DNA from: a virus
Taxonomy: Duplodnaviria; Caudoviricetes
Reading direction: 5' to 3' (one strand)
IMG/VR virus record: IMGVR_UViG_3300036770_007283
Length of the DNA stretch: 64,000 bases
This document shows positions 1-64,000 of this stretch, piece by piece (within the stretch, counting starts at the first letter, position 1; the number at the start of each line of letters is the position of its first letter). The notes beneath the pieces are model-generated. The model was not told the origin of the DNA and ran no database searches. It worked only from the letters and a program-made list of their open reading frames with translations. The position numbers and the translations under genes were made by a program.

Positions 1-244
1 TGATATCAAAATCTTCATCCAAAAGGCTTCTGTTTAATATAATTCTAGAGTCCACCGTCTTGGCAGAAGCTTCTAAATCTTCTTCGAAGTCTATGGGAAT
101 TCCCATAATAATATCGGTTTCAAAATCATATTCTTTACAAATTTGTTTTGCAATTTCATCTTCAATTAAGCTAGCTCTTACTTTTGATAAAATTGTTAAT
201 TCATTTATAAGTCTTTTTTCTTTATTAGCTATTACTATGATCAT
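1..244 (-). CDS. Hypothetical protein, 5' part only (runs off the left edge)
   Basis: Manual translation from the ATG at 244 gives MIIVIANKEKRLINELTILSKVRASLIEDEIAK..., open to position 1. Same strand as all neighbours. Not in the ORF track. Confidence 0.6.
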   Translation of the reverse strand, partial: MIIVIANKEKRLINELTILSKVRASLIEDEIAKQICKEYDFETDIIMGIPIDFEEDLEASAKTVDSRIILNRSLLDEDFDI

Positions 245-434
245 TTTCTTTCTCGGATAATTTTATTTTTACTAAATAACTGGTTTGTTCTAAAGTAGAA
301 ATTCTTTTTTGTGCTTCAGAAATTACCGTTTTAAGACCTAAAATTTCAAATTCTAGTTCTTCGGGGCTTCTTGGCTCTATAAAACCACAATACTCAATGG
401 AGCATAATTCAGGTTCTCTCAACTGGTTCTCCAA
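225..434 (-). CDS. Small hypothetical protein
   Basis: 69-aa ORF tiled between neighbours with short overlaps; no recognisable motif. Confidence 0.5.
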   Translation of the reverse strand: MENQLREPELCSIEYCGFIEPRSPEELEFEILGLKTVISEAQKRISTLEQTSYLVKIKLSEKENDHSNS

Positions 435-1158
435 ATAGTCTTTTTTTAATTACAGGTATATAGCTCAAATCTTTTTCTATTAGAATAAATTTTCTATCAG
501 AATTTTGACAGGCTAACCCTGTGGTCCCACTTCCTGCACAATTATCTAAGACCAACTCGCCAGGATTGGTGTAAGTTTTAATTAGCCACTCTAAACATTC
601 AACAGACTTTTCCGTTCTATGAAGTGCCACAGATGGATGCGGCTTTTGTTTAGAAATTATAGAGGTTGGATATTTTTTATTTGTTAAATTGGCATCTAAT
701 GATTTATATTTTCCATAATTTTGATTAGTTGGGTCTTTTAATAAGTGATTGCTTCCTTTTGAATGTGATTGTGGGCCTTCAGAAAATTGTGGGTTATAAG
801 TTGGCAACTTTTTATAAAAGACAGCAATTTGTTCGTGAATTCTAAGCGGCATTTTATTTGCATTTAAAAAGCCGGTTGGTAACTTTTTATCCCAAACTAA
901 ATCATACTTAAATAATTTTCTATTGGAGATAACTAAGTCTATATAAAAAAGACCTTGGGCAAAAAGTAGAATCGCACCATTGTCTTTGATGATTCTTTCG
1001 TACTCTTCCCAAAGTGGTTTAAAAGGGATAATCTTATCTTTTTCGTTTTGCGTAACTGCATAAGGTAAGTCTGCTAAAATCATATCGATGCTTTTATCAT
1101 CTATTTTTTTCATAACATCTAAGCAATCACCATGATACACTCGATTAGATTCTAGCAA
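409..1158 (-). CDS. DNA N4-cytosine/N6-adenine methyltransferase (beta class)
   Basis: N-terminal VYHGDCLDVMK, catalytic motif IV-like ILADLPY, and C-terminal SAM-binding VLDNCAGSGTT followed by FILIEKD. TTG start. Confidence 0.9.
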   Translation of the reverse strand: MLESNRVYHGDCLDVMKKIDDKSIDMILADLPYAVTQNEKDKIIPFKPLWEEYERIIKDNGAILLFAQGLFYIDLVISNRKLFKYDLVWDKKLPTGFLNANKMPLRIHEQIAVFYKKLPTYNPQFSEGPQSHSKGSNHLLKDPTNQNYGKYKSLDANLTNKKYPTSIISKQKPHPSVALHRTEKSVECLEWLIKTYTNPGELVLDNCAGSGTTGLACQNSDRKFILIEKDLSYIPVIKKRLFGEPVERT

Positions 1159-1167
1159 GACGCACCT

Positions 1168-1365
1168 TCACTTTTCTACTTTTGTTTTTCTCAGCCTTTT
1201 ATACTGAACGAAACCATCAATTTCTTGTTTTTCTAGTTCCTTTAAAATGTCTTTCATCACCTCGGATACTTTATCCTCTAGGTTATTGCATAGACCTTTT
1301 AAATTTTCTAGCTCTTCTTCTTTTTTACACTTCTTTAAATTGGAAGGATTCATGTTAATCTCCAT
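1168..1365 (-). CDS. Small coiled-coil hypothetical protein
   Basis: 65-aa K/E-rich ORF in the co-directional array. Confidence 0.5.
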   Translation of the reverse strand: MEINMNPSNLKKCKKEEELENLKGLCNNLEDKVSEVMKDILKELEKQEIDGFVQYKRLRKTKVEK

Positions 1366-1999
1366 CTTCTTTAGATTTCAATAAAAATTTAATTTTTTCA
1401 AGCGCCAATACTAAATCTGTTACAGTCTTATTATAACTTTCCAATAATTTTTTTAATTCACTTACTCTTTCATCATTTACTTTTTGCAATCTCTCATCTA
1501 AATCTACGAAAATTTCTTTTCCAACATGATTAAAGTTTTTATCAAATTGTTCAAAAGAATCTTTTAATTTTGACAAAGAATCTTCCAAAGATCTTCTTAC
1601 ATACCAAACAGGTATTCCATCAGAATCTTTGACTGAATGCCAGTTCCAAAGATCTACTGTTTTCTTTTCAATGTCATTAATCTTAGGGTCTACTGAAGAA
1701 TTAAAATTAATTATCTTATCTAATTTGGATAATTCATTTTTTTCCATACTGTGAATTTGTTCAATAATCGGTGAAAAAACATCAATTTTTTTAAAAGCGG
1801 CATCTTGGTTAGTCTTAATATCATCTAATAACGAGATAATTTTATCAATATTTTTTTCGGCCTCTTCTTTTTCATCATCTTCTTTATCAGGCTTACCAAG
1901 TAAATTTTTTTCACGATATACTATCCAGGCCAAAGATATAGCAAACAAAGCACCAAAGATGCCGCCTTTTTGTAGTAAATATTCTATGATAAGATCCAT
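1355..1999 (-). CDS. Membrane-anchored coiled-coil protein (possibly holin-like)
   Basis: Single N-terminal hydrophobic helix (GGIFGALFAISLAWIVY) followed by charged helical sequence. The holin role is inferred from topology only. Confidence 0.4.
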   Translation of the reverse strand: MDLIIEYLLQKGGIFGALFAISLAWIVYREKNLLGKPDKEDDEKEEAEKNIDKIISLLDDIKTNQDAAFKKIDVFSPIIEQIHSMEKNELSKLDKIINFNSSVDPKINDIEKKTVDLWNWHSVKDSDGIPVWYVRRSLEDSLSKLKDSFEQFDKNFNHVGKEIFVDLDERLQKVNDERVSELKKLLESYNKTVTDLVLALEKIKFLLKSKEDGD

Positions 2000-2057
2000 A
2001 GCCTACTCCTGGGTGGATGGTTAGTGCTTTAAATATTAACCTTGTTTAACTATATAA

Positions 2058-2984
2058 TTAATATATTCTTCTAGATTTTAAGTGCCTTAATCTAGTCCAG
2101 CTTGGAGCAGCACCGGTTAAATTGGTATGAGTTCCATAACTCATTGGTCCGGGCCTAATATTATTTTTGATGAATTTTAATCTATCTCGATAGCTGGTCA
2201 ACCAAGTACCATAGTGCGTCTGAACGAAGTCGCCTAGTTGTGGTGGCTGATAATTAATACCTCCATCAGAAATTGTAAAATCACGACCCTTTTCTAATAA
2301 GGCTTGAGAAGCCAGTGCAAAAACATAAGCCGCCTCAACAATGATTTGTGAGAATAGATTTTGAATTAATGGATCAGCAAAACTATAAGAAGTAAAAAAT
2401 GGCATAGAGTTAAATTCAGATAGTGATTGACATAAAAGTGTAACTAAAACATTATTGTCGAAGACATCACACTCTTCAGTAACTATCTCACCATATCCAT
2501 CTAAAATAAAAGCACCAAACTCATCACGCATTGGCTTTAGACCAACAGAGCGTAGTCTGGCCTTTAGAAATTTTAACAGTATATTTATACCCTTGATTTC
2601 TTCTGGAGAAAAGTCAAAAACAACATCATCTGCAATTTTAATCTTTCCAGGTCCACTATCTGCAGATAATCCAATTTCGGGAGTTACCACTTTAAAGAAG
2701 AATGAGATATCTAGTACTGCACCACCAATATTTGCAGACCATTCATCTCGCCAAGAACCAGAATCACCATCCACTGGAACCTTATAAATAAACTCATATA
2801 GCCCATCGCCTAGATGAACTACTTCATTTTTTTTACTTGTTACTAAAAGATTATTATCTAAATCATATATCTTTACAATAGGTGCTTCATCCGCAGCAAC
2901 TTTTGCTCCACAAGAATCAAAGTATTGAATTTGTAGAGCAACCTCTTGACCTTGAACGGCTAAGTCTCTTGGGTTGCACGGCAT
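2058..2984 (-). CDS. Putative head-completion/neck (head-tail adaptor-like) protein with N-terminal Ig-like domain
   Basis: N-terminal beta-rich segment (VKIYD...HLGDGLYEFIYKVP...WRDEWSANI) and a helical C-terminal half (LLCQSLSEFN...IIVEAAYVFAL). Lies downstream of the MCP. Confidence 0.4.
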   Translation of the reverse strand: MPCNPRDLAVQGQEVALQIQYFDSCGAKVAADEAPIVKIYDLDNNLLVTSKKNEVVHLGDGLYEFIYKVPVDGDSGSWRDEWSANIGGAVLDISFFFKVVTPEIGLSADSGPGKIKIADDVVFDFSPEEIKGINILLKFLKARLRSVGLKPMRDEFGAFILDGYGEIVTEECDVFDNNVLVTLLCQSLSEFNSMPFFTSYSFADPLIQNLFSQIIVEAAYVFALASQALLEKGRDFTISDGGINYQPPQLGDFVQTHYGTWLTSYRDRLKFIKNNIRPGPMSYGTHTNLTGAAPSWTRLRHLKSRRIY

Positions 2985-2993
2985 TTGTATCTC

Positions 2994-3233
2994 CTACTTG
3001 GTATAAAGAACCTTTTTGATTGATCTAATAGTATTGTCAAACTTACAAAAATCACTGTTAATGTATTCAATTGCATAACTCTCGGCTACTTCTTCTGGGT
3101 CATCTAAAATAAATTCAAATTTTCCACCAGATATTTTCTTAGCCTTTTGAATTTGCAATCCTTTAATTACTAAATATGCCGCAAGTGGCAAGTCAGAGGT
3201 TACAAAGACTTTTTCTTCCATTAATAACTCCAA
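2994..3233 (-). CDS. Small protein resembling the DUF5659 family
   Basis: TSDLPLAAYL...G...KFEFIL pattern. True start is probably the ATG at 3221 (GGAG upstream). Confidence 0.5.
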   Translation of the reverse strand: MELLMEEKVFVTSDLPLAAYLVIKGLQIQKAKKISGGKFEFILDDPEEVAESYAIEYINSDFCKFDNTIRSIKKVLYTK

Positions 3234-3258
3234 TTGTTTGTTTTTTTATTAATAGTCC

Positions 3259-3861
3259 TTAACCTTGTTTTAACAAAACTTTTCTATGTACACTACAATA
3301 ATCAGAATCTTTTGGAGCCTGTCTTTTGCAACAAATACCATCTGATTTTATAAACATACAATTTTTAAAAGATAAGTCCTTTTCAATAACAAATATTTCT
3401 TCTTCTGGTTTATTTATCTGATTACTATCTTCTTCTTTTATAGTAGTTGAATTAATACTATCTGCAACTGGCAATTCTTCTGGTTGGTGATGGTTTTTAT
3501 TTTCATTATCATGTTCATTATTATCTTCCGATTCTTGAAAAATAAAAAAGCTATCTTCATGTCCAGACTTTGACTCAAGAAGCGGATCTTCATCTATCAT
3601 TAGAAAACTATCTTCAACGATATCTTTAGTTATACTTACATTATTCAACTGACCTAGCTTTTCTAATTGAACTCTTGCAGATTCTAATTCACCAATATCT
3701 TTTTCAAATTCAAAAAAGCTATCAAACTCATTTAATTCATACTCAGGTTTGATTTCTGTTTGGTTTAGTTCTCTTCTTAAGTTGTCGCGCCCCTCTACTT
3801 TAACTTTGAGTGGGGTTGCTTCTATTTTAATTAATCTTTTATATAATTCATCTTTGGTCAT
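3259..3861 (-). CDS. Acidic hypothetical protein with C-terminal C3H zinc-finger-like motif
   Basis: C-terminal CMFIKSDGICCKRQAPKDSDYCSVH; acidic low-complexity middle. Confidence 0.6.
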   Translation of the reverse strand: MTKDELYKRLIKIEATPLKVKVEGRDNLRRELNQTEIKPEYELNEFDSFFEFEKDIGELESARVQLEKLGQLNNVSITKDIVEDSFLMIDEDPLLESKSGHEDSFFIFQESEDNNEHDNENKNHHQPEELPVADSINSTTIKEEDSNQINKPEEEIFVIEKDLSFKNCMFIKSDGICCKRQAPKDSDYCSVHRKVLLKQG

Positions 3862-4096
3862 CTGTATAATCCGTATTATTAATTATATCTATAACTTCTT
3901 CTTTCCAACTTTTATAAATTTTAAAAATTTTTTTTATTTTGTTTTTTGCCCATTTTTCATTTGCAGTTTCTGTTGTAACACGACTCCATAATTTTAAAAC
4001 ATCAGGGTGTAAGGTTTCTAATTTTTTATTCTTCATGTCCATCTTACCATACTTTAATAGCTCATCATTGCTTGGAATAATGATTTTATTAGCCAT
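3848..4096 (-). CDS. Small basic hypothetical protein
   Basis: 82-aa ORF with an AGGGG-type RBS upstream of the ATG. Confidence 0.55.
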   Translation of the reverse strand: MANKIIIPSNDELLKYGKMDMKNKKLETLHPDVLKLWSRVTTETANEKWAKNKIKKIFKIYKSWKEEVIDIINNTDYTDDQR

Positions 4097-4137
4097 TATA
4101 ATACCCCTTATTCAGATAGGGAATAATTAATATTTAT

Positions 4138-4165
4138 AGAATATAAAAAATAGTGTAAAGGTCAA
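4138..4165 (-). promoter_or_regulatory. Possible sigma70-like promoter downstream of the MCP terminator
   Basis: Minus-strand TTGACC, 16-nt spacer, TATTCT, upstream of 3848..4096. The AT-rich context makes a chance match plausible. Confidence 0.3.
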
Positions 4166-4190
4166 GCAGGATATAATTTTTAATATTAAA

Positions 4191-4230
4191 AATAAAAAAC
4201 CCCAGCCAAAAAAGCCGGGGTTTTTATTTT
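4191..4230 (-). terminator. Rho-independent terminator after the major capsid gene (likely bidirectional)
   Basis: Minus-strand CCCCGGC-7nt-GCTGGGG hairpin followed by a T tract; A/T tracts on both sides. Confidence 0.85.
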
Positions 4231-4246
4231 AGATCAACTAGTAAAG

Positions 4247-5269
4247 TTATTCAGAAACGAAACCGCTAGCGACACCGCGTGGGTTGACGATAGCAATACC
4301 GATGATTTCTGAAACAACCCAGCCAAGCTTGAGTTGCTTTGGCTCGTCAGCAGGTAGAACTTCGATGTCCTGACGGACTGGCATTACGCCTACGAACTCT
4401 GGCTCGGCGCAAGCAAATACTTGCTTTGGTGGGACGATCTTGGAGACGATGATATCGGCGCCGAAGATGTGACCATAGAGGCCGGTTTGTAGAAGTTCAC
4501 GTTGGGTGACTGGATCAACCTGTGAAGCACCTTGAGCACCAGCAGATTCCCAATTGAGAATATCGGTGAATTGATTGATGTTCATGAAGTACTTAGCAGT
4601 AACGTTATCCCAACGATCAATTTGGCGCTTGAGGTTAAGTAGACCAACCTTGGCTAGTTCAGTTGGGGTGTGGGTATTGTCTAGAACCTGAAGGGTGTTT
4701 TCACCACCGCGTGCAGAGTCAGATGCGAAGTCCATGGCTGCGAAAACGTTGGCGTCTTCTTGTGCCTGGATTTCCTGACGTGCCTTTTGCTGGGCGCGGT
4801 CGATTACGTTGAAACGACGACGCTTGACTTCGGCAATGCGGACGGTTGGGTTTGAAACAACTTCAAACTCTGGGACTGATACGCGGTCACCGAATACGCG
4901 TGATTCTGGTACTGAACCATTGCTTGAAATAACAACGGCTGCTACGTCGATATCACGGTCGTAGACTGGGAGTGCGCCTTGTGGTAGAGGATCTACAACA
5001 AGAGCCTTACGGCCAACACCCTGATAGTCTAAGTTTCTACGGATTGGGTTTGCCATAGCTTGACCGAGGGCGATCTTGCCTTCCTGGGTTGAAAGAGCCT
5101 GGTGAATCATCTCATCTCTCTGGGTTTCAGAGAAGGATGGTGAATCAGTTAAAGATGAACTTGAAGGACTTAGTTCATCAATAATTGAGGCGTACTTGAC
5201 GATTTTAGCAAGGGCTTCTTTTACAGAACCTGCGCTAAGTTCGCCTTGTTGATTAAAGATATTTGACAT
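4247..5269 (-). CDS. Major capsid protein (HK97 fold)
   Basis: 340 aa. Last gene of the portal-protease-decoration cluster, followed by a strong terminator. Capsid-like segments include LVVDPLPQGALPVYDRD and a C-terminal GWVVSEIIGIAIVNPRGV. Codon usage looks distinct, as for a highly expressed gene. Confidence 0.85.
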   Translation of the reverse strand: MSNIFNQQGELSAGSVKEALAKIVKYASIIDELSPSSSSLTDSPSFSETQRDEMIHQALSTQEGKIALGQAMANPIRRNLDYQGVGRKALVVDPLPQGALPVYDRDIDVAAVVISSNGSVPESRVFGDRVSVPEFEVVSNPTVRIAEVKRRRFNVIDRAQQKARQEIQAQEDANVFAAMDFASDSARGGENTLQVLDNTHTPTELAKVGLLNLKRQIDRWDNVTAKYFMNINQFTDILNWESAGAQGASQVDPVTQRELLQTGLYGHIFGADIIVSKIVPPKQVFACAEPEFVGVMPVRQDIEVLPADEPKQLKLGWVVSEIIGIAIVNPRGVASGFVSE

Positions 5270-5293
5270 GATATTCTCCTTTTAATCCTTTAA

Positions 5294-5965
5294 TTAGGCG
5301 CAACCAACTAGGTAAAGAGCGCAGAATTCTGAAACAGTTGAAGTAGATCCTGCATAGTATGGTGGGGTTGAAACAAATGACGAATCAGTTGAGGTACCGA
5401 GTGAGTAAGCAACGTGATCAGCTTTAATTACGCCAGTTAGCTTACCACGGTCATCACCATCAGAGGTGAGTGATCCATAGACTTTGGCATTTACTGCTGG
5501 GGCGTATTCACCAGAAACCCAAGCATCCTGGGTTACGCCATATAGACCTGGTTTGGTCCAGAGGGTGGCCTTGCCAGAACCACGAATGGTGGAAGGACCG
5601 ACAACAACGGTACCTACTGATGGTGCTCCACCAATGCCAGTACCTTGACCTACGGTTGCGCCAATGATTTGACCAAACATAGTGCCGTAACCACGGCCAC
5701 CGAGACCGCCAGATGAACCTTCATCAACAAGACCCCATATTGGGCGGGCACCAATTGCTGGTGGACCACCAGACATAGTATCATCTGCTTCACCTAGCAT
5801 TAGGTAAACTTGTGGACCTGGCACCTTAACATCTGCGGCGTAGCCGTCAGTAATATCTAATGCTTCAAAGGCAGCAACCTCACCGCCAACGACTAGATCA
5901 ACATCATCATCTTCTAGGTCGAATTGGCCGAGGGGCTGAATTCCTGGTTGTAGTATAATTAACAT
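5294..5965 (-). CDS. Head decoration/minor capsid protein (paralogue of 9535..10227)
   Basis: Gly-rich beta protein immediately upstream of the MCP. Shares the ST-x-G-x-G-x-x-T...G-x-Y...Q...NA-x-x-Y...GK-x-T pattern with 9535..10227. Confidence 0.55.
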   Translation of the reverse strand: MLIILQPGIQPLGQFDLEDDDVDLVVGGEVAAFEALDITDGYAADVKVPGPQVYLMLGEADDTMSGGPPAIGARPIWGLVDEGSSGGLGGRGYGTMFGQIIGATVGQGTGIGGAPSVGTVVVGPSTIRGSGKATLWTKPGLYGVTQDAWVSGEYAPAVNAKVYGSLTSDGDDRGKLTGVIKADHVAYSLGTSTDSSFVSTPPYYAGSTSTVSEFCALYLVGCA

Positions 5966-6025
5966 ATTCAGACTCCATTAATTTAATTTAAATTTAAATG
6001 CACCAAACAATTTGATAACATTATT

Positions 6026-9000
6026 TTATAACTTTATTATTTCGCTCAATGCAGAATCAATAAGATCAGATTCTTGAATCAAACCTTTATCATCTGCGAT
6101 TTCTGCTAACTTAACTAGATTTTGAATAACCCAGGCGTATCTTCCTCTGAAGTTGCCTGAAGGTACGCTTTGAGCCACACCTATATTATGTCTTTGTTGC
6201 TCGATTTGATTTTCTACAACACCACCCCTACCCATTGCATCTGCAATGTCTATGGTCTTAGGATGTGCTTTTCCAATCAATTCTGGGCCAGTCTCATCAT
6301 GTAGTTCGTATAGCATTTTATAATCAGCTTTAGTTTTGCTAGGTTTCTCATTATACATGCCCTTTAGCCCTGTAAAATAAGATTTAGCATAAGGATCTTT
6401 TTCGAGACCTGATATAGCATCCCTATAATATTGCTTTGAAAACTCGTCCGCTTTCTTTTGCATATTAAATTCTATTCCCATGTCACGGATGACACTTGAT
6501 ATTTCAGAATTAGCAGTTTTTTCAAAATTTTGTGTAAAATTTTCTGCGCTCTTTCCTCTTCTCATTCTTCTTCTTTCACGCCTAGTCAATATGTCGGCAG
6601 AAAAATATTGCTGTTTGCTTCTTAATAAGTCGCTGCCCCACCTATTTCTAAACGTTGAATCTTTATATTTTTTAATTTTTCCAACAATCAAACTTTTTTT
6701 AGTTAAATCATTTTCTAATTTTGATTTAATAAACTCAATAACATCTTTATTATTTCTGGCTCCAGACATATAAATTTGTCTTATTATAGCAAAATAATTA
6801 TCGCCATCTTCTCCAGCGATACCTACGTTGCCTGGTTGTTCTGGATTTAATAAAGCCAAAGCGGCAGGTGTTTGTAAGACTCCAGAAAGTAAATCTGGTA
6901 GGGCATTTTTAAAATCAACACTCAAATTAGAAACATCATAATATTTATCAAAAATTCTAAGTGATCCTGCTGTATCTGGAGCAACTTCTGGTACCTCTGC
7001 TTCCACAGAACCACCGCCTCTACCACCACCACCTTCATCACTTTCGGCAGCTTGACCGCCAATACCACCACCACGACCACCAGCACCACCACCAGCAAGT
7101 CCTGTTGCAGCAGGGCCTCTTTCCAAGGGTGTCTCTGATAGGCCTATTATAATTTGTGCTTTTATTCCGGATATTGTTGCTAGCAACCTTCCTATGCTTC
7201 TAACTGCCTCGTCAAAGTCGGGCTCGGTAGCTGGGTCTTCTAAGTCTTGAATTAATCCTGATTTATTATTTGCATCAACTTCTGGATACTTAGGAATTGC
7301 TTCCATCAAATCATCAATGATTTCTAAAGCTGCTCTAACTTCTTGATCGGTTGGATTTTCTTTATTAATTTTTGTTATTGCATCTCTAGCATTATCAATT
7401 TTCTGAATTAACTCTCTAGTTTTTGTCTCACCATTAGAGCCTGCTTTAAATTTTAACTTATCTAGCGCAGCACGTGCATTATTTAAGTCTATCACTAATT
7501 TATCATAAAATAAGTCTTTTAAAAATGGGTCTTCTTTAAATAGATTCCAAATACCATATACAGTTGCGGCAGAAACAATTAATTTAAATCCAACAACTAA
7601 AAGTGCAGCAATACCAGTAATAGCAACCCCAGCCTTAGCTGTAAAGAATGCAAAGGCTTTCACTGTTGAAGGAGATGTGTTTTTAATATCTTGTTTAGCT
7701 GATTGATCTACGAAGCTATTGAACCAACGATTTAAAAAACCTGATGGTTGGGCAACCATACCAGTATCAGTCACGTCAAGTCCGCTAGTAGCGTTACGCC
7801 TAGTTAAACGAAAAACTCTGGCTCCCTGACCTGTGGTTAAAAATGTATCACCTTGATTTAAAACTTCAGTTACATTTGCACCAGCGGGTAGTTCAACCAT
7901 ATTATAAGTTCTATTAAACCTTGCCTCAATTCCACGTTCATTTAGCATTCTTACTACATCTCTTGGCGATGTGTTTGGTGGAATTGGCCCGGAGGCTCCA
8001 GGGGCTGCTGGTACATCTGAACTTCCTGGTGGTCTTGTGGCTGGTGGTGTCGTGTTTGGATCGCTTGATGGTCTTGGGGCTGGTGGACCACCTGCATCGC
8101 TTGGTGATCTTGGGGCTGGTGCTGGTGGCCTTGACTCTGGTAAATCTTTTGCAGCTGGAAGAGCAGTGTCGGCTGAGGGTTTACTCACAATCTGACGAAC
8201 TGAGTCGGTTGAAAGCGTAGCTGCGTTTGGCAGCACCGGTGCTGGAGTTACACTATTCTTAGATAACTCCAACCATCTTGTAAAAAACCCATTATCCATT
8301 GCAAACTTTGCAATGACACGTTCATGTGTTTGTATAGGTGATTCAAATGCTGTATTTAAAAAATCTTTATTTGGATGGTTATTAATTTCCTGAAAAAGTT
8401 TCTTGTATTCAGTAAAATACTCAGAAAATAAAGTTTTATGCTGTTGTATTAAAGTTTTTATCTCAGCCTCTTCTGCATCCGTAATAGTTTTCCCAGCATT
8501 AATTATTCCTTGAATTTTGGTGGCAATTTGACCTTCAAGGTTAGAAATTCTACGATAGTGATCTTGATTATTCAGGTATCTAAAATAACCATCAAATTCA
8601 TTTCGTAAAGCTGTTGCAGCCGCAACATCCATACTTTGAGGCAATCTCAATAAGCTTCTTACTTCATCTAAACTTTTACCTGTTACATTTGCAATTTGAT
8701 CTAATGGGACATTATTTTTTCCTGCAAGCCTAATAAATTCATCTACTTGATTATTATTTTTATATATTGTATGAATTGCCGCTAAGTCTAATCCAGTAAT
8801 ATCTTTTATTTCATCAATATTTTTGGAACTATTCTTAAATAACTCTATAGCAAGGTCATCTAAGTTTTTTCCGGTTCCAACCAAAGCTTGTTCCGCTAGT
8901 TCTTTTAATGTTTTGCCCGCAGCTTGAGCCAGCTCAGGCGTAACCTGTTTTAACATGTTGAAAAGAAAAGTATATGATTTTTTATAAAACTTATTATTAT

Positions 9001-9067
9001 ATTTATTGATAACTTTTGAATAAGCATCAAAAACTTCAGAATTATCAGATAATTTATGAATTTTCAT
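6026..9067 (-). CDS. Large virion-associated protein with Pro- and Gly-rich linkers and a hydrophobic segment
   Basis: The ORF track starts at 9094, but the ATG at 9067 (MKIHKLS) has a GAGG RBS and avoids overlap. Pro-rich linker, hydrophobic AFAFFTAKAGVAITGIAALLVVGFKLIVSAATVYGIW, Gly-rich linker. Lies within the head cluster. Confidence 0.6.
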   Translation of the reverse strand: MKIHKLSDNSEVFDAYSKVINKYNNKFYKKSYTFLFNMLKQVTPELAQAAGKTLKELAEQALVGTGKNLDDLAIELFKNSSKNIDEIKDITGLDLAAIHTIYKNNNQVDEFIRLAGKNNVPLDQIANVTGKSLDEVRSLLRLPQSMDVAAATALRNEFDGYFRYLNNQDHYRRISNLEGQIATKIQGIINAGKTITDAEEAEIKTLIQQHKTLFSEYFTEYKKLFQEINNHPNKDFLNTAFESPIQTHERVIAKFAMDNGFFTRWLELSKNSVTPAPVLPNAATLSTDSVRQIVSKPSADTALPAAKDLPESRPPAPAPRSPSDAGGPPAPRPSSDPNTTPPATRPPGSSDVPAAPGASGPIPPNTSPRDVVRMLNERGIEARFNRTYNMVELPAGANVTEVLNQGDTFLTTGQGARVFRLTRRNATSGLDVTDTGMVAQPSGFLNRWFNSFVDQSAKQDIKNTSPSTVKAFAFFTAKAGVAITGIAALLVVGFKLIVSAATVYGIWNLFKEDPFLKDLFYDKLVIDLNNARAALDKLKFKAGSNGETKTRELIQKIDNARDAITKINKENPTDQEVRAALEIIDDLMEAIPKYPEVDANNKSGLIQDLEDPATEPDFDEAVRSIGRLLATISGIKAQIIIGLSETPLERGPAATGLAGGGAGGRGGGIGGQAAESDEGGGGRGGGSVEAEVPEVAPDTAGSLRIFDKYYDVSNLSVDFKNALPDLLSGVLQTPAALALLNPEQPGNVGIAGEDGDNYFAIIRQIYMSGARNNKDVIEFIKSKLENDLTKKSLIVGKIKKYKDSTFRNRWGSDLLRSKQQYFSADILTRRERRRMRRGKSAENFTQNFEKTANSEISSVIRDMGIEFNMQKKADEFSKQYYRDAISGLEKDPYAKSYFTGLKGMYNEKPSKTKADYKMLYELHDETGPELIGKAHPKTIDIADAMGRGGVVENQIEQQRHNIGVAQSVPSGNFRGRYAWVIQNLVKLAEIADDKGLIQESDLIDSALSEIIKL

Positions 9068-9068
9068 A

Positions 9069-9473
9069 TTATTCCTCAAATAGTATAGAATCAATAGTTC
9101 TTTCTATTTTGTATGCCAATTTATAATCTTTCTTATTAGCAGCATCTTCAGCTAAGGCAATTAATTCATCCAATAATTCTTTTTTTGCTTTGGCTTCCAT
9201 ATCTTGAACTTTTTTGGCTTCTGCTAAAGGCTTAGGGCTATCTTTTGGCTGGTCTTTTGCCTCATCATCTTCTGATAAGTTTTGAACTTGATTATGTATT
9301 TTATTTAAGCCTTTTTCAACTTTTTCAATATTATCACTCATACCTTTAAGCTTGTTGAATGAATCTTGGGCAACCTTATTAAAATCAGAAGCTCTTCTTA
9401 CCAAAGATTCTAGCTCGCACATTACTTCGCTCTTTTTCCATGACTTTCTATCCATGCTATCCCATTGAGACAT
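9069..9473 (-). CDS. Hypothetical head-cluster protein
   Basis: 134-aa helical ORF with an AGGAG RBS; contains FNKVA|Q. Confidence 0.6.
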   Translation of the reverse strand: MSQWDSMDRKSWKKSEVMCELESLVRRASDFNKVAQDSFNKLKGMSDNIEKVEKGLNKIHNQVQNLSEDDEAKDQPKDSPKPLAEAKKVQDMEAKAKKELLDELIALAEDAANKKDYKLAYKIERTIDSILFEE

Positions 9474-9534
9474 TTAATTCTCCTTTACATTTTAAAGAAT
9501 AATAATTAGTAATTTAAAAAATATATTAAAATTA

Positions 9535-10227
9535 CTATAACCATAAAAGTTCAAGGGTAGAGTTGGTTGAGGCAGGTGGACCAGTCACAACAGCCACGCC
9601 AGGATGGTTTTGCGTTGGTTGTTTGGTAGTAAATTTTCCATCAAGACCCACATATAGGGTGGCATTTAAAGCATAATTTTGTCTGGTGTCAAACTGATCG
9701 GTAGCATAAAAGCCTCTATTATAATGAACAGTAACTCTTCCAGTACCAACAGTAGAATCATCACCTGGCTGATTTGCTATACGATATGTGTAATTTACAA
9801 CAACTTTAAAGCCATCCATAATCCCATCATTATTGCTATCATAATTTAAGGGTGTGCCAGGAGGAATAATAACTACACCATTCACTGTATTTAAAATAAC
9901 AGAAATAGTTGAGGTAAAGCTACTTTGAATTATATTTGAAAATTGCAAAAATCCATAGCACTCACTTTTATTAACAACTTGACCATTTTCATCTAGTTCT
10001 GTGCTTGGGGCATTTATTTCAACAACTTCGTCTATTTGATTTTTTGTAAAGGCCTTTGTTCTAACATCATCAATCATTCCAATTGGTGCGGTTCCATCAC
10101 TAACACCACAAACAATGTCATTACCAATAATTTTAAGTTGTGCAATCATCCCTGGTTCAAATTCTGCAGTAGGGTCTAATGGAAAGCTAACAGGTAAGGA
10201 AGTTCCAGTATGTACGATTCTTAACAT
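9535..10227 (-). CDS. Head decoration/minor capsid-like protein (paralogue of 5294..5965)
   Basis: Shared motif pattern with 5294..5965; head-cluster position; GAGG RBS. Confidence 0.55.
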   Translation of the reverse strand: MLRIVHTGTSLPVSFPLDPTAEFEPGMIAQLKIIGNDIVCGVSDGTAPIGMIDDVRTKAFTKNQIDEVVEINAPSTELDENGQVVNKSECYGFLQFSNIIQSSFTSTISVILNTVNGVVIIPPGTPLNYDSNNDGIMDGFKVVVNYTYRIANQPGDDSTVGTGRVTVHYNRGFYATDQFDTRQNYALNATLYVGLDGKFTTKQPTQNHPGVAVVTGPPASTNSTLELLWL

Positions 10228-10254
10228 TTAATCCTCTTATATATAATTAATTAA

Positions 10255-10278
10255 AAGGGGGAGCTTTTACTCCCCCTT
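10255..10278 (-). terminator. Rho-independent terminator
   Basis: 9-bp stem AAGGGGGAG/CTCCCCCTT with a 6-nt loop, followed by TT-AATT on the minus strand. Confidence 0.75.
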
Positions 10279-10304
10279 CTTTATACGTAAATTATATTAG
10301 ACAA

Positions 10305-10970
10305 TTAGCCTTTTTTGATATTTCTTATGGTGGCTAGAATAACGTCTCCAGTCATTCTGTCGCCTTCTGCATAAGATTCTTTGGCCATCTTTTTAAGTCC
10401 AACAATAACTTGCTCTTGCTGCGCAGCTTTAAAAATTGCTTCCTCTTTGATTTCTTTTGCGGTTGCCAATACCATATCGGCAGCAAAACCTTTTCCATCA
10501 ACTCTGAGGTCTTTTGCAATTTTTGAAAGTTCAGCTAAGACATAAGATGATTTTGCATCTAGTGCTGGGGACATAGGATGTGCAGGCATGTTTGGTTTGG
10601 CATCTTTTGCATAAGAACCATCACCGCAGTTGGAGCAACCATCTTTAGCCTTACAGTCATAAGCCATATCATGAACTTTATTACAATTTGGACAAGATTT
10701 TTCGTCCTTGGCCATACAATCATAAGCCATGTCATGGACTTTATTGCACTTAGCGCATTTATCATCTTTGATATAAGACTTAAGCTGATCTAATACCTGG
10801 TCCATACTTCTATTTACGTCTGGACCAGTATCCTTATTGTCTTTGACCAAAAAGTCACTGGCTTTAAAGTCTTTAGCTTCCGATGCTTTTTTCTTTAGGC
10901 TGTTGAGTTGTTCCATAGTTTTTTTAAAACTTTTGGCCAACTCATCACCAGCGTATTTGTTTCCAAACAT
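10305..10970 (-). CDS. Hypothetical head-cluster protein with tandem Cys/His motifs
   Basis: Two copies of CxxCNKVHDMAYDC plus a third CSNC; several K-x-A motifs. Confidence 0.65.
   Translation of the reverse strand: MFGNKYAGDELAKSFKKTMEQLNSLKKKASEAKDFKASDFLVKDNKDTGPDVNRSMDQVLDQLKSYIKDDKCAKCNKVHDMAYDCMAKDEKSCPNCNKVHDMAYDCKAKDGCSNCGDGSYAKDAKPNMPAHPMSPALDAKSSYVLAELSKIAKDLRVDGKGFAADMVLATAKEIKEEAIFKAAQQEQVIVGLKKMAKESYAEGDRMTGDVILATIRNIKKG
10654..10757 (-). repeat. Intragenic tandem repeat, 63-bp (21-aa) period, 2 copies
   Basis: cagtcataagccatatcatgaactttatt at 10654 versus caatcataagccatgtcatggactttatt at 10717. Confidence 0.85.
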
Positions 10971-10979
10971 TGTAACTCC

Positions 10980-13900
10980 TTATTCCCAAAGAGAAGCTAA
11001 AGTTTTTGCATCAAGTTTGCCACTCTTCTGGCTTGACTGTTCACCATCTTCAGTTAATCCAATATTTAGACCAGAAACATCTGCGGCAACCTTTACCTGT
11101 GAAGAACCCTGGAAATTTGCAACGCTTCTTTTGAAAGCTTCGAAGGCTTTATCATCAAACTCCATCATAACATCAACTTGTCTATCAAGAGCTGGTCTGG
11201 ATGGGGCAAGCATTCCTTTTCTCTGCATTTCCATGGCAACATTGTAAGCTCTACGTAGCTTGATTCTGTAAGCCTCTCTTTCTTCTTCGGCTTTCTTATT
11301 CATGAAAGCTTCGGACATTCTAGCTTCTACCTTGCTAACCATACTGTGTGGATCTTTTGAATCTTTTGCTTCATTCATTTTTCCATGTGATTCACCTTCA
11401 GCAACGTGTCTTGCTGCGCTGGAATAATCATCGTGTAGTGAAACTTCTTCATTTCCTACACTTGGTGAAGATAGGTTACCAGTAGGTGCTTTTTCTGCAA
11501 TGGCTCTTGCATCGGTCTTGGTTACGCCAGAGATTGGAGCATTTTCCATCATGCCTTCGCCATCATGTGCTTCATTTTCTGCGGAAGCTTTCTTGCCCTT
11601 AGCCTTTGGCTCTGGTTCAGACTTGGATTTTGCCTTTGCTTTTGGCTTGACATCTTCCTCTGCTTCTTCCATTTTCTTGCCTTTGGCCTTGGACTTACCC
11701 TTCATTTCTTTTTCAACCATTTTCTTGCGAGCTTCTTTCAAGATTGCAAAGCGGCGTTGTTGTCTTAGCTCTAAGGCGCTAGCAACTAGTTCTGATTCTT
11801 CAGTGGCTACTGTGGCAGTCTTTTCTACTTGTGCTGAAGCAACCTTCTGTGATGAATCTTTTTGGCTTGATGATTTCTTTACCATAGCATCTGATAAAGT
11901 GTTAGCCATGCTAACAAGTGAACGGGCTTGTCCAACGATGGTGCTATAATCATTTAAAGCATCAGAAGCAAGAACGTGAAGTTCTTTCTTTTGAGTTGGG
12001 GTTAGAACAGAATATCTGTCGTAAGTTTCACTTAGAAGTGCAAGCTCATCAGCAGACTCTTGTGATTCTGCAAGTGCAATCTTTAATTCGTTAACAAGTT
12101 TTCTTGATAAAGAAACCATCTTATCAGCGCTTTCTGATTCCTTGCTCTCGCCAAGGCTTTCACCGACGTTAACATTGACATCAACCTTGTCACCCTTGCC
12201 AACAAGCTTCTGTACTGCATCTCTGATCTCAGATGATTTTTCTTCAATATCATCTAGAGCATCATTGATAACTTGCTGTGGTGAGGTTTCTTCTTCCTCG
12301 GCACTTGGCTCGCCGCCTGCTTCACCGCCGAGTCCAAGGTCGTCCATGCCCATTCCCATGCCCATATCACCGGCTGGTGGTGGCATTGGGGCACCTGCGG
12401 GGGCTGGTGGTGCTGGAGGTGGAGGAGGTGCTGCCTGTGCAGTCTTGGTTAGTAGCTTGCCAACGTACTCAAGGCCATTTTGACGAATCTGGGCTACAAC
12501 TTCGCGTGCATAATCTTTGCTGGTAATCCAATCCCAATTTTCATTTAGCTTAGGACCGAAAATATCTTTTGCGGTGGCGGCAATAACTAGCTTGTTACCA
12601 GAGTAAACTTCAAAACAAGAAGCGGCTTTGTTAATGCTTCCATCAGCGGCTACCTTTTGCTTAAACTTGGTAGAAAGTGTTGGGCCATTGTACTTGGCTC
12701 TCTTGAGGTGTTCTTTTACTTTTTCATCACCTGGGAACATACCCTTCTCACCACCCATTGACTTGGTTTGGTGCATTTGCTTATCATTTTCCCAGAACTT
12801 GTGATAGTCTTGTGATTTGAAGGTTGATGGTTCTGGAGCAGAATCAGAACCGCCTTGGAAGTAAGCAATCTTCTTTCCATCAAGATTGGATTGAGCTCTA
12901 AGTAACTTTTCTTTTAGCTCTTTATCTTTTGGAAACATTCCTTTGTCGCCGCCCATGGAAGCATCTTGCTCCATCTGCTTGTCATGTTCACGGACTTGCT
13001 TATAATCCTGTGACTTAAAGGTTGCTGGTTCGATTTCTTTGCCTTCGCCGCCCTGTGGATAGGCTAAGCGGCGGCGAAGTGCTGCACGTTTACGTAGTCT
13101 AGACTCGTTCATTATTTCCTCCATTATGGAATTTATTTTATCTAAGTTATTTAATTTCGAAGTTACAGCTGGAAGTGGACTCACACCAAGTAAATCATCT
13201 GTATTATTAAAAGGATCTTCTGTTTCATTATTACCAGCAATTAATGCACCTGCTGCGCCATTGCTAGCAAAATCTAAGCCTGGCTTTACTTCTGGAATAG
13301 ATTCGCCGCTAGTAGCAGATTCTTGCTGTGGTGGTTTTTCACCTGCTCCAGCCAAGATATCTTTAATTGCTTTTTTAAGTGCAGGATCATCTATATTTTC
13401 TGCAACAGCCCTTGCCGCATCAGGATTTTGTGAAATATCTCCTATTGCTTCTGCAACATTTCTAAGATCAGTTGGGTTTACAGAAGGCACATCTACCCTA
13501 GCTACCTTTGTAAAACCATTGGTGTTGAGATATCCACGAATAATTCTTTCGCGCTGATCTAAAGAACAACCATTAGGTCCACAAACAGAGTTTAATAAAA
13601 TATCTAAATCATTTGCAGTTTCTACAGAAAGATCTTTTAACATAGTATTGGTATCAAAACCATAAGACTTAAGTTCTTCATCATGCTTTTTAATTGAAGC
13701 AAAGCAGCGCAATAAAATAGCGCCAGGTTCTGCTGGCTGAACTACCAAGCTGTATTCGATAGGATTTAAGCCAACGTTAATTTCACCCCAAGCCTGTTTG
13801 TTGGTAATATGATTGCAATATTCCTTAGGTGTAGTGGCTTTTTGACCGCATTCTGTACAGATAGAAGTAGAAACTGCGGTACCCATAGAGCCATAACGTA

Positions 13901-14444
13901 CAATTCCAGTCATTACTTTTCTAGCAAGATCAGGATAATTTACCTTATCTAAGGCACACAATCCAACTACTTGCTTTCTTCTTTCATCATAATAAGTATC
14001 TAAAATAATTCCACGAACTCCATCCACGGAGTCAGATTTATGATCTACACAGAGTGGTCTACCAATCCAACTTCTCGCTGCCTTCTTTAATTCAGACTCT
14101 GGAAAAATATCGGAATTATTATTTTTATGTGGTTTGACATTTCCATGCCATTTCCATTTTTCATCAAAGTATCCCCAGGCATTTTCTTTACCAACCTTCT
14201 TTAAATTTCCATAATCATCAATGGTTGCAGCTTCAGCAGCCTTTAAAAAGATAATTGAAAAATAAAGAAAGTCATCAGAGCGTGGAGCTATTGCCCTAAC
14301 AGTTTGTGCAAACTTATTGAGCCTTTCAGTTATTTCTGGACTGGCAAGATTTTCAAATTCGTGTTGTTCAAGTTTTTTAACAACACTCTCGTCAGCATAG
14401 CCTATTTTAATAAAATTTTGTGACATTATATACCTTAAATTCAA
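10980..14444 (-). CDS. Prohead protease (HK97-type) fused to a long scaffold/core region
   Basis: N-terminal domain with LCVDHKSD (His), YGSMGT (Ser) and IEYSLVVQPAEPGA (E-x-S-x-V-x-x-PA). C-terminal ~800 aa is low-complexity/coiled-coil. Lies between portal and MCP. Start is probably the ATG at 14426. Confidence 0.8.
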   Translation of the reverse strand: MNLRYIMSQNFIKIGYADESVVKKLEQHEFENLASPEITERLNKFAQTVRAIAPRSDDFLYFSIIFLKAAEAATIDDYGNLKKVGKENAWGYFDEKWKWHGNVKPHKNNNSDIFPESELKKAARSWIGRPLCVDHKSDSVDGVRGIILDTYYDERRKQVVGLCALDKVNYPDLARKVMTGIVRYGSMGTAVSTSICTECGQKATTPKEYCNHITNKQAWGEINVGLNPIEYSLVVQPAEPGAILLRCFASIKKHDEELKSYGFDTNTMLKDLSVETANDLDILLNSVCGPNGCSLDQRERIIRGYLNTNGFTKVARVDVPSVNPTDLRNVAEAIGDISQNPDAARAVAENIDDPALKKAIKDILAGAGEKPPQQESATSGESIPEVKPGLDFASNGAAGALIAGNNETEDPFNNTDDLLGVSPLPAVTSKLNNLDKINSIMEEIMNESRLRKRAALRRRLAYPQGGEGKEIEPATFKSQDYKQVREHDKQMEQDASMGGDKGMFPKDKELKEKLLRAQSNLDGKKIAYFQGGSDSAPEPSTFKSQDYHKFWENDKQMHQTKSMGGEKGMFPGDEKVKEHLKRAKYNGPTLSTKFKQKVAADGSINKAASCFEVYSGNKLVIAATAKDIFGPKLNENWDWITSKDYAREVVAQIRQNGLEYVGKLLTKTAQAAPPPPPAPPAPAGAPMPPPAGDMGMGMGMDDLGLGGEAGGEPSAEEEETSPQQVINDALDDIEEKSSEIRDAVQKLVGKGDKVDVNVNVGESLGESKESESADKMVSLSRKLVNELKIALAESQESADELALLSETYDRYSVLTPTQKKELHVLASDALNDYSTIVGQARSLVSMANTLSDAMVKKSSSQKDSSQKVASAQVEKTATVATEESELVASALELRQQRRFAILKEARKKMVEKEMKGKSKAKGKKMEEAEEDVKPKAKAKSKSEPEPKAKGKKASAENEAHDGEGMMENAPISGVTKTDARAIAEKAPTGNLSSPSVGNEEVSLHDDYSSAARHVAEGESHGKMNEAKDSKDPHSMVSKVEARMSEAFMNKKAEEEREAYRIKLRRAYNVAMEMQRKGMLAPSRPALDRQVDVMMEFDDKAFEAFKRSVANFQGSSQVKVAADVSGLNIGLTEDGEQSSQKSGKLDAKTLASLWE
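12696..13064 (-). repeat. Two 57-aa (171-bp) direct repeats inside the scaffold region
   Basis: 12894..13064 AYPQGG..EPATFKSQDY..DKQM..SMGGDKGMFP.D..LKEKLLRA and 12696..12866 AYFQGG..EPSTFKSQDY..DKQM..SMGGEKGMFP.D..VKEHLKRA. Confidence 0.85.
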
Positions 14445-14488
14445 AATATTATTTTCTTATTAGTTGTTTTAAAATTTTGTGTAAAAAA

Positions 14489-16330
14489 TTAATTAATCAA
14501 AGTATCTAAACCTAAAATTTCTTTATTAATATACTGAATAGTATTTTTAATAGAAGTATCTAGGTCTTGAGATGAATTTTCATATTTACCCATTAGATCA
14601 GTTAGTTTTTGCAAAAATTCAGGTTCCGCAGTTGATAATTTAAATATATCATTTACAATATCATTGTTTGATTTTAAAGAACCAAGAATAGATTGAATTT
14701 TTGGTTCAGTAGTGGAGACATCTTTAATATCTCTACTTGATAATAATTCTAAAGTTTTTTGAAGATTAGTAATCATATCATACAATCTTTTACTATTTCT
14801 TTCTACAGACTCTGTATACTGACCACCAGTATTCTTTATTACGCCTGGATCTTGAATCTTTTTATACTCTTCTAAATTCTGAGTTAAAAATTCTTTAAAT
14901 TTATTAAAATTATGAATAGATTTTTTAAGATTATCACGAATTTCTTCTGCGGTCTGGGTCACCTTGTTAGAAACTGGCGAGGTTGTAGAGCTGTAAGCCC
15001 TTTTGAGTAAACTTTCATCAGAAAAAATTTTAATATTTTTATTTCCATATTTTGCTCTAATTATTTTAACAATATTATACTCATCAGAGTCGTTAGGCAA
15101 ATTAATTAATTCAAAATTAAAATCATCACCAGTTTGCATCTTAAACCTGCTGGCGATTAATTTCTTAAATAAATCAGTATTTTTAAACCTTGTAGCAACA
15201 ACAACCTTGCAGTCTTTTTCATAATTAGCCCTTCTAACCTCATTAAACATCTTAAAGCAATCTTCCTTAACTTCATCTGAGTTTAAAAAATTAACAAAGC
15301 TTCTATTAAAGCTGGGAAAAATTGACTCATTGTCTTGGATGTTTTTTAAATCTTTGATATGAAAATCTCTATAAATTTCTTTTCCAAAAGCAGATTTTAA
15401 AATTGAAGTGGCTGTTCCATCCAAATTTACATAAGGTGTATTAAAATCATTAGATTCGATTGTTTTATAAACTCTAATCATTGGAGACTTTTCTATCAAG
15501 CCATCAAAATCAAAGGCATATATATTTTTAATATATTCTGGTTTGTTATTTAAAACAATCTTTGAGATATAGTTAGACTTTTTTGCAGTCTTGTGTAATT
15601 TGTTTGATATATTTAAAATTATAAAATTATTCCATTTATAAATGTTATCAGGAAGTATGGAAGAATATTTAACAATGATATCCTTATCATTACCTATATG
15701 TTTGGATACTTTATTTAATTTATTTACTCCAGGAATATGTGATTCCTCACCCTTTTTAATATCAACAATGCATCCCGTACTAATCCCAAGTCTTTGAGAT
15801 AATCCACCACAAATCTCCAAAACATTTTTGACGCCAGAGCAAGAAAATGTGCCTAAAGTATTGGGCTGAATATTCTTGCAAATTTTTTTAATTTTATTAT
15901 CTTCATCAACAAAGATAATGTCAATTGCAAACTTTACAGTCCCCATATGATAAATTACATCTTCTGGACGTGTATACTCAAATAATAGTCCAGCACTTTC
16001 TTGCAACGAATCATATCTTTGTAGTCCGGCCACTTTATCTTGAAAATCTTTGGCTATATCACAAGAAAAATTTGCTATTAAATCTTCATCGTTAATAATT
16101 TCAATGCTAGCCTTATTTTTTTTGTCTTTAGAATAAGATATATTTTCCACCGGACTTGTTACTCCATTTTCATGCTTAATTGGCTCAACTTCTTCGCTTA
16201 AATATTTGTAAGGCGTTAAGCTATCTAGCCGCTCTTGCGTATTTATTTCTTTTGTTGGTTCCTTGTAGCTAGAATTATTTCCCATCTCATATTCAGTAGA
16301 TAAGATCCACGGCCATGCTTTTTTATCCAT
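14489..16330 (-). CDS. DUF192-domain protein with long N- and C-terminal extensions
   Basis: GLLFEY...YHMGTVKFAIDIIFVDED.KI..I...P...VKNVLEICGGLSQRLGISTG matches the DUF192 consensus. Confidence 0.7.
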   Translation of the reverse strand: MDKKAWPWILSTEYEMGNNSSYKEPTKEINTQERLDSLTPYKYLSEEVEPIKHENGVTSPVENISYSKDKKNKASIEIINDEDLIANFSCDIAKDFQDKVAGLQRYDSLQESAGLLFEYTRPEDVIYHMGTVKFAIDIIFVDEDNKIKKICKNIQPNTLGTFSCSGVKNVLEICGGLSQRLGISTGCIVDIKKGEESHIPGVNKLNKVSKHIGNDKDIIVKYSSILPDNIYKWNNFIILNISNKLHKTAKKSNYISKIVLNNKPEYIKNIYAFDFDGLIEKSPMIRVYKTIESNDFNTPYVNLDGTATSILKSAFGKEIYRDFHIKDLKNIQDNESIFPSFNRSFVNFLNSDEVKEDCFKMFNEVRRANYEKDCKVVVATRFKNTDLFKKLIASRFKMQTGDDFNFELINLPNDSDEYNIVKIIRAKYGNKNIKIFSDESLLKRAYSSTTSPVSNKVTQTAEEIRDNLKKSIHNFNKFKEFLTQNLEEYKKIQDPGVIKNTGGQYTESVERNSKRLYDMITNLQKTLELLSSRDIKDVSTTEPKIQSILGSLKSNNDIVNDIFKLSTAEPEFLQKLTDLMGKYENSSQDLDTSIKNTIQYINKEILGLDTLIN

Positions 16331-16617
16331 TAAAGCACCTTTAATAATTCATTTATTACTGATTTAATAAAAAATGGATCACGACCATTTAATATGTTTT
16401 TAATCAAGCTGATACTAACACCAATAGATGAACCGCCTGGTTGTTTTTTGCTAGACATCTCTGTAACTGGTAGTCGATTAATTTTATTTCTCAAATTAGG
16501 GTAGGCTCTCTGCCTTGATTCTAAAGACATTCTACCTACCATTACGTCTATAATGTCCCTAATTTGCTCTGCAACAAACTTAGGATTTTCTGGAAATCCT
16601 CTAGCTTCTTTTTTCAT
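16330..16617 (-). CDS. Hypothetical head-cluster protein
   Basis: 95-aa ORF translationally coupled to both neighbours. Confidence 0.6.
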   Translation of the reverse strand: MKKEARGFPENPKFVAEQIRDIIDVMVGRMSLESRQRAYPNLRNKINRLPVTEMSSKKQPGGSSIGVSISLIKNILNGRDPFFIKSVINELLKVL

Positions 16618-17142
16618 TTACAACTCCGAAAGATACTGACCGGCTCTATGTAATGCTTTTTTATAAGCTGATTCTTTGGAAAGATTAAGATCTTTATTCT
16701 TGTTATATTCTAGAACAATAGTTCTGGAATATATCTTGGATAATTTTTTAATAATATCATTGGTGTTTGGAACATCAGATAACTTTACTTTTAAAATTAA
16801 GGAATTAAAAAGTACGGTAGGATCTTCATCACGAACTTGGGCAAATTTTTTAATTAAAACATCTGCAAAATCAGCTAAATAATATTCACCAGAATTATCT
16901 AATTCATTGCCAATAACAACTAGCGCATCAAAAAGCCTATTTACTGATGTTTTATCTAATAGATTTTTTTCTGCGTCTAATTCATCTGGATTGACTGCAT
17001 CAAATTCTTCCACCATCTCTACACCAGTTATAAAGCCCCTGGCACCTTTTTCTGAACCAACACCTTCCACCAAATCATTAGAAGGGCCTGTCTCCACAGG
17101 CTCTTCGCCTACTGGCGCATTGCTGTAGGCAATCCGCCTCAT
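16618..17142 (-). CDS. Hypothetical head-cluster protein
   Basis: 174 aa; contains LVVIGNELDNSGEYYLADFADVLIKKFA, a helical motif echoed in other head-cluster ORFs. Confidence 0.6.
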   Translation of the reverse strand: MRRIAYSNAPVGEEPVETGPSNDLVEGVGSEKGARGFITGVEMVEEFDAVNPDELDAEKNLLDKTSVNRLFDALVVIGNELDNSGEYYLADFADVLIKKFAQVRDEDPTVLFNSLILKVKLSDVPNTNDIIKKLSKIYSRTIVLEYNKNKDLNLSKESAYKKALHRAGQYLSEL

Positions 17143-17327
17143 TTTTTCTTACCAAAATTAGGATCAGAAACAATATCTGACACAGAAGCCGGTTTATATC
17201 CTTTTTCTAACTTCTTTTTTCCGCTTACAATATCAGAAGAAGTAACGGTTTCACCACTAGGATTTCTATATAATGGCTGTACGGAAGAAACTTGTGCTTG
17301 CTTTTTTATTTTATATTTTGTGGACAT
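17139..17327 (-). CDS. Small basic hypothetical protein
   Basis: 62 aa with an AGGGG RBS; 4-bp overlap with the next gene. Confidence 0.5.
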   Translation of the reverse strand: MSTKYKIKKQAQVSSVQPLYRNPSGETVTSSDIVSGKKKLEKGYKPASVSDIVSDPNFGKKK

Positions 17328-17366
17328 AAAAACCCCTAAAATAAGATTTTAAAATTACCAGATTCT

Positions 17367-19094
17367 TTATCCCGGTGGTCCACCGGGAGGCCCGCCAGGC
17401 CCGCCAGGGCCACCGCCTGGAGGCCCAGGCATCTCTAGGCCCGGTAGGCCACCACCGCCGCCTGGAGGCCCGCCGCCGCCATCCCCGCCGCCCACAGCGG
17501 TATCTGCCGCTTCGGGTATGACGCTATCAATGTTTAGACCCTCAAGCTCTCGAAGGCGCATGGCTTGTAGTGCCTCCAATTCCTTCATCTTAATAACATC
17601 ATGAATGGCTTCTTCTTTTAATCTTCTTCTTTCTTCATCATAGCTTAAACCAAGACTTCGATACAAGGTTTGCAATGAAACTTGCTTATTAGATACGAAA
17701 TTACCAATATTTTGAATATAGTCATTCATATCATATAAGTTCATATGGTTAAAGTCTACAGTGGGAACTTGTAAAACTTTTTGACCATCTTTATAATTAA
17801 AGAAATCTTGAATCTCTGCAATTGGAGCAAAGATTTTTTGTTCCAACCATTTCTTAATCATGTTTCTAAAAATATCATATCTCTGTCTTAAAACTTCTAA
17901 ACCAATAGACGAGTTTGAATAAGTTACAGATTCTTGATCCATTAAGGATTTTGGAACCATTAAGCCAGTATAGATATTGCTTAAAATATGTTCAATATCA
18001 GTATTTATTTCTAGAATAGATCCGCTAAAACCAATCCTTTCAATGGTTACGCCATCGTGTGTTACAATCTTAAAGTCTTTATCATACTGCGCTTCTTCTA
18101 GTGCAATACGCATGGCTTCAATGTCAGATTGTGTTGGTCTATACTCATTGCCGCCTAACTTGACTAATGTTAATGGATTAACCATGCCGTCAGCCTGAGC
18201 AAACTTTGACTCACGTAATTTATCATAAAGCATTAAGTCCTTATAGGTAGATACAATAACGGAAGTACCTCTAGTATCATAGGGTGAACTTAAAAGCTTT
18301 AAGTGTGAAACGTTTATATTGTCTAAGGGTATAGTTTGACCTTTCTTGACAGCATCTATAATATGTGGTGGAAGTCTTTTCTTTAATGCAATATCAGTTG
18401 GAGAATTAGAATTAACCAATCTTTGCAAGGTTGCATCTGGCTTTAAAGAAATAATAACCTGATCGCCAATAGCGGCCTTTTTAACATGTACATAATCTGG
18501 ATTTAAAATAGTGACCCTTTTCCAGGTTCCGGTTTCACGATCTAATTCTGCATAGGGGAAAACCTCCCCCAACTTCCAGAACTCCAATGAGACACCATAG
18601 ACAATGGAGTATAGATCTATTTTTTCTGCCATCTGAAGGAAAAATTCTTGAATTTCCTTTACAGGATGAACAATATTAATTTTGCTGATAGGATAGCTAG
18701 CATGTAAGTTAATTGCATTTCTGACTAGTGGGTGAGTATCGTAGAAAATTCTATTCCAAGCATTCATAGTTACCCTATCTCTGGGTAAGTTTAAGTTTGC
18801 CAGCTGGAATAAGGGTGAATAAACTTCTGGACCCATCATATCTGTAAGGCCACGTGTGGTAGGTAAAGTAGCCGGGCCAACGGTTGCTCGCTTAGTCATT
18901 GCCATTTTGTAAGCAGAGCTATGAAGAATAGAAGCGGTGGGCTTACTATCTTCCTCGCCAGTCATTTTTTTGCTTTCTGCATCTTGTATCTGCGCTCTTC
19001 GTACATCAGAAAGCTTCTTTAATCCACCGTTGGAAAGTGAATTTTGTACGGCTTCCGCAGTAAGGTTTTGCGGACGATTTACTCTTATACTCAT
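17367..19094 (-). CDS. Portal protein
   Basis: Directly downstream of TerL. Portal-type segments HPLVRNAINL, EFWKLGEVFPY and ILNPDYV, helical C-terminal half, and a Gly/Pro-rich tail. Confidence 0.85.
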   Translation of the reverse strand: MSIRVNRPQNLTAEAVQNSLSNGGLKKLSDVRRAQIQDAESKKMTGEEDSKPTASILHSSAYKMAMTKRATVGPATLPTTRGLTDMMGPEVYSPLFQLANLNLPRDRVTMNAWNRIFYDTHPLVRNAINLHASYPISKINIVHPVKEIQEFFLQMAEKIDLYSIVYGVSLEFWKLGEVFPYAELDRETGTWKRVTILNPDYVHVKKAAIGDQVIISLKPDATLQRLVNSNSPTDIALKKRLPPHIIDAVKKGQTIPLDNINVSHLKLLSSPYDTRGTSVIVSTYKDLMLYDKLRESKFAQADGMVNPLTLVKLGGNEYRPTQSDIEAMRIALEEAQYDKDFKIVTHDGVTIERIGFSGSILEINTDIEHILSNIYTGLMVPKSLMDQESVTYSNSSIGLEVLRQRYDIFRNMIKKWLEQKIFAPIAEIQDFFNYKDGQKVLQVPTVDFNHMNLYDMNDYIQNIGNFVSNKQVSLQTLYRSLGLSYDEERRRLKEEAIHDVIKMKELEALQAMRLRELEGLNIDSVIPEAADTAVGGGDGGGGPPGGGGGLPGLEMPGPPGGGPGGPGGPPGGPPG

Positions 19095-19102
19095 TTATAA
19101 CC

Positions 19103-21958
19103 TCACATTCTTAGTCTAGGTGCAAATGCTAGCGTTGGCTTTGGCATGTTAGATTTTTCTTTTGTACCAGGTTTAACTGTAAAACCCTGTGTAGAATCAA
19201 ACTTCCAAGCCATATAGGCATACATTAAAGCCATCAACCCATCGTTAGGCGTTGAGCCTTTAATATAAGTTTTTACTTCTTGACCACCTTTATTTCTAAT
19301 GGCAACACCCATTGATGTACAATGATCTATTAACCATTCGATATATTCATAGCTTTTCCAAGGGAACCTAATCTTACCCTTTTTCATTTTTTCAAAGATC
19401 TCCTCAATCATAAGATCTTTATTATAAGTAATCATCAATTCATCTTCACGATATTTAATTGGATTTAAAAGAGCGGCACTACCTTGTGCTCCTAAAAATC
19501 TATCACCAAATCCATCATTCATCTGCAATTCTCTAACAACATCTTGTCCGAAGAAAAAGTCGGAGACCCCGCGCTTGACAGAAAATCTTTTGAATAACTC
19601 ATTAACTGTGGCTTTCTTATATCCGAAAGTTCTTTCTCTTAAAATGTGCGCATGCTCTATTTGAAGTGTTCCATCACCAATGTCAGATAAGATTACTGCA
19701 CAAGAATAAGATTGACCCTTAGATTCTTCGTCAGTTTTATCTCCCCAGTCTATTCCTAGGTAGGCAGGTCTTTCATTCGCTAATATTTTCTTTGCAAAGA
19801 ATCTTTCAGAATCTTTACAGAATGCTTCTATATGGGTTCTGGTCAATGGCATTCCACCACTAGAGAAAAATTCTCCAACAACTTCATTATTCCAAACACG
19901 GTCTGATTGATTTGGATTATTTTCTGGCATCAAAGAGTTTATATATTCACGATTAAGGTATGGAATATATAACTGATTAATGTGAAATCCTACATACTTA
20001 GACTCTTCTTCATTTCTGGAGGGTGCCCAGCAACCTCTTTCAATAGCATCAATCTTGTGCTGAATAAAACCGCAAATAGGACATTTGATATTAAAACCGC
20101 TAATCCAAATTTCTTTCCAAGCATCACTACCTGGCTGATAAAATGGAAAAGTTTTTTCACAATTTTTACAGCCAAGATGATAAAACCTTTGGTCTGACAT
20201 TTCCCAGGTAAGTTCAAACCAGCTACCTTTTTCTTTTGGTGTTCCAAAGTAGACCTGGACACCACGACCTACTGGACCATATTTTGCGGCGGTCAGAGTC
20301 TTGGTAGAGTTACCTATTGCAAGTCCCATCATATCTTGACAATTATGGACAACAGGACCGCCAGCATATTTGCTATTTTTAGTTGGAGACAATATAAAAT
20401 TATGATTTTCTTCGACCTCTATATCATATACAACTTCTTGCTTTTCTAATTTTTTTATTTTATCTACAATTAATATAGAATAATTTTTAAAATTATTATC
20501 CCAAGTATAATTGTCAAATTCATTTAAGAAAAGATTTCCAAACTTATAAGTCATTGTGGGATGAATATATTTTTTAATTAAGTTATATAGATTAAAAAAT
20601 CCTGCTTTGTTAAAATAAATATAAAAATATCCATCAGACTGTTTTTTATAATGACAATCTATACCTAGACTTTTAAATTTATTTACAAATCTAATCTGAG
20701 AGTCTTCATCAAAAGAACATGTTGATAAATATGCAGCTCCAGATGTAGGACCCCAAGATTTTATTAGAGAACCATCATCCATAAACCATATTGCAAGACC
20801 TCTCTCATCAATTTCATCGAGAACCCATTGTGGACAACTATATTTAGTTTTAGGAAAATTATTGTTAATGGCAAATAATTTTGATGCAAAGCTAACCGCT
20901 TCTTTCTTTGAAAAACCATTTTGTTTGATATATTTAATTTGAGAATTAAACATATCAGATTTCCAATTACAATATTCTTTTTGCTTTATGCCATGTACAA
21001 CCTGTAGTCTATATACATTGTCTTTATATCTACTAAGATGACCATCTCCTAAAAATGAACCTAGAGCGATTTGCTTTTGGTCATCATTAATTGCTCTAAT
21101 TTTCAAATCAGAATCTACAGAGGATATAATCAAATCATTATTGCTTAAGTTACATGCTTCTTTCCAACCACCAGTTGTTAAAAACTTATGATTTGGAGTA
21201 CATTTTATCTCTCTATTACCAATATATAGCTTCAATAGTTCCCTTGGACTTCTCTTCCAGGCGTTAGTTATTTTTTTATATTCAAAACGTTCCATTTTTT
21301 CATTATAAGATTTAACCATAGGAAGTTGATTTCCACTTTTAAATTCTTGATATAGTTTTCCAATTTTAACTTTACCGCCATCCGTCTCTATAAATTGATG
21401 GTATGGAAAACATTCGTCATAAAAGGCAACGTCCAATGTCATACCACGAACCCTGTCTGCATCTGCACCGATACTTTCAACCCATAACGTACCAGTGTTA
21501 AATTGCTTCATGGTTAAATTATCAACAGCATTTATTGTTCTTAATTTATTTTTATTGACGAAATCATCTTTTGCACTTCTAACAAGATTTTCTAATTTAT
21601 CTTGTGTAAATCTTTTTACTTGCGCTAATGCAGGAAATAAATGCGCTACACGAATTGGTGGCGTTGTAAAAAGACCACTATTAGTAAAGTAAAGGTCTAA
21701 GGCACCAGCCATCATAGTTGCACCAACCTGACGGCCTTTCTTAATAATTACAGGCTTACCCTCCTTCTTTGGAGCTTGAAGGGCAACATAACGATAGATA
21801 TCAGCCATAAATTTCCAGCCATTGCCCACAATACGAAAAGGCTCACCATCCAAGGTAAGATTATTTTGGATGAAATGAGCCGGATCGTAATCTAAGAATG
21901 TTGTTTTTAGCTGCGAAAATATTTTATTTTGTTCTTGCTTAAAATCACTTCCTGCCAT
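19103..21958 (-). CDS. terL: Terminase large subunit interrupted by an intein
   Basis: Walker A IKKGRQVGAT, Walker B DVAFYDE|CQD once the intein is removed, coupling motif YFGTP, and RNase H-like nuclease YLGIDWG...NDGLMAL. Confidence 0.92.
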   Translation of the reverse strand: MAGSDFKQEQNKIFSQLKTTFLDYDPAHFIQNNLTLDGEPFRIVGNGWKFMADIYRYVALQAPKKEGKPVIIKKGRQVGATMMAGALDLYFTNSGLFTTPPIRVAHLFPALAQVKRFTQDKLENLVRSAKDDFVNKNKLRTINAVDNLTMKQFNTGTLWVESIGADADRVRGMTLDVAFYDECFPYHQFIETDGGKVKIGKLYQEFKSGNQLPMVKSYNEKMERFEYKKITNAWKRSPRELLKLYIGNREIKCTPNHKFLTTGGWKEACNLSNNDLIISSVDSDLKIRAINDDQKQIALGSFLGDGHLSRYKDNVYRLQVVHGIKQKEYCNWKSDMFNSQIKYIKQNGFSKKEAVSFASKLFAINNNFPKTKYSCPQWVLDEIDERGLAIWFMDDGSLIKSWGPTSGAAYLSTCSFDEDSQIRFVNKFKSLGIDCHYKKQSDGYFYIYFNKAGFFNLYNLIKKYIHPTMTYKFGNLFLNEFDNYTWDNNFKNYSILIVDKIKKLEKQEVVYDIEVEENHNFILSPTKNSKYAGGPVVHNCQDMMGLAIGNSTKTLTAAKYGPVGRGVQVYFGTPKEKGSWFELTWEMSDQRFYHLGCKNCEKTFPFYQPGSDAWKEIWISGFNIKCPICGFIQHKIDAIERGCWAPSRNEEESKYVGFHINQLYIPYLNREYINSLMPENNPNQSDRVWNNEVVGEFFSSGGMPLTRTHIEAFCKDSERFFAKKILANERPAYLGIDWGDKTDEESKGQSYSCAVILSDIGDGTLQIEHAHILRERTFGYKKATVNELFKRFSVKRGVSDFFFGQDVVRELQMNDGFGDRFLGAQGSAALLNPIKYREDELMITYNKDLMIEEIFEKMKKGKIRFPWKSYEYIEWLIDHCTSMGVAIRNKGGQEVKTYIKGSTPNDGLMALMYAYMAWKFDSTQGFTVKPGTKEKSNMPKPTLAFAPRLRM
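20342..21412 (-). mobile_element. Contiguous intein (357 aa) with LAGLIDADG homing endonuclease in TerL
   Basis: Begins CFPYHQ, block B CTPNHKF, LAGLIDADG motifs IALGSFLGDGHL and LAIWFMDDGSL, block F VYDIEVEENHNF, ends VVHN, +1 Cys. Confidence 0.93.
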
Positions 21959-21970
21959 AATCTTTCCTAA

Positions 21971-22681
21971 TTAGGAAAGGCTTGTTCTTCCATGCGAATA
22001 ATAATCTGCAACCTGATCTTCTGGGTTGGGATTATAGGTATCTACCATTGGAATATAAGATTCTTTCCTGGGTTCATCAGATTTCTTATACTTATTAATT
22101 TCATAATTTATGAATTCTTTTAATATTCCTTCGTCAATATTTACTGATTCAAATCCTAAGGCATTATTAGACTTACAGGCTCGAATAATAATTATCTCAT
22201 TAACATCTAATTTTCTGCTTACATAATCTTTTATCATTTCCTTGATATAGTCCATGATAACCTGCATCTTCTCTTCACGTCTTTTGAAGGCTTCATCATT
22301 ATGATCATGATCATGGCTAGCGGTCTTTTTGTTGCAACCACAATCTGTCTTGGTAACTTTGCACTTACAATCTTCCTTGCACTTGCAGGGCTTTTTACAA
22401 CCACAAGATTCTTCATTAGCAGTTTTTTCTTCTTGGGCAGTATTACTTTTCTTTTCTAATTCATTAATAATTTTTTTGGCAACATCAAAGCCAACACGGT
22501 CTCGAATATCTGCAAGCTTTTCTTCGATAGTGTTAAATTTTTTCTTTTTATAAGTCTTATCAAGATATTCTTTAAGATAATCAATCTGATTGGCCTTCTT
22601 ATCTAAATCGTGTGCAAATTCATAAAGCCAAAACGGACTGCTTGAATTAATACCTGTATTATCTACCCTGTTGACTTTCAT
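21971..22681 (-). CDS. Hypothetical head-cluster protein with a metallothionein-like Cys cluster
   Basis: Central CGCKKPCKCKEDCKCKVTKTDCGC followed by HDHDH. Confidence 0.65.
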   Translation of the reverse strand: MKVNRVDNTGINSSSPFWLYEFAHDLDKKANQIDYLKEYLDKTYKKKKFNTIEEKLADIRDRVGFDVAKKIINELEKKSNTAQEEKTANEESCGCKKPCKCKEDCKCKVTKTDCGCNKKTASHDHDHNDEAFKRREEKMQVIMDYIKEMIKDYVSRKLDVNEIIIIRACKSNNALGFESVNIDEGILKEFINYEINKYKKSDEPRKESYIPMVDTYNPNPEDQVADYYSHGRTSLS

Positions 22682-22690
22682 ATTTTTATC

Positions 22691-23851
22691 CTATGCCAAA
22701 TAGTTTTTAATAAACTCAACGCCTTGCGATTTACCATCTTCTTTCTTTTTGGTGGTGGAAATAGTTCCACGGTCAATAAAGATTGGGTGACCCATGTCTT
22801 TTAGAATTTGAAAAATTGCAAGTTCTTCCCTGCTATCAAGCTTATATTCTTTCTTTAAAAATTCATAAACCTCTTCAAATGGCTTGCCAGAAGAAACAAC
22901 TGAATTAACTAAAATACCACTAATGGCTCTTTCAAAAGGTGTCATTACCAATTGGATAATTGGTGTGCTGGCCTGCTTCTCTATTTCTGCTTCTTTTACC
23001 AAAGACAATGTTTCTTCTGCTTTTTTGCTTTTTTCATTTAACTTCTTAATATGCTTCTTTAGTTTAGTAATGCCTTGTAGAATCTCTACGCGAACTTCTT
23101 CTAACTTTGCGATATCTAGACAATTATCTTCATCACGCCTTAGTGCTTCCGAAATCTCTTTGTTTAGCTTTGTAAGGAATTGAATAGCTCTCTCACAACC
23201 AAGTGTAGAGGAACCATCGTGCTTAGGAATTTCTGCTGGATATATCTTAAGTATATAGGCCATAAATTGCTTGGGGTCTCTGTCTTTTTGCCAATCAGTA
23301 ACCACTGCTTCTTCTTCTGGCTCTTCATGTAGATCAGATTCTATAACCCCATCTACGCCAGGTAGCATTAATTCAATTGTATCTTCACCACCTCCCAAAC
23401 CAAGAACAGACTCATCGTGAATCATAATTTCTGGGTCTTGAAGATCCACAACCTCTAATCCACCTACAAGTTCTTGACCCATGTCTGGATGATGATGATG
23501 TTCCATCTCATGGGAATGATCCTGCTCATGTTCATGCTCATGAAATTGAATTGGCATTTCTGAATGCATCATAGGCTGACCAAGCATAGGGGGTGGTAAG
23601 GCTGCATCCAAGGACTGGAGTAGATCCATCTTGTGTGCTTCTGGTTCACCATCTTCTTCATGGATATGATATAGTTCACCAATTTGACTTGGGTCACCAG
23701 AAAGGTAGACGAAGGTTTCGGAATCTCCATCTTCATCCTCGCTAAAATCAAAACCATCAAGCACTTCTTCAACAATGTTAGAATGCATATCTTGTGCTTT
23801 CTTAATATTGCGAGCGTCCTCTATATATTCTGTTACAATAAACTTTGACAT
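22691..23851 (-). CDS. Hypothetical head-cluster protein with acidic/His-rich N-terminal half
   Basis: 386 aa; HEHEHEQDHSHEMEHHHH tract and a helical C-terminal domain. Confidence 0.65.
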   Translation of the reverse strand: MSKFIVTEYIEDARNIKKAQDMHSNIVEEVLDGFDFSEDEDGDSETFVYLSGDPSQIGELYHIHEEDGEPEAHKMDLLQSLDAALPPPMLGQPMMHSEMPIQFHEHEHEQDHSHEMEHHHHPDMGQELVGGLEVVDLQDPEIMIHDESVLGLGGGEDTIELMLPGVDGVIESDLHEEPEEEAVVTDWQKDRDPKQFMAYILKIYPAEIPKHDGSSTLGCERAIQFLTKLNKEISEALRRDEDNCLDIAKLEEVRVEILQGITKLKKHIKKLNEKSKKAEETLSLVKEAEIEKQASTPIIQLVMTPFERAISGILVNSVVSSGKPFEEVYEFLKKEYKLDSREELAIFQILKDMGHPIFIDRGTISTTKKKEDGKSQGVEFIKNYLA

Positions 23852-23860
23852 TAAGCTCTC

Positions 23861-24931
23861 CTATCCATAAAAACTCATTAAACCTTTATTAGATTCAGAT
23901 ATTGCATTATTATCTACACTCTCTGATGTATTAAATTGTCCCTGTAGCGGTCTAGCAGAATCACCAGTATATATTCTTGGATATAGTGGACTCGAGGGAA
24001 CTGGCATATTAATAGACGTTTTTTCCTCAACCACTTCTTCCAGATCTGTATCTAGCGAATCCTCCTCGGTATCCTTCTTTATTTCAGAAAGTTTAAACAT
24101 CCTCTCTTTTCTACTACTTATATTAGCAAGTGTTTTAATTTTTTGTTTTGAATCATCTAAAAAATAATCTAAGGTTGGATTTTCTAAGTAATCTGCTAAG
24201 TATTTTTTTCTGATTAAAGCATCCTTAAACCTTCCTGATAACGGGACTTTTTTAAATAAATTTAATTCTTTTAATAATGAGATTGTTAATTCTTCATTAA
24301 TATAAAGAGACTTTGAAATTTTACTAGAAATATATCTATCCTTAATGTTTTTAAAATCAAAAATTTCAGGACTATCTAAAACAAACTCTTTAATCTTTGG
24401 ATCTATTGTAAAATTATAACGAACAGCTAAATTGATAGCCCGATAAATTCTTCTTGGATCATCAGTTAGAGTAATTTCTGGAGGAACTGGTGTTTTAATT
24501 ATTTTATTTTTAATATCCTCAAAACCCATCTCGGTTGGATCAGAAATTTCTGCTGTAACTAAATCTTGATGCAAAGTATTTATTGTAAAATCTCTGCTGA
24601 ATGCTTCTTCCAGACCAGCAAACTTTCCATTTAAATATTCCTTTACACCTTCAGAAACAAAGTGGCTAGAAAAATCAAGATCCATTTCTGGCGAATAAAC
24701 TGTAACATGATAGTCGTCTGCTACTTCAAATGTGGAATCAATCTTTTCAGCAACCAAGACACCAAGTCTAAGAGAATCTGGGGAGTTTGTAGTGATATCT
24801 ATATCTGTGGTTTTTACATTTGGAATCTTTAAATAGATATCCCTAGGAATTCCACCGACAATATACGGCTTCTTAATCAAGTAAGTATCCGCAGTTTCTT
24901 GTGTTAATCTTAGGATTTCTCTAAGAGACAT
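23861..24931 (-). CDS. Class II nucleotidyltransferase (CCA-adding enzyme/poly(A) polymerase family)
   Basis: Motif A IVGGIPRD...DIDIT, motif B SRDFTINTL, motif D DDPRRIYRA; C-terminal low-complexity extension. Confidence 0.85.
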   Translation of the reverse strand: MSLREILRLTQETADTYLIKKPYIVGGIPRDIYLKIPNVKTTDIDITTNSPDSLRLGVLVAEKIDSTFEVADDYHVTVYSPEMDLDFSSHFVSEGVKEYLNGKFAGLEEAFSRDFTINTLHQDLVTAEISDPTEMGFEDIKNKIIKTPVPPEITLTDDPRRIYRAINLAVRYNFTIDPKIKEFVLDSPEIFDFKNIKDRYISSKISKSLYINEELTISLLKELNLFKKVPLSGRFKDALIRKKYLADYLENPTLDYFLDDSKQKIKTLANISSRKERMFKLSEIKKDTEEDSLDTDLEEVVEEKTSINMPVPSSPLYPRIYTGDSARPLQGQFNTSESVDNNAISESNKGLMSFYG

Positions 24932-24936
24932 AATTC

Positions 24937-26547
24937 CTACTTAGTTGGTGGTGCGGCTGGTGCGCCACTTGTTAGTCCGGAATCTTGAATCCCTTGCTGG
25001 ATTGAGGTCTGTGCTTCTGCATCAGACTTCTCAGCGGGCCCAGCAGCTTCACCTGACTCTTCCATTGGCTCTGCTTCCAGAACCTTATTAACTTCCTTAT
25101 TGGTCTTGTTAATAAGATCATTCTTTTTGGCGTCAGAAATTTCTACCAGACTCTTGCCGCTTGATAACATGCCTAACATCTTGGTAACGCGTGTAAGTGC
25201 GTAAGAATAAGCATCAATAAGCTTACTCTGTGCTTCTGCTAACTCAGGGAACATTGGGGCAATACCAATCTTGTCAAGGATAATATCGAATTCGGCCAAC
25301 TGTCTAATGGTACGACGGTCTGACAATCTTCCTGCAATTTCCTCTAGCTTCTCTACTGCATCACCTAATCCTACGTCACCAGCCAAAGACTCATACTCTT
25401 CTTCTTTTGCTTCCGTAATTGGCTCTAGTGCTTTTTCCAGAGAAGACTTTGGTTCTGCAGACTCTGTAACGGGGGCTGCTTCGCCAGCAGGTGGTGTTGT
25501 GGCTGGAGCCTGTTTAGTTACTTCTGGCGGTGGAGTTGTTGCCACGGGTGCTGCCGGTGCCGTTGGTGCCGTTGGTGGCTCACCAGTTAACTCCTGTGCG
25601 TATTTAACCAGCTCATTGTAACCATTATTAAATCCAAGTTTTTTAAACTTATTAGCATACTTATAAGCAACATCTGAAGCTGTAATGTTGGTTTGCAAAC
25701 CACGCATTTCTTTGTCAAAATTAAAAAGATGTTCGGCTAACTTTTGAGCATCAGAAGCCTTAATGTTAGGATTGTGTGCCCTAATCAATCTATCCAACCT
25801 TCTTATGGCAGTATCTACTTTATTTTTCCAATCATAAAATTGTTCAAAGCTCTCTTGCTTATTAGAAGATTCTGTTTGGCTGGCGGAAGCCTGCTGTTGT
25901 TGCTGTTGCTGTTGTTTTGATTCCTGGTAGTTGTTGTATTCTTGCTTTAGATTTTGAATATCATTATAAACACTATCTGGGATGGCTGCATTTTCTAAAC
26001 CATAATTACCTGGCGAAACAACTGGGAATTGCCAAGCAGACTTGACTAGGCCAGGCTGCTTGCTATTGTATTTAAGATGCTCACCATTTTGATAGTATTT
26101 AATCCATTGCTTAAAAGAAATATCTTCTGCACTGGCCTTATCAAGTGTATTAGAATAATAATCAATTGCAGAACTAACAGTCATATCTTTACTTCTAACA
26201 GCATCATATATTTTAGAAACCATATCTGCCCATTTGTTTAAATCAAACTCACCATATTCTTCGACCATGCCATCAGAGTTTGAGTAGGCAATCTTATTTA
26301 GTCTAGAAAAATTTGTAAAAAATAAATAAAAATTATAGTTGGGGACGTCTATTTTTTGGAACAGACTTGCATCTTCAAAAGTTCTTTTTACAATATCACC
26401 ATCATAATCTTGGCCAAAAGTAATTTGGGCAATCTTATGCAACTCTATTAGATTTTTATATCCATCTGCATTTTTTACTAGAACATCAGGATATAAAATC
26501 ATAACTTCTTTAATATTATCTCTATAATTCATTATTATCCCCTGCAA
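24937..26547 (-). CDS. Hypothetical virion-type protein with poly-Q and Pro/Ala linkers
   Basis: Multiple K-x-A motifs, a QQQQQQQQ tract and a PTAPTAPAAP linker. Start is probably the ATG at 26532. Confidence 0.65.
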   Translation of the reverse strand: MQGIIMNYRDNIKEVMILYPDVLVKNADGYKNLIELHKIAQITFGQDYDGDIVKRTFEDASLFQKIDVPNYNFYLFFTNFSRLNKIAYSNSDGMVEEYGEFDLNKWADMVSKIYDAVRSKDMTVSSAIDYYSNTLDKASAEDISFKQWIKYYQNGEHLKYNSKQPGLVKSAWQFPVVSPGNYGLENAAIPDSVYNDIQNLKQEYNNYQESKQQQQQQQQASASQTESSNKQESFEQFYDWKNKVDTAIRRLDRLIRAHNPNIKASDAQKLAEHLFNFDKEMRGLQTNITASDVAYKYANKFKKLGFNNGYNELVKYAQELTGEPPTAPTAPAAPVATTPPPEVTKQAPATTPPAGEAAPVTESAEPKSSLEKALEPITEAKEEEYESLAGDVGLGDAVEKLEEIAGRLSDRRTIRQLAEFDIILDKIGIAPMFPELAEAQSKLIDAYSYALTRVTKMLGMLSSGKSLVEISDAKKNDLINKTNKEVNKVLEAEPMEESGEAAGPAEKSDAEAQTSIQQGIQDSGLTSGAPAAPPTK

Positions 26548-26784
26548 TTATAATTTGTCTGTAATATTTCCAATTGCTATATACCAGGTGCTTTTATTTA
26601 ATTTGGTTTCTTCTAAAACCTTTGAATCAGATACAACATTATATATATGTTTTAATACAATTTTTAATTGTTCATTATTTGGTTCCTTAACATTAAAATA
26701 CTCTTTAAAGCTTTCGGCAAACCAATTTTTAAAAGATTCCAGCGTTCTTAAATTTTCTAGTTTAATTTCTAATTTATTCGACAT
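26548..26784 (-). CDS. Small hypothetical protein
   Basis: 78-aa ORF tiling the minus-strand array. Confidence 0.5.
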   Translation of the reverse strand: MSNKLEIKLENLRTLESFKNWFAESFKEYFNVKEPNNEQLKIVLKHIYNVVSDSKVLEETKLNKSTWYIAIGNITDKL

Positions 26785-27496
26785 CGATTATATCCAATTG
26801 TGGAAATGATTGAGTTTGTTGATACTGCTGATATTGACTAGAACCGTATTGCATATTATTTAACCTTGAGTTTATTTTTTCTATAAAAATAGGAATGAAT
26901 TTTGGATCTAATTCTTGCAATATTTCAAAAACAATATTTTTTAAAACATTGACTTGTTCATTAACAACATTAATATTAATATTATGTTCCACTCTTTTAT
27001 CTGCAACACCATCAACATATTTTTTCCAATCTTGAACTAAACCACGTTGTGTATTTAGTAACTCAACAAACATCTTATCTTCCCTAATAGAACCACCGGA
27101 TTGTAGCATATTAAAATAATACTCTAATCTGGATCCAACCAAAGTCATCATTTCTAAGATCTTTCTATTTCCATCCAACTCATTTGAAACAATCTCGTTT
27201 ATCTTTTGCTGATAAGCAGAAGAAGAAGCTAGAATTACTTTAGCTTCTAATTCTTTCGAGGTCAAGTCTTGTTCTTTTCTAACAGCCTTAATATTTTCTA
27301 AAATCTCTCCATCAAGATGTAAATGATCTTTTCTAAATTTCTGTAATGTTGCGTAAGAAATCCAGAGGCTTTTCTTCTTGGGATGTTTTTTCTTCAACCA
27401 AGCCTCTACAATCTTTACCGACTCACCATTTAGAAGTCTTTTAATAATTTCTTCTTTTTCTGGATGTTTAAAGACTTTATTTTGCTGATCATTCAT
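26774..27496 (-). CDS. Candidate terminase small subunit (N-terminal HTH, helical oligomerisation region)
   Basis: KVFKHPEKEEIIKRLLNGESVKIVEAWL...ISYATLQKF resembles the N-termini of Mu gp27/DUF3486-type TerS. Followed by helices and a beta-strand VEHNININVV. Lies about 5 kb upstream of TerL. Confidence 0.4.
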   Translation of the reverse strand: MNDQQNKVFKHPEKEEIIKRLLNGESVKIVEAWLKKKHPKKKSLWISYATLQKFRKDHLHLDGEILENIKAVRKEQDLTSKELEAKVILASSSAYQQKINEIVSNELDGNRKILEMMTLVGSRLEYYFNMLQSGGSIREDKMFVELLNTQRGLVQDWKKYVDGVADKRVEHNININVVNEQVNVLKNIVFEILQELDPKFIPIFIEKINSRLNNMQYGSSQYQQYQQTQSFPQLDIIDVE

Positions 27497-27510
27497 AACT
27501 ACCTCTAAAG

Positions 27511-27540
27511 AAAATAGCCCGCTAAAATAGCAGGCTAAAT
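27511..27540 (-). terminator. Rho-independent terminator
   Basis: Minus-strand TAGCCTGCTA-TTT-TAGCGGGCTA hairpin followed by TTTTCTT. Confidence 0.75.
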
Positions 27541-27570
27541 TTTCAATTTATTATACCAATTTTTTTAAGA

Positions 27571-28038
27571 TTAGAGATACATTATATCTGTTTGTAGCTC
27601 TACACTTCCGCCTGGAAACTTTTTACCATCTTCTGTGGTAAATCCCTCATTCCAATCATAAGTCTTGTTGGTGATAGGATCTTGATATACGCCATCAGAA
27701 ATTCTGCGAGCCTGAACGCCAATTCTGTCTGGTGAATATCTAGTTGATAAGGAACGGCTTACATATTCTACGTCTATTATAGACTTCTCGTGAACTGGAC
27801 CAATATCATATAACTTTTTGGTTCGCTGGCCACCCCTTTCTGACAAGAAATGGTCGCGTGTTTCATAAGTCATTGGTTTGCCGAAAGGAGTCTGTAAGAT
27901 ACCATAGTCTTGTGAATGTTTTACTATTGAATCTTCGAGTATACTTTCTAATGCAGAAACTCTAAGTTCTCTAGCTAATTTTTTATCTTCGGTTTGTTTT
28001 GCTACTTTTATTATTCTTAGAACCTTGGTGTCGTTCAT
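27571..28038 (-). CDS. Hypothetical virion-type protein
   Basis: 155 aa with an AGGA RBS; contains IIKVA|K. Confidence 0.6.
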   Translation of the reverse strand: MNDTKVLRIIKVAKQTEDKKLARELRVSALESILEDSIVKHSQDYGILQTPFGKPMTYETRDHFLSERGGQRTKKLYDIGPVHEKSIIDVEYVSRSLSTRYSPDRIGVQARRISDGVYQDPITNKTYDWNEGFTTEDGKKFPGGSVELQTDIMYL

Positions 28039-28046
28039 TTTATTTC

Positions 28047-29624
28047 CTATGTAAAAATAATTCTGTTGGTAGACATCATGGCATCTTGAACATGATTCTC
28101 TGCTTTATTTCTACGTGCAGCAGGGATAACACGACCTTTCTCGTCAAAGGTAACCTTGCTAACTGGTAGTCCTAATTTTGGACAATATAGTTCAACAGAA
28201 GTTGGAACTTTAATTAAGTCACCACGATCATAAGCTTCTTTTATCATTTGCTTGCGAATAGATGTATCAGAAGAGTGTTTTAGTAATTGTGTAAATTGTT
28301 CAAATGCTACGGCAAACTTGTCAGAACCAAATCTTTTTCCAATTACATCAAGAACGTCTTCTGCAATCTTATAGTCCTTGGTTGCTACACCATCAATCAT
28401 CTTGTCCATTAGCTGCTGATAACTCATTGAACCAAGTGGACCTTCATCTCTAGCAATCTTTACAGACTGATGTGTTGATGATAATGAGTCAGCAAATCTT
28501 TCAAAGCCTTCCTTGGAAAAGTCAAAGATAACTTCTTCTTTTGAAGTGGCTTTGGTTGCAAACTTTCTAGGCAACATAATGGCGGGGCCCTTTATTTCTA
28601 CTGGTACTTCTATCCTGCTTTTACCTAATCTAGTAGGAATATCAGCAGAAAGAATTAAACCACGTTCATTAGAGCTTGCAACTTTAATATCTGCTCTGGG
28701 AATATTAAAACTGGAAAGTTCTGCTGATAAAGTATTTATTGCCATATTGACTTGGCTTGTGCTGAATTTAGAAGCAGCGGCAACCAAGGAGCTTTCTAGT
28801 CTTTCCAGGTCTTCAAAGCCGGCAGGTAGGGCGACTTGCTTTTCTTCTAGGATGCTTTCGCCGGTACCACGCTCTGAGGCAAACTTTCTATTAGCTCTAT
28901 CATTGCCATCTTTTTCTGATTCTCTGATTGCAGTATACAAAGAAGTAGAATCTAGATTGACGGTTTCACCACCTAAGATAATTAGGTTAGGCTCCTTGGT
29001 TACGCCATCGCTAATTTGAACTGGGATTAAGGCTGAAGCCTTCTTCATTCCGGTGGTCTTATAATTGGCAGAACAGAGTGCAAAGTGTTCGTTTGCATGA
29101 ACAACGTCAACTCCCTCTGGTGTATGACCCAAGCCACTTAGCTTTGCCATTACAGCCTTTTGAATTGACTTATCTTTACCAGGCTTAAAAGTTCCAAAAG
29201 AAGAATCGCCGCCCAAAGAAAATAAAACAGAGAATGCATTAGACAATTCTGATTCTTTGTGGAGGGGCTGCACATTCTTTTCTTCCATAGTTCTTAGATT
29301 AGAACCAGGGTAGGCAACCTTGGCGAACTGACGGCTATCAGGAAGCAAATCACCTAAGGATTCGCGGAATCCAGTATGTCCACCAGATAATCCATACATC
29401 CTGTCATATAGGCTGCCAATTTCTTTTTGATTAATAAATTCTTTATTGCTAGCAACTTTGGATAGAACATCACGCATGTTGCCAATTAATTGATCGGTAG
29501 GATGTTTTTCCGCAGCTTTTTCAAGTCTTGCAACGACATAATTAATTGGGTAACTCTGGCCTTCTTCAAGCCTATTTATTATTGAGCTAGCTTCTTTGAG
29601 TATATTTTTAATTTCTTTGCTCAT
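28047..29624 (-). CDS. Hypothetical virion-type protein
   Basis: 525 aa; K-x-A/S motifs (FAKVA|Y, NRKFA|S, SVKIA|R, LLKHS|S) separate apparent sub-domains. Confidence 0.65.
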   Translation of the reverse strand: MSKEIKNILKEASSIINRLEEGQSYPINYVVARLEKAAEKHPTDQLIGNMRDVLSKVASNKEFINQKEIGSLYDRMYGLSGGHTGFRESLGDLLPDSRQFAKVAYPGSNLRTMEEKNVQPLHKESELSNAFSVLFSLGGDSSFGTFKPGKDKSIQKAVMAKLSGLGHTPEGVDVVHANEHFALCSANYKTTGMKKASALIPVQISDGVTKEPNLIILGGETVNLDSTSLYTAIRESEKDGNDRANRKFASERGTGESILEEKQVALPAGFEDLERLESSLVAAASKFSTSQVNMAINTLSAELSSFNIPRADIKVASSNERGLILSADIPTRLGKSRIEVPVEIKGPAIMLPRKFATKATSKEEVIFDFSKEGFERFADSLSSTHQSVKIARDEGPLGSMSYQQLMDKMIDGVATKDYKIAEDVLDVIGKRFGSDKFAVAFEQFTQLLKHSSDTSIRKQMIKEAYDRGDLIKVPTSVELYCPKLGLPVSKVTFDEKGRVIPAARRNKAENHVQDAMMSTNRIIFT

Positions 29625-29627
29625 TTT

Positions 29628-30137
29628 TTACCCTTTTATAATCTTTCTTAATTCTGGAAACTCACTCATTAGAGCCAAACGCTTTGACTCCGGTTGTTCC
29701 ATTAATACATCCTTAACGAAAGTTTCATCATTAACATTTTCAAGTAAAGCAGTTTTGAAAGTAAAAATACTTTCTTTGTCAAATCCGAAGTTATCAGATG
29801 AGAATCTGGCAATAGGCACCTTCTTATAAGAAAGTGTGATATCGCTTTTGTCATAGCTGCTAACTACCGTCCAGTCTCCACGACCTTCGCTTTCATACTG
29901 GGGGTCAGAAGCTCTGATGAGGTAGGGCTTTCCTTCTACTTCAGAAACGGCCCATAATCCATTGTAAGGATCATCACTATGACGATAGACATCAAAGGCT
30001 ACCTTCTTAATAACACCGTCATCTTCTAAGCTCTTAGAATAAGCAATCTTGTCTTGGTCGCCCAAACTAGGTGCATTTCTTTTTACTACTTCTTCCAAGA
30101 CTTTATCTATGTTTGCCAAATATTTTTCTTTAGACAT
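29628..30137 (-). CDS. Hypothetical virion-type protein
   Basis: 169 aa; QDKIA|Y and IKKVA|F; GAGG RBS. Confidence 0.6.
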   Translation of the reverse strand: MSKEKYLANIDKVLEEVVKRNAPSLGDQDKIAYSKSLEDDGVIKKVAFDVYRHSDDPYNGLWAVSEVEGKPYLIRASDPQYESEGRGDWTVVSSYDKSDITLSYKKVPIARFSSDNFGFDKESIFTFKTALLENVNDETFVKDVLMEQPESKRLALMSEFPELRKIIKG

Positions 30138-30188
30138 TATACGCCTCTACTTAAATTTTCAATGTTATTAATAGAAATTTGCCCCGTT

Positions 30189-30623
30189 TCATTCCCCAGA
30201 GCCAACTTTGCTTTCTTCAATTCTTTTCAAAATATCCTTAATCTTCTTATTGTTTCTGCAAGCCTTTCTTAATTTTTTAATAATTCCGCCATATCTTTTT
30301 TTATCATTTTTATAGTCAATATTCCCGTGCATGGCTTTATGAACAGCAGATTGTGTAATACCAAGATGATCAGCTATTTCATTTTGTGTCTTACCCATAA
30401 GCCTCATAAGTAATATTTTTTTCTGATGTTCTGTTAAAAAATCACCATGCACAACATCATAAATTTCTTCTAGCAAATTTTCCTTTAAATCTTCAATCCT
30501 TTCGTCTACTTCATTTTCTGACAAAATATGGTGAATTCCCCTTTCGACAGGAAAATTGTTTAATTTATTTTGCTCAAAAGAGATCTCTACAATCTTATAT
30601 TGATATAGTTTGCTTTTATTCAT
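30189..30623 (-). CDS. Sigma-70 region-4-type HTH protein
   Basis: FLTEHQKKILLMRLMGKTQNEIADHLGITQSAVHK matches sigma region 4/LuxR HTH; no region 2 visible. Confidence 0.75.
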   Translation of the reverse strand: MNKSKLYQYKIVEISFEQNKLNNFPVERGIHHILSENEVDERIEDLKENLLEEIYDVVHGDFLTEHQKKILLMRLMGKTQNEIADHLGITQSAVHKAMHGNIDYKNDKKRYGGIIKKLRKACRNNKKIKDILKRIEESKVGSGE

Positions 30624-31391
30624 TTAGCCTTCCCAATTAGGTATATAAGGTTCTAAGTCACTTAAGAATGACTTCTGGGTGCCGCCATTAGCAAAATATT
30701 CATCAACATCTTTGCAGCCCTTGGGTAATAATAAAAATCTTAACTTTATACCGTTATTGGAATATTTGGTAGCAATTCTTTTCATTGAATTTTGACCACC
30801 ATCATCCCGGTCTAGTATGAAAGTTATCTTGGAAGTATATCGTGCTAGTTTTAAGAAATGATTCTTAGAAAAAGCAGTTCCACAAATGGCAACGGAATTC
30901 TTAATACCATTAGAATCTAACGCTATATGATCAAAATATCCCTCTACAACAAAAGCATTTTGTTCTTTTAATAAAGATGCCCTAGAGTTATTAAGCCCAT
31001 AAAGAAAGTTAGCCTTTTTAAAGCTACTGTTTTTATACTTTGGTAACTCTAGGACACTCCGTTGTGTGTCTGGTAAAAGCGTTCTACCACCAATACCAAC
31101 TGGATCTCCATATTCAGAATAAATTGGAAATATTAAATAAAAAAATTCTGAGAACCGACTGGTCTCAGAATAGTCTATAATATTAAGCTTCTGCATTACA
31201 CTAGGTGATACAAACCTGGTAAGCTTAGAAGTGTTCTGTGGAAAGTAACCTAGGCCATATTTTATAATAGCCTCATCAGCAAGGCCCCTTTTATTTTTTA
31301 AATAATTAGCGCATTCTTCTGAATTTTTTAGGTTATCTTGGCAGATCTTTACTAACTTCTTTAGTTCATCAGTTACATCATTTGAAGTCAT
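30624..31391 (-). CDS. dnaG: DnaG-type primase catalytic core (RNAP + TOPRIM), lacking the N-terminal zinc-binding domain
   Basis: YLKNKRGL, LIFPI...VGIGGR, KYKNS, LYGLN, TOPRIM VVEGYFDHIAL and ILDRDDGG, KDVDEY. The ORF starts at the position just after where the ZBD would be. Confidence 0.88.
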   Translation of the reverse strand: MTSNDVTDELKKLVKICQDNLKNSEECANYLKNKRGLADEAIIKYGLGYFPQNTSKLTRFVSPSVMQKLNIIDYSETSRFSEFFYLIFPIYSEYGDPVGIGGRTLLPDTQRSVLELPKYKNSSFKKANFLYGLNNSRASLLKEQNAFVVEGYFDHIALDSNGIKNSVAICGTAFSKNHFLKLARYTSKITFILDRDDGGQNSMKRIATKYSNNGIKLRFLLLPKGCKDVDEYFANGGTQKSFLSDLEPYIPNWEG

Positions 31392-31394
31392 TAA

Positions 31395-31775
31395 TTACTC
31401 CAATTCTTCTTGGTAAGTTTCTGTTTCTTCAAGATTAGATTCTTTTAGCTTATTAAGATCTTTCATAGCTGAAATAATAAACTTAGATACATTAAAATTG
31501 CAATCTTGATCACAATTTAATCCAGAAAGTTTGTTTTCTTCCAGGCAGGTTTCTACCTTTTTATTACAAGTTGTACAATCAAACTGAAAAGGCTTTCTCT
31601 TATCTAGACGAACAATATCGCCACGCTGTTTCATGCTTAATTTTACAAATTTTGATACTGGAACTATTTTTGAACAAAATTCACAAATTACTTCATCCAA
31701 ATCGACATCTAATGAGGCATTTGTTGTAATTCTTTTTCCAGGACAACCAGGTAGACAATTAATAAGCATTATCAC
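31395..31775 (-). CDS. Cys-rich putative zinc-binding protein
   Basis: CLPGC, CEFC, CTTC and CDQDC motifs; 3 nt upstream of the primase. Confidence 0.6.
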   Translation of the reverse strand: MIMLINCLPGCPGKRITTNASLDVDLDEVICEFCSKIVPVSKFVKLSMKQRGDIVRLDKRKPFQFDCTTCNKKVETCLEENKLSGLNCDQDCNFNVSKFIISAMKDLNKLKESNLEETETYQEELE

Positions 31776-31793
31776 TCTCCCATATTAATAGAA

Positions 31794-32957
31794 TTAAAAA
31801 ATCTCTTCCGCAGTTTCTGGAAATTTTTCTTCACGACCTTCGCCATCAATAGTTACATCGCCGCCATCCATATAAGCAGACCTTACCTTTTCTTCAATTA
31901 AAGAAAGGTTGCTATTGACAAAATCTAAAGCAAGCTCTCTAGAAGATAGCTTTTCGCCCTCTACAACGTAAGTTCTATTATTGGGACGTTCGATAATTCC
32001 GTACATACATCCAAGATCCAAAAGCTGTTCGTTCTTATATGCAACACCAGATGTGAAGTTGATGAAAAATTCTGCATTCTTAAATGGTTTACCCATCTTA
32101 TTTTTTTCTACCTTAATACGAATCTTGTGACCATACTTCTCTTCATTCTTATCTTCTAGAACATTTTCTGCACCAGACATTGGAGCAACCATCAACATAA
32201 CACTGCAAGCGTGCTTCCAAGCTGCACCGCCTGGTGTGGTTTCTGGATTTCCAAACATAACCCCTACTTGTGTCTTAACATGGTTGATTGCAATAAAGCA
32301 AACATTGGAATCAGCAACAGCAGGAGTCAACTTACGCAACTCTACAGTAAGGAATCTTGAAAGTGGTGCTACTTGCATCTTTCCAACCTCAGAAGATACT
32401 TCAGCAGGTGCTGCCATAGCAGCCACAGAGTCTAATACAACAACACCCATCTTACCTAGGTTTAGCTTAACACTTTTGTTATTAACCTTGTGTGTAATAA
32501 CTGCACCCTCCCTAACCATCTCCAACAGTCCAGGGGTTGTGGTCATCTTACCAGTCGCCTTATTAACCTTTGGACGACCTACCAACCCCTCAAAAATCTT
32601 TTGTGCTTCATTGGTTTTAATCAACAAAACTCTTTCATTATCTACTCCCAATTTTGCAGCCCAATCAGAATCATAAGTATATTCTGCATCAATAAAGCAA
32701 CAGCAATTCTCTGGGTCTTTTGACTGCCACTCTGCCATAGCAATTAAAGCCATGAATGTTTTGCCAGAGGATGGTTTGCCAGCCATCTGATAGATTCTAC
32801 CCCTAGCCCAACCACCAATCTGTAAAGCACGGTCTAGAGCAGGTGCCCGGGTTGTAAATACAGAAACTTTTTCAATCTCATCTGGATGGCGTACAGTTCC
32901 GCCAAACATTTCATTGATGTGATCCCAGGCTTGTGCTTCAGTCATTTCTTTCGACAT
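31794..32957 (-). CDS. recA: RecA/UvsX recombinase
   Basis: Walker A GKPSSGKT, FIDAEY, Walker B VVLDSVAA, and AINHVKTQVGVMFGNPETTPGG. Confidence 0.95.
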   Translation of the reverse strand: MSKEMTEAQAWDHINEMFGGTVRHPDEIEKVSVFTTRAPALDRALQIGGWARGRIYQMAGKPSSGKTFMALIAMAEWQSKDPENCCCFIDAEYTYDSDWAAKLGVDNERVLLIKTNEAQKIFEGLVGRPKVNKATGKMTTTPGLLEMVREGAVITHKVNNKSVKLNLGKMGVVVLDSVAAMAAPAEVSSEVGKMQVAPLSRFLTVELRKLTPAVADSNVCFIAINHVKTQVGVMFGNPETTPGGAAWKHACSVMLMVAPMSGAENVLEDKNEEKYGHKIRIKVEKNKMGKPFKNAEFFINFTSGVAYKNEQLLDLGCMYGIIERPNNRTYVVEGEKLSSRELALDFVNSNLSLIEEKVRSAYMDGGDVTIDGEGREEKFPETAEEIF

Positions 32958-32973
32958 ATATCAACTCCTTAAT

Positions 32974-34629
32974 TTAGTGTTTGTGATTTAGGCCAGTTTC
33001 ATTTGGTAAGCGATACCCCGCAACTGGTTGCCAGCCAGATTGCTTAAAAGGATCATCTGCAATAACAGCATCTGTGGTTAGAAGTAGATGCGCAATGCTA
33101 ATGGCATTTTCTAGTGCAGTTCTGGTTACCTTCTTTGGATCAATGACGCCCATTTCAATAAGGTCACCAAAATTCTCAGTAGCAGTATTATACCCATAAT
33201 CTACTGTGCCAACTTCTAGTTCACTTAAAATTTCTTGTGGATCCAAACCTGCATTAAGGATAATCTGAGCAGCAGGCGCCCGACAAGCATCAATTAAAAC
33301 CTCTGCGGCTGGATGCAAAGCGAATGGTAATGATTGACGCATTTTAATTCTAGTCTCTTCTGCAGCGTGCCAAAGAGCATGGCCACCACCAACAACATAA
33401 CCCTCATCAATGGCTGCTTTGACAGCAAAAACTGCATCTTCTACGCGGTCACCCTTCTCCCTTAGCTCTAGCTCTGTTGCATAACCCACGGTAATAACAG
33501 CAACCTTGCTACTTAGGAAACCAAGGCGATCCCTAATATCCTTATGCTCTGTATCGCCCAATGGATGCTTTAACCATTCACGATAGTGAGAAACCTTCTT
33601 ATTAACCAATCCTTCATTTTTATTTGGGCCAATAATTTTAGTTTTGTAACTTTCTACAATAACTCTATTAGCATGACCAAAATGTGAAAGATCAAAGTCG
33701 GAAAGTGGAATGCCAAAATCACCACCAACAATAGTTGACCCAGTAAGTGCAGCAAAGTCTTCCAACCATTCCTTACGGTTTTTGCCGAAGTTAGGAATTT
33801 TGATAGCACAAACATTTAATCTACCTGCTTGAAAATTGGTGGTAAAAAATCCAAGCCCTTCCTTTTTAAGATCCTTGCAAAGAAGTAGGATTTCACCCTG
33901 AGTTCCTGCGATCTTCTTCATAGCATTTTGAAAATCTGTTTCTGCGTGCGTAGTGATTTCATAATCAAAGATTAGAATTCTTACATCATTGAGTTCCCGC
34001 TTCGACTCATCCTTGTTAAGGAAGCTTTGTGAAATGTAGCCAGAGTCTAATTCAATACCATCAATAACCCGAACTGAATTAGGTACGCCTGGCATTGCCT
34101 CTGCGGTAATCAAGCCTTCCCTATTTACTGCAATATAAGCTTCTGCAATAACACGACCTAAATCAGGATCATTATTGGTAGAAATAGTTGCAATATGGTG
34201 CAGCGATTGATCATCACTTAGTGGCTTTGACATCTTGGAAAGCTCATCCAAGATAGAAGTTTTGGCCCAATCCATACCTTTTCTAAAGTTTAAAGGACTG
34301 TAGCCTGAATTCATTAGCTGTAATCCTTGCTTAAAGATAGCATGTGTTAAAACTGTTGCAGTAGTGGTTCCATCACCTGCAACTGCCGCTGTACGACCCG
34401 CGGCTTCCTTTACTAACTGACAGCCAAGCTCTTCGATGGGATCATCTAAGACCACCTCTCTGGCTACTGAAACACCATCCTTGGTAATGGTTGGCGCCCC
34501 AATCGTTCTACCAATAATTACATTCTTGCCACGAGGCCCCATAGTTACTTGAACAGTTCTGGTTAGTTTTTCAACACCAGTGAGTACTTTTTGTCTAGCG
34601 TCATTTCCATATTCTAATAGTTTTGCCAT
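32974..34629 (-). CDS. groEL: GroEL-like chaperonin
   Basis: VTMGPRGKNV, ITKDGVSVARE, AGDGTTTATVL, AAIDEGYVVGGG, MGVIDPKKVTRTALENA. Lacks the C-terminal GGM tail. Confidence 0.95.
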   Translation of the reverse strand: MAKLLEYGNDARQKVLTGVEKLTRTVQVTMGPRGKNVIIGRTIGAPTITKDGVSVAREVVLDDPIEELGCQLVKEAAGRTAAVAGDGTTTATVLTHAIFKQGLQLMNSGYSPLNFRKGMDWAKTSILDELSKMSKPLSDDQSLHHIATISTNNDPDLGRVIAEAYIAVNREGLITAEAMPGVPNSVRVIDGIELDSGYISQSFLNKDESKRELNDVRILIFDYEITTHAETDFQNAMKKIAGTQGEILLLCKDLKKEGLGFFTTNFQAGRLNVCAIKIPNFGKNRKEWLEDFAALTGSTIVGGDFGIPLSDFDLSHFGHANRVIVESYKTKIIGPNKNEGLVNKKVSHYREWLKHPLGDTEHKDIRDRLGFLSSKVAVITVGYATELELREKGDRVEDAVFAVKAAIDEGYVVGGGHALWHAAEETRIKMRQSLPFALHPAAEVLIDACRAPAAQIILNAGLDPQEILSELEVGTVDYGYNTATENFGDLIEMGVIDPKKVTRTALENAISIAHLLLTTDAVIADDPFKQSGWQPVAGYRLPNETGLNHKH

Positions 34630-34898
34630 TATATCTTCCTAAATATTTCTAGGTTAAAAAATATTACCTCTTGAAGAGGAATGGGTAATTTATCAATTAA
34701 TTCTTCTAGTGATACATAATAATTGTTATTATAAATCCAATCACCAGAATAGTTGTTAAGAATTGTTCCTTCCGAAAAAGTTATCTTGGTATGAAACTTA
34801 AGATATACGCTTCCGGAAGTATTTGTAATAATCTTCTTTGGATAGTTTGGATAAGCCTGCGGAATTATTTCTATTTGAAATGTAATCGCTTCTTTCAA
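34629..34898 (-). CDS. Small hypothetical protein
   Basis: 89-aa ORF coupled to the RuvC-like gene and groEL. Confidence 0.5.
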   Translation of the reverse strand: MKEAITFQIEIIPQAYPNYPKKIITNTSGSVYLKFHTKITFSEGTILNNYSGDWIYNNNYYVSLEELIDKLPIPLQEVIFFNLEIFRKI

Positions 34899-35449
34899 GG
34901 TTTACTCAATTTGCTATGCTCCAGATAATATCCCAGAGCCACGATTATAGAGTCTGCTTCGTCGTAGCACTCTTTTTTAATATTACCTGCACGATTATTC
35001 TGCGTCAAAAAATTATTAAACGTTTTCTTACAGAAGTTTAAAACATCTTCTTTATCATCAATATTGCAACTATATTTTGTTTTAACCAATTTTCTAAGTG
35101 AAGTCACTGGCATCCTAATTGGCTTAGACTTAAGAACACGGTATGTTGCCAGCCCGCAGACCTCATTGAAAGAAGATAATATTAAGATAGTATTTGCCGA
35201 GCTTTTACCTTTTGAAAATTTCTTCGCATAATCTTCGATGGCTACAACATCTGGTTTTTCTTTTTGAACTAAATTTGTTATAGCATCAAAAGCGTAATTT
35301 AGCCTAAAAGAAAAATTATCATCAGATTTTTTCTTTGAAGTAGGTTTGATGTGACCATAAGTTTTTAATCTAATATCCTGACCTACTTCCACTTCTAATA
35401 TTGACCAACCTATCGTAGCGGAAGATATATCTAAACCTAATATCAACAT
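34895..35449 (-). CDS. RuvC-like Holliday junction resolvase
   Basis: MLILGLDISSATIGWSI, VAIED, and DEADSIIVA (RNase H fold D-E-D-D pattern). Confidence 0.85.
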   Translation of the reverse strand: MLILGLDISSATIGWSILEVEVGQDIRLKTYGHIKPTSKKKSDDNFSFRLNYAFDAITNLVQKEKPDVVAIEDYAKKFSKGKSSANTILILSSFNEVCGLATYRVLKSKPIRMPVTSLRKLVKTKYSCNIDDKEDVLNFCKKTFNNFLTQNNRAGNIKKECYDEADSIIVALGYYLEHSKLSKP

Positions 35450-35480
35450 AAAGACTCCTAGAGTCTTTATGTTACCAAAT

Positions 35481-35527
35481 AAAAAAACCTAATTCACACG
35501 TGCGTGTGCGTGCGCGTGTGAATTAGG
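35481..35527 (-). terminator. Rho-independent terminator after the SSB gene
   Basis: 13-bp stem CCTAATTCACACG/CGTGTGAATTAGG, 14-nt loop, then TTTTTTT on the minus strand. Confidence 0.8.
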
Positions 35528-35545
35528 CTTGGTTCAAATTAACTA

Positions 35546-36211
35546 TCAGCTCTCGAAATTGAAGAAATCATCATCATCATTGGATTGCTGCTTTGACTTA
35601 GCACCACCCTTAGAATCAGCCTTGGGCTTGGTGGACTCGCCTTCACCCCAACCCATGATTTCACGAACAGATTCTGGTGAAGTAGGTTGTGTTAGCTTTA
35701 GCATATCGACACGATCATTAAACTTGTTAAAATCTTCACGGAAGGATGATTCCAGTGGTGATTTTGGTCGTGGAGTTACACGATAAAGTGGCTGTGTTCC
35801 AGGAGTTCCTCGTTCAATGGTAATATCGTAACCGGTTACTGGACCCCAATCTTCATCAAGATAAAGAGTCTTAATTCCGTTATAAATTTGGCTACCAATT
35901 TCAAGAAGTTTGAATTCGTTATTGGCACGATCCAAAACTTTGATCATCCAGCGTGGACGACGCTTAAAACCAGCATCCTCTAGTTTTCTAACTAACTTAG
36001 CATCACCAATTGGTGAGTTTACCTTACGCTTTTTACCATCTGGTGTATCGAGCCAGTGAATATAGAATTGAACTGGATTACCCATAATACGAACACGAGA
36101 CTTACCAACATCTAACTTCATAAAGTCATTCTTCATGCCAGAGGCTGCAGAACCTTCGCTAACATCACCTGAATTCCAATCAATTTCACCAAATACTACA
36201 TCTGAACCCAT
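35546..36211 (-). CDS. Phage single-stranded DNA-binding protein (gp32-like)
   Basis: FMKLDVGKSRVRIMG...HW, KLLEIGSQIY, GYDITIER..YRVTP, and an acidic tail DDDDFFNFES. Confidence 0.75.
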   Translation of the reverse strand: MGSDVVFGEIDWNSGDVSEGSAASGMKNDFMKLDVGKSRVRIMGNPVQFYIHWLDTPDGKKRKVNSPIGDAKLVRKLEDAGFKRRPRWMIKVLDRANNEFKLLEIGSQIYNGIKTLYLDEDWGPVTGYDITIERGTPGTQPLYRVTPRPKSPLESSFREDFNKFNDRVDMLKLTQPTSPESVREIMGWGEGESTKPKADSKGGAKSKQQSNDDDDFFNFES

Positions 36212-36293
36212 GTTTCTCTCCTTTGTTGTTGTTGTTTTGTGCTTGACTATTTAAGGCTTAATGCCATTGACGTCTTTGCTATTGTGTTATTGG

Positions 36294-36881
36294 CTATTCC
36301 TGCCATTTAATTTCGCCACAAATGTCATCCTCGTCTCTTTCTTTTTCATCATCATAACCAGGAGGACCATAACCCGACTGGCGACGTGCCGAGCTAACCT
36401 CTTCTTTATACCCACCCGCCTGGAAATTTCCAAGCGTCTCTAGTGAGTAATCTCTCTTTAAGAAAGTCTTGAAGGCGTAATGCCATCCCAAAAAATAATC
36501 TGCTTTATTTTCTAACCATTTCTTTGCTGCCTTAGCAATAGCAACTTCATTACAAGCATCAATATAGTCATCATCAGCCTGAGCAAACCATTCTTTATTT
36601 TTCACTACCTTATGACCTGCCGAATTAGCCTTCACTAGTGCGGCATTAGTCCAAGCTTTAGATCTGGCACCCTCCTTTATAGAAATCAACCTATCAACTT
36701 TTGCAATCAACTCTTGACAAATATTTTGCGCATGAAGCGTCATCACCAAGCCACGCTCTGCGATATTTAGATCCATCACACCGTTTCTTGGAAGCCAATC
36801 TGATACATTATCAATTTCTGTTGTATCAATATCTTCGACGGAAAAATTATCAATCCTGATTTTTTCTCTAAAAGTACCCAT
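36294..36881 (-). CDS. Possible UvsY-like recombination mediator
   Basis: Long helical protein with FAQADDDYIDA...KWLENKADYF, adjacent to SSB. Similarity is by recollection only. Confidence 0.35.
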   Translation of the reverse strand: MGTFREKIRIDNFSVEDIDTTEIDNVSDWLPRNGVMDLNIAERGLVMTLHAQNICQELIAKVDRLISIKEGARSKAWTNAALVKANSAGHKVVKNKEWFAQADDDYIDACNEVAIAKAAKKWLENKADYFLGWHYAFKTFLKRDYSLETLGNFQAGGYKEEVSSARRQSGYGPPGYDDEKERDEDDICGEIKWQE

Positions 36882-36889
36882 TTAAAACC

Positions 36890-37183
36890 TCACCTATCTT
36901 TCATTTCAAGTTTTGCAACCTTGGCTTCGAGCATGGCAATCTTTTCTACCCAGGAATCCAACTTTCGCAACTTTTGATTGTACATTAAGTTTAATAAAAA
37001 GAAGATTAAAATCATTGCAGTAGGTTGGTTAGCCGGTGGTGTAACAGAAATAATATCACCATCCTGATCTGTTACGAATAATCCAACAAACGCTTCCTTT
37101 CCAAAACTTTTCTCTAACTCTAGATAGTATTCAAATTCTTCTTTTGTAAGATTTAACTTTTGATTGGCAATTGCCTTAATCAT
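36890..37183 (-). CDS. Hypothetical protein
   Basis: 97-aa coupled ORF with a hydrophobic patch and a C-terminal coiled coil. Confidence 0.55.
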   Translation of the reverse strand: MIKAIANQKLNLTKEEFEYYLELEKSFGKEAFVGLFVTDQDGDIISVTPPANQPTAMILIFFLLNLMYNQKLRKLDSWVEKIAMLEAKVAKLEMKDR

Positions 37184-37713
37184 CAGGTACTCCTATTGAT
37201 ACCCTTGAACCCACCACGCTTAGAATGAATCGGTGCCTCTTTTCCAAGATTAGGGTTGGTTAAAACCCTCTGTTGATGTAACTTTCTTAGTCGCTCAGCC
37301 TTGTTAGATAAATCTTCTGGTAGAACATTACCATCATCATCTAACTGATCTAAGTGTTCTGCGTATTCTTTTTCAATCTCACTACGAATATCATCCTCTT
37401 CAACATAGTCAGATTCTTCAGAAGTGGCAATCACCTGACGGGCTGGTTTAGCACTTAAAGAGATATCTTCTAAAATCTGCTTCCCGATCCCACCCTTTAA
37501 TTCATTAAAGAAGAATAAAGAAATGTCATAAATCTGTGATTCGGTGAAAGAAGAAGAAAAACGTTCGGCACTAATTTTGTTCTGAATTAAAGTAATAATA
37601 TTGGTGTCACGATTTGAAAAAAGGCTAGAACCACAAGAAGGGCATAAATTCTTCATCAAGGCAAATCGCATTGATTCGTTAACGCCAAAACCACATTCAT
37701 TACAGTGCATCAT
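37183..37713 (-). CDS. Zinc-ribbon hypothetical protein
   Basis: N-terminal CNECG...CPSCG; 4-bp overlap with dnaE-C. Confidence 0.6.
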   Translation of the reverse strand: MMHCNECGFGVNESMRFALMKNLCPSCGSSLFSNRDTNIITLIQNKISAERFSSSFTESQIYDISLFFFNELKGGIGKQILEDISLSAKPARQVIATSEESDYVEEDDIRSEIEKEYAEHLDQLDDDGNVLPEDLSNKAERLRKLHQQRVLTNPNLGKEAPIHSKRGGFKGINRST

Positions 37714-38744
37714 ACTTTTTTTCCTAAGGCACTTTCAAGTAGGGAAAGTGACAAACCCTTTTGTTCCATATATTCATCTACCTTACAAATAGCCCTGATT
37801 GGTAAGCCGTCAGTTAGAACCGTCATATATTTATCATAATCATCTTGCCAAACGGTTAATTCGGCGGTGGAACCTTCTGCATCCTCGACTAAATACTTGG
37901 CAAATTTTCTACCTATATTTTTACCACGTTTAATTTTAAATTCCTTAACCATAGCCTTGATAATTACTTCAATCTTAACCTTAGTTCCAGAAGGAATCTG
38001 GGGGATCTTTCTCAATGGCGTAACATTAGAATCCTGCCGAAAGAAACCTTTGAAAACCTCATGGAGAGAACCGCTGATTGTTCTGCCCAAAACCTCTCTC
38101 TCGTTGGTGAGCAGATCCTTGCGCTCCCATTCTTCATGGTACGTAGGGAATACAATGTCATCAATAGTTTTTCCTTTCTTTTTTTCTTTATTGATCAAAT
38201 CACGATAATGTGAGTGGTTTTCAAAAATATCCTTTCTGGTTCTTCCAAAAGAAGTAAAAGCACCAGCCTTAGACATTGACTCCATGACTCTTTTATTTAC
38301 TACCCTTGCATTTGTTCTAAAGAAAAAATCCTCAATCGAAGCAAAGGGTTGCAATGAGATGATTTCTTGAATTGCAGTATCGCCAACACCCTTAATCGCT
38401 GTTAAGCCTGTAACAATAGTTCCATCTTCCTTGGTAACATAACTGCCGGTGCTTTTGTTAACATCTGGTGGGGTAATGGAAATGCCCATCTTGGAGCATT
38501 CGGAAATATATTCTAAGGTTTTATCAGAGTTAGGATCCTCGCTGTTAAGCAATGCACACATAAATTGTGTAGGATAATGACATCTCAACCAAGCAGTATA
38601 ATAAGAAATATGTGAATAAGAAACTGAGTGAGAATTAGAAGTAAGCATACCGTTAGATAAATAATATTGGTGATCAGGATGCTCTACTTCTAGATCATAA
38701 GTATCCATCATCCCAACTTCTTTTACTGATTTAATTTTAGCCAA
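37710..38744 (-). CDS. dnaE: DNA polymerase III alpha, C-terminal half, fused to a split-intein C-fragment
   Basis: After 37 aa of IntC the sequence continues SHSVSYSHISYYTAWLRCHYPTQFMCALL, PPDVNKS, HhH GLTAIKGVG, ERE.LG and an OB fold. TTG start with an AGGAGG RBS. Confidence 0.95.
   Translation of the reverse strand: MAKIKSVKEVGMMDTYDLEVEHPDHQYYLSNGMLTSNSHSVSYSHISYYTAWLRCHYPTQFMCALLNSEDPNSDKTLEYISECSKMGISITPPDVNKSTGSYVTKEDGTIVTGLTAIKGVGDTAIQEIISLQPFASIEDFFFRTNARVVNKRVMESMSKAGAFTSFGRTRKDIFENHSHYRDLINKEKKKGKTIDDIVFPTYHEEWERKDLLTNEREVLGRTISGSLHEVFKGFFRQDSNVTPLRKIPQIPSGTKVKIEVIIKAMVKEFKIKRGKNIGRKFAKYLVEDAEGSTAELTVWQDDYDKYMTVLTDGLPIRAICKVDEYMEQKGLSLSLLESALGKKV
38634..38744 (-). mobile_element. 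Split intein C-fragment (IntC, 37 aa)
   Basis: MAKIKSVKEVGMMDTYDLEVEHPDHQYYLSNGMLTSN|S: block F YDLEV..H, block G TSN, +1 Ser. Confidence 0.93.
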
Positions 38745-38752
38745 AAAACCTC

Positions 38753-39559
38753 CTAGTTTGGTTCTGGTGTCCCATTTATTTCTAGATTCAGAAATTCATC
38801 CATCTCTTCTGAACTAGTACTGGGTCCAAAAATTCTTTCGTTAGCTATTTTAATATACTTCTCTTCTTGTTCAATTAAGATAAAATCTCTATCTAAATTC
38901 TTGCAGGCTACACCCGTCGTTCCACTTCCCGCGCAATTATCTAAAACTATTTCCCCAGGGTTGGTATAAGTCTTTATTAAATATTCAAATAAAGAAACCG
39001 GCTTCACCGTAGGATGAGAACCGCTAGTATCGGTATTAAATTTCTGCCAAGAAGACGGGACCCTTAATTCTGGAACTTCGACAATACCACGGCCTTTGAA
39101 TTTTCTATAGTTTTCAGACCTGGTGTTATGATCTTTACGATATCGCTTTGTATGCTTCTTACCAGTGGCAGATGTTCTTTCCTGCATCTGCTTGTTATAA
39201 GTCCATTTTCCTCTTGAAAAAATTAGAACCTGCTCATGCTCTTTGAAAGGTTCTCTGACTGTATTTGCAAAATTACTTCCACGATTTTTAATCCAAATCC
39301 ATTCGTGACGAAACATCTTTGGGTTAGACATAACTAAAGCACTAGAAAAAGGTTGGGAAGCAGTCAGGGCTATAACTGCATTAGGTTTTGTAATTCTTTT
39401 ATATTGTTCCCAAAGTTTATCAAAAGGGATTACTGTATCCCATTTGTTTTGGGTAATTCCATAAGGTAAATCACAAAGAATCATATCTATGGAACCATCA
39501 TCTATCTTCTTCATTACTTCTAAGCAATCACCCTGATATATCTTGTTTTTTTCTAGCAT
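38753..39559 (-). CDS. DNA N4-cytosine/N6-adenine methyltransferase (beta class)
   Basis: IYQGDCLEVMK, ILCDLPYG, HPTVKPVSLFEYLIKTYTNPG, VLDNCAGSGTT. Its stop codon overlaps the dnaE-C RBS. Confidence 0.92.
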   Translation of the reverse strand: MLEKNKIYQGDCLEVMKKIDDGSIDMILCDLPYGITQNKWDTVIPFDKLWEQYKRITKPNAVIALTASQPFSSALVMSNPKMFRHEWIWIKNRGSNFANTVREPFKEHEQVLIFSRGKWTYNKQMQERTSATGKKHTKRYRKDHNTRSENYRKFKGRGIVEVPELRVPSSWQKFNTDTSGSHPTVKPVSLFEYLIKTYTNPGEIVLDNCAGSGTTGVACKNLDRDFILIEQEEKYIKIANERIFGPSTSSEEMDEFLNLEINGTPEPN

Positions 39560-39678
39560 TTCAAAATCCCGTAGGTTAGGTATAGCTAGTATACCTAGAG
39601 CAATCCTAATATTACTCTATTTTTAGAACCAAGTTTGGAAAACTTAAACCAACTTCATTTATACTCAAAAATATATTT

Positions 39679-40932
39679 TTATTGAACTATTCTTAGCTTA
39701 GTTGTGCTGACGTTAGTTATTTCACAATCTTGTTCTTCATCACCACGAGGTACCTGGCTTGATAATCCAGAAGCTAAAGTAATGTTGTGATTGCCATTAG
39801 CGTTAATAACATCAGCAACTATAGAACCATAAAAAGAAGCATTGCCATTTGGGTAGACTGTTGATTCTGGTGCATAAATGGTTCCATTAAAAGTGCTAGA
39901 GCCATTTATTCTAACTACTCTTTCACCAATAACCCTTATCTCAAAACACTCCGGATGATCTGCATTGCCAGTAACACCACCATTTAAATTTACATTACCA
40001 TTAACATATAAAATGGTTGGACTAGTACATCCATCAGATGTGCCAGAAATATTAATCATTTCTCTTGCCGTTCTTTGCTCCAAATCACCATCAACATAAT
40101 AAACTTCACCTTCTTGAAGTGTAGTGACTATAGTTGTATTAGAACCCCTACCCACACGAACACCATTAGGTAGGGCATGATAACTTTCAGGATAATCCAC
40201 TGGACTGATTGGAATTTCCATACCCATAGGTGTAGAGTCGCCTGTGAAGTTATAAGCAGAACCCCTAGAGTCTATGCAAGGGGTTCCTACATCATATTCA
40301 CAATCTGGACCCATATGAATATCTATTCCGTTTTGTACATTAAGACTACCGCCCAAAGTTATCCCACCGGAGTTAGTACAAGCAGATGCGCCGGCAGTTA
40401 CCTCATCTATTCTTAGATCAAAATTTCCACTTAGTTCCAATTGAGAATTGGCAAAGATTAAGCAGGGCCAATCACCATCGTTAGTAGGGACACACTCTTC
40501 TTCTAAGGTAGCAACCTTACCAGCAATAGAAGTTGCATGAACATGGTAAGTATAGTATCCAAACATTCCACCAAATATAGATGGAATATTGGATTCTGTA
40601 GTTATTTTTACATAATCACCATTATCCATATCTAAGATCCACTCACCACCTTGATTAAAGGTACCAATTTCAGTGGTAACATTTTCAGAGGTTATAGTGG
40701 CTCCATAGACGGTATGGCTTGTAGCAATAGAGGTTGCTTCTTCAGATACAGTAGTAGTGTTATTACTACCATCATCTTCACTGCCAAGATAGGCGGCGGA
40801 AGAAATTGCGGAAGTATCTGCGGCAGTTTGCAACTGCGCCTTAGAATAAGTCATAAGACCATAATCTATGGAAAGCGCTGCAAATCCAATAAATATGGGA
40901 AGTGAAATACTAAAATAAGTAGCAGTAGACAT
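39679..40932 (-). CDS. TadG/TadE-like pilin-domain protein with C-terminal beta-rich domain
   Basis: N-terminal FSISLPIFIGFAALSIDYG...AQLQTAADTSAISSA matches the Tad/Flp pilus-assembly N-terminal domain. C-terminal FNGTIYAPESTV...FYGSIVAD repeats. Confidence 0.8.
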   Translation of the reverse strand: MSTATYFSISLPIFIGFAALSIDYGLMTYSKAQLQTAADTSAISSAAYLGSEDDGSNNTTTVSEEATSIATSHTVYGATITSENVTTEIGTFNQGGEWILDMDNGDYVKITTESNIPSIFGGMFGYYTYHVHATSIAGKVATLEEECVPTNDGDWPCLIFANSQLELSGNFDLRIDEVTAGASACTNSGGITLGGSLNVQNGIDIHMGPDCEYDVGTPCIDSRGSAYNFTGDSTPMGMEIPISPVDYPESYHALPNGVRVGRGSNTTIVTTLQEGEVYYVDGDLEQRTAREMINISGTSDGCTSPTILYVNGNVNLNGGVTGNADHPECFEIRVIGERVVRINGSSTFNGTIYAPESTVYPNGNASFYGSIVADVINANGNHNITLASGLSSQVPRGDEEQDCEITNVSTTKLRIVQ

Positions 40933-40990
40933 TTTGTATACCTAGAATTTGTTATTTATAGTTACAATAAATATTGAAAAATATTCTTTT

Positions 40991-42205
40991 TCAAGATTTA
41001 ATCTCTGTTTTCTGGGCAACAGGGACTATACACTCCTGTTCTAAAGGTAACCAATAAAATCCTGTTCTATTAATCCCCTTTAATCGTTGTTCCCTGCTAA
41101 TTGCAGGCAACTGAAGGGCAATATTCTGGGATGCATTTAAATCCGAGTTTCCTGTGTATCCACAGGATCTGCATTTAAATAACAATCCTTTCCTATTCCC
41201 CTTACGAACCCAACCGCACTGGAAACACCTTTGACTTGTGTAAGTAGGGCTAACCTTAATAATCTGGACACCAGCATCTTTAAGTTTAGAATCCAACTTT
41301 TCAAATAGTTCCCTGTAATTCCAATGAGAAAGGTTGCGGCTTGACTTTCTTCCCTTTCTCATATTTCTAATGTTCTCCCTTCTAACTACCTTTATATTCT
41401 GTATATTCAGTCTGTTTACAGACCAATTTATGTAGTTAGTACGGTGTGCTTCTGCTCTCCTAAATCCCTTGGAACCCTTTTTCTTCCTTGCTAATTTTTG
41501 ACAAATAGCTTTGTAATTGTGACCATGGTTATCCTTGTCAACTACTTGACCATTTGAACAAGACAAAATAGAATTTTGCCCTATATCTATCCCTAGGGTT
41601 TCCCCAGATTCCCTTTCTCTAGGTTCCTCCAATTCAAAACCAAACGTTATGGAATCTTTTGATAACCTAACTCCTGCTTTTAGTGTTCCTGAGGCTAACA
41701 TTTTATTGAAGTGCTTTGTTTTCTTAAAAGGTATCTTTATAGTTAGCTTATTACCAAGAGAAGATAGGGTTACCCAACCATCGAAGATGGTATCATTATC
41801 CAAGTCTATTTTAACAAACCTAGAATCTAACTCTGGTTTAATATCTCCAACTAAAGGCTTTGAAGCAATATTTTTGTTATAGATTTGCTGAATTTTTCTG
41901 GCTTTCTTAAACATACCTTGAGCATTGAACTTATTTATTTGCCAAAGCCTTCGGCTTTGTTTAGCTTTAGTTCCACGGACAATAGCAGAAGCCTGTTTAC
42001 CAGCAGCTTGCAATGCTCTTGCAGATAACCAAGTTTGAATCTGGGAAGTTATTCTCTTATCAAGCAGGGCAGGAATTTTATCCATATCCCAAAGGGGATC
42101 TATGAAAAGGGTAGTAACCCTCTGGTATTCTGCAATAAAAAGGGAAAGGTTTTCCATTTTAACCTTTCTGCAGAATTTGGTAGTTACTTTAGTTGACTTT
42201 ACCAT
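40991..42205 (-). mobile_element. tnpB: TnpB-family RNA-guided nuclease without an adjacent transposase (IS1341-like/solo tnpB)
   Basis: RuvC-I GIDIG, RuvC-II RRENI, zinc finger CFQCG...CRSCG, RuvC-III NSDLNASQNI. All three acidic catalytic positions are present. Confidence 0.9.
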
Positions 42206-42264
42206 GATTTATATAGAAATATTACTATAATTTTAAATTTATTTTAATAAATAATATAAAGGAA

Positions 42265-42723
42265 TCAAATACATTCTTCAGAGCAGAAGTTACCCTCTTC
42301 ACCACATACTATAAAAGTATTAGGAATTACACCTTTACATTTATAAGTCTTCATTTTTTTAGTCCATTCCTCTTTGGTTTGGCATTCTTCTAAGGAAATT
42401 AATAAAGCCTCCACTTCGTTGGTTTCTTTTAAAATAAAAGTCATCCAGCCTTGGAAGTTACCAACCCGCCAAACATTTGCACCGAAATGGTAAGCATACA
42501 AATCTTCTTTTTGAAAGTGTTCCCTATTTAATTTTATTAAGCCACCTAATGTAGCATGGTCACTGAAGTCTGGAATGGCACCATCCGGTGGCAACAAGCC
42601 TTCATCATTAATCCTACCACAAATATTTATATCAAGTGGAAAAAACCAACGCATACCTGGCAACCACTTCCAATTCTTACAGATTAAAGTTTTGAGTCCT
42701 AAATCTATTTTGTCTTGCAGCAT
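42265..42723 (-). CDS. Hypothetical protein
   Basis: 152 aa; CKNWKWLPGM...PDFSDHATLGGL pattern typical of phage accessory ORFs. Confidence 0.55.
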   Translation of the reverse strand: MLQDKIDLGLKTLICKNWKWLPGMRWFFPLDINICGRINDEGLLPPDGAIPDFSDHATLGGLIKLNREHFQKEDLYAYHFGANVWRVGNFQGWMTFILKETNEVEALLISLEECQTKEEWTKKMKTYKCKGVIPNTFIVCGEEGNFCSEECI

Positions 42724-42749
42724 GTTATTTATCTTTTGTCCAAATTATT

Positions 42750-43070
42750 TTAGTTACTATCTAATGCTGCTCTAACTGCTGCATCTTTAGATTCTAGCAA
42801 TTTTCTAAGTGCAACTTCTGTTTCAGGGCTATAAGGCGCTCGTCTAGCAACTTGTTCGGCCAACTCAGCAAATGGTCTTGAAACCTCTTGTAACTTTGGT
42901 GGTAAATGATCAAATTTGAAATATTTTAAAGTTGGTGATAATTGGTATTGACTATAAACAACCAAATCATTTAAAGTCGGTACTGGCATAGAAACCATAA
43001 CCTCACCAGAACGAACCTTGGCACATCCATTTGCCATACAATCTGGATTTGCACAACAGCATGTAATCAT
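42750..43070 (-). CDS. Small helical-hairpin protein with Cys-rich N-terminus
   Basis: YFKFDHLPPKLQEVSRPFAELA...ETEVALRKLLESKDAAVRAAL; GAGG RBS. Confidence 0.6.
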   Translation of the reverse strand: MITCCCANPDCMANGCAKVRSGEVMVSMPVPTLNDLVVYSQYQLSPTLKYFKFDHLPPKLQEVSRPFAELAEQVARRAPYSPETEVALRKLLESKDAAVRAALDSN

Positions 43071-43115
43071 ATAAACTCCTCCCTTTAAATTGTTTTACAA
43101 ATTAAACTAAGATTT

Positions 43116-43433
43116 TCATCCATAATGTTCGCTATTTTTAATTGCTGTAATTATATCTTCATAAGCAGCAGCGCACAGCGGAATGTCAGCAGATTCCATT
43201 CTTTTGTTGAGAAATTCTAAGATTAATTTTCTCTCTCGCATTTCTCCCAAAACCTCACTGGCTTCTGGTGGTGGCCAAGACGATCTTGCTTCATAATCCT
43301 GAATTATATTATCTGCTTTGCTTACTAGTTGCCAGACCCATTCTGCTGCAAACTCTTTATCCTCCAGCCTAAGAAAAAACTCCTCAATAAAATCATCTTT
43401 TGTGTACAGCATAACACCCTCACTTATTAACAA
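43116..43433 (-). CDS. Hypothetical protein
   Basis: Likely start at the ATG at 43412 (GAGG RBS), just after the dnaE-N stop. Confidence 0.55.
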   Translation of the reverse strand: MLISEGVMLYTKDDFIEEFFLRLEDKEFAAEWVWQLVSKADNIIQDYEARSSWPPPEASEVLGEMRERKLILEFLNKRMESADIPLCAAAYEDIITAIKNSEHYG

Positions 43434-46074
43434 CTATTTCTAATTTATCTTCTAAAATTTTCCAGAGCGGCAACATTTCGCCTGTATTAGTTCTAAATTT
43501 ATGATTGATTGTACAAACTGTTTTTGAGCCATCGTCTAATTCTACTTCAAATACTTTTAATTTTCCGTGATAATGATTATCCTTGACAGGGATCATAATA
43601 TCTTGTCCCGTTTCTTCATTTCTGCTACGAACCCAACAGCCTGGTTCAACATTTCTGATTGGAATATCTTTCCACTCTCTAGCATCAGAATCTCTGTATA
43701 CCCGGATTAATTCATCAAACTTCAAGGAGCGATTAAAGCCATATAATCCGAATGGTTCGATTTGCTCATCCCAAATTCTTTTGGCTTCTTCATATTTCAT
43801 ACCAGATACTTTCATGCAGTCAGCAATAAAGTTAGCCTCTGTTTTTAAAACTAGATCTGGATCTTTACCTTTTAATTTTGTAATTTTCCTTAGTGCATCT
43901 GCTTGGTTAAGATCCCAACCTGCACAATCCTTGGCAATGGTCATCATGCCTTCTTCATAAAGAGAAACACCATAAGTCTTCTTTAATGAATTTTCCATTT
44001 TAGGATGGATGTATTCGATTTCTTCTACTCCAAGTTTTCTGTTGATATAATCGTTCCTCTGTTCTGGTGAACAAGAAGGTCTGCCTAGTGCATTAATGTC
44101 AGAAATTTCTTCAATATTTTTTGGCTTAATCTTCATACAAAGTGGGGTAAGTGATGACTCCAATTGAAAGACGCCGGCAGTTTCACCACGTCCAATCATT
44201 TTAAAAGTTTCTGTATCACCTAAGGGAATATCTTCAATAGTTATTTTTTTACTTTTGGTTTCTTGAATTATATTAAAGGTATCAGTAATTACGTTTAATG
44301 TATTTAGACCAAGAAGATCCATTTTAACTAGACCGAAATCTTCGCACCTAGTTTTCTCCCATTGGGTAACCACCAAGCCGGTTTCTGCATCAATTCTAAG
44401 GGGGACAATCTCGTATAGTGGACGATCACTAATTACAACCCCAGCGGCATGAACACTCCAATTCCTTGTCAGTCCTTGAAGCTTGCAGGCATTTTCATAT
44501 AGTTCTGGATATTTCTTCATATATGAAGCAAACTCTTTACTTTCTTTCATTGCCTGTTCTACTGTCTCTGTATCTGGCATGATAGAAGTTAAATGATTTG
44601 CAATTTTAAAGGCTTCTGATTTATCACCACCTAGCTCTAGACTTCTAGCTACGTCTTTAATAATCACCTTTGGTGACAGTGTAGACCAATTGCTGATGGA
44701 AGCGACTTTATCTTCCCCATATTTTTCTTTCAGATATTCTTTCACCTTGGCCGGGTCTGCGAAGTCTGAGTCAATATCTGGAAAGCTTTTCTTTTCTTTA
44801 TTCTGAAATCTTTCAAACAGGAGGTCGTACTTAATGGGGTCAACTGTAGTGATGCCAGTTAAAAATGCAACAATAGAGCCGGCACAACTTCCTCTTGCAG
44901 GCGAGCAAGGCATTCCTTGTGACTTAGCCCAATTTACGAAGTCTGCCACAATAAGCATATAAGAAGAAAAGTTTTTCTCTTCCATTACACTTAATTCTTT
45001 TTTAACCCTATCCCAGTATTCTTTCTTCTGTTCATCTTCTAGATGGCCTAATTTTTCTTTAAATCCGGCCATACATTTATATCTCAAATAGGACTTATCT
45101 TCTTCTATATCAGGACAAACCTTGGAAGACCAACCCTTAAATTTTTGATATTCGTTTTCTTTTTGAACTGGAAACTTAGGAAGAATCGCACCCTTTGGTT
45201 CAATATAGGTAGGATTATCACAGGCGTTTAAAATCTTGATAGAATTCTCCATGCCTTTCTTGGCAACATCTGGACCAAAGAAGGATGTAATTTCTTCATA
45301 TGTTTTAAGGTACATATCTTGCACGCCATAACGAAATCTATCAGGATCGTTGATTGGCTTTTTGTCTTTAATAGCTAACATAAAATCGTGATACTTGGCA
45401 TGGTCTTTATCTCGATAGTGGGCATCACAAGTAATAACATAGGGGATGCTCTTATCATGCGATAGTCGAATCATTGCTTCATTTAGCTTTCTCTGGCTAA
45501 CTTCCTTGCCAGTTTTGCCTGTAGCCTGGAGGTCATGTGGCTGGATTTCAAGAAAGAATCTATCTTTAAAAATAGCATTAAATCGATCAAGATAACAAAG
45601 AGCTTCTTGCTCATTTCCTTCTGTAATTAAAGTTTTGGCAATCAAACCATTAGAACAAGCGGTAAGGGCAATAACACCCTGGTTGAACTGCTCGATATGT
45701 TCCCAAGAAATTCTGGGCGTTTGTTTACCCATATACCCAGAGACTTGGTTGCGGTAAGCCTCATAATTTAGTCGTAGAATATTTCGATAACCTACTTCAT
45801 TTTGTGCAAGTAGAACAAGGTGATAATTCTTCTTATCAGATAGATCTGGTGCGAAGTACGCCTCCATACCTGGAATTAACTTAACGCCATGCTTCTTACT
45901 TGCTTTCCAAGCATCAAAAATAGCTGTCATAGTACCATGATCTGTGACTGCTACGCCTGGATGATCTACTTCTTTAGCGCGAATAAAAAGGTCTTCCACA
46001 TCATTCATACCATCCAAAGGTGAACCCAATTCAGTATGGTTGTGCAAAGACACAAATGGTCCTGAAATACCCAT
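43420..46074 (-). CDS. dnaE: DNA polymerase III alpha, N-terminal half (PHP + palm + fingers), fused to a split-intein N-fragment
   Basis: PHP motifs LHNHT, TDHG, CDAHY; RGSCAGS; catalytic PDIDSDF; HAAGVVI; KMDLLGL. The extein ends LYGFNR at aa 782. Confidence 0.96.
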   Translation of the reverse strand: MGISGPFVSLHNHTELGSPLDGMNDVEDLFIRAKEVDHPGVAVTDHGTMTAIFDAWKASKKHGVKLIPGMEAYFAPDLSDKKNYHLVLLAQNEVGYRNILRLNYEAYRNQVSGYMGKQTPRISWEHIEQFNQGVIALTACSNGLIAKTLITEGNEQEALCYLDRFNAIFKDRFFLEIQPHDLQATGKTGKEVSQRKLNEAMIRLSHDKSIPYVITCDAHYRDKDHAKYHDFMLAIKDKKPINDPDRFRYGVQDMYLKTYEEITSFFGPDVAKKGMENSIKILNACDNPTYIEPKGAILPKFPVQKENEYQKFKGWSSKVCPDIEEDKSYLRYKCMAGFKEKLGHLEDEQKKEYWDRVKKELSVMEEKNFSSYMLIVADFVNWAKSQGMPCSPARGSCAGSIVAFLTGITTVDPIKYDLLFERFQNKEKKSFPDIDSDFADPAKVKEYLKEKYGEDKVASISNWSTLSPKVIIKDVARSLELGGDKSEAFKIANHLTSIMPDTETVEQAMKESKEFASYMKKYPELYENACKLQGLTRNWSVHAAGVVISDRPLYEIVPLRIDAETGLVVTQWEKTRCEDFGLVKMDLLGLNTLNVITDTFNIIQETKSKKITIEDIPLGDTETFKMIGRGETAGVFQLESSLTPLCMKIKPKNIEEISDINALGRPSCSPEQRNDYINRKLGVEEIEYIHPKMENSLKKTYGVSLYEEGMMTIAKDCAGWDLNQADALRKITKLKGKDPDLVLKTEANFIADCMKVSGMKYEEAKRIWDEQIEPFGLYGFNRSLKFDELIRVYRDSDAREWKDIPIRNVEPGCWVRSRNEETGQDIMIPVKDNHYHGKLKVFEVELDDGSKTVCTINHKFRTNTGEMLPLWKILEDKLEIVVNK
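43423..43728 (-). mobile_element. Split intein N-fragment (IntN, 102 aa, Ser1)
   Basis: Begins SLKFDELI, has IPIRNV, VFEVELDDG and block B CTINHKF, and ends LPLWKILEDKLEIVVNK-stop. No endonuclease. Confidence 0.92.
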
Positions 46075-46132
46075 ATTTCCTCCAGAATATTCTTTTGAAA
46101 TTATTGCAATATTCTCTTTTGTTTAGAAACAA

Positions 46133-46159
46133 ATGGGCCGCCTTATTTTGGCGGCCCAT
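46133..46159. terminator. GC-rich hairpin terminator upstream of dnaE-N
   Basis: 10-bp stem ATGGGCCGCC/GGCGGCCCAT with a 7-nt loop; T-rich flanks on both strands. Confidence 0.75.
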
Positions 46160-46171
46160 ATTTTATTTGTT

Positions 46172-46588
46172 TTAATCTACCAGATCGGCAATGTTAGTGT
46201 ATACTTCTGTAGTAATTTTAGGATCGATATCCTGTTTTAGCATCTTAATGGCTGCATCAATTTCTTTCTTTGGAACACCATTTTGCTTTGCATCAGAAAT
46301 TAGCTGACGCTTTTCATCTACCGCCTCTTCAACTTGTTCTACATAACTTTGGATGGTGGTGCTATTTTGGATTAAGGCTTTTCTCTCTTCCTTTAAGGAT
46401 TTGATTTGCTCATCAATATTTTCAATCTCACTGTTGGAAAGGATAGCCTCGCGCAAATCTGCTTTAGCATCACGAATTTTATCTCCCAATTCAGAAAGAC
46501 TCTTTACAAACTGTCTAACGGTTTCCTTGTCTGCTACCTTGGGCTCGGTAGCCAATGGATTAAAACTAGCCACAAATTCACTTGACAT
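46172..46588 (-). CDS. Coiled-coil DNA-binding protein, GapR/DsbA-like
   Basis: C-terminal EKRQLISDAKQNGVPKKEIDAAIKMLKQD resembles the DUF2312/GapR and T4 DsbA pattern; strong AGGAGG RBS. Confidence 0.45.
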   Translation of the reverse strand: MSSEFVASFNPLATEPKVADKETVRQFVKSLSELGDKIRDAKADLREAILSNSEIENIDEQIKSLKEERKALIQNSTTIQSYVEQVEEAVDEKRQLISDAKQNGVPKKEIDAAIKMLKQDIDPKITTEVYTNIADLVD

Positions 46589-46610
46589 TCAGCCTCCTCA
46601 AACATTTATA

Positions 46611-49600
46611 TTACAGAAAATTGGGGTTGATCCTCACATCTTCGAGTCCGGGCAGCCCCAACGATATTATCATACAAAGTAGCTCTTTCTTCCTCAAATT
46701 TACTTTATTAAAATCTTCGCTGTAGCCTAAGAAGTCATTTGCTTCATTTTCATTATCTTCATCGTCTAGGGTAGCAATTATATAATCAATATATGCTCTT
46801 AAGTTTTTTCCCATAGTAGTGTAAAAGGTACCTACCGTTTTTAAAAGACTACCCGGTTTGGTGGGTGAGGTACTTCTTCCAGCATTAGCAAAGTCATTTA
46901 TATTAGCAATACGACCCCCTGAACCGGCTGGATTAACATATCTTATCACTGTGCCGGCATCATTATCATCATTTTGGATAATATCAAAATATTTTCCTGG
47001 TGATCTAAACCATTTTTTAAGTCTATCACTTACAGAGCTCAACTCTGGCGGGGTTCTTTCTGCAAAGATTGAATTTACTGTATTTTGTATATAAAACTTT
47101 CCTTCTGGAACACCACCCTCTGCTTCGGAACGTGGAACCATTTTTTCAAACAGATCTTCAACTGTTAATCCGGTACTGGATCTTTTTTCTTTTACACTTG
47201 GAATCTCGCTAAAAATACCAGCAAGTTCATCTAGTCCAAATACAGAAACAATAAATCTTAGCAATCTTTGTTTTTCATCATCATCTAGTTCTGCTCCACG
47301 AATAATTGGATTTTTGATTATCTTATAACAAGTAATCGGATCCTCTAGTGTAACTCTTACATGTGGATATTTTATTTTGGGATCTTCTTTCTTAAAGAAA
47401 GATTCGCCACTAATGATGCTGGCAGGCATATTTTTGATAAAACTTACTGTTTTATCAAGCTCACTTTTAATTTCTTTATATAAATCAGTCTCTGCTGCTT
47501 TCTTATCCCTTTGAAGCATCTCCTCTAATTGTTCAGAATGCTCTATAATTAGATCTTCTAGGTCGGCAACAGAATAAGAATATAGGCTTTGCTCACCTGA
47601 ACTTCTACCTATTCTGATCAAAATAGAAATATCCAGTGGTTTATCTTCAAAATTCACTACAATACGCCTGCCTGTTAGAATGACACCCTTGGAATCGCCA
47701 AGATTAGTCTCTTTCTTTTGTACATCTAAGGGTATATTAAAACCTACCCAATTCCAAGTTGTTTCACTGCGAGTAGGTGGCCAAGCAATTTGTGTTGATG
47801 CCCTAGGTGTTCTTGTACCAATTTGATGTCGGCTGGTATTTAGCCCAGTCATTGGGGAATCTGGTGATTCCTTATTAGTATAAAAGTTTAGTTTTTTAAA
47901 CTTATACTTCAGGCCTTCGGCTGTAAAGTTATCATTAATAAATTTTAAATAGTTCAAGTCCTCGGAGTTAGTGTCAAGTTGATTGTACAGACCAATAAAA
48001 TTATCTATTTTAGTTTTAAATATACTATCTATAAGTCCCTTTAATTTTGTAGAAAGATCATCAAGTATAATATCATGATAACGTTTTATTTCAGCATTAT
48101 CGCTAGTATTCATATAATTTATTAATTCTGAAAATGATTCTTCCCCACCTTTTTCAAATAATTCAAACACTTTCTCTTTAAATGCTTCTGTAAAAATAAT
48201 ATTCTCATCAGCAAGTAATTTTTTAATAGCAAAATCAAGCAAATTATTATCTTCATCCTCTTCCAAACCCAGGGCCAATATTAGCTTTTTTTGATGTGAT
48301 GGATTTTGAGAGATTGCCATTAAACATTCAAAAATATTATTTTTATGTGCTGCTACATCTTTTTCTTCACTAGAATCATCAAGCTTCATATAATGTTCTA
48401 TTAGCTTTGACCATCCTACCGAGGTAACGCCAAGCTCATTGTTTAGATGATAGTCAATAGCGCTTCTGCGATCCTCAAATATTTGATATTTTCCTTCTGA
48501 GCCGTAAACAGTAAAGCGCTCCTCTTGCTTTAGATAATCCAATATACTTGACGGATTTTCTCTGTCTACAAAAGGAATCCAATCCCAACCAAAGACTGTT
48601 TCGCTATATTCGCCTGGAATAAAATTCAACGTTGTAACTGGCATTATGCTATTAACGGTATTTAAGGCGGTTGATACCAGTGCGCTTTGTGGAGCCTCAG
48701 AATTCATCGCCCTTAATCTTCCCAAAATATATTCTTTTGCAGCAAGCAAATTATCAGTATCAAATATCTCTGTATTGATAACATCCACTATGTTGTTAGT
48801 CGTTTCAGTAGGAGGTGATATTGATTTGCTTAGCTCAAAATAAGCCATATCTAGGTTAGTGCAATATTTTCTATATTTATTGGTTAATTTTCTTAATTTA
48901 GAATTATCTTTTTTCTTTTCATTAATAAGCTCATTATGTTGATTTCTCAATTCATTAATAGCAAGCTCTAGCTCTCCCTTAATATTCTCGAGCGATTCCT
49001 TAACAAGAGTCTCTATTTCTTGTGATGTTTTATCACCACTTAAAACAGTTAAAATATCATTAACATAATCATCTGGAATACTTATTCCACAATAATAATT
49101 CGACTCCTCATCGTATCCAAAATACTTAGAGATAATTTCATTTAGTTTCTTAATTATATTTATGACATAGACAACAGAAAGTATGGCATTGTTTTGTCTA
49201 GCAGTCTTAATCGCAGGCAATGCCTTGGCTTTATCATGTGTACCTTGTAAGAATTTTGTGAATTTATTCTTATCTAAATTTAAAGTTGTCAATAACAAGG
49301 AGGTTGCTTCTTGTAACACATTAGAAGACTCTATTTCTTGTATACTTATCTGTTCTAAAAAGGTAACCCAAGACCTATTTGGGTCACCCTCATCATTGGT
49401 AACAGAGTCAATATTTTGTATGACCTCATTGACTGCAATAATTGCTTTTTTAATTGCAGTAGTCAAAATTAACTTTGACATAGATTCATCAAAGGTAAAG
49501 CTACTGATATCAAAAATATTTTGCTTTATCCAGATTCCAATCTCACCAGTTATTTTTTCAATCTCTTCTATAATTTTATTACCAAAGAATTGATTGTAAA

Positions 49601-52600
49601 AATCAACCTTTGATTTTTGAGGCATTCCTTCTTTAAATTTAAAGACCTTACCATCAAAAGCCCTTCTTAAAGTTTGCTTTAGTGAGATCTTTATTTCATC
49701 GGGAATGGAGCTATTGACAGAAAAGCCTTCAATAAGTTCATCTAGTAAGTTTGTTGATAATGCTGAGCGACTGTACGCTTCAAAAACATGAATTACAGCA
49801 GACATTACTTTACTAAAATTTTCTAATTTTTCAAAATAAATGGGTCCTGTAACAGGAGAGGTGGATTTTATCGTACTTTTAGTACCAGGGACTGCAACAT
49901 TACTCTCTTGGAGTTTCTGCGCGGCTTTTGCATAGACATCCAGTCTTCCAGTTTCCTCCCTGTCCCCTTCCCCTGATGGTGCCGCACCAAATATATCACC
50001 TCCGCCATAGTCATCAGGGCTGCCCATACTTCCCATACTTTCCGCACTCTCTAAGGCTTTACGCATGGTTATGTCACCACGACCGCCACCACCATCCTCA
50101 TCTTGTTCTTCACCGCCATCTATACTTAGAGTTGCTGCGCTTGCCTCCGTTGCAAAGTAAGTATATTCTTCATGGGTGCTGGGATGCTCATAGCTAAATC
50201 CTGAAGGCCAAATACTTGCTAACGAGCCGGGCGGATACTTAATAAAGATATATGGCTGATTTGTATCATCAATAAAAAACTTTAAGAGATATTTTACTTG
50301 GTTGTTTTTAACATTTGGAAAAACAGTACGCTCTCTTGGATCTTTACTAACCCATTCGCTATACAAAAGTCTATTTTCCATCGGAAATTTTTCCATTAAT
50401 GCAGTGGTATCCGCAAGAGCCAACCAGCCTTGATTTAACACTTCCTGACTGTTTTGCTTACCAGACTTCTGTGTCAAAAGAATATTGTTTGAATCGTTAG
50501 TCTCATATGCAGCATTTCCCTCACCAAACTTAAGGCTATGACCTACATTAAAAATATGTCCAAATGGGCACTTTAGATTTAGGCTTTGTAATATGCTACC
50601 TTGTGCTATCTGTCCAGCCGCAGTTTTGAGAAGCATTTCTTTAATCTTCTGAATTCGAATTTTATTAAAGCTAGTCTTTGCTAACTCTAACTCACTATCT
50701 TTTGCAGCTTTAAAATTAACAAAATCTTGATGTAAGGTCATTGCATCTTGAAAGTCCAGACCGTTTGAGACTAATTCATTAAATAATTCAGTATACTGTC
50801 CTTCATCCTGGCTAATCACTTCAAGAGTTTTTAGAATAAAGAACTCACTATTGTCATCTTTAACGAATGATGACAAAGAAGTAGGTGCGCCACAGACCCT
50901 AAATGTAATAGTTCCTGGCTCCAAATCTTTTAAAGTTCCATCAGGATTTGTTGGCTTGATGAAGCTTTCTGTACCTGCCGGACCTAATTTGGAAAAAGCC
51001 ATTTTAGGATGTTTATACTCAGTTAAGTTAGTTACATTTTCAATATGAGCTGTACAGGCAAAATTAGTTTTAGAAAATTTAAATCCACCACGTAGAAAGC
51101 TTTTTGCTAATTCAATCTGCGCAGCACTCCTTTCATTAGACCAAGCTTCTGAACCAGGTATAATTACATTCTTACTTGCTTCAGTAAAATTATTGATTCT
51201 TTTCTTGGCGTCAGTTGGGTGTTCTACACCACTCCAGCCAAAACTCACACCGACGTTATCTGAAAGGTATGTGCTAGAGTTTGGCTCTACCTTTGCTCCG
51301 CAAAAAGAACCGGAAGTGCCTTCAGAATCAAAAGGGCACTCAACAAACCTGTCCCTGATAAAGATAGGGCCGCTAAGTTTTTCTGCGCCCACAGCAAACA
51401 AAGCCCCAGCTCTGCGATGCCAACCTTCCTCTTGAAGTTCTGAATTATTACTTTGTAATAAAGTATTAATTTCACTCCAAGTTTTGTTGCCAGTGTAGTT
51501 TCTAACTTTGTTCCTTTCTCTTTCACGGTCATAAAATGATTCATTAAGTACTGGCCAGCCTTCCTCCTTATTTAATAAATTTAAATCAACTAGGTTACCA
51601 GTTTTTTTATCAAAAATAGAAAAAAGTGGGACCTTAATGCCCTCTACACCAGCATAGTCTTCCTTTTTCTTCATCCGATTGGCTGTCTCAACCCAAGCAA
51701 AGCATACAGGGCATTTCTTTTTTGTAATCGTTTCATCTTTGTTTGCAATAGCACGAATAGAGTTTCTCTTTAAGATTAAGTCATTAAGTTTGACGCTGTC
51801 AAGATAGTTATTTGATCCAGAAGGATTATCTAGGTTGAAGAAGCTTTCATTTTTAGCATTTAAATATGAAAAAGCACTGTTCTTAAACGAACCTAGAAAG
51901 AACTCTAAGTTTTTTTTGTTGACAATAGTCCTACCAGGAAGATTTGATAATCTAACTAGCTTGTCATTATCTTCACCAGAATCATCCGCCTGAGTTAAAA
52001 CCCAGGTATTATAACTTGCAAGTAGTAAGGCTACGTTTTGAAAGTTTTTAGCTATCGAGTTGTCTTCAAATATTTTTCTTGAAACACAAGAGTTTTTGAA
52101 TTCAATTATTAACTTATCTAAGCTTGGGTCTGAACTCTTTTTTCTTAATTCAAGAAGTATGCTGTACGCTTCTAAGTCTAAGGTTTTAATTTTAAAAACC
52201 AGATTATTAACCCTGCGCTGGTATGAATAAAGATCGATATTATAAGCTAATGTTTTAAAGCTACTTCTCCCTTGCAAAGCAGCCACTAGTTCTTGATTAA
52301 TGCTAGAAATTTCCTGACCAAAAGAGAATACCATATTAGATATATTTTCTTGAATAATTCCAATTGGCTCAGTCCTTATGTAGGCATTATTAAAATTTTG
52401 AATAGCATTATTCAACCGTGGGTTGTTTTCCAATTCTTTTTTAATATCAAGAAGGCCAATTCTGGAGGTAATATCGTCTTCTTCCGTTGTCTTTGATGCT
52501 ATTTGTGGCAGGTTTAACTTATCTCGCATCAAATTAAACTGCTGAACCATATCTACTTTGTAGAGGCCCATTTCAGCAAAATTCTTTAACCATTGTGGAA

Positions 52601-54638
52601 TTGATTCAGTCTCCCGTTTACCTGCAAGCAATTCTATGATCATAGAAATTTTCTCATCCTCTTCTACGGAGGAAGGTGAACGTCCGCTAACTTGTAAAAT
52701 CTCATCTACTTTTTTAATGTATTCAAGATATGAATCATTAAGCCTAATTGCCTCCCTAAACTTATTTTTCAATTCTTTATTAAACTCATTAGGCACAGTA
52801 TTTTCTGGTTTAGAAGAGGTGTGATCCTTACTGTATTGTCCAATCCAGTAGGGATACTTCTCACCACTGAGGCCATCATTCTTAACAATTTCAAGGCATT
52901 GATTAGGAAAGTTAAGCCCGCTACTAATCCCGTATGAACTTAGTTTCTCATCAAACTTTTCCTGATTAGTAACTCTTTTACTTCTTTGAATTTCTCTATA
53001 CTCTTCCCTCGGCCCCTGGGTGTTAAAATCTTCTGGATTAAACTTTAGTTCTATAAAATATTGAGATTTTTCTCCGCCAGAATCTTTTATTCTAGAAAAT
53101 GCTTTATTATAGATCTTATCTTTTAATAATGAATAAACATCTTTAAAATCTCCAGCCAAAGAATCTAGCCATACTGGAACTTGTTTATTTGCACAACCCA
53201 AGATAAAAAAGATGGCTTCTAGCATCTTCTCTTTATTATCTTCAGACAGCGCAACTGTAATATTCTCAATAAGTGTTTTAACAATTGTCCGGGTGTCATC
53301 GCTATGTTGTGCTTTAAACTTTTCAATAAATGCACTTAATTTACTAAAATCCCCCGCAGGCTTCTTCCTTGTAGCCCTTCCTCTTCCAGATGGTCTACTC
53401 CCTGCTGTTTCTTGTCCACTTGGTTGAGGTATTGTCTTCTTTATTTTTTCAACCAAGGGAGCATTTCTATTTGTATTTAAAATAAATAATTCTTCTGGTG
53501 CAAGCCCAGCCGCTTCCCCCTTGGCTTCCTCATATTCTGAATTTATCTCTTCTGTATTAATCTGCTTATCCCTAAGCCTATCAATAATTTCTAAAAACCA
53601 ACCTGGTTTTTCTGGAGTGGTTGACATGGCAATAATCTTTGCTGCAAACTTCATTTTTTTAACAACAAAGCTTAATCTTTCTGATTCTATCTTTGAAGAA
53701 ATGCTGTTGCTAGCAATCTCTCGTATATCATCTGGCAAGCTAGAAATATCTTCACCACTAAGCACCTCGGAAATAAGATCCTCTAAATATCCATAGAGTT
53801 TATTGTCACCAACCTTTTCTTCAACGACAATGGTTTCTGGTACGGCCTGACTAGTTTGTCCTTTAAGTGGATTAAAAGTAAGGCTCTTGCCCTTGGTCCT
53901 TGCTTTATCAGCAGTTAGCGGCTGATCACCTGGCTTATCGGATTCAATTTTTCCATTGAAGTGAAGTTCTGATAGGGCATTTTTACACCAGGTAAGTGCC
54001 GATTCTGTTTCTTTTTTCAAGAACTTATTGCTAGATTCCGAGATGATTTTAATATGCTTCTTCATATCTTCCAAAATTTTACTTGCTTCTCCAAGAAGTC
54101 CATCTTCAAACTTCAAGGATTCATAAAACTCCAAGTCCCTTCCTCCAAGTGCGTTAGCCTGACCTACGTATTCTAAAGGTTCCTTTACTCCATATAGGTC
54201 TTTTAGTCCCGCAACCTGTGCAGCCCGATCTTTGCTTTTAGTTAAAAAGTCAATAACGTCTATATATTCAGGTTTTTTTTCTGGGGTTACAGCGGGTGAG
54301 ATTGGTGCAGGTGCTTGAGGTGTAGCCTTTGAAGCCCTGCTTGGTAATGCACCAAGCGCATCTCTTATAGAGGCTTCTGTTTTTTGACGTAAAGTTTCTT
54401 CACCAATAAAATCTTTTGAGATTGTTAAAAACGTACGAACCATAGGTGGGTCGTCTTCTAAGACTTCAGAAACAGCCTGTTCAATTGTTTTGTCAGAACC
54501 TAAATTATTTTTGATTTCAATAATGGCTTGAATATATTCTGATTTGTCCGATTCACTCAGCCTAGCAAATGCACTTGCTAGGGAACCTGAGTCTTTAAAT
54601 CCAATAACTTCTTCTGTTGCCATCTTGTAAAAATTCAT
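46611..54638 (-). CDS. Giant hypothetical protein (2675 aa) with several Cys motifs
   Basis: Uninterrupted 8-kb ORF with central CPVC, CPFD...C, C..H, VCG and CPFGH motifs. No catalytic motif recognised. Confidence 0.8.
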   Translation of the reverse strand: MNFYKMATEEVIGFKDSGSLASAFARLSESDKSEYIQAIIEIKNNLGSDKTIEQAVSEVLEDDPPMVRTFLTISKDFIGEETLRQKTEASIRDALGALPSRASKATPQAPAPISPAVTPEKKPEYIDVIDFLTKSKDRAAQVAGLKDLYGVKEPLEYVGQANALGGRDLEFYESLKFEDGLLGEASKILEDMKKHIKIISESSNKFLKKETESALTWCKNALSELHFNGKIESDKPGDQPLTADKARTKGKSLTFNPLKGQTSQAVPETIVVEEKVGDNKLYGYLEDLISEVLSGEDISSLPDDIREIASNSISSKIESERLSFVVKKMKFAAKIIAMSTTPEKPGWFLEIIDRLRDKQINTEEINSEYEEAKGEAAGLAPEELFILNTNRNAPLVEKIKKTIPQPSGQETAGSRPSGRGRATRKKPAGDFSKLSAFIEKFKAQHSDDTRTIVKTLIENITVALSEDNKEKMLEAIFFILGCANKQVPVWLDSLAGDFKDVYSLLKDKIYNKAFSRIKDSGGEKSQYFIELKFNPEDFNTQGPREEYREIQRSKRVTNQEKFDEKLSSYGISSGLNFPNQCLEIVKNDGLSGEKYPYWIGQYSKDHTSSKPENTVPNEFNKELKNKFREAIRLNDSYLEYIKKVDEILQVSGRSPSSVEEDEKISMIIELLAGKRETESIPQWLKNFAEMGLYKVDMVQQFNLMRDKLNLPQIASKTTEEDDITSRIGLLDIKKELENNPRLNNAIQNFNNAYIRTEPIGIIQENISNMVFSFGQEISSINQELVAALQGRSSFKTLAYNIDLYSYQRRVNNLVFKIKTLDLEAYSILLELRKKSSDPSLDKLIIEFKNSCVSRKIFEDNSIAKNFQNVALLLASYNTWVLTQADDSGEDNDKLVRLSNLPGRTIVNKKNLEFFLGSFKNSAFSYLNAKNESFFNLDNPSGSNNYLDSVKLNDLILKRNSIRAIANKDETITKKKCPVCFAWVETANRMKKKEDYAGVEGIKVPLFSIFDKKTGNLVDLNLLNKEEGWPVLNESFYDRERERNKVRNYTGNKTWSEINTLLQSNNSELQEEGWHRRAGALFAVGAEKLSGPIFIRDRFVECPFDSEGTSGSFCGAKVEPNSSTYLSDNVGVSFGWSGVEHPTDAKKRINNFTEASKNVIIPGSEAWSNERSAAQIELAKSFLRGGFKFSKTNFACTAHIENVTNLTEYKHPKMAFSKLGPAGTESFIKPTNPDGTLKDLEPGTITFRVCGAPTSLSSFVKDDNSEFFILKTLEVISQDEGQYTELFNELVSNGLDFQDAMTLHQDFVNFKAAKDSELELAKTSFNKIRIQKIKEMLLKTAAGQIAQGSILQSLNLKCPFGHIFNVGHSLKFGEGNAAYETNDSNNILLTQKSGKQNSQEVLNQGWLALADTTALMEKFPMENRLLYSEWVSKDPRERTVFPNVKNNQVKYLLKFFIDDTNQPYIFIKYPPGSLASIWPSGFSYEHPSTHEEYTYFATEASAATLSIDGGEEQDEDGGGGRGDITMRKALESAESMGSMGSPDDYGGGDIFGAAPSGEGDREETGRLDVYAKAAQKLQESNVAVPGTKSTIKSTSPVTGPIYFEKLENFSKVMSAVIHVFEAYSRSALSTNLLDELIEGFSVNSSIPDEIKISLKQTLRRAFDGKVFKFKEGMPQKSKVDFYNQFFGNKIIEEIEKITGEIGIWIKQNIFDISSFTFDESMSKLILTTAIKKAIIAVNEVIQNIDSVTNDEGDPNRSWVTFLEQISIQEIESSNVLQEATSLLLTTLNLDKNKFTKFLQGTHDKAKALPAIKTARQNNAILSVVYVINIIKKLNEIISKYFGYDEESNYYCGISIPDDYVNDILTVLSGDKTSQEIETLVKESLENIKGELELAINELRNQHNELINEKKKDNSKLRKLTNKYRKYCTNLDMAYFELSKSISPPTETTNNIVDVINTEIFDTDNLLAAKEYILGRLRAMNSEAPQSALVSTALNTVNSIMPVTTLNFIPGEYSETVFGWDWIPFVDRENPSSILDYLKQEERFTVYGSEGKYQIFEDRRSAIDYHLNNELGVTSVGWSKLIEHYMKLDDSSEEKDVAAHKNNIFECLMAISQNPSHQKKLILALGLEEDEDNNLLDFAIKKLLADENIIFTEAFKEKVFELFEKGGEESFSELINYMNTSDNAEIKRYHDIILDDLSTKLKGLIDSIFKTKIDNFIGLYNQLDTNSEDLNYLKFINDNFTAEGLKYKFKKLNFYTNKESPDSPMTGLNTSRHQIGTRTPRASTQIAWPPTRSETTWNWVGFNIPLDVQKKETNLGDSKGVILTGRRIVVNFEDKPLDISILIRIGRSSGEQSLYSYSVADLEDLIIEHSEQLEEMLQRDKKAAETDLYKEIKSELDKTVSFIKNMPASIISGESFFKKEDPKIKYPHVRVTLEDPITCYKIIKNPIIRGAELDDDEKQRLLRFIVSVFGLDELAGIFSEIPSVKEKRSSTGLTVEDLFEKMVPRSEAEGGVPEGKFYIQNTVNSIFAERTPPELSSVSDRLKKWFRSPGKYFDIIQNDDNDAGTVIRYVNPAGSGGRIANINDFANAGRSTSPTKPGSLLKTVGTFYTTMGKNLRAYIDYIIATLDDEDNENEANDFLGYSEDFNKVNLRKKELLCMIISLGLPGLEDVRINPNFL

Positions 54639-54654
54639 TTATTCACCCTGTTTT

Positions 54655-56019
54655 CTATTTTAGTAACTTAAAGTCTTCTTTTATTTCTGATATTTTAGAG
54701 TTGATTATACTAAAAATTTCTGAAAGTCCCTCTTCCTCGGATCTAGTTTTTGCGGATAGGATTCTAGAATTAGGCGAAATATTAATAAAATCTGTTTTGT
54801 GGTTATTTATCTTTTGTATTATTTCTTGATTATTCAAATCTATTTCTTTATCCAAAGAAAGATTTAGACCAACCAAATCAAACAAAAGTTTTCTATCTAA
54901 ATTATTTTTGGTTAAAGATAACAGCTTCCAGAACGGATACATTAAAATAGATTTATAATAGATTTTTTTCTTACCCAACATTGCTTTGGTGTTGGAGAAG
55001 GAATTATCAAAAAGATAACTAATATCTCTTCCATCAACTTGAATATCCTTATAAAGCAAGGTCATCTTTTCGTTACCCTCTCTTGGTATAGGTAATAAGA
55101 TTCCAAAAACTTTATTTTGTATCATCCTTTCTTCATCTTTATGAGGGCTAATTACTATTGTTTTTTTAGAATCAAAAAGTAAGTTACCTAATAATGGCCT
55201 GGATAGGAGTATTCCAGAATCATGGGCTGGTGAAGGAAACTTTCTCCTATTAAATTTTGAAAAATCTAAAACATTCTGCAATGGATGAAGCTTATTAAGA
55301 TAATAATTCTCGCCCATAGTTCCCTTTGTTAAGGATGGTAGTATATCTAAGGACTCATTATAATAAGAAAAAATTTCTTCATGAAGCTTTTCAATAAGAA
55401 GATCCAAATCAGATTCTTTTAATCCTTCTAGGCTTTGAATAGTTGATAATTTTCTCTCAAGCACTTTGCCGATACAATATAATGTGGTTTGGATCCTTGC
55501 TCGTTTTTTTGCAAGGGTCACCGGTTCTATCTCCATTAGACTATGAAGATTTTTCTTATCTAAGATTTTCTTTTCTACTTCAAAGCTGGTTCCGTTCTTT
55601 ACCGCTTGTTTTTTTGCTAAATCATGATAAATTTCATAATTTTGCACGGGATTAACTTCTTGTATTTTGGTGGTGGTATAGTCCAAGACTATTTTTTTTA
55701 GATACTCAACCTTAGACCCGATCCTAGAAGCTATTTCAGCCTTATCATTTTCTAGATGATAAGGCTGAGGAATATTATAAGTTTCATAAAATTGTTTTCT
55801 CGAAGTGCGATAAATAAGTATGGCTGCAGCAACATCTGCAGCATCTTCAAAATTCATATCTTCTAATGGTAAGTTAACAAACTCTCTTTCGATATCCAAA
55901 ATTCTTTTGTGAGAATTGTTGGGTGATTTATGTTTTTCTAAGATTGATATTTTATAAAAAGATATATTCTTTTCATTCTCTATATATCTTAGTACTTCAC
56001 CCCTGGCCTCTTTCAACAT
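54655..56019 (-). CDS. Hypothetical protein
   Basis: 454-aa K/E/L-rich ORF overlapping the end of the sigma gene. Confidence 0.65.
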   Translation of the reverse strand: MLKEARGEVLRYIENEKNISFYKISILEKHKSPNNSHKRILDIEREFVNLPLEDMNFEDAADVAAAILIYRTSRKQFYETYNIPQPYHLENDKAEIASRIGSKVEYLKKIVLDYTTTKIQEVNPVQNYEIYHDLAKKQAVKNGTSFEVEKKILDKKNLHSLMEIEPVTLAKKRARIQTTLYCIGKVLERKLSTIQSLEGLKESDLDLLIEKLHEEIFSYYNESLDILPSLTKGTMGENYYLNKLHPLQNVLDFSKFNRRKFPSPAHDSGILLSRPLLGNLLFDSKKTIVISPHKDEERMIQNKVFGILLPIPREGNEKMTLLYKDIQVDGRDISYLFDNSFSNTKAMLGKKKIYYKSILMYPFWKLLSLTKNNLDRKLLFDLVGLNLSLDKEIDLNNQEIIQKINNHKTDFINISPNSRILSAKTRSEEEGLSEIFSIINSKISEIKEDFKLLK

Positions 56020-56767
56020 CTAAATACTCCGGTTCAGATTCTTCATTGCCAAATTTCTCTGTTCCATCATCCACACCAAAGATTGTCCGAAAGGATCTTT
56101 TGTTTGCCAGCTTTTTCAACCGCATAGAAGCTGCCCATCCAGATAATCCAACCTCATCCGCGGCGTCCTTAATCGAATAATCCTTAAAATAAACAAGCTC
56201 AATAATCTTGCGAGTTTTATAATCTAGTTTTGCACAAATTTTCTTAATAGAAGATTCAAATTCTGATTTATCATATCTAGTTTTAAAAACTGCACTATCT
56301 GAGCCAGGGGTGCCTTCTTCTGCAATAGTATTTTCAAAAAGGACAGAATCTGCTTCACCCTGACCTTGTGACTTATTGGCTTGAAATTGGCTAAAATTAA
56401 TTTCTTCTCTAATTCTTTTTATCTTGGCTGTACCTTCATCTTTTGCTTGAAGCGCGAAGGCATCATTAGACATCTTATTTTCACTACGCAAAAAAGAAAT
56501 CTTCTTATTATGAATATGCTTGTGCAAGAAGGTACTCAGCTTTACATCCCGGTGTGGATCGAATGCTTTAATCCCTTCAATTGCAATTATAGATAATTCG
56601 CTTTTTGCATCTTCAAATTTAAAACCAGGAATATACATGGTAGACGCATACTTGTTAAGTAAGGGATCAATCTTTGCTAGAATCTTGTCAAAGCCTTCAC
56701 CTGTATTCGTATCTACATAGAAGGTATCATCATAAACATCAACATATGCTCGATATCCTCTTTCCAT
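55997..56767 (-). CDS. Phage sigma-70 family RNA polymerase sigma factor
   Basis: Region 2 FEDAKSELSIIAIEGIKAFDPHRDVKLSTFL and region 4 LDYKTRKIIELVYFKDYSIKDAADEVGLS. Confidence 0.85.
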   Translation of the reverse strand: MERGYRAYVDVYDDTFYVDTNTGEGFDKILAKIDPLLNKYASTMYIPGFKFEDAKSELSIIAIEGIKAFDPHRDVKLSTFLHKHIHNKKISFLRSENKMSNDAFALQAKDEGTAKIKRIREEINFSQFQANKSQGQGEADSVLFENTIAEEGTPGSDSAVFKTRYDKSEFESSIKKICAKLDYKTRKIIELVYFKDYSIKDAADEVGLSGWAASMRLKKLANKRSFRTIFGVDDGTEKFGNEESEPEYLDVERGQG

Positions 56768-56777
56768 TCAGCCTCCA

Positions 56778-57509
56778 TTAAACATCCCAACTGTTTTGAC
56801 ACAAACTCTGATAATCACACCAATTACACAATATAGATGGTTTCTTCTCCCATTCAATATTGGTATCAATAGATTTACCAACACTTAAAACTTTTTTTAC
56901 GGTATTCTCATAATCTTTTTCGGCAAATTCATAGTCCAACGTGTCACACTTGTGCTTCAATAAAACATAAGCACCACTAATTTTTTCAGCATCAGGATAA
57001 ATTTCCTTTATTGCTAAAGCATATAATAACAATTGAAAATTAGATAAATATTTTGGATTTTTATTGGTTTTGTAATCTACAACCTTATATTCGCCAGGTC
57101 CAACTTTATCGATCCTGTCAATAAAACCACGAACTGTATATTCGCCAATTTTAAAATCAAAGTTTAACTCATTAGCAATAACTTGTGGTAATCCTGTTGC
57201 ATTAATCTTGTCAAGATATGACTTTAAGACTTCTTTAAGCTCAGGTAGTTCTGGTTTTAAAATATCCATATCAAATTCTGACAAGGCCAACTTAAAACAA
57301 TCCCTCATAATTGTAGGGTACTCCGTTGGGCCTCTTACGTTTTCACATAAGTCTTTATGGAATAACTCTAAAACACGATGGGCGCATTTTCCAAACTCAA
57401 GATGGCTCCAATCTTGTTCAGCCACCTCTGGCTTTTCAATATATTGATAGTGGTATTTTTTGGGGCACTTTTCGTAAGTACCGATTGAAGATGCGGAAAG
57501 TTTTATCAT
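56778..57509 (-). CDS. PD-(D/E)XK RecB/Cas4-like exonuclease with 4-Cys (Fe-S staple) motif
   Basis: LSASSI..YEKCP, RGFIDRID, VVDYKT, QLLLYA, and C-terminal CNWCDYQSLC. Confidence 0.88.
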   Translation of the reverse strand: MIKLSASSIGTYEKCPKKYHYQYIEKPEVAEQDWSHLEFGKCAHRVLELFHKDLCENVRGPTEYPTIMRDCFKLALSEFDMDILKPELPELKEVLKSYLDKINATGLPQVIANELNFDFKIGEYTVRGFIDRIDKVGPGEYKVVDYKTNKNPKYLSNFQLLLYALAIKEIYPDAEKISGAYVLLKHKCDTLDYEFAEKDYENTVKKVLSVGKSIDTNIEWEKKPSILCNWCDYQSLCQNSWDV

Positions 57510-57517
57510 TATAGCCC

Positions 57518-58396
57518 CTAATAAATTTTGGATTGTGTTCTATGTTCAATCCATCTAAATACAAAGCTGTTGGGTGGGCCAGCGGTAGCAGTTAGGTTTA
57601 AGCCCTTACCCTCTATCTTCTGCGTTGATCTAATCCAGCGATTATCCCTACTATCTCTATAATAAAAACTAATTTGACCAGTCGCCGGATTAATCATGTG
57701 CCTAACATAGTTAGATGTATTTAATTGGTTAATTTGTATATTTTGAAATTGAAATGGACTGACTGAATCCATTGTACCATGCGGTCGATTGATTATCTTT
57801 ACAACCTGATTTTCTTGCGATTCCTTGGTTGTTCCATCAATTATAATATAAAAAGCCTTGGGATCAAAATTTATATTGTTATTTGGAGTTGATATAGGCG
57901 GCTTTTGTGATGGGAACTTCTTAATCTCAAAGTTAACAAAGTCAAGTGTGGTATCGCCAGGAATATCTTCACCACGATTATTGGTAGTAGAACCCTTTAA
58001 GTCTAAGTCTTGAAAGGGAATCGAACTGGCTTGTGCGATATTACCATTGGCATCATAAGATAAGTGATCTACCGGAACACTATCTGGCGGAAGTAAATTG
58101 ATACCTTCTTGTTCCGTTAACCTAGTTCTGTCTAAAGCTGTTTGATCGGTAAACCAAGTCCGCTCCAAGATAGAAGTGTATTCTATACCTGATTTTGCAA
58201 ATGCCTTCAAAACAGTTGTTTTGCCCGTAGTTGGTAGCACAATTTTATCAACATAAATTGTAGAATCCTCTGTGGGGATTGAACCATCTAATGTATAAAA
58301 AATTGTTGCTGGCTTGTTAGCAGATAAATATACAAACTCTGGAAAGCCAGCAATCACCTGATCTTCACTTTCTTCTAAAAAAAGAACTATGGCCAT
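57518..58396 (-). CDS. Protein with an Fn3-associated/chitobiase-C-type Ig domain
   Basis: ATIFYTLDGSIPTEDSTIY..KI.L...TTVLKAFA motif near the N-terminus. Confidence 0.7.
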   Translation of the reverse strand: MAIVLFLEESEDQVIAGFPEFVYLSANKPATIFYTLDGSIPTEDSTIYVDKIVLPTTGKTTVLKAFAKSGIEYTSILERTWFTDQTALDRTRLTEQEGINLLPPDSVPVDHLSYDANGNIAQASSIPFQDLDLKGSTTNNRGEDIPGDTTLDFVNFEIKKFPSQKPPISTPNNNINFDPKAFYIIIDGTTKESQENQVVKIINRPHGTMDSVSPFQFQNIQINQLNTSNYVRHMINPATGQISFYYRDSRDNRWIRSTQKIEGKGLNLTATAGPPNSFVFRWIEHRTQSKIY

Positions 58397-58453
58397 ATCT
58401 CCCCCTGTTTTGATATAACAAACAATATAATTATTAGATTTATACTTGCAATA

Positions 58454-60559
58454 TCAGAGGGCGATATAATTAATGGAACTTTCGCCATTAACTTTTGTAA
58501 TATCTAAAATATTATTAAATCTTTCTTTTAAAGAATCGTTGTGTGTGATTACTAGAATCTTATACTTCTTTTCAAGTGCCTTAATCACATTTACAAAGAG
58601 TGACTCAGTACCCTGACGATCCAAAGGTGAGTTGATTTCGTCTAACAACAAGAACTCTAAGGAAGATCCTCCATGCCTACTTGAAATCTCACTCAAAGCG
58701 ATTCTAAGTGCCAATGAAATTCTAAACTTCTCCCCACCACTTAATGACTTAAAGTTTTGAACCACGCCTTCTTTTTTAACCCGTAGATCCAAAGTATCTA
58801 CAACAGAAACACCATCCGAACCAACCCGCTGTGTATCTAGGAAAATCTGGAATGGCTCATTGCAAATAGAGTTTAGAATTTCATTAGAAGTCTTTTCCAA
58901 GTCTTCAATTAATGCATTCAATAAAATAGTTTGAATTCCATTTTTCCCAAGCAACTTTACCATCTTTTCTAAGGTCGAAATTGATTTTTGTTTTTCTAGG
59001 AACTTCTTCTTAGTTTCTTCGCCTTCAGAGATTTTATTGCCAACATTAGAAATCTTTTCAGTTAAAACACCAATGTTGTGATTGTTCTTCTCAATAGACT
59101 TACTTAGTTCAGCCTTCTCCTCTTTTTTGTTCGCAATATTTTTCTGTAATTCTTTAAAGCTATCATCCTTTAAAGATTCTAAAATAGACTCATTGGCGGA
59201 AATTTCAGCAGTTAACTTTAACAACTCTTTTTCTAAATGTGAATTGTCAGTAGTTAATTCCAAAACTCTTTCTTCTGAAATCTTAGACTCAGCCTCCAAG
59301 GTCTTGATCTTAGATAAGTATACTTCCTTCTTTCTCTTGTTATTTTTTGCAACTTCTAAGTTTAGAATTTTTTCTTCAACTTCTTTGACCTTATTCTGAC
59401 AATAGATAAAGGTTGACTTATATTCATCTAGTTGCTTTTTCTGCTCATTAAGAAGGTGGTTGTATAATTCGTCATGAATAGCCTGTGAGCAAACATAGCA
59501 AGAATCTTTGGCAATCTTTCTTTCAGCGACGGCTTTCCCAAGTTGCTTAGAAATCTCCATCTTTGCCTTGTATTCAATTGCCTCTTGCGATAGGGCAGTC
59601 AGCCTTTCTTCTGCGTCTTCTATGATTATAAGCCCGTCAATCTTACTATTAAACTCTTTTGCCTCCTCCGCTTTGGTGGCTAAATTATCCTGATGCTTTT
59701 TTAGATTATCTTGGTTAGATTTAAATAGTCGATTTGCCTTGTCATAATCTTTTCTGATGCCCTCTAAAAGAGCTACCGTCTGGTCCCATTTTGCTGTATC
59801 TAGACTGGACTTTAGCTCCTGGTATCTTGTATTTAAGCTTTGCAAGACATGATCTAATTCGTCACGCGACTTAAGCTGTGCCTCTAGATTGGAAGATTCA
59901 TTATTTAAAAGTAAATTCAAAGATTCTAATTCTACAACGTTTTTATCATAATCCTCTATCTTAGATTCTAAAAGCTTTGACTCTGCCCTTAACTCTTTGA
60001 GAGAAAACTTGATTTTTTCCTCATACTCATCCCACTTAGAGATATCCATAATAGATTTTAAAATCTCTTTTTTTCTGGAAGCATCGGTTTCTGTAAACTC
60101 AGAAATGTCATTCTGACGGAAATAAGCCGAATTTATAAAAGTCTTATAATCGAACTTAATAGCTTTTACAATTTCATCATTGGTTAAGCTGGGTGTAGAA
60201 CCAGATATATCTACCCAATTATTATTAGCGTCTTGCTTTAAGAATTCAACGTTAGAAGTTGAACCAGAACGCTGACGCTTCCTTACTACACGATAAGTTT
60301 CACCACCATGTTTGAAAGTAAAGGTAACCCTGCAATTACTCTCACCCCAAAAAATTACATCATCCATAGAGGCAACTCTAGCTTTATTAAACAAACACCA
60401 TAAGATAGATTCAAAAACTGCGCTCTTACCAGAGCCATTGGAAATGTCATAATTACCTTCTACGTTTCCAATTAATAAGGCAGAATCAAATTGTGAAAAA
60501 TCAACGGTGCTGTCTCTGTGAGAAAAAAAGTTTTTAATCTCTAAACTAACTGGAACCAT
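58454..60559 (-). CDS. sbcC: SbcC/Rad50-like SMC ATPase
   Basis: Walker A NGSGKS, coiled coils around the zinc hook CYVC, signature LSGGEK, Walker B LLLDE, H-loop ITH. Confidence 0.93.
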   Translation of the reverse strand: MVPVSLEIKNFFSHRDSTVDFSQFDSALLIGNVEGNYDISNGSGKSAVFESILWCLFNKARVASMDDVIFWGESNCRVTFTFKHGGETYRVVRKRQRSGSTSNVEFLKQDANNNWVDISGSTPSLTNDEIVKAIKFDYKTFINSAYFRQNDISEFTETDASRKKEILKSIMDISKWDEYEEKIKFSLKELRAESKLLESKIEDYDKNVVELESLNLLLNNESSNLEAQLKSRDELDHVLQSLNTRYQELKSSLDTAKWDQTVALLEGIRKDYDKANRLFKSNQDNLKKHQDNLATKAEEAKEFNSKIDGLIIIEDAEERLTALSQEAIEYKAKMEISKQLGKAVAERKIAKDSCYVCSQAIHDELYNHLLNEQKKQLDEYKSTFIYCQNKVKEVEEKILNLEVAKNNKRKKEVYLSKIKTLEAESKISEERVLELTTDNSHLEKELLKLTAEISANESILESLKDDSFKELQKNIANKKEEKAELSKSIEKNNHNIGVLTEKISNVGNKISEGEETKKKFLEKQKSISTLEKMVKLLGKNGIQTILLNALIEDLEKTSNEILNSICNEPFQIFLDTQRVGSDGVSVVDTLDLRVKKEGVVQNFKSLSGGEKFRISLALRIALSEISSRHGGSSLEFLLLDEINSPLDRQGTESLFVNVIKALEKKYKILVITHNDSLKERFNNILDITKVNGESSINYIAL

Positions 60560-60568
60560 TGCAAACTC

Positions 60569-61732
60569 CTAAATCATAATCTTTTTGGCTTCAATTAAAA
60601 TCAGATTTTTTTCAGAAGGCTCTATGCTAGATTGATCATTTAAAAAAGCCTCAAACATAGTGTAATCATCTTTATGCTTGAGAATTGCTTCATCCCTTAC
60701 CATCCTGTTGAAAATAGGCTCTATGATAATTTTAGAGACATAGAAACAATCAAAGCTATAAGCTATTTTTTCTAATTCACTTTTCTTAATAAAAGAAGTC
60801 ATATTTTCTTTTATAATAACTTTTATCCTAATAATCTTATCTTTTATCTCATACTCTGAAACCTTTTTCTTAAAAACATCTAAGAAATTAACATGATCAG
60901 AGTCTTCCATATTTACAGATACTTCTAACAGTTGTCTAGATGGGCACTTTAAAACTTTAGTTTTTTTAGTGTTGGTATCATAATCAAAAAAGAACTTATC
61001 AATGTTTTCATCACCAAAGTTTAACTTTTCCATAGAGCCGGTATAAAGGGCAATCGGCTCTTTTCTTTTGATAATTTTAAACTGATGATAATGCCCCATA
61101 GCAACAAGATCACAACCAGAAAAAGCTTCTGGTCTAGCCAGCACTTCGGCACCACCATAATCTTGATAACTTCCGGTATGGAAAAAGTTATGACCAATTG
61201 CAATCCTTGGATTATCATCGCACTGGTCAATGAGTGCCTTAATTTCCTTTTCAAAAAGGATAGAATCTTCTTCTGTATTCTTGCCAAGATACATTCTTCT
61301 ATCACGGTATGGAATTAAAATCAGATTGGCCCCATCCTTACTTCTACTGTGAAACTTAATAACCTCAGGATTTAAGACCAATCTAACATTAGGATAATCT
61401 TTGGCTGCCAAGGATGAAATTGAGCTAGTAAAAGTATCACCCACTTTTCTATAATCATGGTTTCCCATAATAATTATAGAAGTGATATTTGCCATAGATA
61501 ATTTCTTAATCGCTTGATTTAGAACGTTCATATGCTCAGGTGCTGGTGTCCTTGAATCAAAGGCATCGCCAGTTTGCACAAAGGCATCCGCACCATTATT
61601 AATAGCATAATCTACAATATAATTAAGCGTTCTTTCATAATCTTCGATACGGGTATTCCCACCAGTCTTGGTAGAACGTCCTAAACCAAAAACTGCGCCA
61701 ATATGCGTATCACCACAAATAATAACTTTCAT
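60569..61732 (-). CDS. sbcD: SbcD/Mre11-like nuclease
   Basis: Metallophosphoesterase motifs DTHIG, GDAFD, GNHD, GHN and GHYH. Confidence 0.93.
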   Translation of the reverse strand: MKVIICGDTHIGAVFGLGRSTKTGGNTRIEDYERTLNYIVDYAINNGADAFVQTGDAFDSRTPAPEHMNVLNQAIKKLSMANITSIIIMGNHDYRKVGDTFTSSISSLAAKDYPNVRLVLNPEVIKFHSRSKDGANLILIPYRDRRMYLGKNTEEDSILFEKEIKALIDQCDDNPRIAIGHNFFHTGSYQDYGGAEVLARPEAFSGCDLVAMGHYHQFKIIKRKEPIALYTGSMEKLNFGDENIDKFFFDYDTNTKKTKVLKCPSRQLLEVSVNMEDSDHVNFLDVFKKKVSEYEIKDKIIRIKVIIKENMTSFIKKSELEKIAYSFDCFYVSKIIIEPIFNRMVRDEAILKHKDDYTMFEAFLNDQSSIEPSEKNLILIEAKKIMI

Positions 61733-62268
61733 CCGGCATACCTTTCTTCAATTATTGAAGTTATCTTGTTAAATAGTTTTTTGGCCATAACATCATCTTG
61801 TGGATCAATATCTAATATGTATTGATCTGTATATTTCATTAATTCAGAAATCCATTTTAAATCTTCTTTATGCTCTAACATGGTATTTCTAAATAGATGA
61901 GATATCTGTAATAATGTATAAAAATTATTAATTTCAATATTAAAACTTCTACTATTGGATGATGGTTCCACCCTATTTCTAAGAATAGAAACCGCCTCAC
62001 CAAAAGTAATACCAGTACATAGCATATAAAAATCTATGGAGTTAGAACTGGCACCACACCCAAAGCAATAAAAATTATTTCTAATGCTATCTATATAGAG
62101 GGAGCCAGTTCTTTCCCCACCGCTTTTATGATTTGCAGATGGGCATTTGCATCTTTTATTAAAGTTTCCAGAAGATACATCTTCGGTATCAATTCCAAAC
62201 TCCTGAGCAACATCTAAGATTAGAACGCCAGAAGTAATATCTTCTTTCGATATATATCCACTTTTCAT
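61729..62268 (-). CDS. Stand-alone DnaG-type CHC2 zinc-binding domain protein
   Basis: ILDVAQEFG...CPSANH..ERTGSLYI...FYCFGCGASSNSIDFYM...ITFGEAVSIL matches the DnaG ZBD consensus; no TOPRIM domain follows. Confidence 0.85.
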   Translation of the reverse strand: MKSGYISKEDITSGVLILDVAQEFGIDTEDVSSGNFNKRCKCPSANHKSGGERTGSLYIDSIRNNFYCFGCGASSNSIDFYMLCTGITFGEAVSILRNRVEPSSNSRSFNIEINNFYTLLQISHLFRNTMLEHKEDLKWISELMKYTDQYILDIDPQDDVMAKKLFNKITSIIEERYAG

Positions 62269-62292
62269 ACAATTCCTATTCAGATAGAGTGG

Positions 62293-62481
62293 TTACTTGT
62301 TAAGTTTTAAAATGTCTCTTAGCATCTGCCTTTGAGCACAAACAGCAATATATAATTTTTCATCTTTAATATTGATATTGTTAGTCTCAGCAAAATTTTC
62401 CATATCCCTAATGAAAGTGTTTAAAGACCTCAATCTAAGTAACATTTCTGATTTAAGGTCTTTGATTTCAAAGTCATCCAT
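62293..62481 (-). CDS. Small hypothetical protein
   Basis: 62-aa coupled ORF. Confidence 0.45.
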   Translation of the reverse strand: MDDFEIKDLKSEMLLRLRSLNTFIRDMENFAETNNINIKDEKLYIAVCAQRQMLRDILKLNK

Positions 62482-62861
62482 TATTGCTTTTCTTGTCTTC
62501 TAAGTTTCTTTTCAAGCTCCCTTACTTTAACCTCTAAGGTAAGGTTCTTGTCTTTTAAAGCAATGCTTGCGCGCAAGGCCAAGATAATCAACCCAAAGAC
62601 ACCTGCCCCTGGGTCATGTGAATCTAATTCGTCTGCGGCCACCATGAGCCTGTTGAATATAGAGATCGTATTCTTATCATACGCAGAAGTTCTGTTGTCT
62701 GGGTGAGTTTTATCTTCCAGCAAGGCCTTATATTCTTCCACCGCGCGTTCGTATTTTGCGAGCGGGGTTTCTGGTTTGTCGGAATTATGACGGTTTCGAT
62801 AGTTTGCAGATATCTTTGGCTTATCCTGATTACTTCTCTGTTGGTTTTCTTCTTCACTCAT
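62481..62861 (-). CDS. Hypothetical coiled-coil protein
   Basis: 126-aa coupled ORF with a GAGG RBS. Confidence 0.55.
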   Translation of the reverse strand: MSEEENQQRSNQDKPKISANYRNRHNSDKPETPLAKYERAVEEYKALLEDKTHPDNRTSAYDKNTISIFNRLMVAADELDSHDPGAGVFGLIILALRASIALKDKNLTLEVKVRELEKKLRRQEKQ

Positions 62862-63195
62862 AATTAAAGTCCTCTTTTAAAATTAAGGCAATCCAGATGC
62901 CACAATCCTTATGTATTCTAATAAATGATTGGATATTATTCAATATATTTTTATCATATGCGTTGTAATTTCTATAAAGAAGCGAAAGTGTATTCACACA
63001 TTTGTTATAATCATTAATTGGAGAATCAAAAAGTTCGCAAGCAGAATCAAAAAAGTTTAGCAAGGTATTGTATAAGTCTTCGGATATCTGTTCTAAATCT
63101 ATAATAGGATTTTGAACAGATTTACAAATAACAAACTCCCCATGTTTTAGTCCATTACACCCTAAAACAAGGTATGCCTTAAGGCGATTACCCAC
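62854..63195 (-). CDS. Hypothetical protein
   Basis: 113 aa; GTG start with a GGAG RBS. Confidence 0.55.
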   Translation of the reverse strand: MGNRLKAYLVLGCNGLKHGEFVICKSVQNPIIDLEQISEDLYNTLLNFFDSACELFDSPINDYNKCVNTLSLLYRNYNAYDKNILNNIQSFIRIHKDCGIWIALILKEDFNYE

Positions 63196-63224
63196 AAAAA
63201 CTCCAGCATGGATTTATAAAATTG

Positions 63225-64000
63225 TTATACGTATCTGACTAGGCTTGCTGTCATGGCGGCTACCCAACGAATATTGGTGGCTGCAATACCAGTTACATCC
63301 AGCCTCAAGCTGCCGTTAGTGGTATCTGCGGATACTGCTGCCGTTATACCAACCAATGCAGGGTCAGAATCCACTGTCACAACTGGTGTGCCAACTATAC
63401 TGGTAGTCCCAACTAAGTTGGCCCTCTTTATTATACCAGATATAGTTATTCCGCCCGAATTATATGTAGATGACATGGCGGAAACTTCTATCGTAAATTT
63501 TAAGGTGGTATAGCTTAATAAAGTATATTGTTCAGAAACATTATTTAAAAAGATTTGTGTTGCAGCACCGCTATTTGTTTGGCCAAACCAAGTTGCCACT
63601 ACACGCTGTGCAGTTCCCCCAACAAATCCTGGATATGGGTTAAAACTTCCAGAAGATTGTGCTGATTCGGCAAAGTTTCTTGCCACGCCAGAACTACCAC
63701 CAGCTATGGAACTATAAGTTCCAGAGGCTTCATTAGATTGTCCACCACCCACGAAGGAAATAATCCCAGAAGCTGTATTATCATTACCACCAGCTATTGT
63801 TGCATAGTTTCCAGTTACATTATTTCCCGAACCACCCCCAACTGTAGCTATAATTCCGGAAGCTTGATTATTGCTACCACCAGCTATAGTAGATGCAGAA
63901 CCGGTGGCTGTATGACCAACGCCACCACCAATAAAAGAAGAATCACCATATGCCTTATTTAGTAACCCACCAGATACTACTGCATATTGTACAGTGGCCT
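63225..64000 (-). CDS. Tail-fibre/adhesin-like protein, C-terminal part (starts beyond the right edge)
   Basis: The frame is open from the window edge (ATVQYAVVSGGLLNKAYG...). The track start at 63752 is internal. Gly-rich 15-aa repeats are followed by a beta-rich C-terminal domain. Confidence 0.7.
   Translation of the reverse strand, partial: ATVQYAVVSGGLLNKAYGDSSFIGGGVGHTATGSASTIAGGSNNQASGIIATVGGGSGNNVTGNYATIAGGNDNTASGIISFVGGGQSNEASGTYSSIAGGSSGVARNFAESAQSSGSFNPYPGFVGGTAQRVVATWFGQTNSGAATQIFLNNVSEQYTLLSYTTLKFTIEVSAMSSTYNSGGITISGIIKRANLVGTTSIVGTPVVTVDSDPALVGITAAVSADTTNGSLRLDVTGIAATNIRWVAAMTASLVRYV
63690..63959 (-). repeat. Six tandem 15-aa (45-bp) Gly-rich protein repeats
   Basis: NKAYGDSSFIGGGVG / HTATGSASTIAGGSN / NQASGIIATVGGGSG / NNVTGNYATIAGGND / NTASGIISFVGGGQS / NEASGTYSSIAGGSS. 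Confidence 0.85.

Follow-up and report, generated by a model that had tools for sequence, protein, structure and literature searches.

The dnaE gene in the 64,000-nucleotide stretch of phage DNA analysed here (the window) is broken into two genes, each carrying one part of an intein at the break, and the question raised by this locus is whether their products are rejoined by trans-splicing into the polymerase with which the phage replicates. Both genes, dnaE-N and dnaE-C, were found on the minus strand where an earlier note on this DNA had placed them, and comprise the following elements.

43420..46074, minus strand: whole dnaE-N ORF, 884 aa, consisting of 782 aa of DnaE and a 102-aa IntN
43729..46074, minus strand: N-extein of dnaE-N, aa 1-782, with PHP, Pol III alpha catalytic and finger domains, and LYGFNR as its last residues
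43423..43728, minus strand: IntN, 102 aa, with block A SLKFDELI carrying Ser1 and, as block B, TINH at residues 73-76 of the intein
43420..43422, minus strand: stop codon of dnaE-N
37710..38744, minus strand: whole dnaE-C ORF, 344 aa, consisting of a 37-aa IntC and 307 aa of DnaE
38634..38744, minus strand: IntC, 37 aa, with a TTG start, an AGGAGG ribosome-binding site, blocks F/G YDLEVEHPDHQYYLSNGMLTSN and Asn37 as last residue
37713..38633, minus strand: C-extein of dnaE-C, aa 38-344, with Ser+1 first (SHSVSY), and HhH and OB-fold domains
37710..37712, minus strand: stop codon of dnaE-C

In Pfam, the PHP, DNA_pol3_alpha and finger domains span residues 10-754 of dnaE-N, whose C-terminal end reads EPFGLYGFNR/SLKFDELI...VCTINHKF...EIVVNK and then stops (a slash marks the splice junction throughout). 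The N-terminal end of dnaE-C reads MAKIKSVKEVGMMDTYDLEVEHPDHQYYLSNGMLTSN/SHSVSY, that is, the 37-aa IntC followed by an extein with the Pfam domains HHH_6 and OB fold, and the junction itself, YDLEVEHPDHQYYLSNGMLTSN/S, comprises blocks F and G, the terminal Asn and a Ser at +1. The TTG start of dnaE-C is preceded by AGGAGG with a 4-nt spacer, a strong ribosome-binding site, and lines up with the ATG starts of relatives in the alignment. The sequence features of a class 1 intein are present (position-1 nucleophile, TxxH, blocks F/G, C-terminal Asn and +1 Ser), and the 102-aa IntN with CTINH, the 37-aa IntC ending in TSN and the serine at both splice junctions, as claimed earlier, were all read from the ORF translations. 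The insertion is in frame, and its removal would join GFNR to SHSVSY and restore the host motif as a GFNKSHS-type sequence, which is what intein-free close relatives such as P0017, P0018 and P0037 carry at this position; the rebuilt DnaE motif and the 1089-aa polymerase (782 + 307) of the earlier note are upheld.

From this anatomy, the catalytic residues, the homology to the Npu DnaE intein, the predicted complex, the purifying selection and the lack of a back-up dnaE, we infer splicing: the locus very probably holds a functional class 1 intein that is naturally split, through which a large (jumbo) phage of subsurface or freshwater would assemble its sole replicative polymerase. Following known class 1 intein chemistry, dnaE-N-IntN and IntC-dnaE-C would be translated separately from same-strand genes 4.7 kb apart, and the intein pieces would join into a single HINT fold. 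An N-O acyl shift at Ser1 would then produce an ester to be attacked by Ser+1, a residue native to the GFNKSH motif of DnaE, after which cyclisation of Asn37 would release the intein, and an O-N shift would leave the 1089-aa DnaE with the motif restored as GFNR-SHS.

Evidence that the intein is probably functional

In a search of the PDB, IntN matched the Npu DnaE intein with an E value of 6e-8, the Npu and Ssp DnaE inteins being the matches, and the window IntC aligned with Npu IntC over its full length. Because of the IntN match and the end-to-end IntC alignment, the likeness to the Npu DnaE intein at the sequence level is not a matter of chance. An unsplit relative, P0156, matched the Npu/Ssp DnaE inteins with an E value of 4e-11; its structure model, built with the family alignment as input, had a pLDDT of 87.7, and the top Foldseek match of this model was the NpuDnaE intein (target-normalised TM-score 0.87, E 3e-11). 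IntN and IntC together are predicted to form the HINT horseshoe fold. The predicted complex of the window's own halves scored 0.86 against 0.04 for the best control, a mark that 51 of 78 solved complexes attained, as did 2 of 108 mismatched pairs; this score measures likeness rather than binding, as a similar complex is already solved and the prediction may recall the Npu structures.

The residues on which splicing chemistry depends were found to be strictly maintained. All 97 IntC-bearing relatives end in TSN or SSN followed by SH, and across 69 relatives no variation was seen at D17, E19, H25, Q26, L34 to N37, or at S+1 and H+2 of the extein, with IntC identity staying at 66-78% even where C-extein identity falls to ~30%. 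Position 1 of IntN is always a nucleophile in the family (among the best 146 clusters, 64 have Ser, 37 have Cys and 17 have Thr), and block B TxxH is present in 47/47. Compared with the nearest relative, L131, dN/dS was 0.03 for the N-extein and 0.15 for IntN, and in close comparisons non-synonymous change runs ~3 times faster in IntN than in its own extein. Judged from these sequences, the window intein is probably capable of trans-splicing. In vitro, splicing is frequently poor for naturally split inteins (PMC11923092). Among the RNA runs searched for the dnaE stretch, no run contained it.

The same conservation bears on a two-chain DnaE, in which the halves would assemble non-covalently and the intein pieces would serve solely as a tight dimerisation module. 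A precedent is offered by the fragmented phage NrdA, reportedly assembled via interaction domains derived from mobile elements (PMC3045599), and the extensive predicted IntN/IntC interface would make association alone plausible. Nevertheless, more than 100 divergent relatives keep all catalytic positions (the position-1 nucleophile, TxxH, Asp and His of block F, the Asn that ends the intein, and Ser+1), none of which is necessary for mere dimerisation, and the break sits within the invariant GFNKSH motif, which splicing would restore seamlessly. We consider this two-chain arrangement improbable.

The 178-kb record, which is ~52% complete, contains a single PF07733 match, and searches of it for further polymerases of family A, B or C found none; nor was there, within it, a contiguous full-length dnaE, which the earlier note had named as evidence against its reading. 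In relatives that are 91-92% complete, the split dnaE stands alone and no second dnaE was found. The earlier claim of a true split intein in dnaE is borne out, for the sole detectable DnaE of the record, and its claim of probable essentiality holds at that same strength: the split intein is probably essential to the phage. The probability that the halves are decaying relics, with replication left to the host or to another polymerase encoded in the missing half of the genome, is very slight: the ~52% complete record does leave room for a second polymerase, and a 4.7-kb island with TnpB could be taken to mean that mobile DNA disrupted the locus, but neither half is broken, purifying selection on both is strong (extein dN/dS ~0.03), 54 IMG/VR loci and numerous other contigs have the same split, near-complete relatives have no other dnaE, and dnaE-C has its strong ribosome-binding site.

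The island between the halves and the family at the site

The two dnaE genes are separated by an island, whose genes all lie on the dnaE strand.

38745..43419, minus strand: island, 4675 bp, with three small ORFs, TnpB, a TadG-like protein and a DNA methylase
43116..43412, minus strand: small ORF, 98 aa when counted from its ATG at 43412, kept in the L131 island (87% identity)
42750..43070, minus strand: 106-aa ORF, phrog_1761, common to L131 and L134
42265..42723, minus strand: 152-aa ORF, also in L131
40991..42205, minus strand: TnpB-family RNA-guided nuclease, 404 aa, single copy in the record, not in the relatives' islands
39679..40932, minus strand: TadG/TadE-like protein with DUF7305, 417 aa, in L131 and L134 (~55% identity)
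38753..39559, minus strand: N6/N4 DNA methyltransferase, 268 aa, found in the window's island alone

The stop codon of the methyltransferase gene overlaps the ribosome-binding site of dnaE-C. No homing endonuclease was recognised in the island: TnpB aside, scans with Pfam (six ORFs) and PHROGs (five ORFs, all except the methyltransferase) gave no endonuclease match. The gap is the largest among the 54 split IMG/VR loci, for which the median is ~920 bp; cargo islands in the window's subclade measure 3.5-6.8 kb, and their gene content differs between nearest relatives. The 4.7-kb cargo island is unusual and sets the window apart, most relatives having a single endonuclease-sized gap, and in its subclade a cargo island of variable content has taken over the endonuclease slot.

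About 118 of the best 146 clusters at 50% identity have the intein at this same GFNx/ site, position 1 being Ser, Cys or Thr. In IMG/VR, 66 phage loci encode the intein, and 54 loci are split with both halves collinear on one strand. The relatives also include intein-free alleles and unsplit forms, which in some cases are of mini-intein size (144-146 aa) and in others longer, with unsplit and split inteins coexisting in the phage family; a closely similar intein occurs in P0285, a host protein without a recognised DnaE domain. The window intein is a member of a large family that holds one DnaE site in phage-like genomes and exists in three forms: unsplit, split and accompanied by a free-standing homing endonuclease, and split but lacking one.

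This abundance in metagenomes, together with the fractured phage-like DnaE genes published in 2009, whose split inteins lie at sites other than the cyanobacterial one (PMC2677866), means that the rarity and novelty implied earlier were overstated: the locus is a new member of a known intein kind, with a gene arrangement described in 2009. Our literature search found no experimental work on any member of the GFNx/ DnaE intein family. The value of the locus lies in being a resource and a clear example of an already known concept, as one host site displays many stages of intein history, namely empty alleles, unsplit inteins, split inteins with and without a free-standing endonuclease, and a cargo-filled gap.

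Relation to known split inteins

The nearest described gene arrangement is that of Dassa et al. 2009, who reported "fractured genes" in phage-like metagenomic sequences, three DnaE loci with new integration points among them (PMC2677866). As in that layout, the window halves are collinear on one strand and each carries half of a split mini-intein; in the published layout, however, one gene for a free-standing homing endonuclease, of GIY-YIG or Vsr-like type, lies between the halves, whereas the window gap holds six unrelated genes over 4.7 kb and no recognisable homing endonuclease. In the relatives L004 and L005, a single ORF of 321-391 aa with weak DUF559/Vsr-like and HNH matches lies between the halves. 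The same study covers the gp41-1, NrdJ-1 and IMPDH-1 inteins (PMC2677866). A further point in common is the classic fractured IMPDH gene of the window's phage.

The closest solved relatives, by sequence and by structure, are the Npu and Ssp DnaE inteins, which share with the window intein the host protein, the class 1 HINT fold, the break point (IntN 102 aa, IntC 36-37 aa) and the penultimate Ser. The Nostoc punctiforme and Crocosphaera genomes read KFAEY/CLSYDTEI and GFIASN/CFNKSHSTAY at their junctions, and more than 120 cyanobacterial contigs contain NGxIAxN-CFNKSH. The window junction, GFNR/SHS as against AEY/CFNKSH, lies exactly four residues downstream, as claimed earlier; its +1 residue is the native Ser of the motif, whereas the cyanobacterial +1 Cys stands in place of the motif's Gly. 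Over 131 positions, 35% of residues are identical to the Npu-type intein, whose break point is the same; the Nostoc and Crocosphaera inteins are each 34-35% identical to the window intein, compared with 70% to each other. The cyanobacterial halves also lie at separate chromosomal loci (PMC2677866), in contrast to the window halves, 4.7 kb apart on one phage strand. Classification as an Npu/Ssp-type allele was rejected on the different integration point, the Ser1/Ser+1 rather than Cys1/Cys+1 nucleophiles and the 34-35% identity. The earlier description "independently evolved" holds in part: in the sense of unrelated it fails, as the DnaE inteins of cyanobacteria are homologues of the window intein, give its best PDB matches by sequence and fold, and have the same break point. 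Similarly, the non-His penultimate residue is indeed present (Ser) but does not distinguish the intein, as Npu likewise has Ser (IASN vs TSN).

How this homology arose allows two readings. We give about an even chance to the phage intein having entered dnaE and split independently of the cyanobacterial one, their likeness reflecting a shared, broad mini-intein group. [quoted passage not shown] On the other side stand the best matches by sequence and fold, which are cyanobacterial DnaE inteins, the common host gene with sites merely four residues apart, the alike fragment lengths (102/36-37), and the Ser preceding the terminal Asn in both. Unsplit P0156, moreover, retains the IntC-start Met-Ala-Lys-Ile at the junction, a sequence feature which suggests that some unsplit forms are re-fusions. 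A joint reading, rather unlikely in our view, would derive the GFNK/S family and the Y/CFNK intein from one dnaE-resident intein whose site moved by four residues; the position-1 variation between inteins that are otherwise homologous would then be a ready-made nucleophile-exchange experiment, the Ser1/Ser+1 members thiol-independent counterparts of Npu, and the islands a sign of how a fractured gene drifts towards dispersed split genes like those of cyanobacteria.

The Npu DnaE intein is very fast and widely used. Cysteine-independent split inteins are wanted for protein ligation in oxidising conditions and alongside thiol chemistry, and the locus belongs to a large natural Ser1/Ser+1 split-intein family, with Npu DnaE as nearest solved relative and with matched Cys1, Thr1 and unsplit variants. 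The cysteine-less split inteins, described as a rare subgroup whose named examples are all PolB (Aes123 PolB1, CP21, LCGC14 and GOM-OPS-1), are naturally split inteins of phage DNA polymerases with Ser1 and with Ser or Thr at +1, and hence oxyester intermediates (PMC11923092, PMC12707363). The window intein is not strictly cysteine-less: its IntN has two cysteines, Cys31 and Cys72, the latter, preceding the block B Thr, kept in 140 of the best 146 relatives. Aes123 resembles the P0156 model in its HINT fold only (Foldseek rank 22, 18% identity). The window intein shares with the cysteine-less PolB inteins the natural split, the phage polymerase host, Ser1 and a Ser or Thr at +1 (here Ser), and differs from them in residing in DnaE instead of a family B polymerase and in having an IntN of 102 aa instead of 115-120 aa.

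The fractured dnaE gene and its split intein

The 178-kb IMG/VR record from which the window derives has an estimated completeness of ~52%, suggesting a large (jumbo) phage. Metagenomes holding the window's stretch are from the subsurface, while freshwater and lake samples hold short parts of it or parts of its relatives. Both minus-strand ORFs described in the earlier note were found, and their domains and intein pieces could be read as follows (IntN and IntC, the N and C pieces of the split intein; a slash within a sequence marks the splice junction):

43420..46074, minus strand: dnaE-N, 884 aa; PHP, Pol III alpha catalytic and finger domains
37710..38744, minus strand: dnaE-C, 344 aa; 37-aa IntC, then SHSVSY into HhH and OB-fold domains

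In dnaE-N, the DnaE model matches stop at residue 783, and the tail reads ...LYGFNR followed by SLKFDELI...VCTINHKF...EIVVNK, a 102-aa IntN with Ser1 and the block B sequence TINH. The 37-aa IntC of dnaE-C is MAKIKSVKEVGMMDTYDLEVEHPDHQYYLSNGMLTSN, with SHSVSY directly after it. Its TTG start codon lines up with ATG starts in relatives and is preceded, 4 bases upstream, by an AGGAGG ribosome-binding site that overlaps the stop codon of the methylase gene before dnaE-C. Taking out the intein pieces gives GFNR-SHSVSY within a predicted product of 1089 aa, which corresponds to the GFNKSHS motif as read in intein-free relatives. Just upstream of dnaE-N, a strong 10-bp GC-rich hairpin with T runs flanking it on both strands (46133..46159) looks like a bidirectional terminator between dnaE-N and the preceding 138-aa gene.

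In the genome scan, the Pfam Intein_splicing model gave no match to the dnaE split intein. Searched alone against the PDB, the window's IntN matched the Npu and Ssp DnaE inteins (E 6e-8), and its IntC aligned end to end with the Npu IntC. For P0156, an unsplit relative, E was 4e-11 to the DnaE inteins and 3e-8 to gp41-1; its AlphaFold model was unusable from the single sequence (pLDDT 44) and reached a pLDDT of 87.7 with the family alignment, for which the top Foldseek match was the NpuDnaE intein (target-normalised TM-score 0.87). When IntN and IntC, extended by 12 and 15 extein residues respectively, were submitted to complex prediction, the window's halves scored 0.86 and the best control 0.04. 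Of 78 solved complexes, 51 attained the 0.86 mark, as did 2 of 108 mismatched pairs; because similar complexes have already been solved, this predicted score shows likeness, not binding. Based on the sequence, fold and complex matches, the window's element is a class 1 split intein whose nearest relatives of known structure are the DnaE inteins of cyanobacteria. The proposal that it had evolved independently therefore fails in the sense of an unrelated origin, since homology is evident in both sequence and fold.

Conservation and predicted function

In a 69-sequence DnaE-C alignment, the invariant columns were D17, E19, H25, Q26 and L34 to N37 of the intein and Ser+1 and His+2 of the extein, and IntC identity was still 66-78% where the C-extein was down to ~30%. 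The block B TxxH was kept in 47 of 47 DnaE-N relatives. Compared with the nearest relative (DnaE-N 90% identical), IntN had a dN/dS of 0.15 and the N-extein one of 0.03, values that cover these two segments of the nearest pair only, dS being saturated in the other comparisons. A single Pol III alpha domain is present in the 178-kb record (~52% complete), family A and B polymerases are absent from it, and no second dnaE was found in two relatives that are 91-92% complete. The conserved intein residues, the dN/dS, the single Pol III alpha domain and the near-complete relatives without a second dnaE all argue against the two halves being a relic. Non-covalent assembly of the halves without splicing is likewise disfavoured, because the residues conserved are the catalytic ones. 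Judged from these sequence comparisons, the window's split intein is very probably functional.

The IntN contains Cys31 and Cys72, so the intein is not cysteine-less. The residue directly preceding the block B Thr (C-T-x-x-H; position 72 in the window's intein, codon ~43513..43515) is Cys in 140 of 146 relatives but Ala in the cyanobacterial inteins, and this conserved Cys bears on any claim of thiol independence. Naturally split inteins often perform poorly after purification (PMC11923092).

Distribution, integration site and origin

The dnaE-C search returned 97 proteins with a window-type IntC, all ending [TS]SN/SH[SA] and 89 of them with an IntC of exactly 37 aa, and one centred on the IntN region returned ~47 DnaE-N proteins with GFN[KRQL]/[SC]L. 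An exhaustive comparison of the 102-aa IntN with 1.84 billion cluster representatives gave 193 matches at E ≤ 1e-3, with split and unsplit forms both among them. Among the best 146 re-scored, ~118 had the same GFNx/ site, where position 1 was Ser in 64, Cys in 37 and Thr in 17 clusters, and only 2 were of the cyanobacterial AEY/C type. The Thr1 (e.g. P0256, P0273, P0297 and P0301) and Cys1 inteins share this DnaE site with the Ser1 forms and are homologous to them; inteins with Thr1 are unusual. In IMG/VR, an alignment query identified 66 viral loci encoding a window-type IntC, where a single-protein query had retrieved one distant locus only, and many of the 66 lie on 100-394 kb contigs also encoding chaperonin, RecA and primase. 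These counts in clusters and IMG/VR indicate that the Ser1/Ser+1 split DnaE intein is common in uncultivated phages, and the rarity attributed to such an intein gives way to abundance in nature. The searchable literature describes no characterised Ser1/Ser+1 split DnaE intein, and that on jumbo-phage inteins yielded nothing specific to the window's intein.

The cyanobacterial junction was established from genome sequences rather than the literature. A genome pattern search with NGxIAxN-CFNKSH matched >120 cyanobacterial contigs, and the junctions read in Nostoc punctiforme NIES-2108 and Crocosphaera watsonii were ...KFAEY/CLSYDTEI... and ...GFIASN/CFNKSHSTAY, so that the phage site lies exactly four residues downstream, bearing out the offset in the earlier note. 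The phage +1 nucleophile is the motif's native Ser, whereas in cyanobacteria Cys stands for the motif's Gly. The Nostoc intein shares 35% identity with the window's intein over 131 aligned positions and has the same break point (102 + 36 aa compared with 102 + 37 aa). It also has Ser before the terminal Asn, and the non-His penultimate residue is thus no distinctive trait, Npu having the same residue.

Unsplit mini-inteins of 144-146 aa occupy the same DnaE site in P0134, P0156 and P0159, longer unsplit inteins occur in the same interdomain region of DnaE, and empty, intein-free DnaE alleles exist among relatives. One of these, the contiguous DnaE P0127, has GFNIPH instead of GFNKSH at the insertion site, a change that could protect the site from homing; P0105, in the same 90%-identity cluster, carries the split intein. 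Seven DnaE middle pieces of 521-534 aa (P0132, P0135, P0136 on a 324-kb contig, P0142, P0157, P0160 and P0162) start with another IntC (...THSYNI.G.AVHN/S[AS]AGSLVAY) and end with a GFNK/SL IntN, so that the phages carrying them encode a three-piece DnaE with two distinct split inteins; the window's DnaE-N is uninterrupted at the equivalent junction (PARG-SCAGS). In G006, a 309-kb IMG/VR record that is 91% complete, the Pol III alpha catalytic domain is divided among three or more ORFs inside a 5-kb stretch (C1:81210-86538), so its dnaE is multiply fractured.

The phage and cyanobacterial inteins could descend from one ancestor already living in dnaE, as favoured by a shared host gene, a distance of four residues between the sites, equal fragment lengths and best mutual similarity, or related mini-inteins could have entered neighbouring dnaE sites in separate events. 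The latter is favoured by a gp41-1 intein almost as close as the DnaE inteins, a break point that is the commonest in nature (PMC11923092), unsplit forms among the phage inteins and the closely similar intein of P0285. Integration points one residue apart were reported for NrdA and NrdJ by Dassa et al. (PMC2677866). In P0285, a 440-aa metagenomic protein, the intein starts ...WYGK/SLHFSEMINV (global E 8.8e-14 to the window's IntN), and no DnaE domain was recognised in this host protein, suggesting that the phage DnaE-type intein may move between host genes.

Gene arrangement between the dnaE halves

Gap sizes between the halves were determined for 54 split IMG/VR loci and had a median of ~920 bp.

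Gaps between dnaE halves in 54 split IMG/VR loci
Under 300 bp: 11 loci
429 bp: 1 locus
800-1250 bp: 39 loci
About 2 kb: 2 loci
3.5 kb: 1 locus (L131/L149, sister of the window's locus)

In the gaps examined, the typical ~920 bp were taken up by a single ORF (321-391 aa) whose Vsr-like (DUF559), HNH and homing-endonuclease PHROG matches were weak. At L163 and L165, the dnaE-N ORF including its stop ends at the start of the IntC-coding sequence (computed gap −3 bases, a coordinate estimate), and the halves appear to be separated by little beyond one stop codon.

The gaps of the window (4675 bp) and of its other near relative L134 (6.8 kb) both exceed the 3.5 kb of L131/L149. Three small ORFs and a TadG-like gene are common to the window and these sisters, whereas TnpB and the DNA methylase occur in the window's gap only, the sisters having TadE, FeoA-like and other genes there. 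This variable content indicates that the endonuclease slot has become a variable cargo island in the window's subclade. Every gene in the window's gap is co-oriented with dnaE, and downstream of dnaE-N the dnaE strand shows no terminator-like site. The TnpB-family nuclease (40991..42205, minus strand) has no tnpA nearby. Being single-copy in the 178-kb record and absent from the L131 and L134 islands, it was rejected as a substitute homing nuclease and looks like a recent insertion that does not belong to the conserved locus.

Other inteins are present in the same phage. The large terminase subunit (19103..21958, minus strand; gpA-type ATPase domain) carries an unsplit intein at ~residues 191-523 that contains a LAGLIDADG endonuclease domain. 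Outside the window, a second fractured gene encodes IMPDH (L136, G000:C1 about 148936-152322 of the 178-kb record): the N part ends ...VGIGGG/CLMPTTTVL, with a Cys1 IntN, and is followed by a 364-aa ORF, probably a free-standing endonuclease, which had no Pfam match, and the C part is fused behind an IntC (...VFLHN/SICKT). The layout is of the classic IMPDH type described by Dassa et al. (2009).

The arrangement of the window's dnaE halves is also of an already known kind. Dassa et al. (2009) described split inteins in three phage-like DnaE loci, inserted at sites other than the cyanobacterial one, and one of these loci has a Vsr-like endonuclease (PMC2677866). Their "fractured gene" layout, with one endonuclease-like ORF in the gap, is that of most of the window's relatives; what sets the window apart is that its dnaE halves flank a large, TnpB-bearing cargo island.

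Follow-up and report, generated by a model that had tools for sequence, protein, structure and literature searches.

A six-gene island between the halves of a split-intein dnaE in an uncultured jumbo phage, from a clade in which this gap appears to act as a variable region

The window analysed here, a stretch of 64,000 nucleotides from a 178-kb record of an uncultured jumbo phage, encodes the DNA polymerase DnaE in two pieces, each of which carries one half of a split intein. The interval between dnaE-N and dnaE-C measures 4675 bp and contains six ORFs, all on the minus strand, which comprise three small ORFs, a solo TnpB, a TadG-like pseudopilin and an orphan N6-adenine methyltransferase (cargo functions as predicted). 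The features of the locus are listed below.

46133..46159, minus strand: GC-rich hairpin followed by a T-run, terminator-like, with a 10-bp stem of which 8 pairs are GC
43420-46074, minus strand: dnaE-N (whole piece), ending in IntN
43729..46074, minus strand: dnaE-N extein, residues 1-782, with PHP, pol III alpha (DNA_pol3_alpha) and finger domains; last residues GFNR
43420..43728, minus strand: IntN, 102 aa plus stop codon, with Ser1 and block B TINHKFRT
43116..43412, minus strand: orfA, 98 aa from ATG (43116-43433 and 105 aa from the alternative TTG at 43433)
42750..43070, minus strand: orfB, 106 aa, with an N-terminal four-Cys knuckle and a C-terminal helical hairpin of about 60 aa
42265..42723, minus strand: orfC, 152 aa, with the motif KNWKW..GMRW...IPDFSD.ATLG
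40991..42205, minus strand: predicted solo TnpB of the TnpB/Cas12f kind (Cas12f1-like_TNB), RuvC and zinc ribbon intact
40930..41160, minus strand: candidate omega-RNA region, formed by the 3' end of tnpB and about 45 conserved non-coding nt
39679..40932, minus strand: predicted TadG-like pseudopilin, 417 aa, with an N-terminal Tad/TadE hydrophobic motif, DUF7305 and an adhesin-like beta-rich part
38753..39559, minus strand: predicted orphan beta-class N6-adenine DNA methyltransferase, CcrM-like (N6_N4_Mtase)
37710-38744, minus strand: dnaE-C (whole piece), IntC first; TTG start at 38744
38634..38744, minus strand: IntC, 37 aa, TTG start, with block F TYDLEVEHPDH and block G GMLTSN with the terminal Asn
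37710..38633, minus strand: dnaE-C extein, 307 aa plus stop, starting SHSVSYSH (Ser+1), with HHH_6 and OB domains

The identities of DnaE-N (PHP, DNA_pol3_alpha, finger) and DnaE-C (HHH_6, OB) were confirmed with Pfam and PHROGs, and the dnaE-N extein is 62-92% identical to its relatives. The DnaE match of the phrog_405 profile ends at residue 783 of the N piece and restarts at residue 37 of the C piece; the profile positions at the break, 794 and 793, are adjacent, and the match is continuous over the break. Intein-free relatives read GFNK|SHS uninterrupted at the split site, where the host gene is broken into adjacent co-directional ORFs, and in the split alleles IntN is inserted after the K/R and IntC before the S. 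Compared with the cyanobacterial intein, that of the window is taken to be inserted a few residues later in the FNKSH motif. The features of a class 1 (HINT) intein are present, namely a Ser/Cys nucleophile, a block B TxxH, a C-terminal Asn and a +1 Ser/Thr/Cys, and the assignment is one of motifs and position, because no Pfam intein model scored above threshold. Residue 1 (Ser or Cys), the block B His, the terminal Asn and Ser+1 are kept in seven aligned alleles and more than 40 tblastn matches, the block B His of IntN being invariant in 7/7 aligned alleles. The split intein should rejoin the two pieces into a DnaE of 1089 aa with a normal GFN(K/R)-SHS motif. Neither PolA nor PolB was found in the 178-kb record, itself 52% complete, in which the split DnaE is the only replicative polymerase found; a further polymerase may be encoded in the part not covered.

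The original prediction of six co-directional ORFs in 4675 bp between the dnaE halves was borne out, all of them lying on the minus strand with the boundaries then given, and the two end junctions are as close as it had described. The first cargo ORF abuts the dnaE-N stop (TGA, followed 7 nt on by the ATG of orfA), and the methyltransferase stop codon, TAG, overlaps the ribosome-binding site AGGAGG ahead of the TTG start of dnaE-C at 38744. Because these junctions are tight and no strong terminator was found inside the island, a one-operon reading fits, and the cargo is probably co-transcribed with the dnaE halves. Of the data sets listed as containing the stretch, none is recorded as RNA. The terminator-like hairpin, 58 nt upstream of the dnaE-N start, probably represents the end of the upstream transcription unit. 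No homing endonuclease ORF or remnant was detected in the window gap (remnant threshold, E below 0.1).

The contents of the gap were surveyed in 44 other IMG/VR loci with the same intein. Three of these are contiguous; eight are split with a gap of 47-163 bp that holds no gene, although endonuclease remnants persist in three of the eight; in three the gap measures about 0.45-0.49 kb; in 27 it measures about 0.86-1.2 kb, with the same endonuclease family in 26; and in two a larger endonuclease occupies a gap of about 2 kb. The last locus, L001, has a 3.5-kb gap with seven genes, multi-gene cargo being absent in the other 43. A single free-standing homing endonuclease is present in 29/44, and 26 of the 29 belong to one Vsr-like family, which agrees with the available text of PMC2677866 and with the earlier statement that fractured phage genes typically have such an endonuclease between their halves. 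The gap endonuclease (L002, L022, L027, about 24 more loci and two members of the clade described next) combines a Ros/MucR-type zinc finger with a DUF559/Vsr-like domain.

Multi-gene cargo is restricted to a single clade of nine loci, the window included, with four to nine genes in gaps of 1.3-7.4 kb; these nine are the only members known, several of them on short contigs. In a DnaE-C tree, midpoint-rooted and computed by a quick method, six cargo loci form one branch (SH-aLRT 97), the sister of which is a split allele with a 449-bp gap. The small genes are the most constant part of the cargo. The likely true start of orfA is the ATG at 43412, which gives 98 aa and matches the relative in L001, to which orfA is 87% identical; its dN/dS of 0.03 is a rough value, since dS is saturated in the cargo comparisons, across which dN lies well below dS. 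The gene is found in the gap of six of the seven clade loci first compared and also of L192, whereas orfB occurs in every clade locus and orfC, a phage-only family, in all clade loci read, with two paralogues in L001. The hairpin of orfB, predicted with pLDDT above 90, belongs to a family of small phage proteins that is very widespread (phrog_1761; 3843 relatives), and its relatives are located in arrays of small accessory genes, not beside polymerases. Together, orfB, orfA, orfC and usually FeoA constitute a vertically inherited core under purifying selection.

The remaining three genes of the window island are less evenly distributed. TnpB is predicted to be an RNA-guided nuclease of the IS200/IS605 and IS607 kind, with both RuvC triad and zinc ribbon: for the RuvC Asp-Glu-Asp, GIDIG is seen and both Glu and Asp have counterparts in aligned Cas12f and TnpB structures, and the CxxC...CxxC of the zinc ribbon is retained. 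The protein scores 70 bits against PF07282 and 99.3 bits against NF040570, the cut-off of which is 100. No TnpA gene adjoins the window tnpB, and tnpB is single-copy in the 178-kb record, so that neither a TnpA partner nor several copies identify it as a transposon. Among clade members it is found in the window only, and its nearest relatives are located elsewhere in other jumbo phages, adjoining a putative IS607-type TnpA gene, which in L093 and L094 is a 202-aa ORF upstream of TnpB. About 45 nt past the tnpB stop are conserved with L093 and L095, in a comparison of three sequences and only up to GTAACTATAAA (about 40950). The candidate omega-RNA region has a fold z-score of -2.6, and the roughly 20 nt after GTAACTATAAA, the presumed guide, extend into the tadG ribosome-binding site.

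Residues 2-46 of the TadG-like protein match PF13400 (28.2 bits; cut-off 22.3) and PF07811 (23.4 bits; cut-off 22.9), and the DUF7305 match reaches 42.8 bits. About ten relatives share 47-59% identity, and all those with readable context lie between dnaE halves. The gene is located in a phage replication module, not in a tad pilus locus with assembly genes, and the only other Tad-type gene in the relatives is TadE; the TadE-like neighbour in L001 has a G/SQAVEF prepilin-type motif, and a distant bacterial TadG homologue (L181) occurs in TadE-TadG pairs. The putative methyltransferase matches PF01555 (110 bits) and phrog_67 (E = 3e-74), and its motifs, DLPY near the N-terminus and AGSGTTG near the C-terminus, follow the beta-class order (DPPY-type before AdoMet-binding), while its NCBIfam CcrM-like matches stay below the equivalog cut-offs. 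More than 580 phage relatives were found, the best at 74%. Among clade members this gene, too, is present in the window only, and no close relative was found in related genomes, among them one of 395 kb that is complete and one of 316 kb that is 94% complete.

Across the cargo clade, the variable components of the gap are TadG/TadE, a 940-aa reverse-strand gene, a ferredoxin-like gene, the endonuclease, TnpB and the methyltransferase. At least six families differ in presence or absence, and the genes are shuffled in order; two clade loci have the core cargo without TadG/TadE, and the window island has neither TadE nor FeoA, copies of which may have been relocated, the record being 52% complete. 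Downstream of dnaE-C, the window and L177 keep 11 genes in collinear order. In L176 and L178, two of the nine cargo loci, an intact-looking endonuclease directly after dnaE-N accompanies the cargo, and neither endonuclease nor remnant is present in the other seven, window included. Because the L176 endonuclease is related to those of canonical fractured loci (38% identity, E = 4e-68), the classic endonuclease-only arrangement is probably ancestral. Rare gene-content changes are seen in the flanks too (an extra 132-aa ORF upstream of dnaE-N in L176; about 0.6 kb of extra spacing downstream of dnaE-C in L001), and for this reason the suggestion that the clade gap behaves as a gene-turnover hot spot is comparative, not statistical.

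These data bear on the original prediction that the middle of an essential gene has become a tolerated landing pad for accessory genes. The content between the halves does vary among relatives, and the halves are linked in every relative found. The landing-pad reading is nevertheless supported only in part, since it is true in the cargo clade, with its gene turnover, but not general: other split alleles mostly have the endonuclease, remnants or nothing in the gap, multi-gene cargo is confined to a single clade with a single inferred origin, and part of it is inherited core rather than random landings.

The explanation we favour, to which we assign a probability of roughly three in four, is that the gap in the fractured dnaE of the cargo clade is a local variable region which followed a single cargo origin. 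The Ser1/Ser+1 split intein would rejoin the two DnaE pieces after translation, and because the protein is joined at that stage, its two halves may be separated at the DNA level. In the common ancestor of the clade, a small set of genes (orfB, orfA, orfC, FeoA) would have entered the gap; later, TadG/TadE, the 940-aa reverse-strand gene and the ferredoxin-like gene would have been gained or lost in different members, the endonuclease would have been lost from most of them, and the window lineage would have acquired the solo TnpB and the orphan adenine methyltransferase.

Compatible with this explanation, though somewhat unlikely in our estimation, is the idea that the cargo hitch-hikes on a gene drive, in which the endonuclease cuts an empty dnaE site and repair via the exteins copies the cargo during co-infection; the position would then be selected for better-than-Mendelian spread, which adds a reason for its persistence. 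L176 and L178, which keep endonuclease and cargo together, are in line with such a drive, and so is the scattered presence of intein and endonuclease on the DnaE tree (8-11 changes), as homing predicts. Between the window and L001, moreover, the N extein is more similar (92.6% aa) than the C extein (80.5%) or IntN (74%), which hints at exchange tracts ending near the island. The single origin of the cargo clade, with no sign of cargo jumping to other DnaE lineages, points the other way, as do the seven endonuclease-free cargo loci, and this endonuclease family is not known to bring about co-conversion across 3-7 kb of heterology. A more speculative extension, which we rate as rather unlikely, is that split intein and homing endonuclease serve as a vehicle spreading counter-defence or host-manipulation cargo to co-infecting phages whose dnaE is intein-free, and that TnpB may replace the lost endonuclease in local self-preservation.

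It is improbable, in our view, that the core cargo (orfB, orfA, orfC, FeoA, with or without TadG/TadE) has a functional link with replication or with the time at which the polymerase is expressed, such that co-transcription is useful and not just tolerated. The core families are present in all or nearly all clade members and under purifying selection, and whichever gene comes last in the gap, its coupling to the start of dnaE-C is tight (spacing, 2-22 nt). However, no cargo family matches a replication function, the orfB-hairpin relatives reside in accessory arrays away from polymerases, the gap gene order is shuffled, and in phages with intein-free or endonuclease-only dnaE the core genes are absent within 10 kb of dnaE. 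Similarly low is the likelihood of a one-off accident, i.e., a single illegitimate recombination followed by ordinary mosaicism at the rate of any gene boundary. A single cargo origin, the 43/44 other intein-bearing loci free of multi-gene cargo and some indels in the flanks speak for it, but at one junction in nine genomes at least six families change, together with order changes, compared with 0 changes at eleven downstream junctions (window vs L177). Finally, a chimera in which metagenome mis-assembly joined the island to dnaE is scarcely credible, for although the sequence is that of a metagenomic contig, with De Bruijn contig breaks near tnpB and a cluster of variants within tnpB, the arrangement is no assembly artefact, because in three runs of a single study, which may be the source samples, Logan contigs cover all junctions with 0 differences and eight other loci from different samples and assemblers share the architecture.

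With a variable gap of single cargo origin as the preferred reading, the locus can be placed among known split genes. Dassa et al. (2009; NAR 37:2560, PMC2677866) describe, in the available text, phage-like metagenomic loci, three of them DnaE, that combine a split intein with a free-standing Vsr-like homing endonuclease; the DnaE sites fractured there differ from the cyanobacterial site, and one endonuclease-less locus, gp41-7, is reported along with a hypothetical later "uncoupling" step after endonuclease loss. As in these fractured genes, the break in an essential replication gene falls at a conserved motif and leaves adjacent co-directional ORFs, IntN first and IntC second, and the downstream half begins right after the last intervening gene; the gap endonuclease of the relatives is taken to be the same Vsr-like family, matched by description to the available text. 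Unlike them, the window has no endonuclease and instead six unrelated genes (4.7 kb), with up to nine (7.4 kb) in relatives, and multi-gene cargo between halves was not found described in the available portions of that paper.

Cyanobacterial Ssp/Npu DnaE and Nanoarchaeum equitans PolB likewise are two-piece replicative polymerases with a half-intein on each piece, of about 100 aa (IntN) and 36 aa (IntC). Their halves reside at separate, distant loci (PMC2677866, available text), whereas those of the window are 4.7 kb apart on one strand and probably in one transcription unit, and their inteins have Cys1/Cys+1 in place of Ser1/Ser+1. In Aeromonas phage gp43 and Aeh1 nrdA, for example, genes are split by a free-standing homing endonuclease without an intein (PMC2677866, PMC3045599, both in the available text). 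There, too, a mobile gene interrupts an essential phage replication gene, and the downstream half is expressed in coupling with that mobile gene, but a single endonuclease is involved and the halves reassemble non-covalently, as opposed to an intein and a multi-gene island without endonuclease. The window further resembles phage moron or variable hot spots and TnpB-only derivatives of IS200/IS605 and IS607, in that accessory genes lie between conserved genes and differ among close relatives; unlike moron hot spots, this one falls within the stretch that codes for a single essential protein, a position that the split intein alone would make possible.

Split-intein genes have been known in two states, with halves either adjacent and accompanied by a homing endonuclease or far apart, as in cyanobacterial dnaE and Nanoarchaeum polB, and an intermediate between fractured and fully separated halves was not found described in the literature searched. 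The cargo clade is apparently such a halfway stage between a simply broken gene and fully separated halves, and offers a graded series that leads from the endonuclease alone through endonuclease and cargo together to cargo alone, over gaps of 1.3-7.4 kb. The intein family also provides dozens of natural Ser1/Ser+1 split alleles with non-cysteine nucleophiles and matched intein-free sites, and non-cysteine inteins are wanted for protein ligation in oxidising conditions (PMC11923092, PMC13014065). The drifting apart of gene halves thereby becomes testable on real genomes, as does the idea that cargo between the halves could ride on intein homing. Where a protein is joined post-translationally, its gene may thus gather and swap unrelated genes in its middle while its function is kept.

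The window forms part of a 177,932-bp IMG/VR record, which CheckV estimates to be 52% complete, and all of its long ORFs are carried by the minus strand. Since the genomes of complete relatives measure 316-395 kb, the virus is an uncultured jumbo phage. The single dnaE of the record is divided into two genes, dnaE-N and dnaE-C, with six further genes in the 4675-bp gap; neither a PolA nor a PolB gene was found in the 178 kb (52% of the genome) available.

Genes of the dnaE unit (window position, strand, description)
43420-46074, minus, dnaE-N, 884 aa; PHP, pol III alpha and finger domains (Pfam)
43116-43412, minus, orfA, 98 aa
42750-43070, minus, orfB, 106 aa
42265-42723, minus, orfC, 152 aa
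40991-42205, minus, TnpB, 404 aa; solo, predicted RNA-guided nuclease
39679-40932, minus, TadG-like, 417 aa; Tad, TadE and DUF7305 each over the Pfam cut-off
38753-39559, minus, methyltransferase, 268 aa; N6_N4, CcrM-like
37710-38744, minus, dnaE-C, 344 aa; HHH_6 and OB domains (Pfam), TTG start

The PHROG profile of DnaE is covered up to position 794 by dnaE-N residues 7-783 and restarts at position 793 with dnaE-C residue 37, so that 102 residues at the end of dnaE-N and 37 at the start of dnaE-C fall outside it. The hallmarks of a split intein are present in both halves, namely Ser1 (SLKFDEL...) and block B (TINHKFRT) for IntN, and block F (TYDLEVEHPDH) and the C-terminal ...GMLTSN, followed by Ser+1 (SHSVSYSH), for IntC. 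Of the 32 IMG/VR loci related to dnaE-N that were retrieved, most have an uninterrupted dnaE reading ...GFNK-SHSISYS.... Alignment with these homologues places IntN after K/R and IntC before S in the split alleles, and the predicted spliced product therefore restores the uninterrupted motif. Intein position 1 is Ser in the aligned alleles, with Cys in one, and the block B His, the terminal Asn and Ser+1 are kept throughout. As judged by alignment, the dnaE gene is thus broken at a true insertion point of an intein. According to established intein chemistry, IntN and IntC would associate, Ser1 would carry out the N-O acyl shift and Ser+1 the transesterification, and cyclisation of the terminal Asn would yield a DnaE of 1089 aa.

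Many relatives carry a second dnaE insertion of 0.37-1.3 kb near N-extein residue 395-400 (L019:284-657; L022:7633-8848; L023-L025:11203-12524; also L040, L049, L056, L058 and L067, all related phage loci). These are probably further inteins at another site, both mini and endonuclease-bearing, so that inteins seem to be drawn to this family of phage dnaE genes as to a hot spot. The GenBank phage collection holds no close relative of the window phage (best DnaE match, 35% identity). In the cultured Rossellomorea phage phiT1 (PV767480.1), a DnaE match at 10590-12981 is divided between two genes, each annotated 'DNA polymerase III subunit alpha', and a hypothetical protein lies among them. This may be another fractured dnaE, in an isolate.

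The six-gene island itself, and its close fit between the polymerase halves, were correctly described by the original prediction. Three runs belonging to a single subsurface-metagenome study, possibly the source of the record, gave Logan contigs that cover every island junction with 0 differences; the ATG of orfA lies 7 nt past the dnaE-N stop, and the methyltransferase TAG overlaps the AGGAGG that precedes the dnaE-C TTG start. A strong terminator-like hairpin is located just upstream of dnaE-N (46133-46159), and no terminator inside the island is as strong. Given this tight spacing and lack of terminators, the cargo and both dnaE halves are probably co-transcribed, and translation of dnaE-C would be coupled to that of the preceding gene. 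Among the sequencing runs listed as containing the stretch, none is an RNA data set. Around the island and its genes only short repeats at chance level were found, Rfam and tRNA scans of 36-47 kb gave nothing significant, and the gap holds no detectable endonuclease remnants. As a candidate phage promoter motif, CTATAAATA in the AT-rich spacers was rejected for want of enrichment (43 matches vs 42 expected). The 11-mer TCTAGGTATAC occurs exactly twice in the 64 kb, both times on the coding strand of the island, and could be a chance pair, a regulatory site or a recombination scar.

Copies of TCTAGGTATAC
40936-40946, minus, upstream of tadG, just past the presumed right end of the TnpB element
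39589-39599, minus, upstream of the methyltransferase, with a small hairpin GGTATA-CTAGC-TATACC

A search with the IntN alignment raised the number of distinct other loci with this intein at the same site to 44, and most of their gaps contain an endonuclease only or nothing.

Gap content of the 44 loci
Contiguous mini-intein, 3 loci: dnaE not split
Split, gap 47-163 bp, 8 loci: gene-free; endonuclease remnants of 49-59 aa in 3
Split, gap 0.45-0.49 kb, 3 loci: gene identified in none; 139-aa ORF without family match in L003
Split, gap 0.86-1.2 kb, 27 loci: single ORF, of one common family in 26
Split, gap about 2 kb, 2 loci: larger endonuclease (phrog_559/3339)
Split, gap 3.5 kb, 1 locus (L001): 7 genes

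The common family combines a Ros/MucR-type zinc finger with a DUF559/Vsr-like domain (phrog_9084/559), and the 0.86-1.2 kb class corresponds to the 'fractured gene' arrangement of Dassa et al. (2009). That paper (PMC2677866) reported a split intein together with a free-standing Vsr-like endonuclease at three phage-like DnaE loci, as well as one gp41 locus without an endonuclease, and proposed endonuclease loss as a possible route to the uncoupling of the halves.

A search of 5.8 billion proteins yielded about 10 relatives of the TadG-like protein (47-59% identity), and all those with contig context lie between dnaE halves; a pattern search of IMG/VR for TadG relatives gave 0 matches, the relatives having come from the protein database. 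Two further cargo loci, reached via orfB, have neither TadG nor TadE. A metagenome-contig scan with DnaE-C returned only intein-free or distant loci and added no member to the resulting clade of nine. Cargo families were assigned by all-against-all BLASTP, and orfA, orfB and orfC of L192 by the alignments of the dN/dS comparison.

Cargo of the nine clade loci, in the direction dnaE-N to dnaE-C
L176, gap 3975 bp: endonuclease, orfB, TadG, TadE, orfA, orfC, FeoA
L177, gap 2885 bp: orfB, TadG, TadE, orfA, orfC, FeoA
L178, gap 7439 bp: endonuclease, 936-aa reverse gene, orfB, TadG, TadE, orfA, ferredoxin-like, orfC
L179, gap 6018 bp: orfB, 935-aa reverse gene, TadG, TadE, orfA, 52-aa ORF, orfC, FeoA
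L180, contig without N half: ..., orfB-like, TadG, orfC, FeoA
L192, gap 4440 bp: orfB, 940-aa reverse gene, orfA, orfC, FeoA
Logan contig (protein level only), gap about 1.3 kb: orfB, 94-aa ORF, 162-aa ORF, FeoA
L001, gap 3526 bp: orfA, orfC, orfB, TadG, TadE, orfC paralogue, FeoA
Window, gap 4675 bp: orfA, orfB, orfC, TnpB, TadG, methyltransferase

In a tree of the DnaE-C extein (61 rows), one branch holds all six included cargo loci (SH-aLRT 97); the split allele L003, whose gap measures 449 bp, is sister to it (SH-aLRT 99), and intein-free alleles come next. Between the endonucleases of L176 and the canonical locus L027, 38% of 299 aligned residues are identical (E = 4e-68). We infer that multi-gene cargo arose once and then diversified. 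In the simplest history, an ancestor with a canonical fractured dnaE would have acquired a small gene set a single time, followed by repeated gains, losses and rearrangements, with the endonuclease lost in most lines. For orfA, orfB and TadG, dN is far below dS in comparison with relatives, the ratios being rough because dS is saturated; the cargo genes are real genes. The proposal that the split intein had opened a tolerated landing pad for accessory genes is right in kind but too general: most split alleles hold only the endonuclease or nothing, the cargo arose once and then diversified, and some of its genes make up a conserved core instead of having landed one after another.

The expected variation of inter-half content among relatives is evident, with at least six gene families varying in presence across the nine loci. 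Inside the gap, the window and L177 differ by at least four genes and in gene order, whereas downstream of dnaE-C the two loci share 11 genes in identical order, none added or missing, through the Cpn60-like gene, recA and the primase-like gene.

Module downstream of dnaE-C
30189-37713, minus, replication module, collinear in comparison with relatives
32974-34629, minus, Cpn60/TCP1-like chaperonin
31794-32957, minus, RecA
30624-31391, minus, DnaG/Toprim primase-like gene
30189-30623, minus, small sigma-70 region 4-like protein

The changes seen in the flanks are one extra ORF upstream in L176 and one enlarged spacer downstream in L001. On comparative grounds only, the variable gap between near-rigid flanks is regarded as a local hot spot of gene turnover. 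A 2675-aa ORF (46611-54638, minus) situated upstream of the dnaE unit diverges, by the measure of protein identity, much faster than the adjoining replication genes: it aligns with its counterparts in relatives over just parts of its length, at 27-34% identity.

Three gaps contain an opposite-strand gene of 935-940 aa (L178:1667-4477, L179:653-3460 and L192:466-3288, all minus), whose sole family match, a weak one, is to SIR2 over residues 656-765 (E = 2e-4). The final ~20 residues of the L178 endonuclease (L178:670-1674) resemble the orfB C-terminus (55-64% identity, weak E-values), which suggests that the opposite-strand gene moved along with a piece of orfB.

Among the genes specific to the window, the methyltransferase belongs to a family very common in phages (more than 580 IMG/VR relatives; best identity 74%, on an unrelated contig), and no close relative was found in related genomes, including one complete and one 94%-complete. 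It occupies the position of TadE...FeoA in relatives, and FeoA was not found in the rest of the 178-kb record. TnpB, single-copy in the record and without TnpA, retains both its zinc ribbon and the Asp-Glu-Asp positions of RuvC. The relatives nearest to it (59% identity), in other jumbo phages, have their start overlapped by a 202-aa ORF, the C-terminus of which is read as a putative IS607-type serine recombinase. DNA similarity to two of them, L093 and L094, is limited to the coding sequence and ~45 nt at the 3' end. These conserved nucleotides after the tnpB stop end at GTAACTATAAA, ~18 nt before the tadG ATG, a pattern that fits a candidate omega-RNA scaffold whose end would coincide with the right end of the element; folding of the region is somewhat better than that of shuffled sequences (z = -2.6). 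The flanks of tnpB show no homology to clade relatives, and the left end was not found by comparison.

Of the sequence variants listed for runs containing the window phage, nearly all lie within tnpB (41372-42202), for example 16 differences in 193 nt, about half of them at third codon positions. Some contigs agree with the window on the orfC side but part from it at 42232 or 42150. The population seems to include a second tnpB allele as well, or a variant that lacks the present tnpB.

Leads on cargo function come from orfB and TadG. OrfB consists of a four-Cys knuckle and a helical hairpin of ~60 residues. Thousands of phages encode this hairpin by itself, as a protein of 60-64 aa whose gene lies in arrays of small accessory genes. 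A language-model search pointed to the Acb2/Tad1 hairpin, an identity left unconfirmed by Pfam (no match even at E = 10), by a PDB profile search (designed helical repeats only) and by Foldseek of the AlphaFold model against the PDB (0 matches at E <= 0.001). Relatives pair TadG with a TadE-like protein bearing a prepilin-type G/SQAVEF motif, and the nearest cellular relatives are bacterial TadE-TadG pairs. It is no more than a reasonable guess that these proteins interfere with the Tad pili of the host, perhaps so as to keep out superinfecting phages.

That the cargo might profit from endonuclease-driven homing is speculative, hinted at only by the two endonuclease-bearing cargo loci (L176 and L178) and by identities of IntN and the C extein below that of the N extein (window vs L001: N extein 92.6%, IntN 74%, IntC 84%, C extein 80.5%). 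The C half of the window is equally distant from all clade members, and recombination in or close to the island may have given the dnaE halves different histories. In the literature searched, no account was found of several cargo genes lying between the halves of a split-intein gene, which is not proof of absence, and the arrangement is a fractured-gene variant not described there. The cargo loci are plausibly the intermediate that was missing between fractured genes with just an endonuclease and split-intein genes whose halves are fully unlinked.
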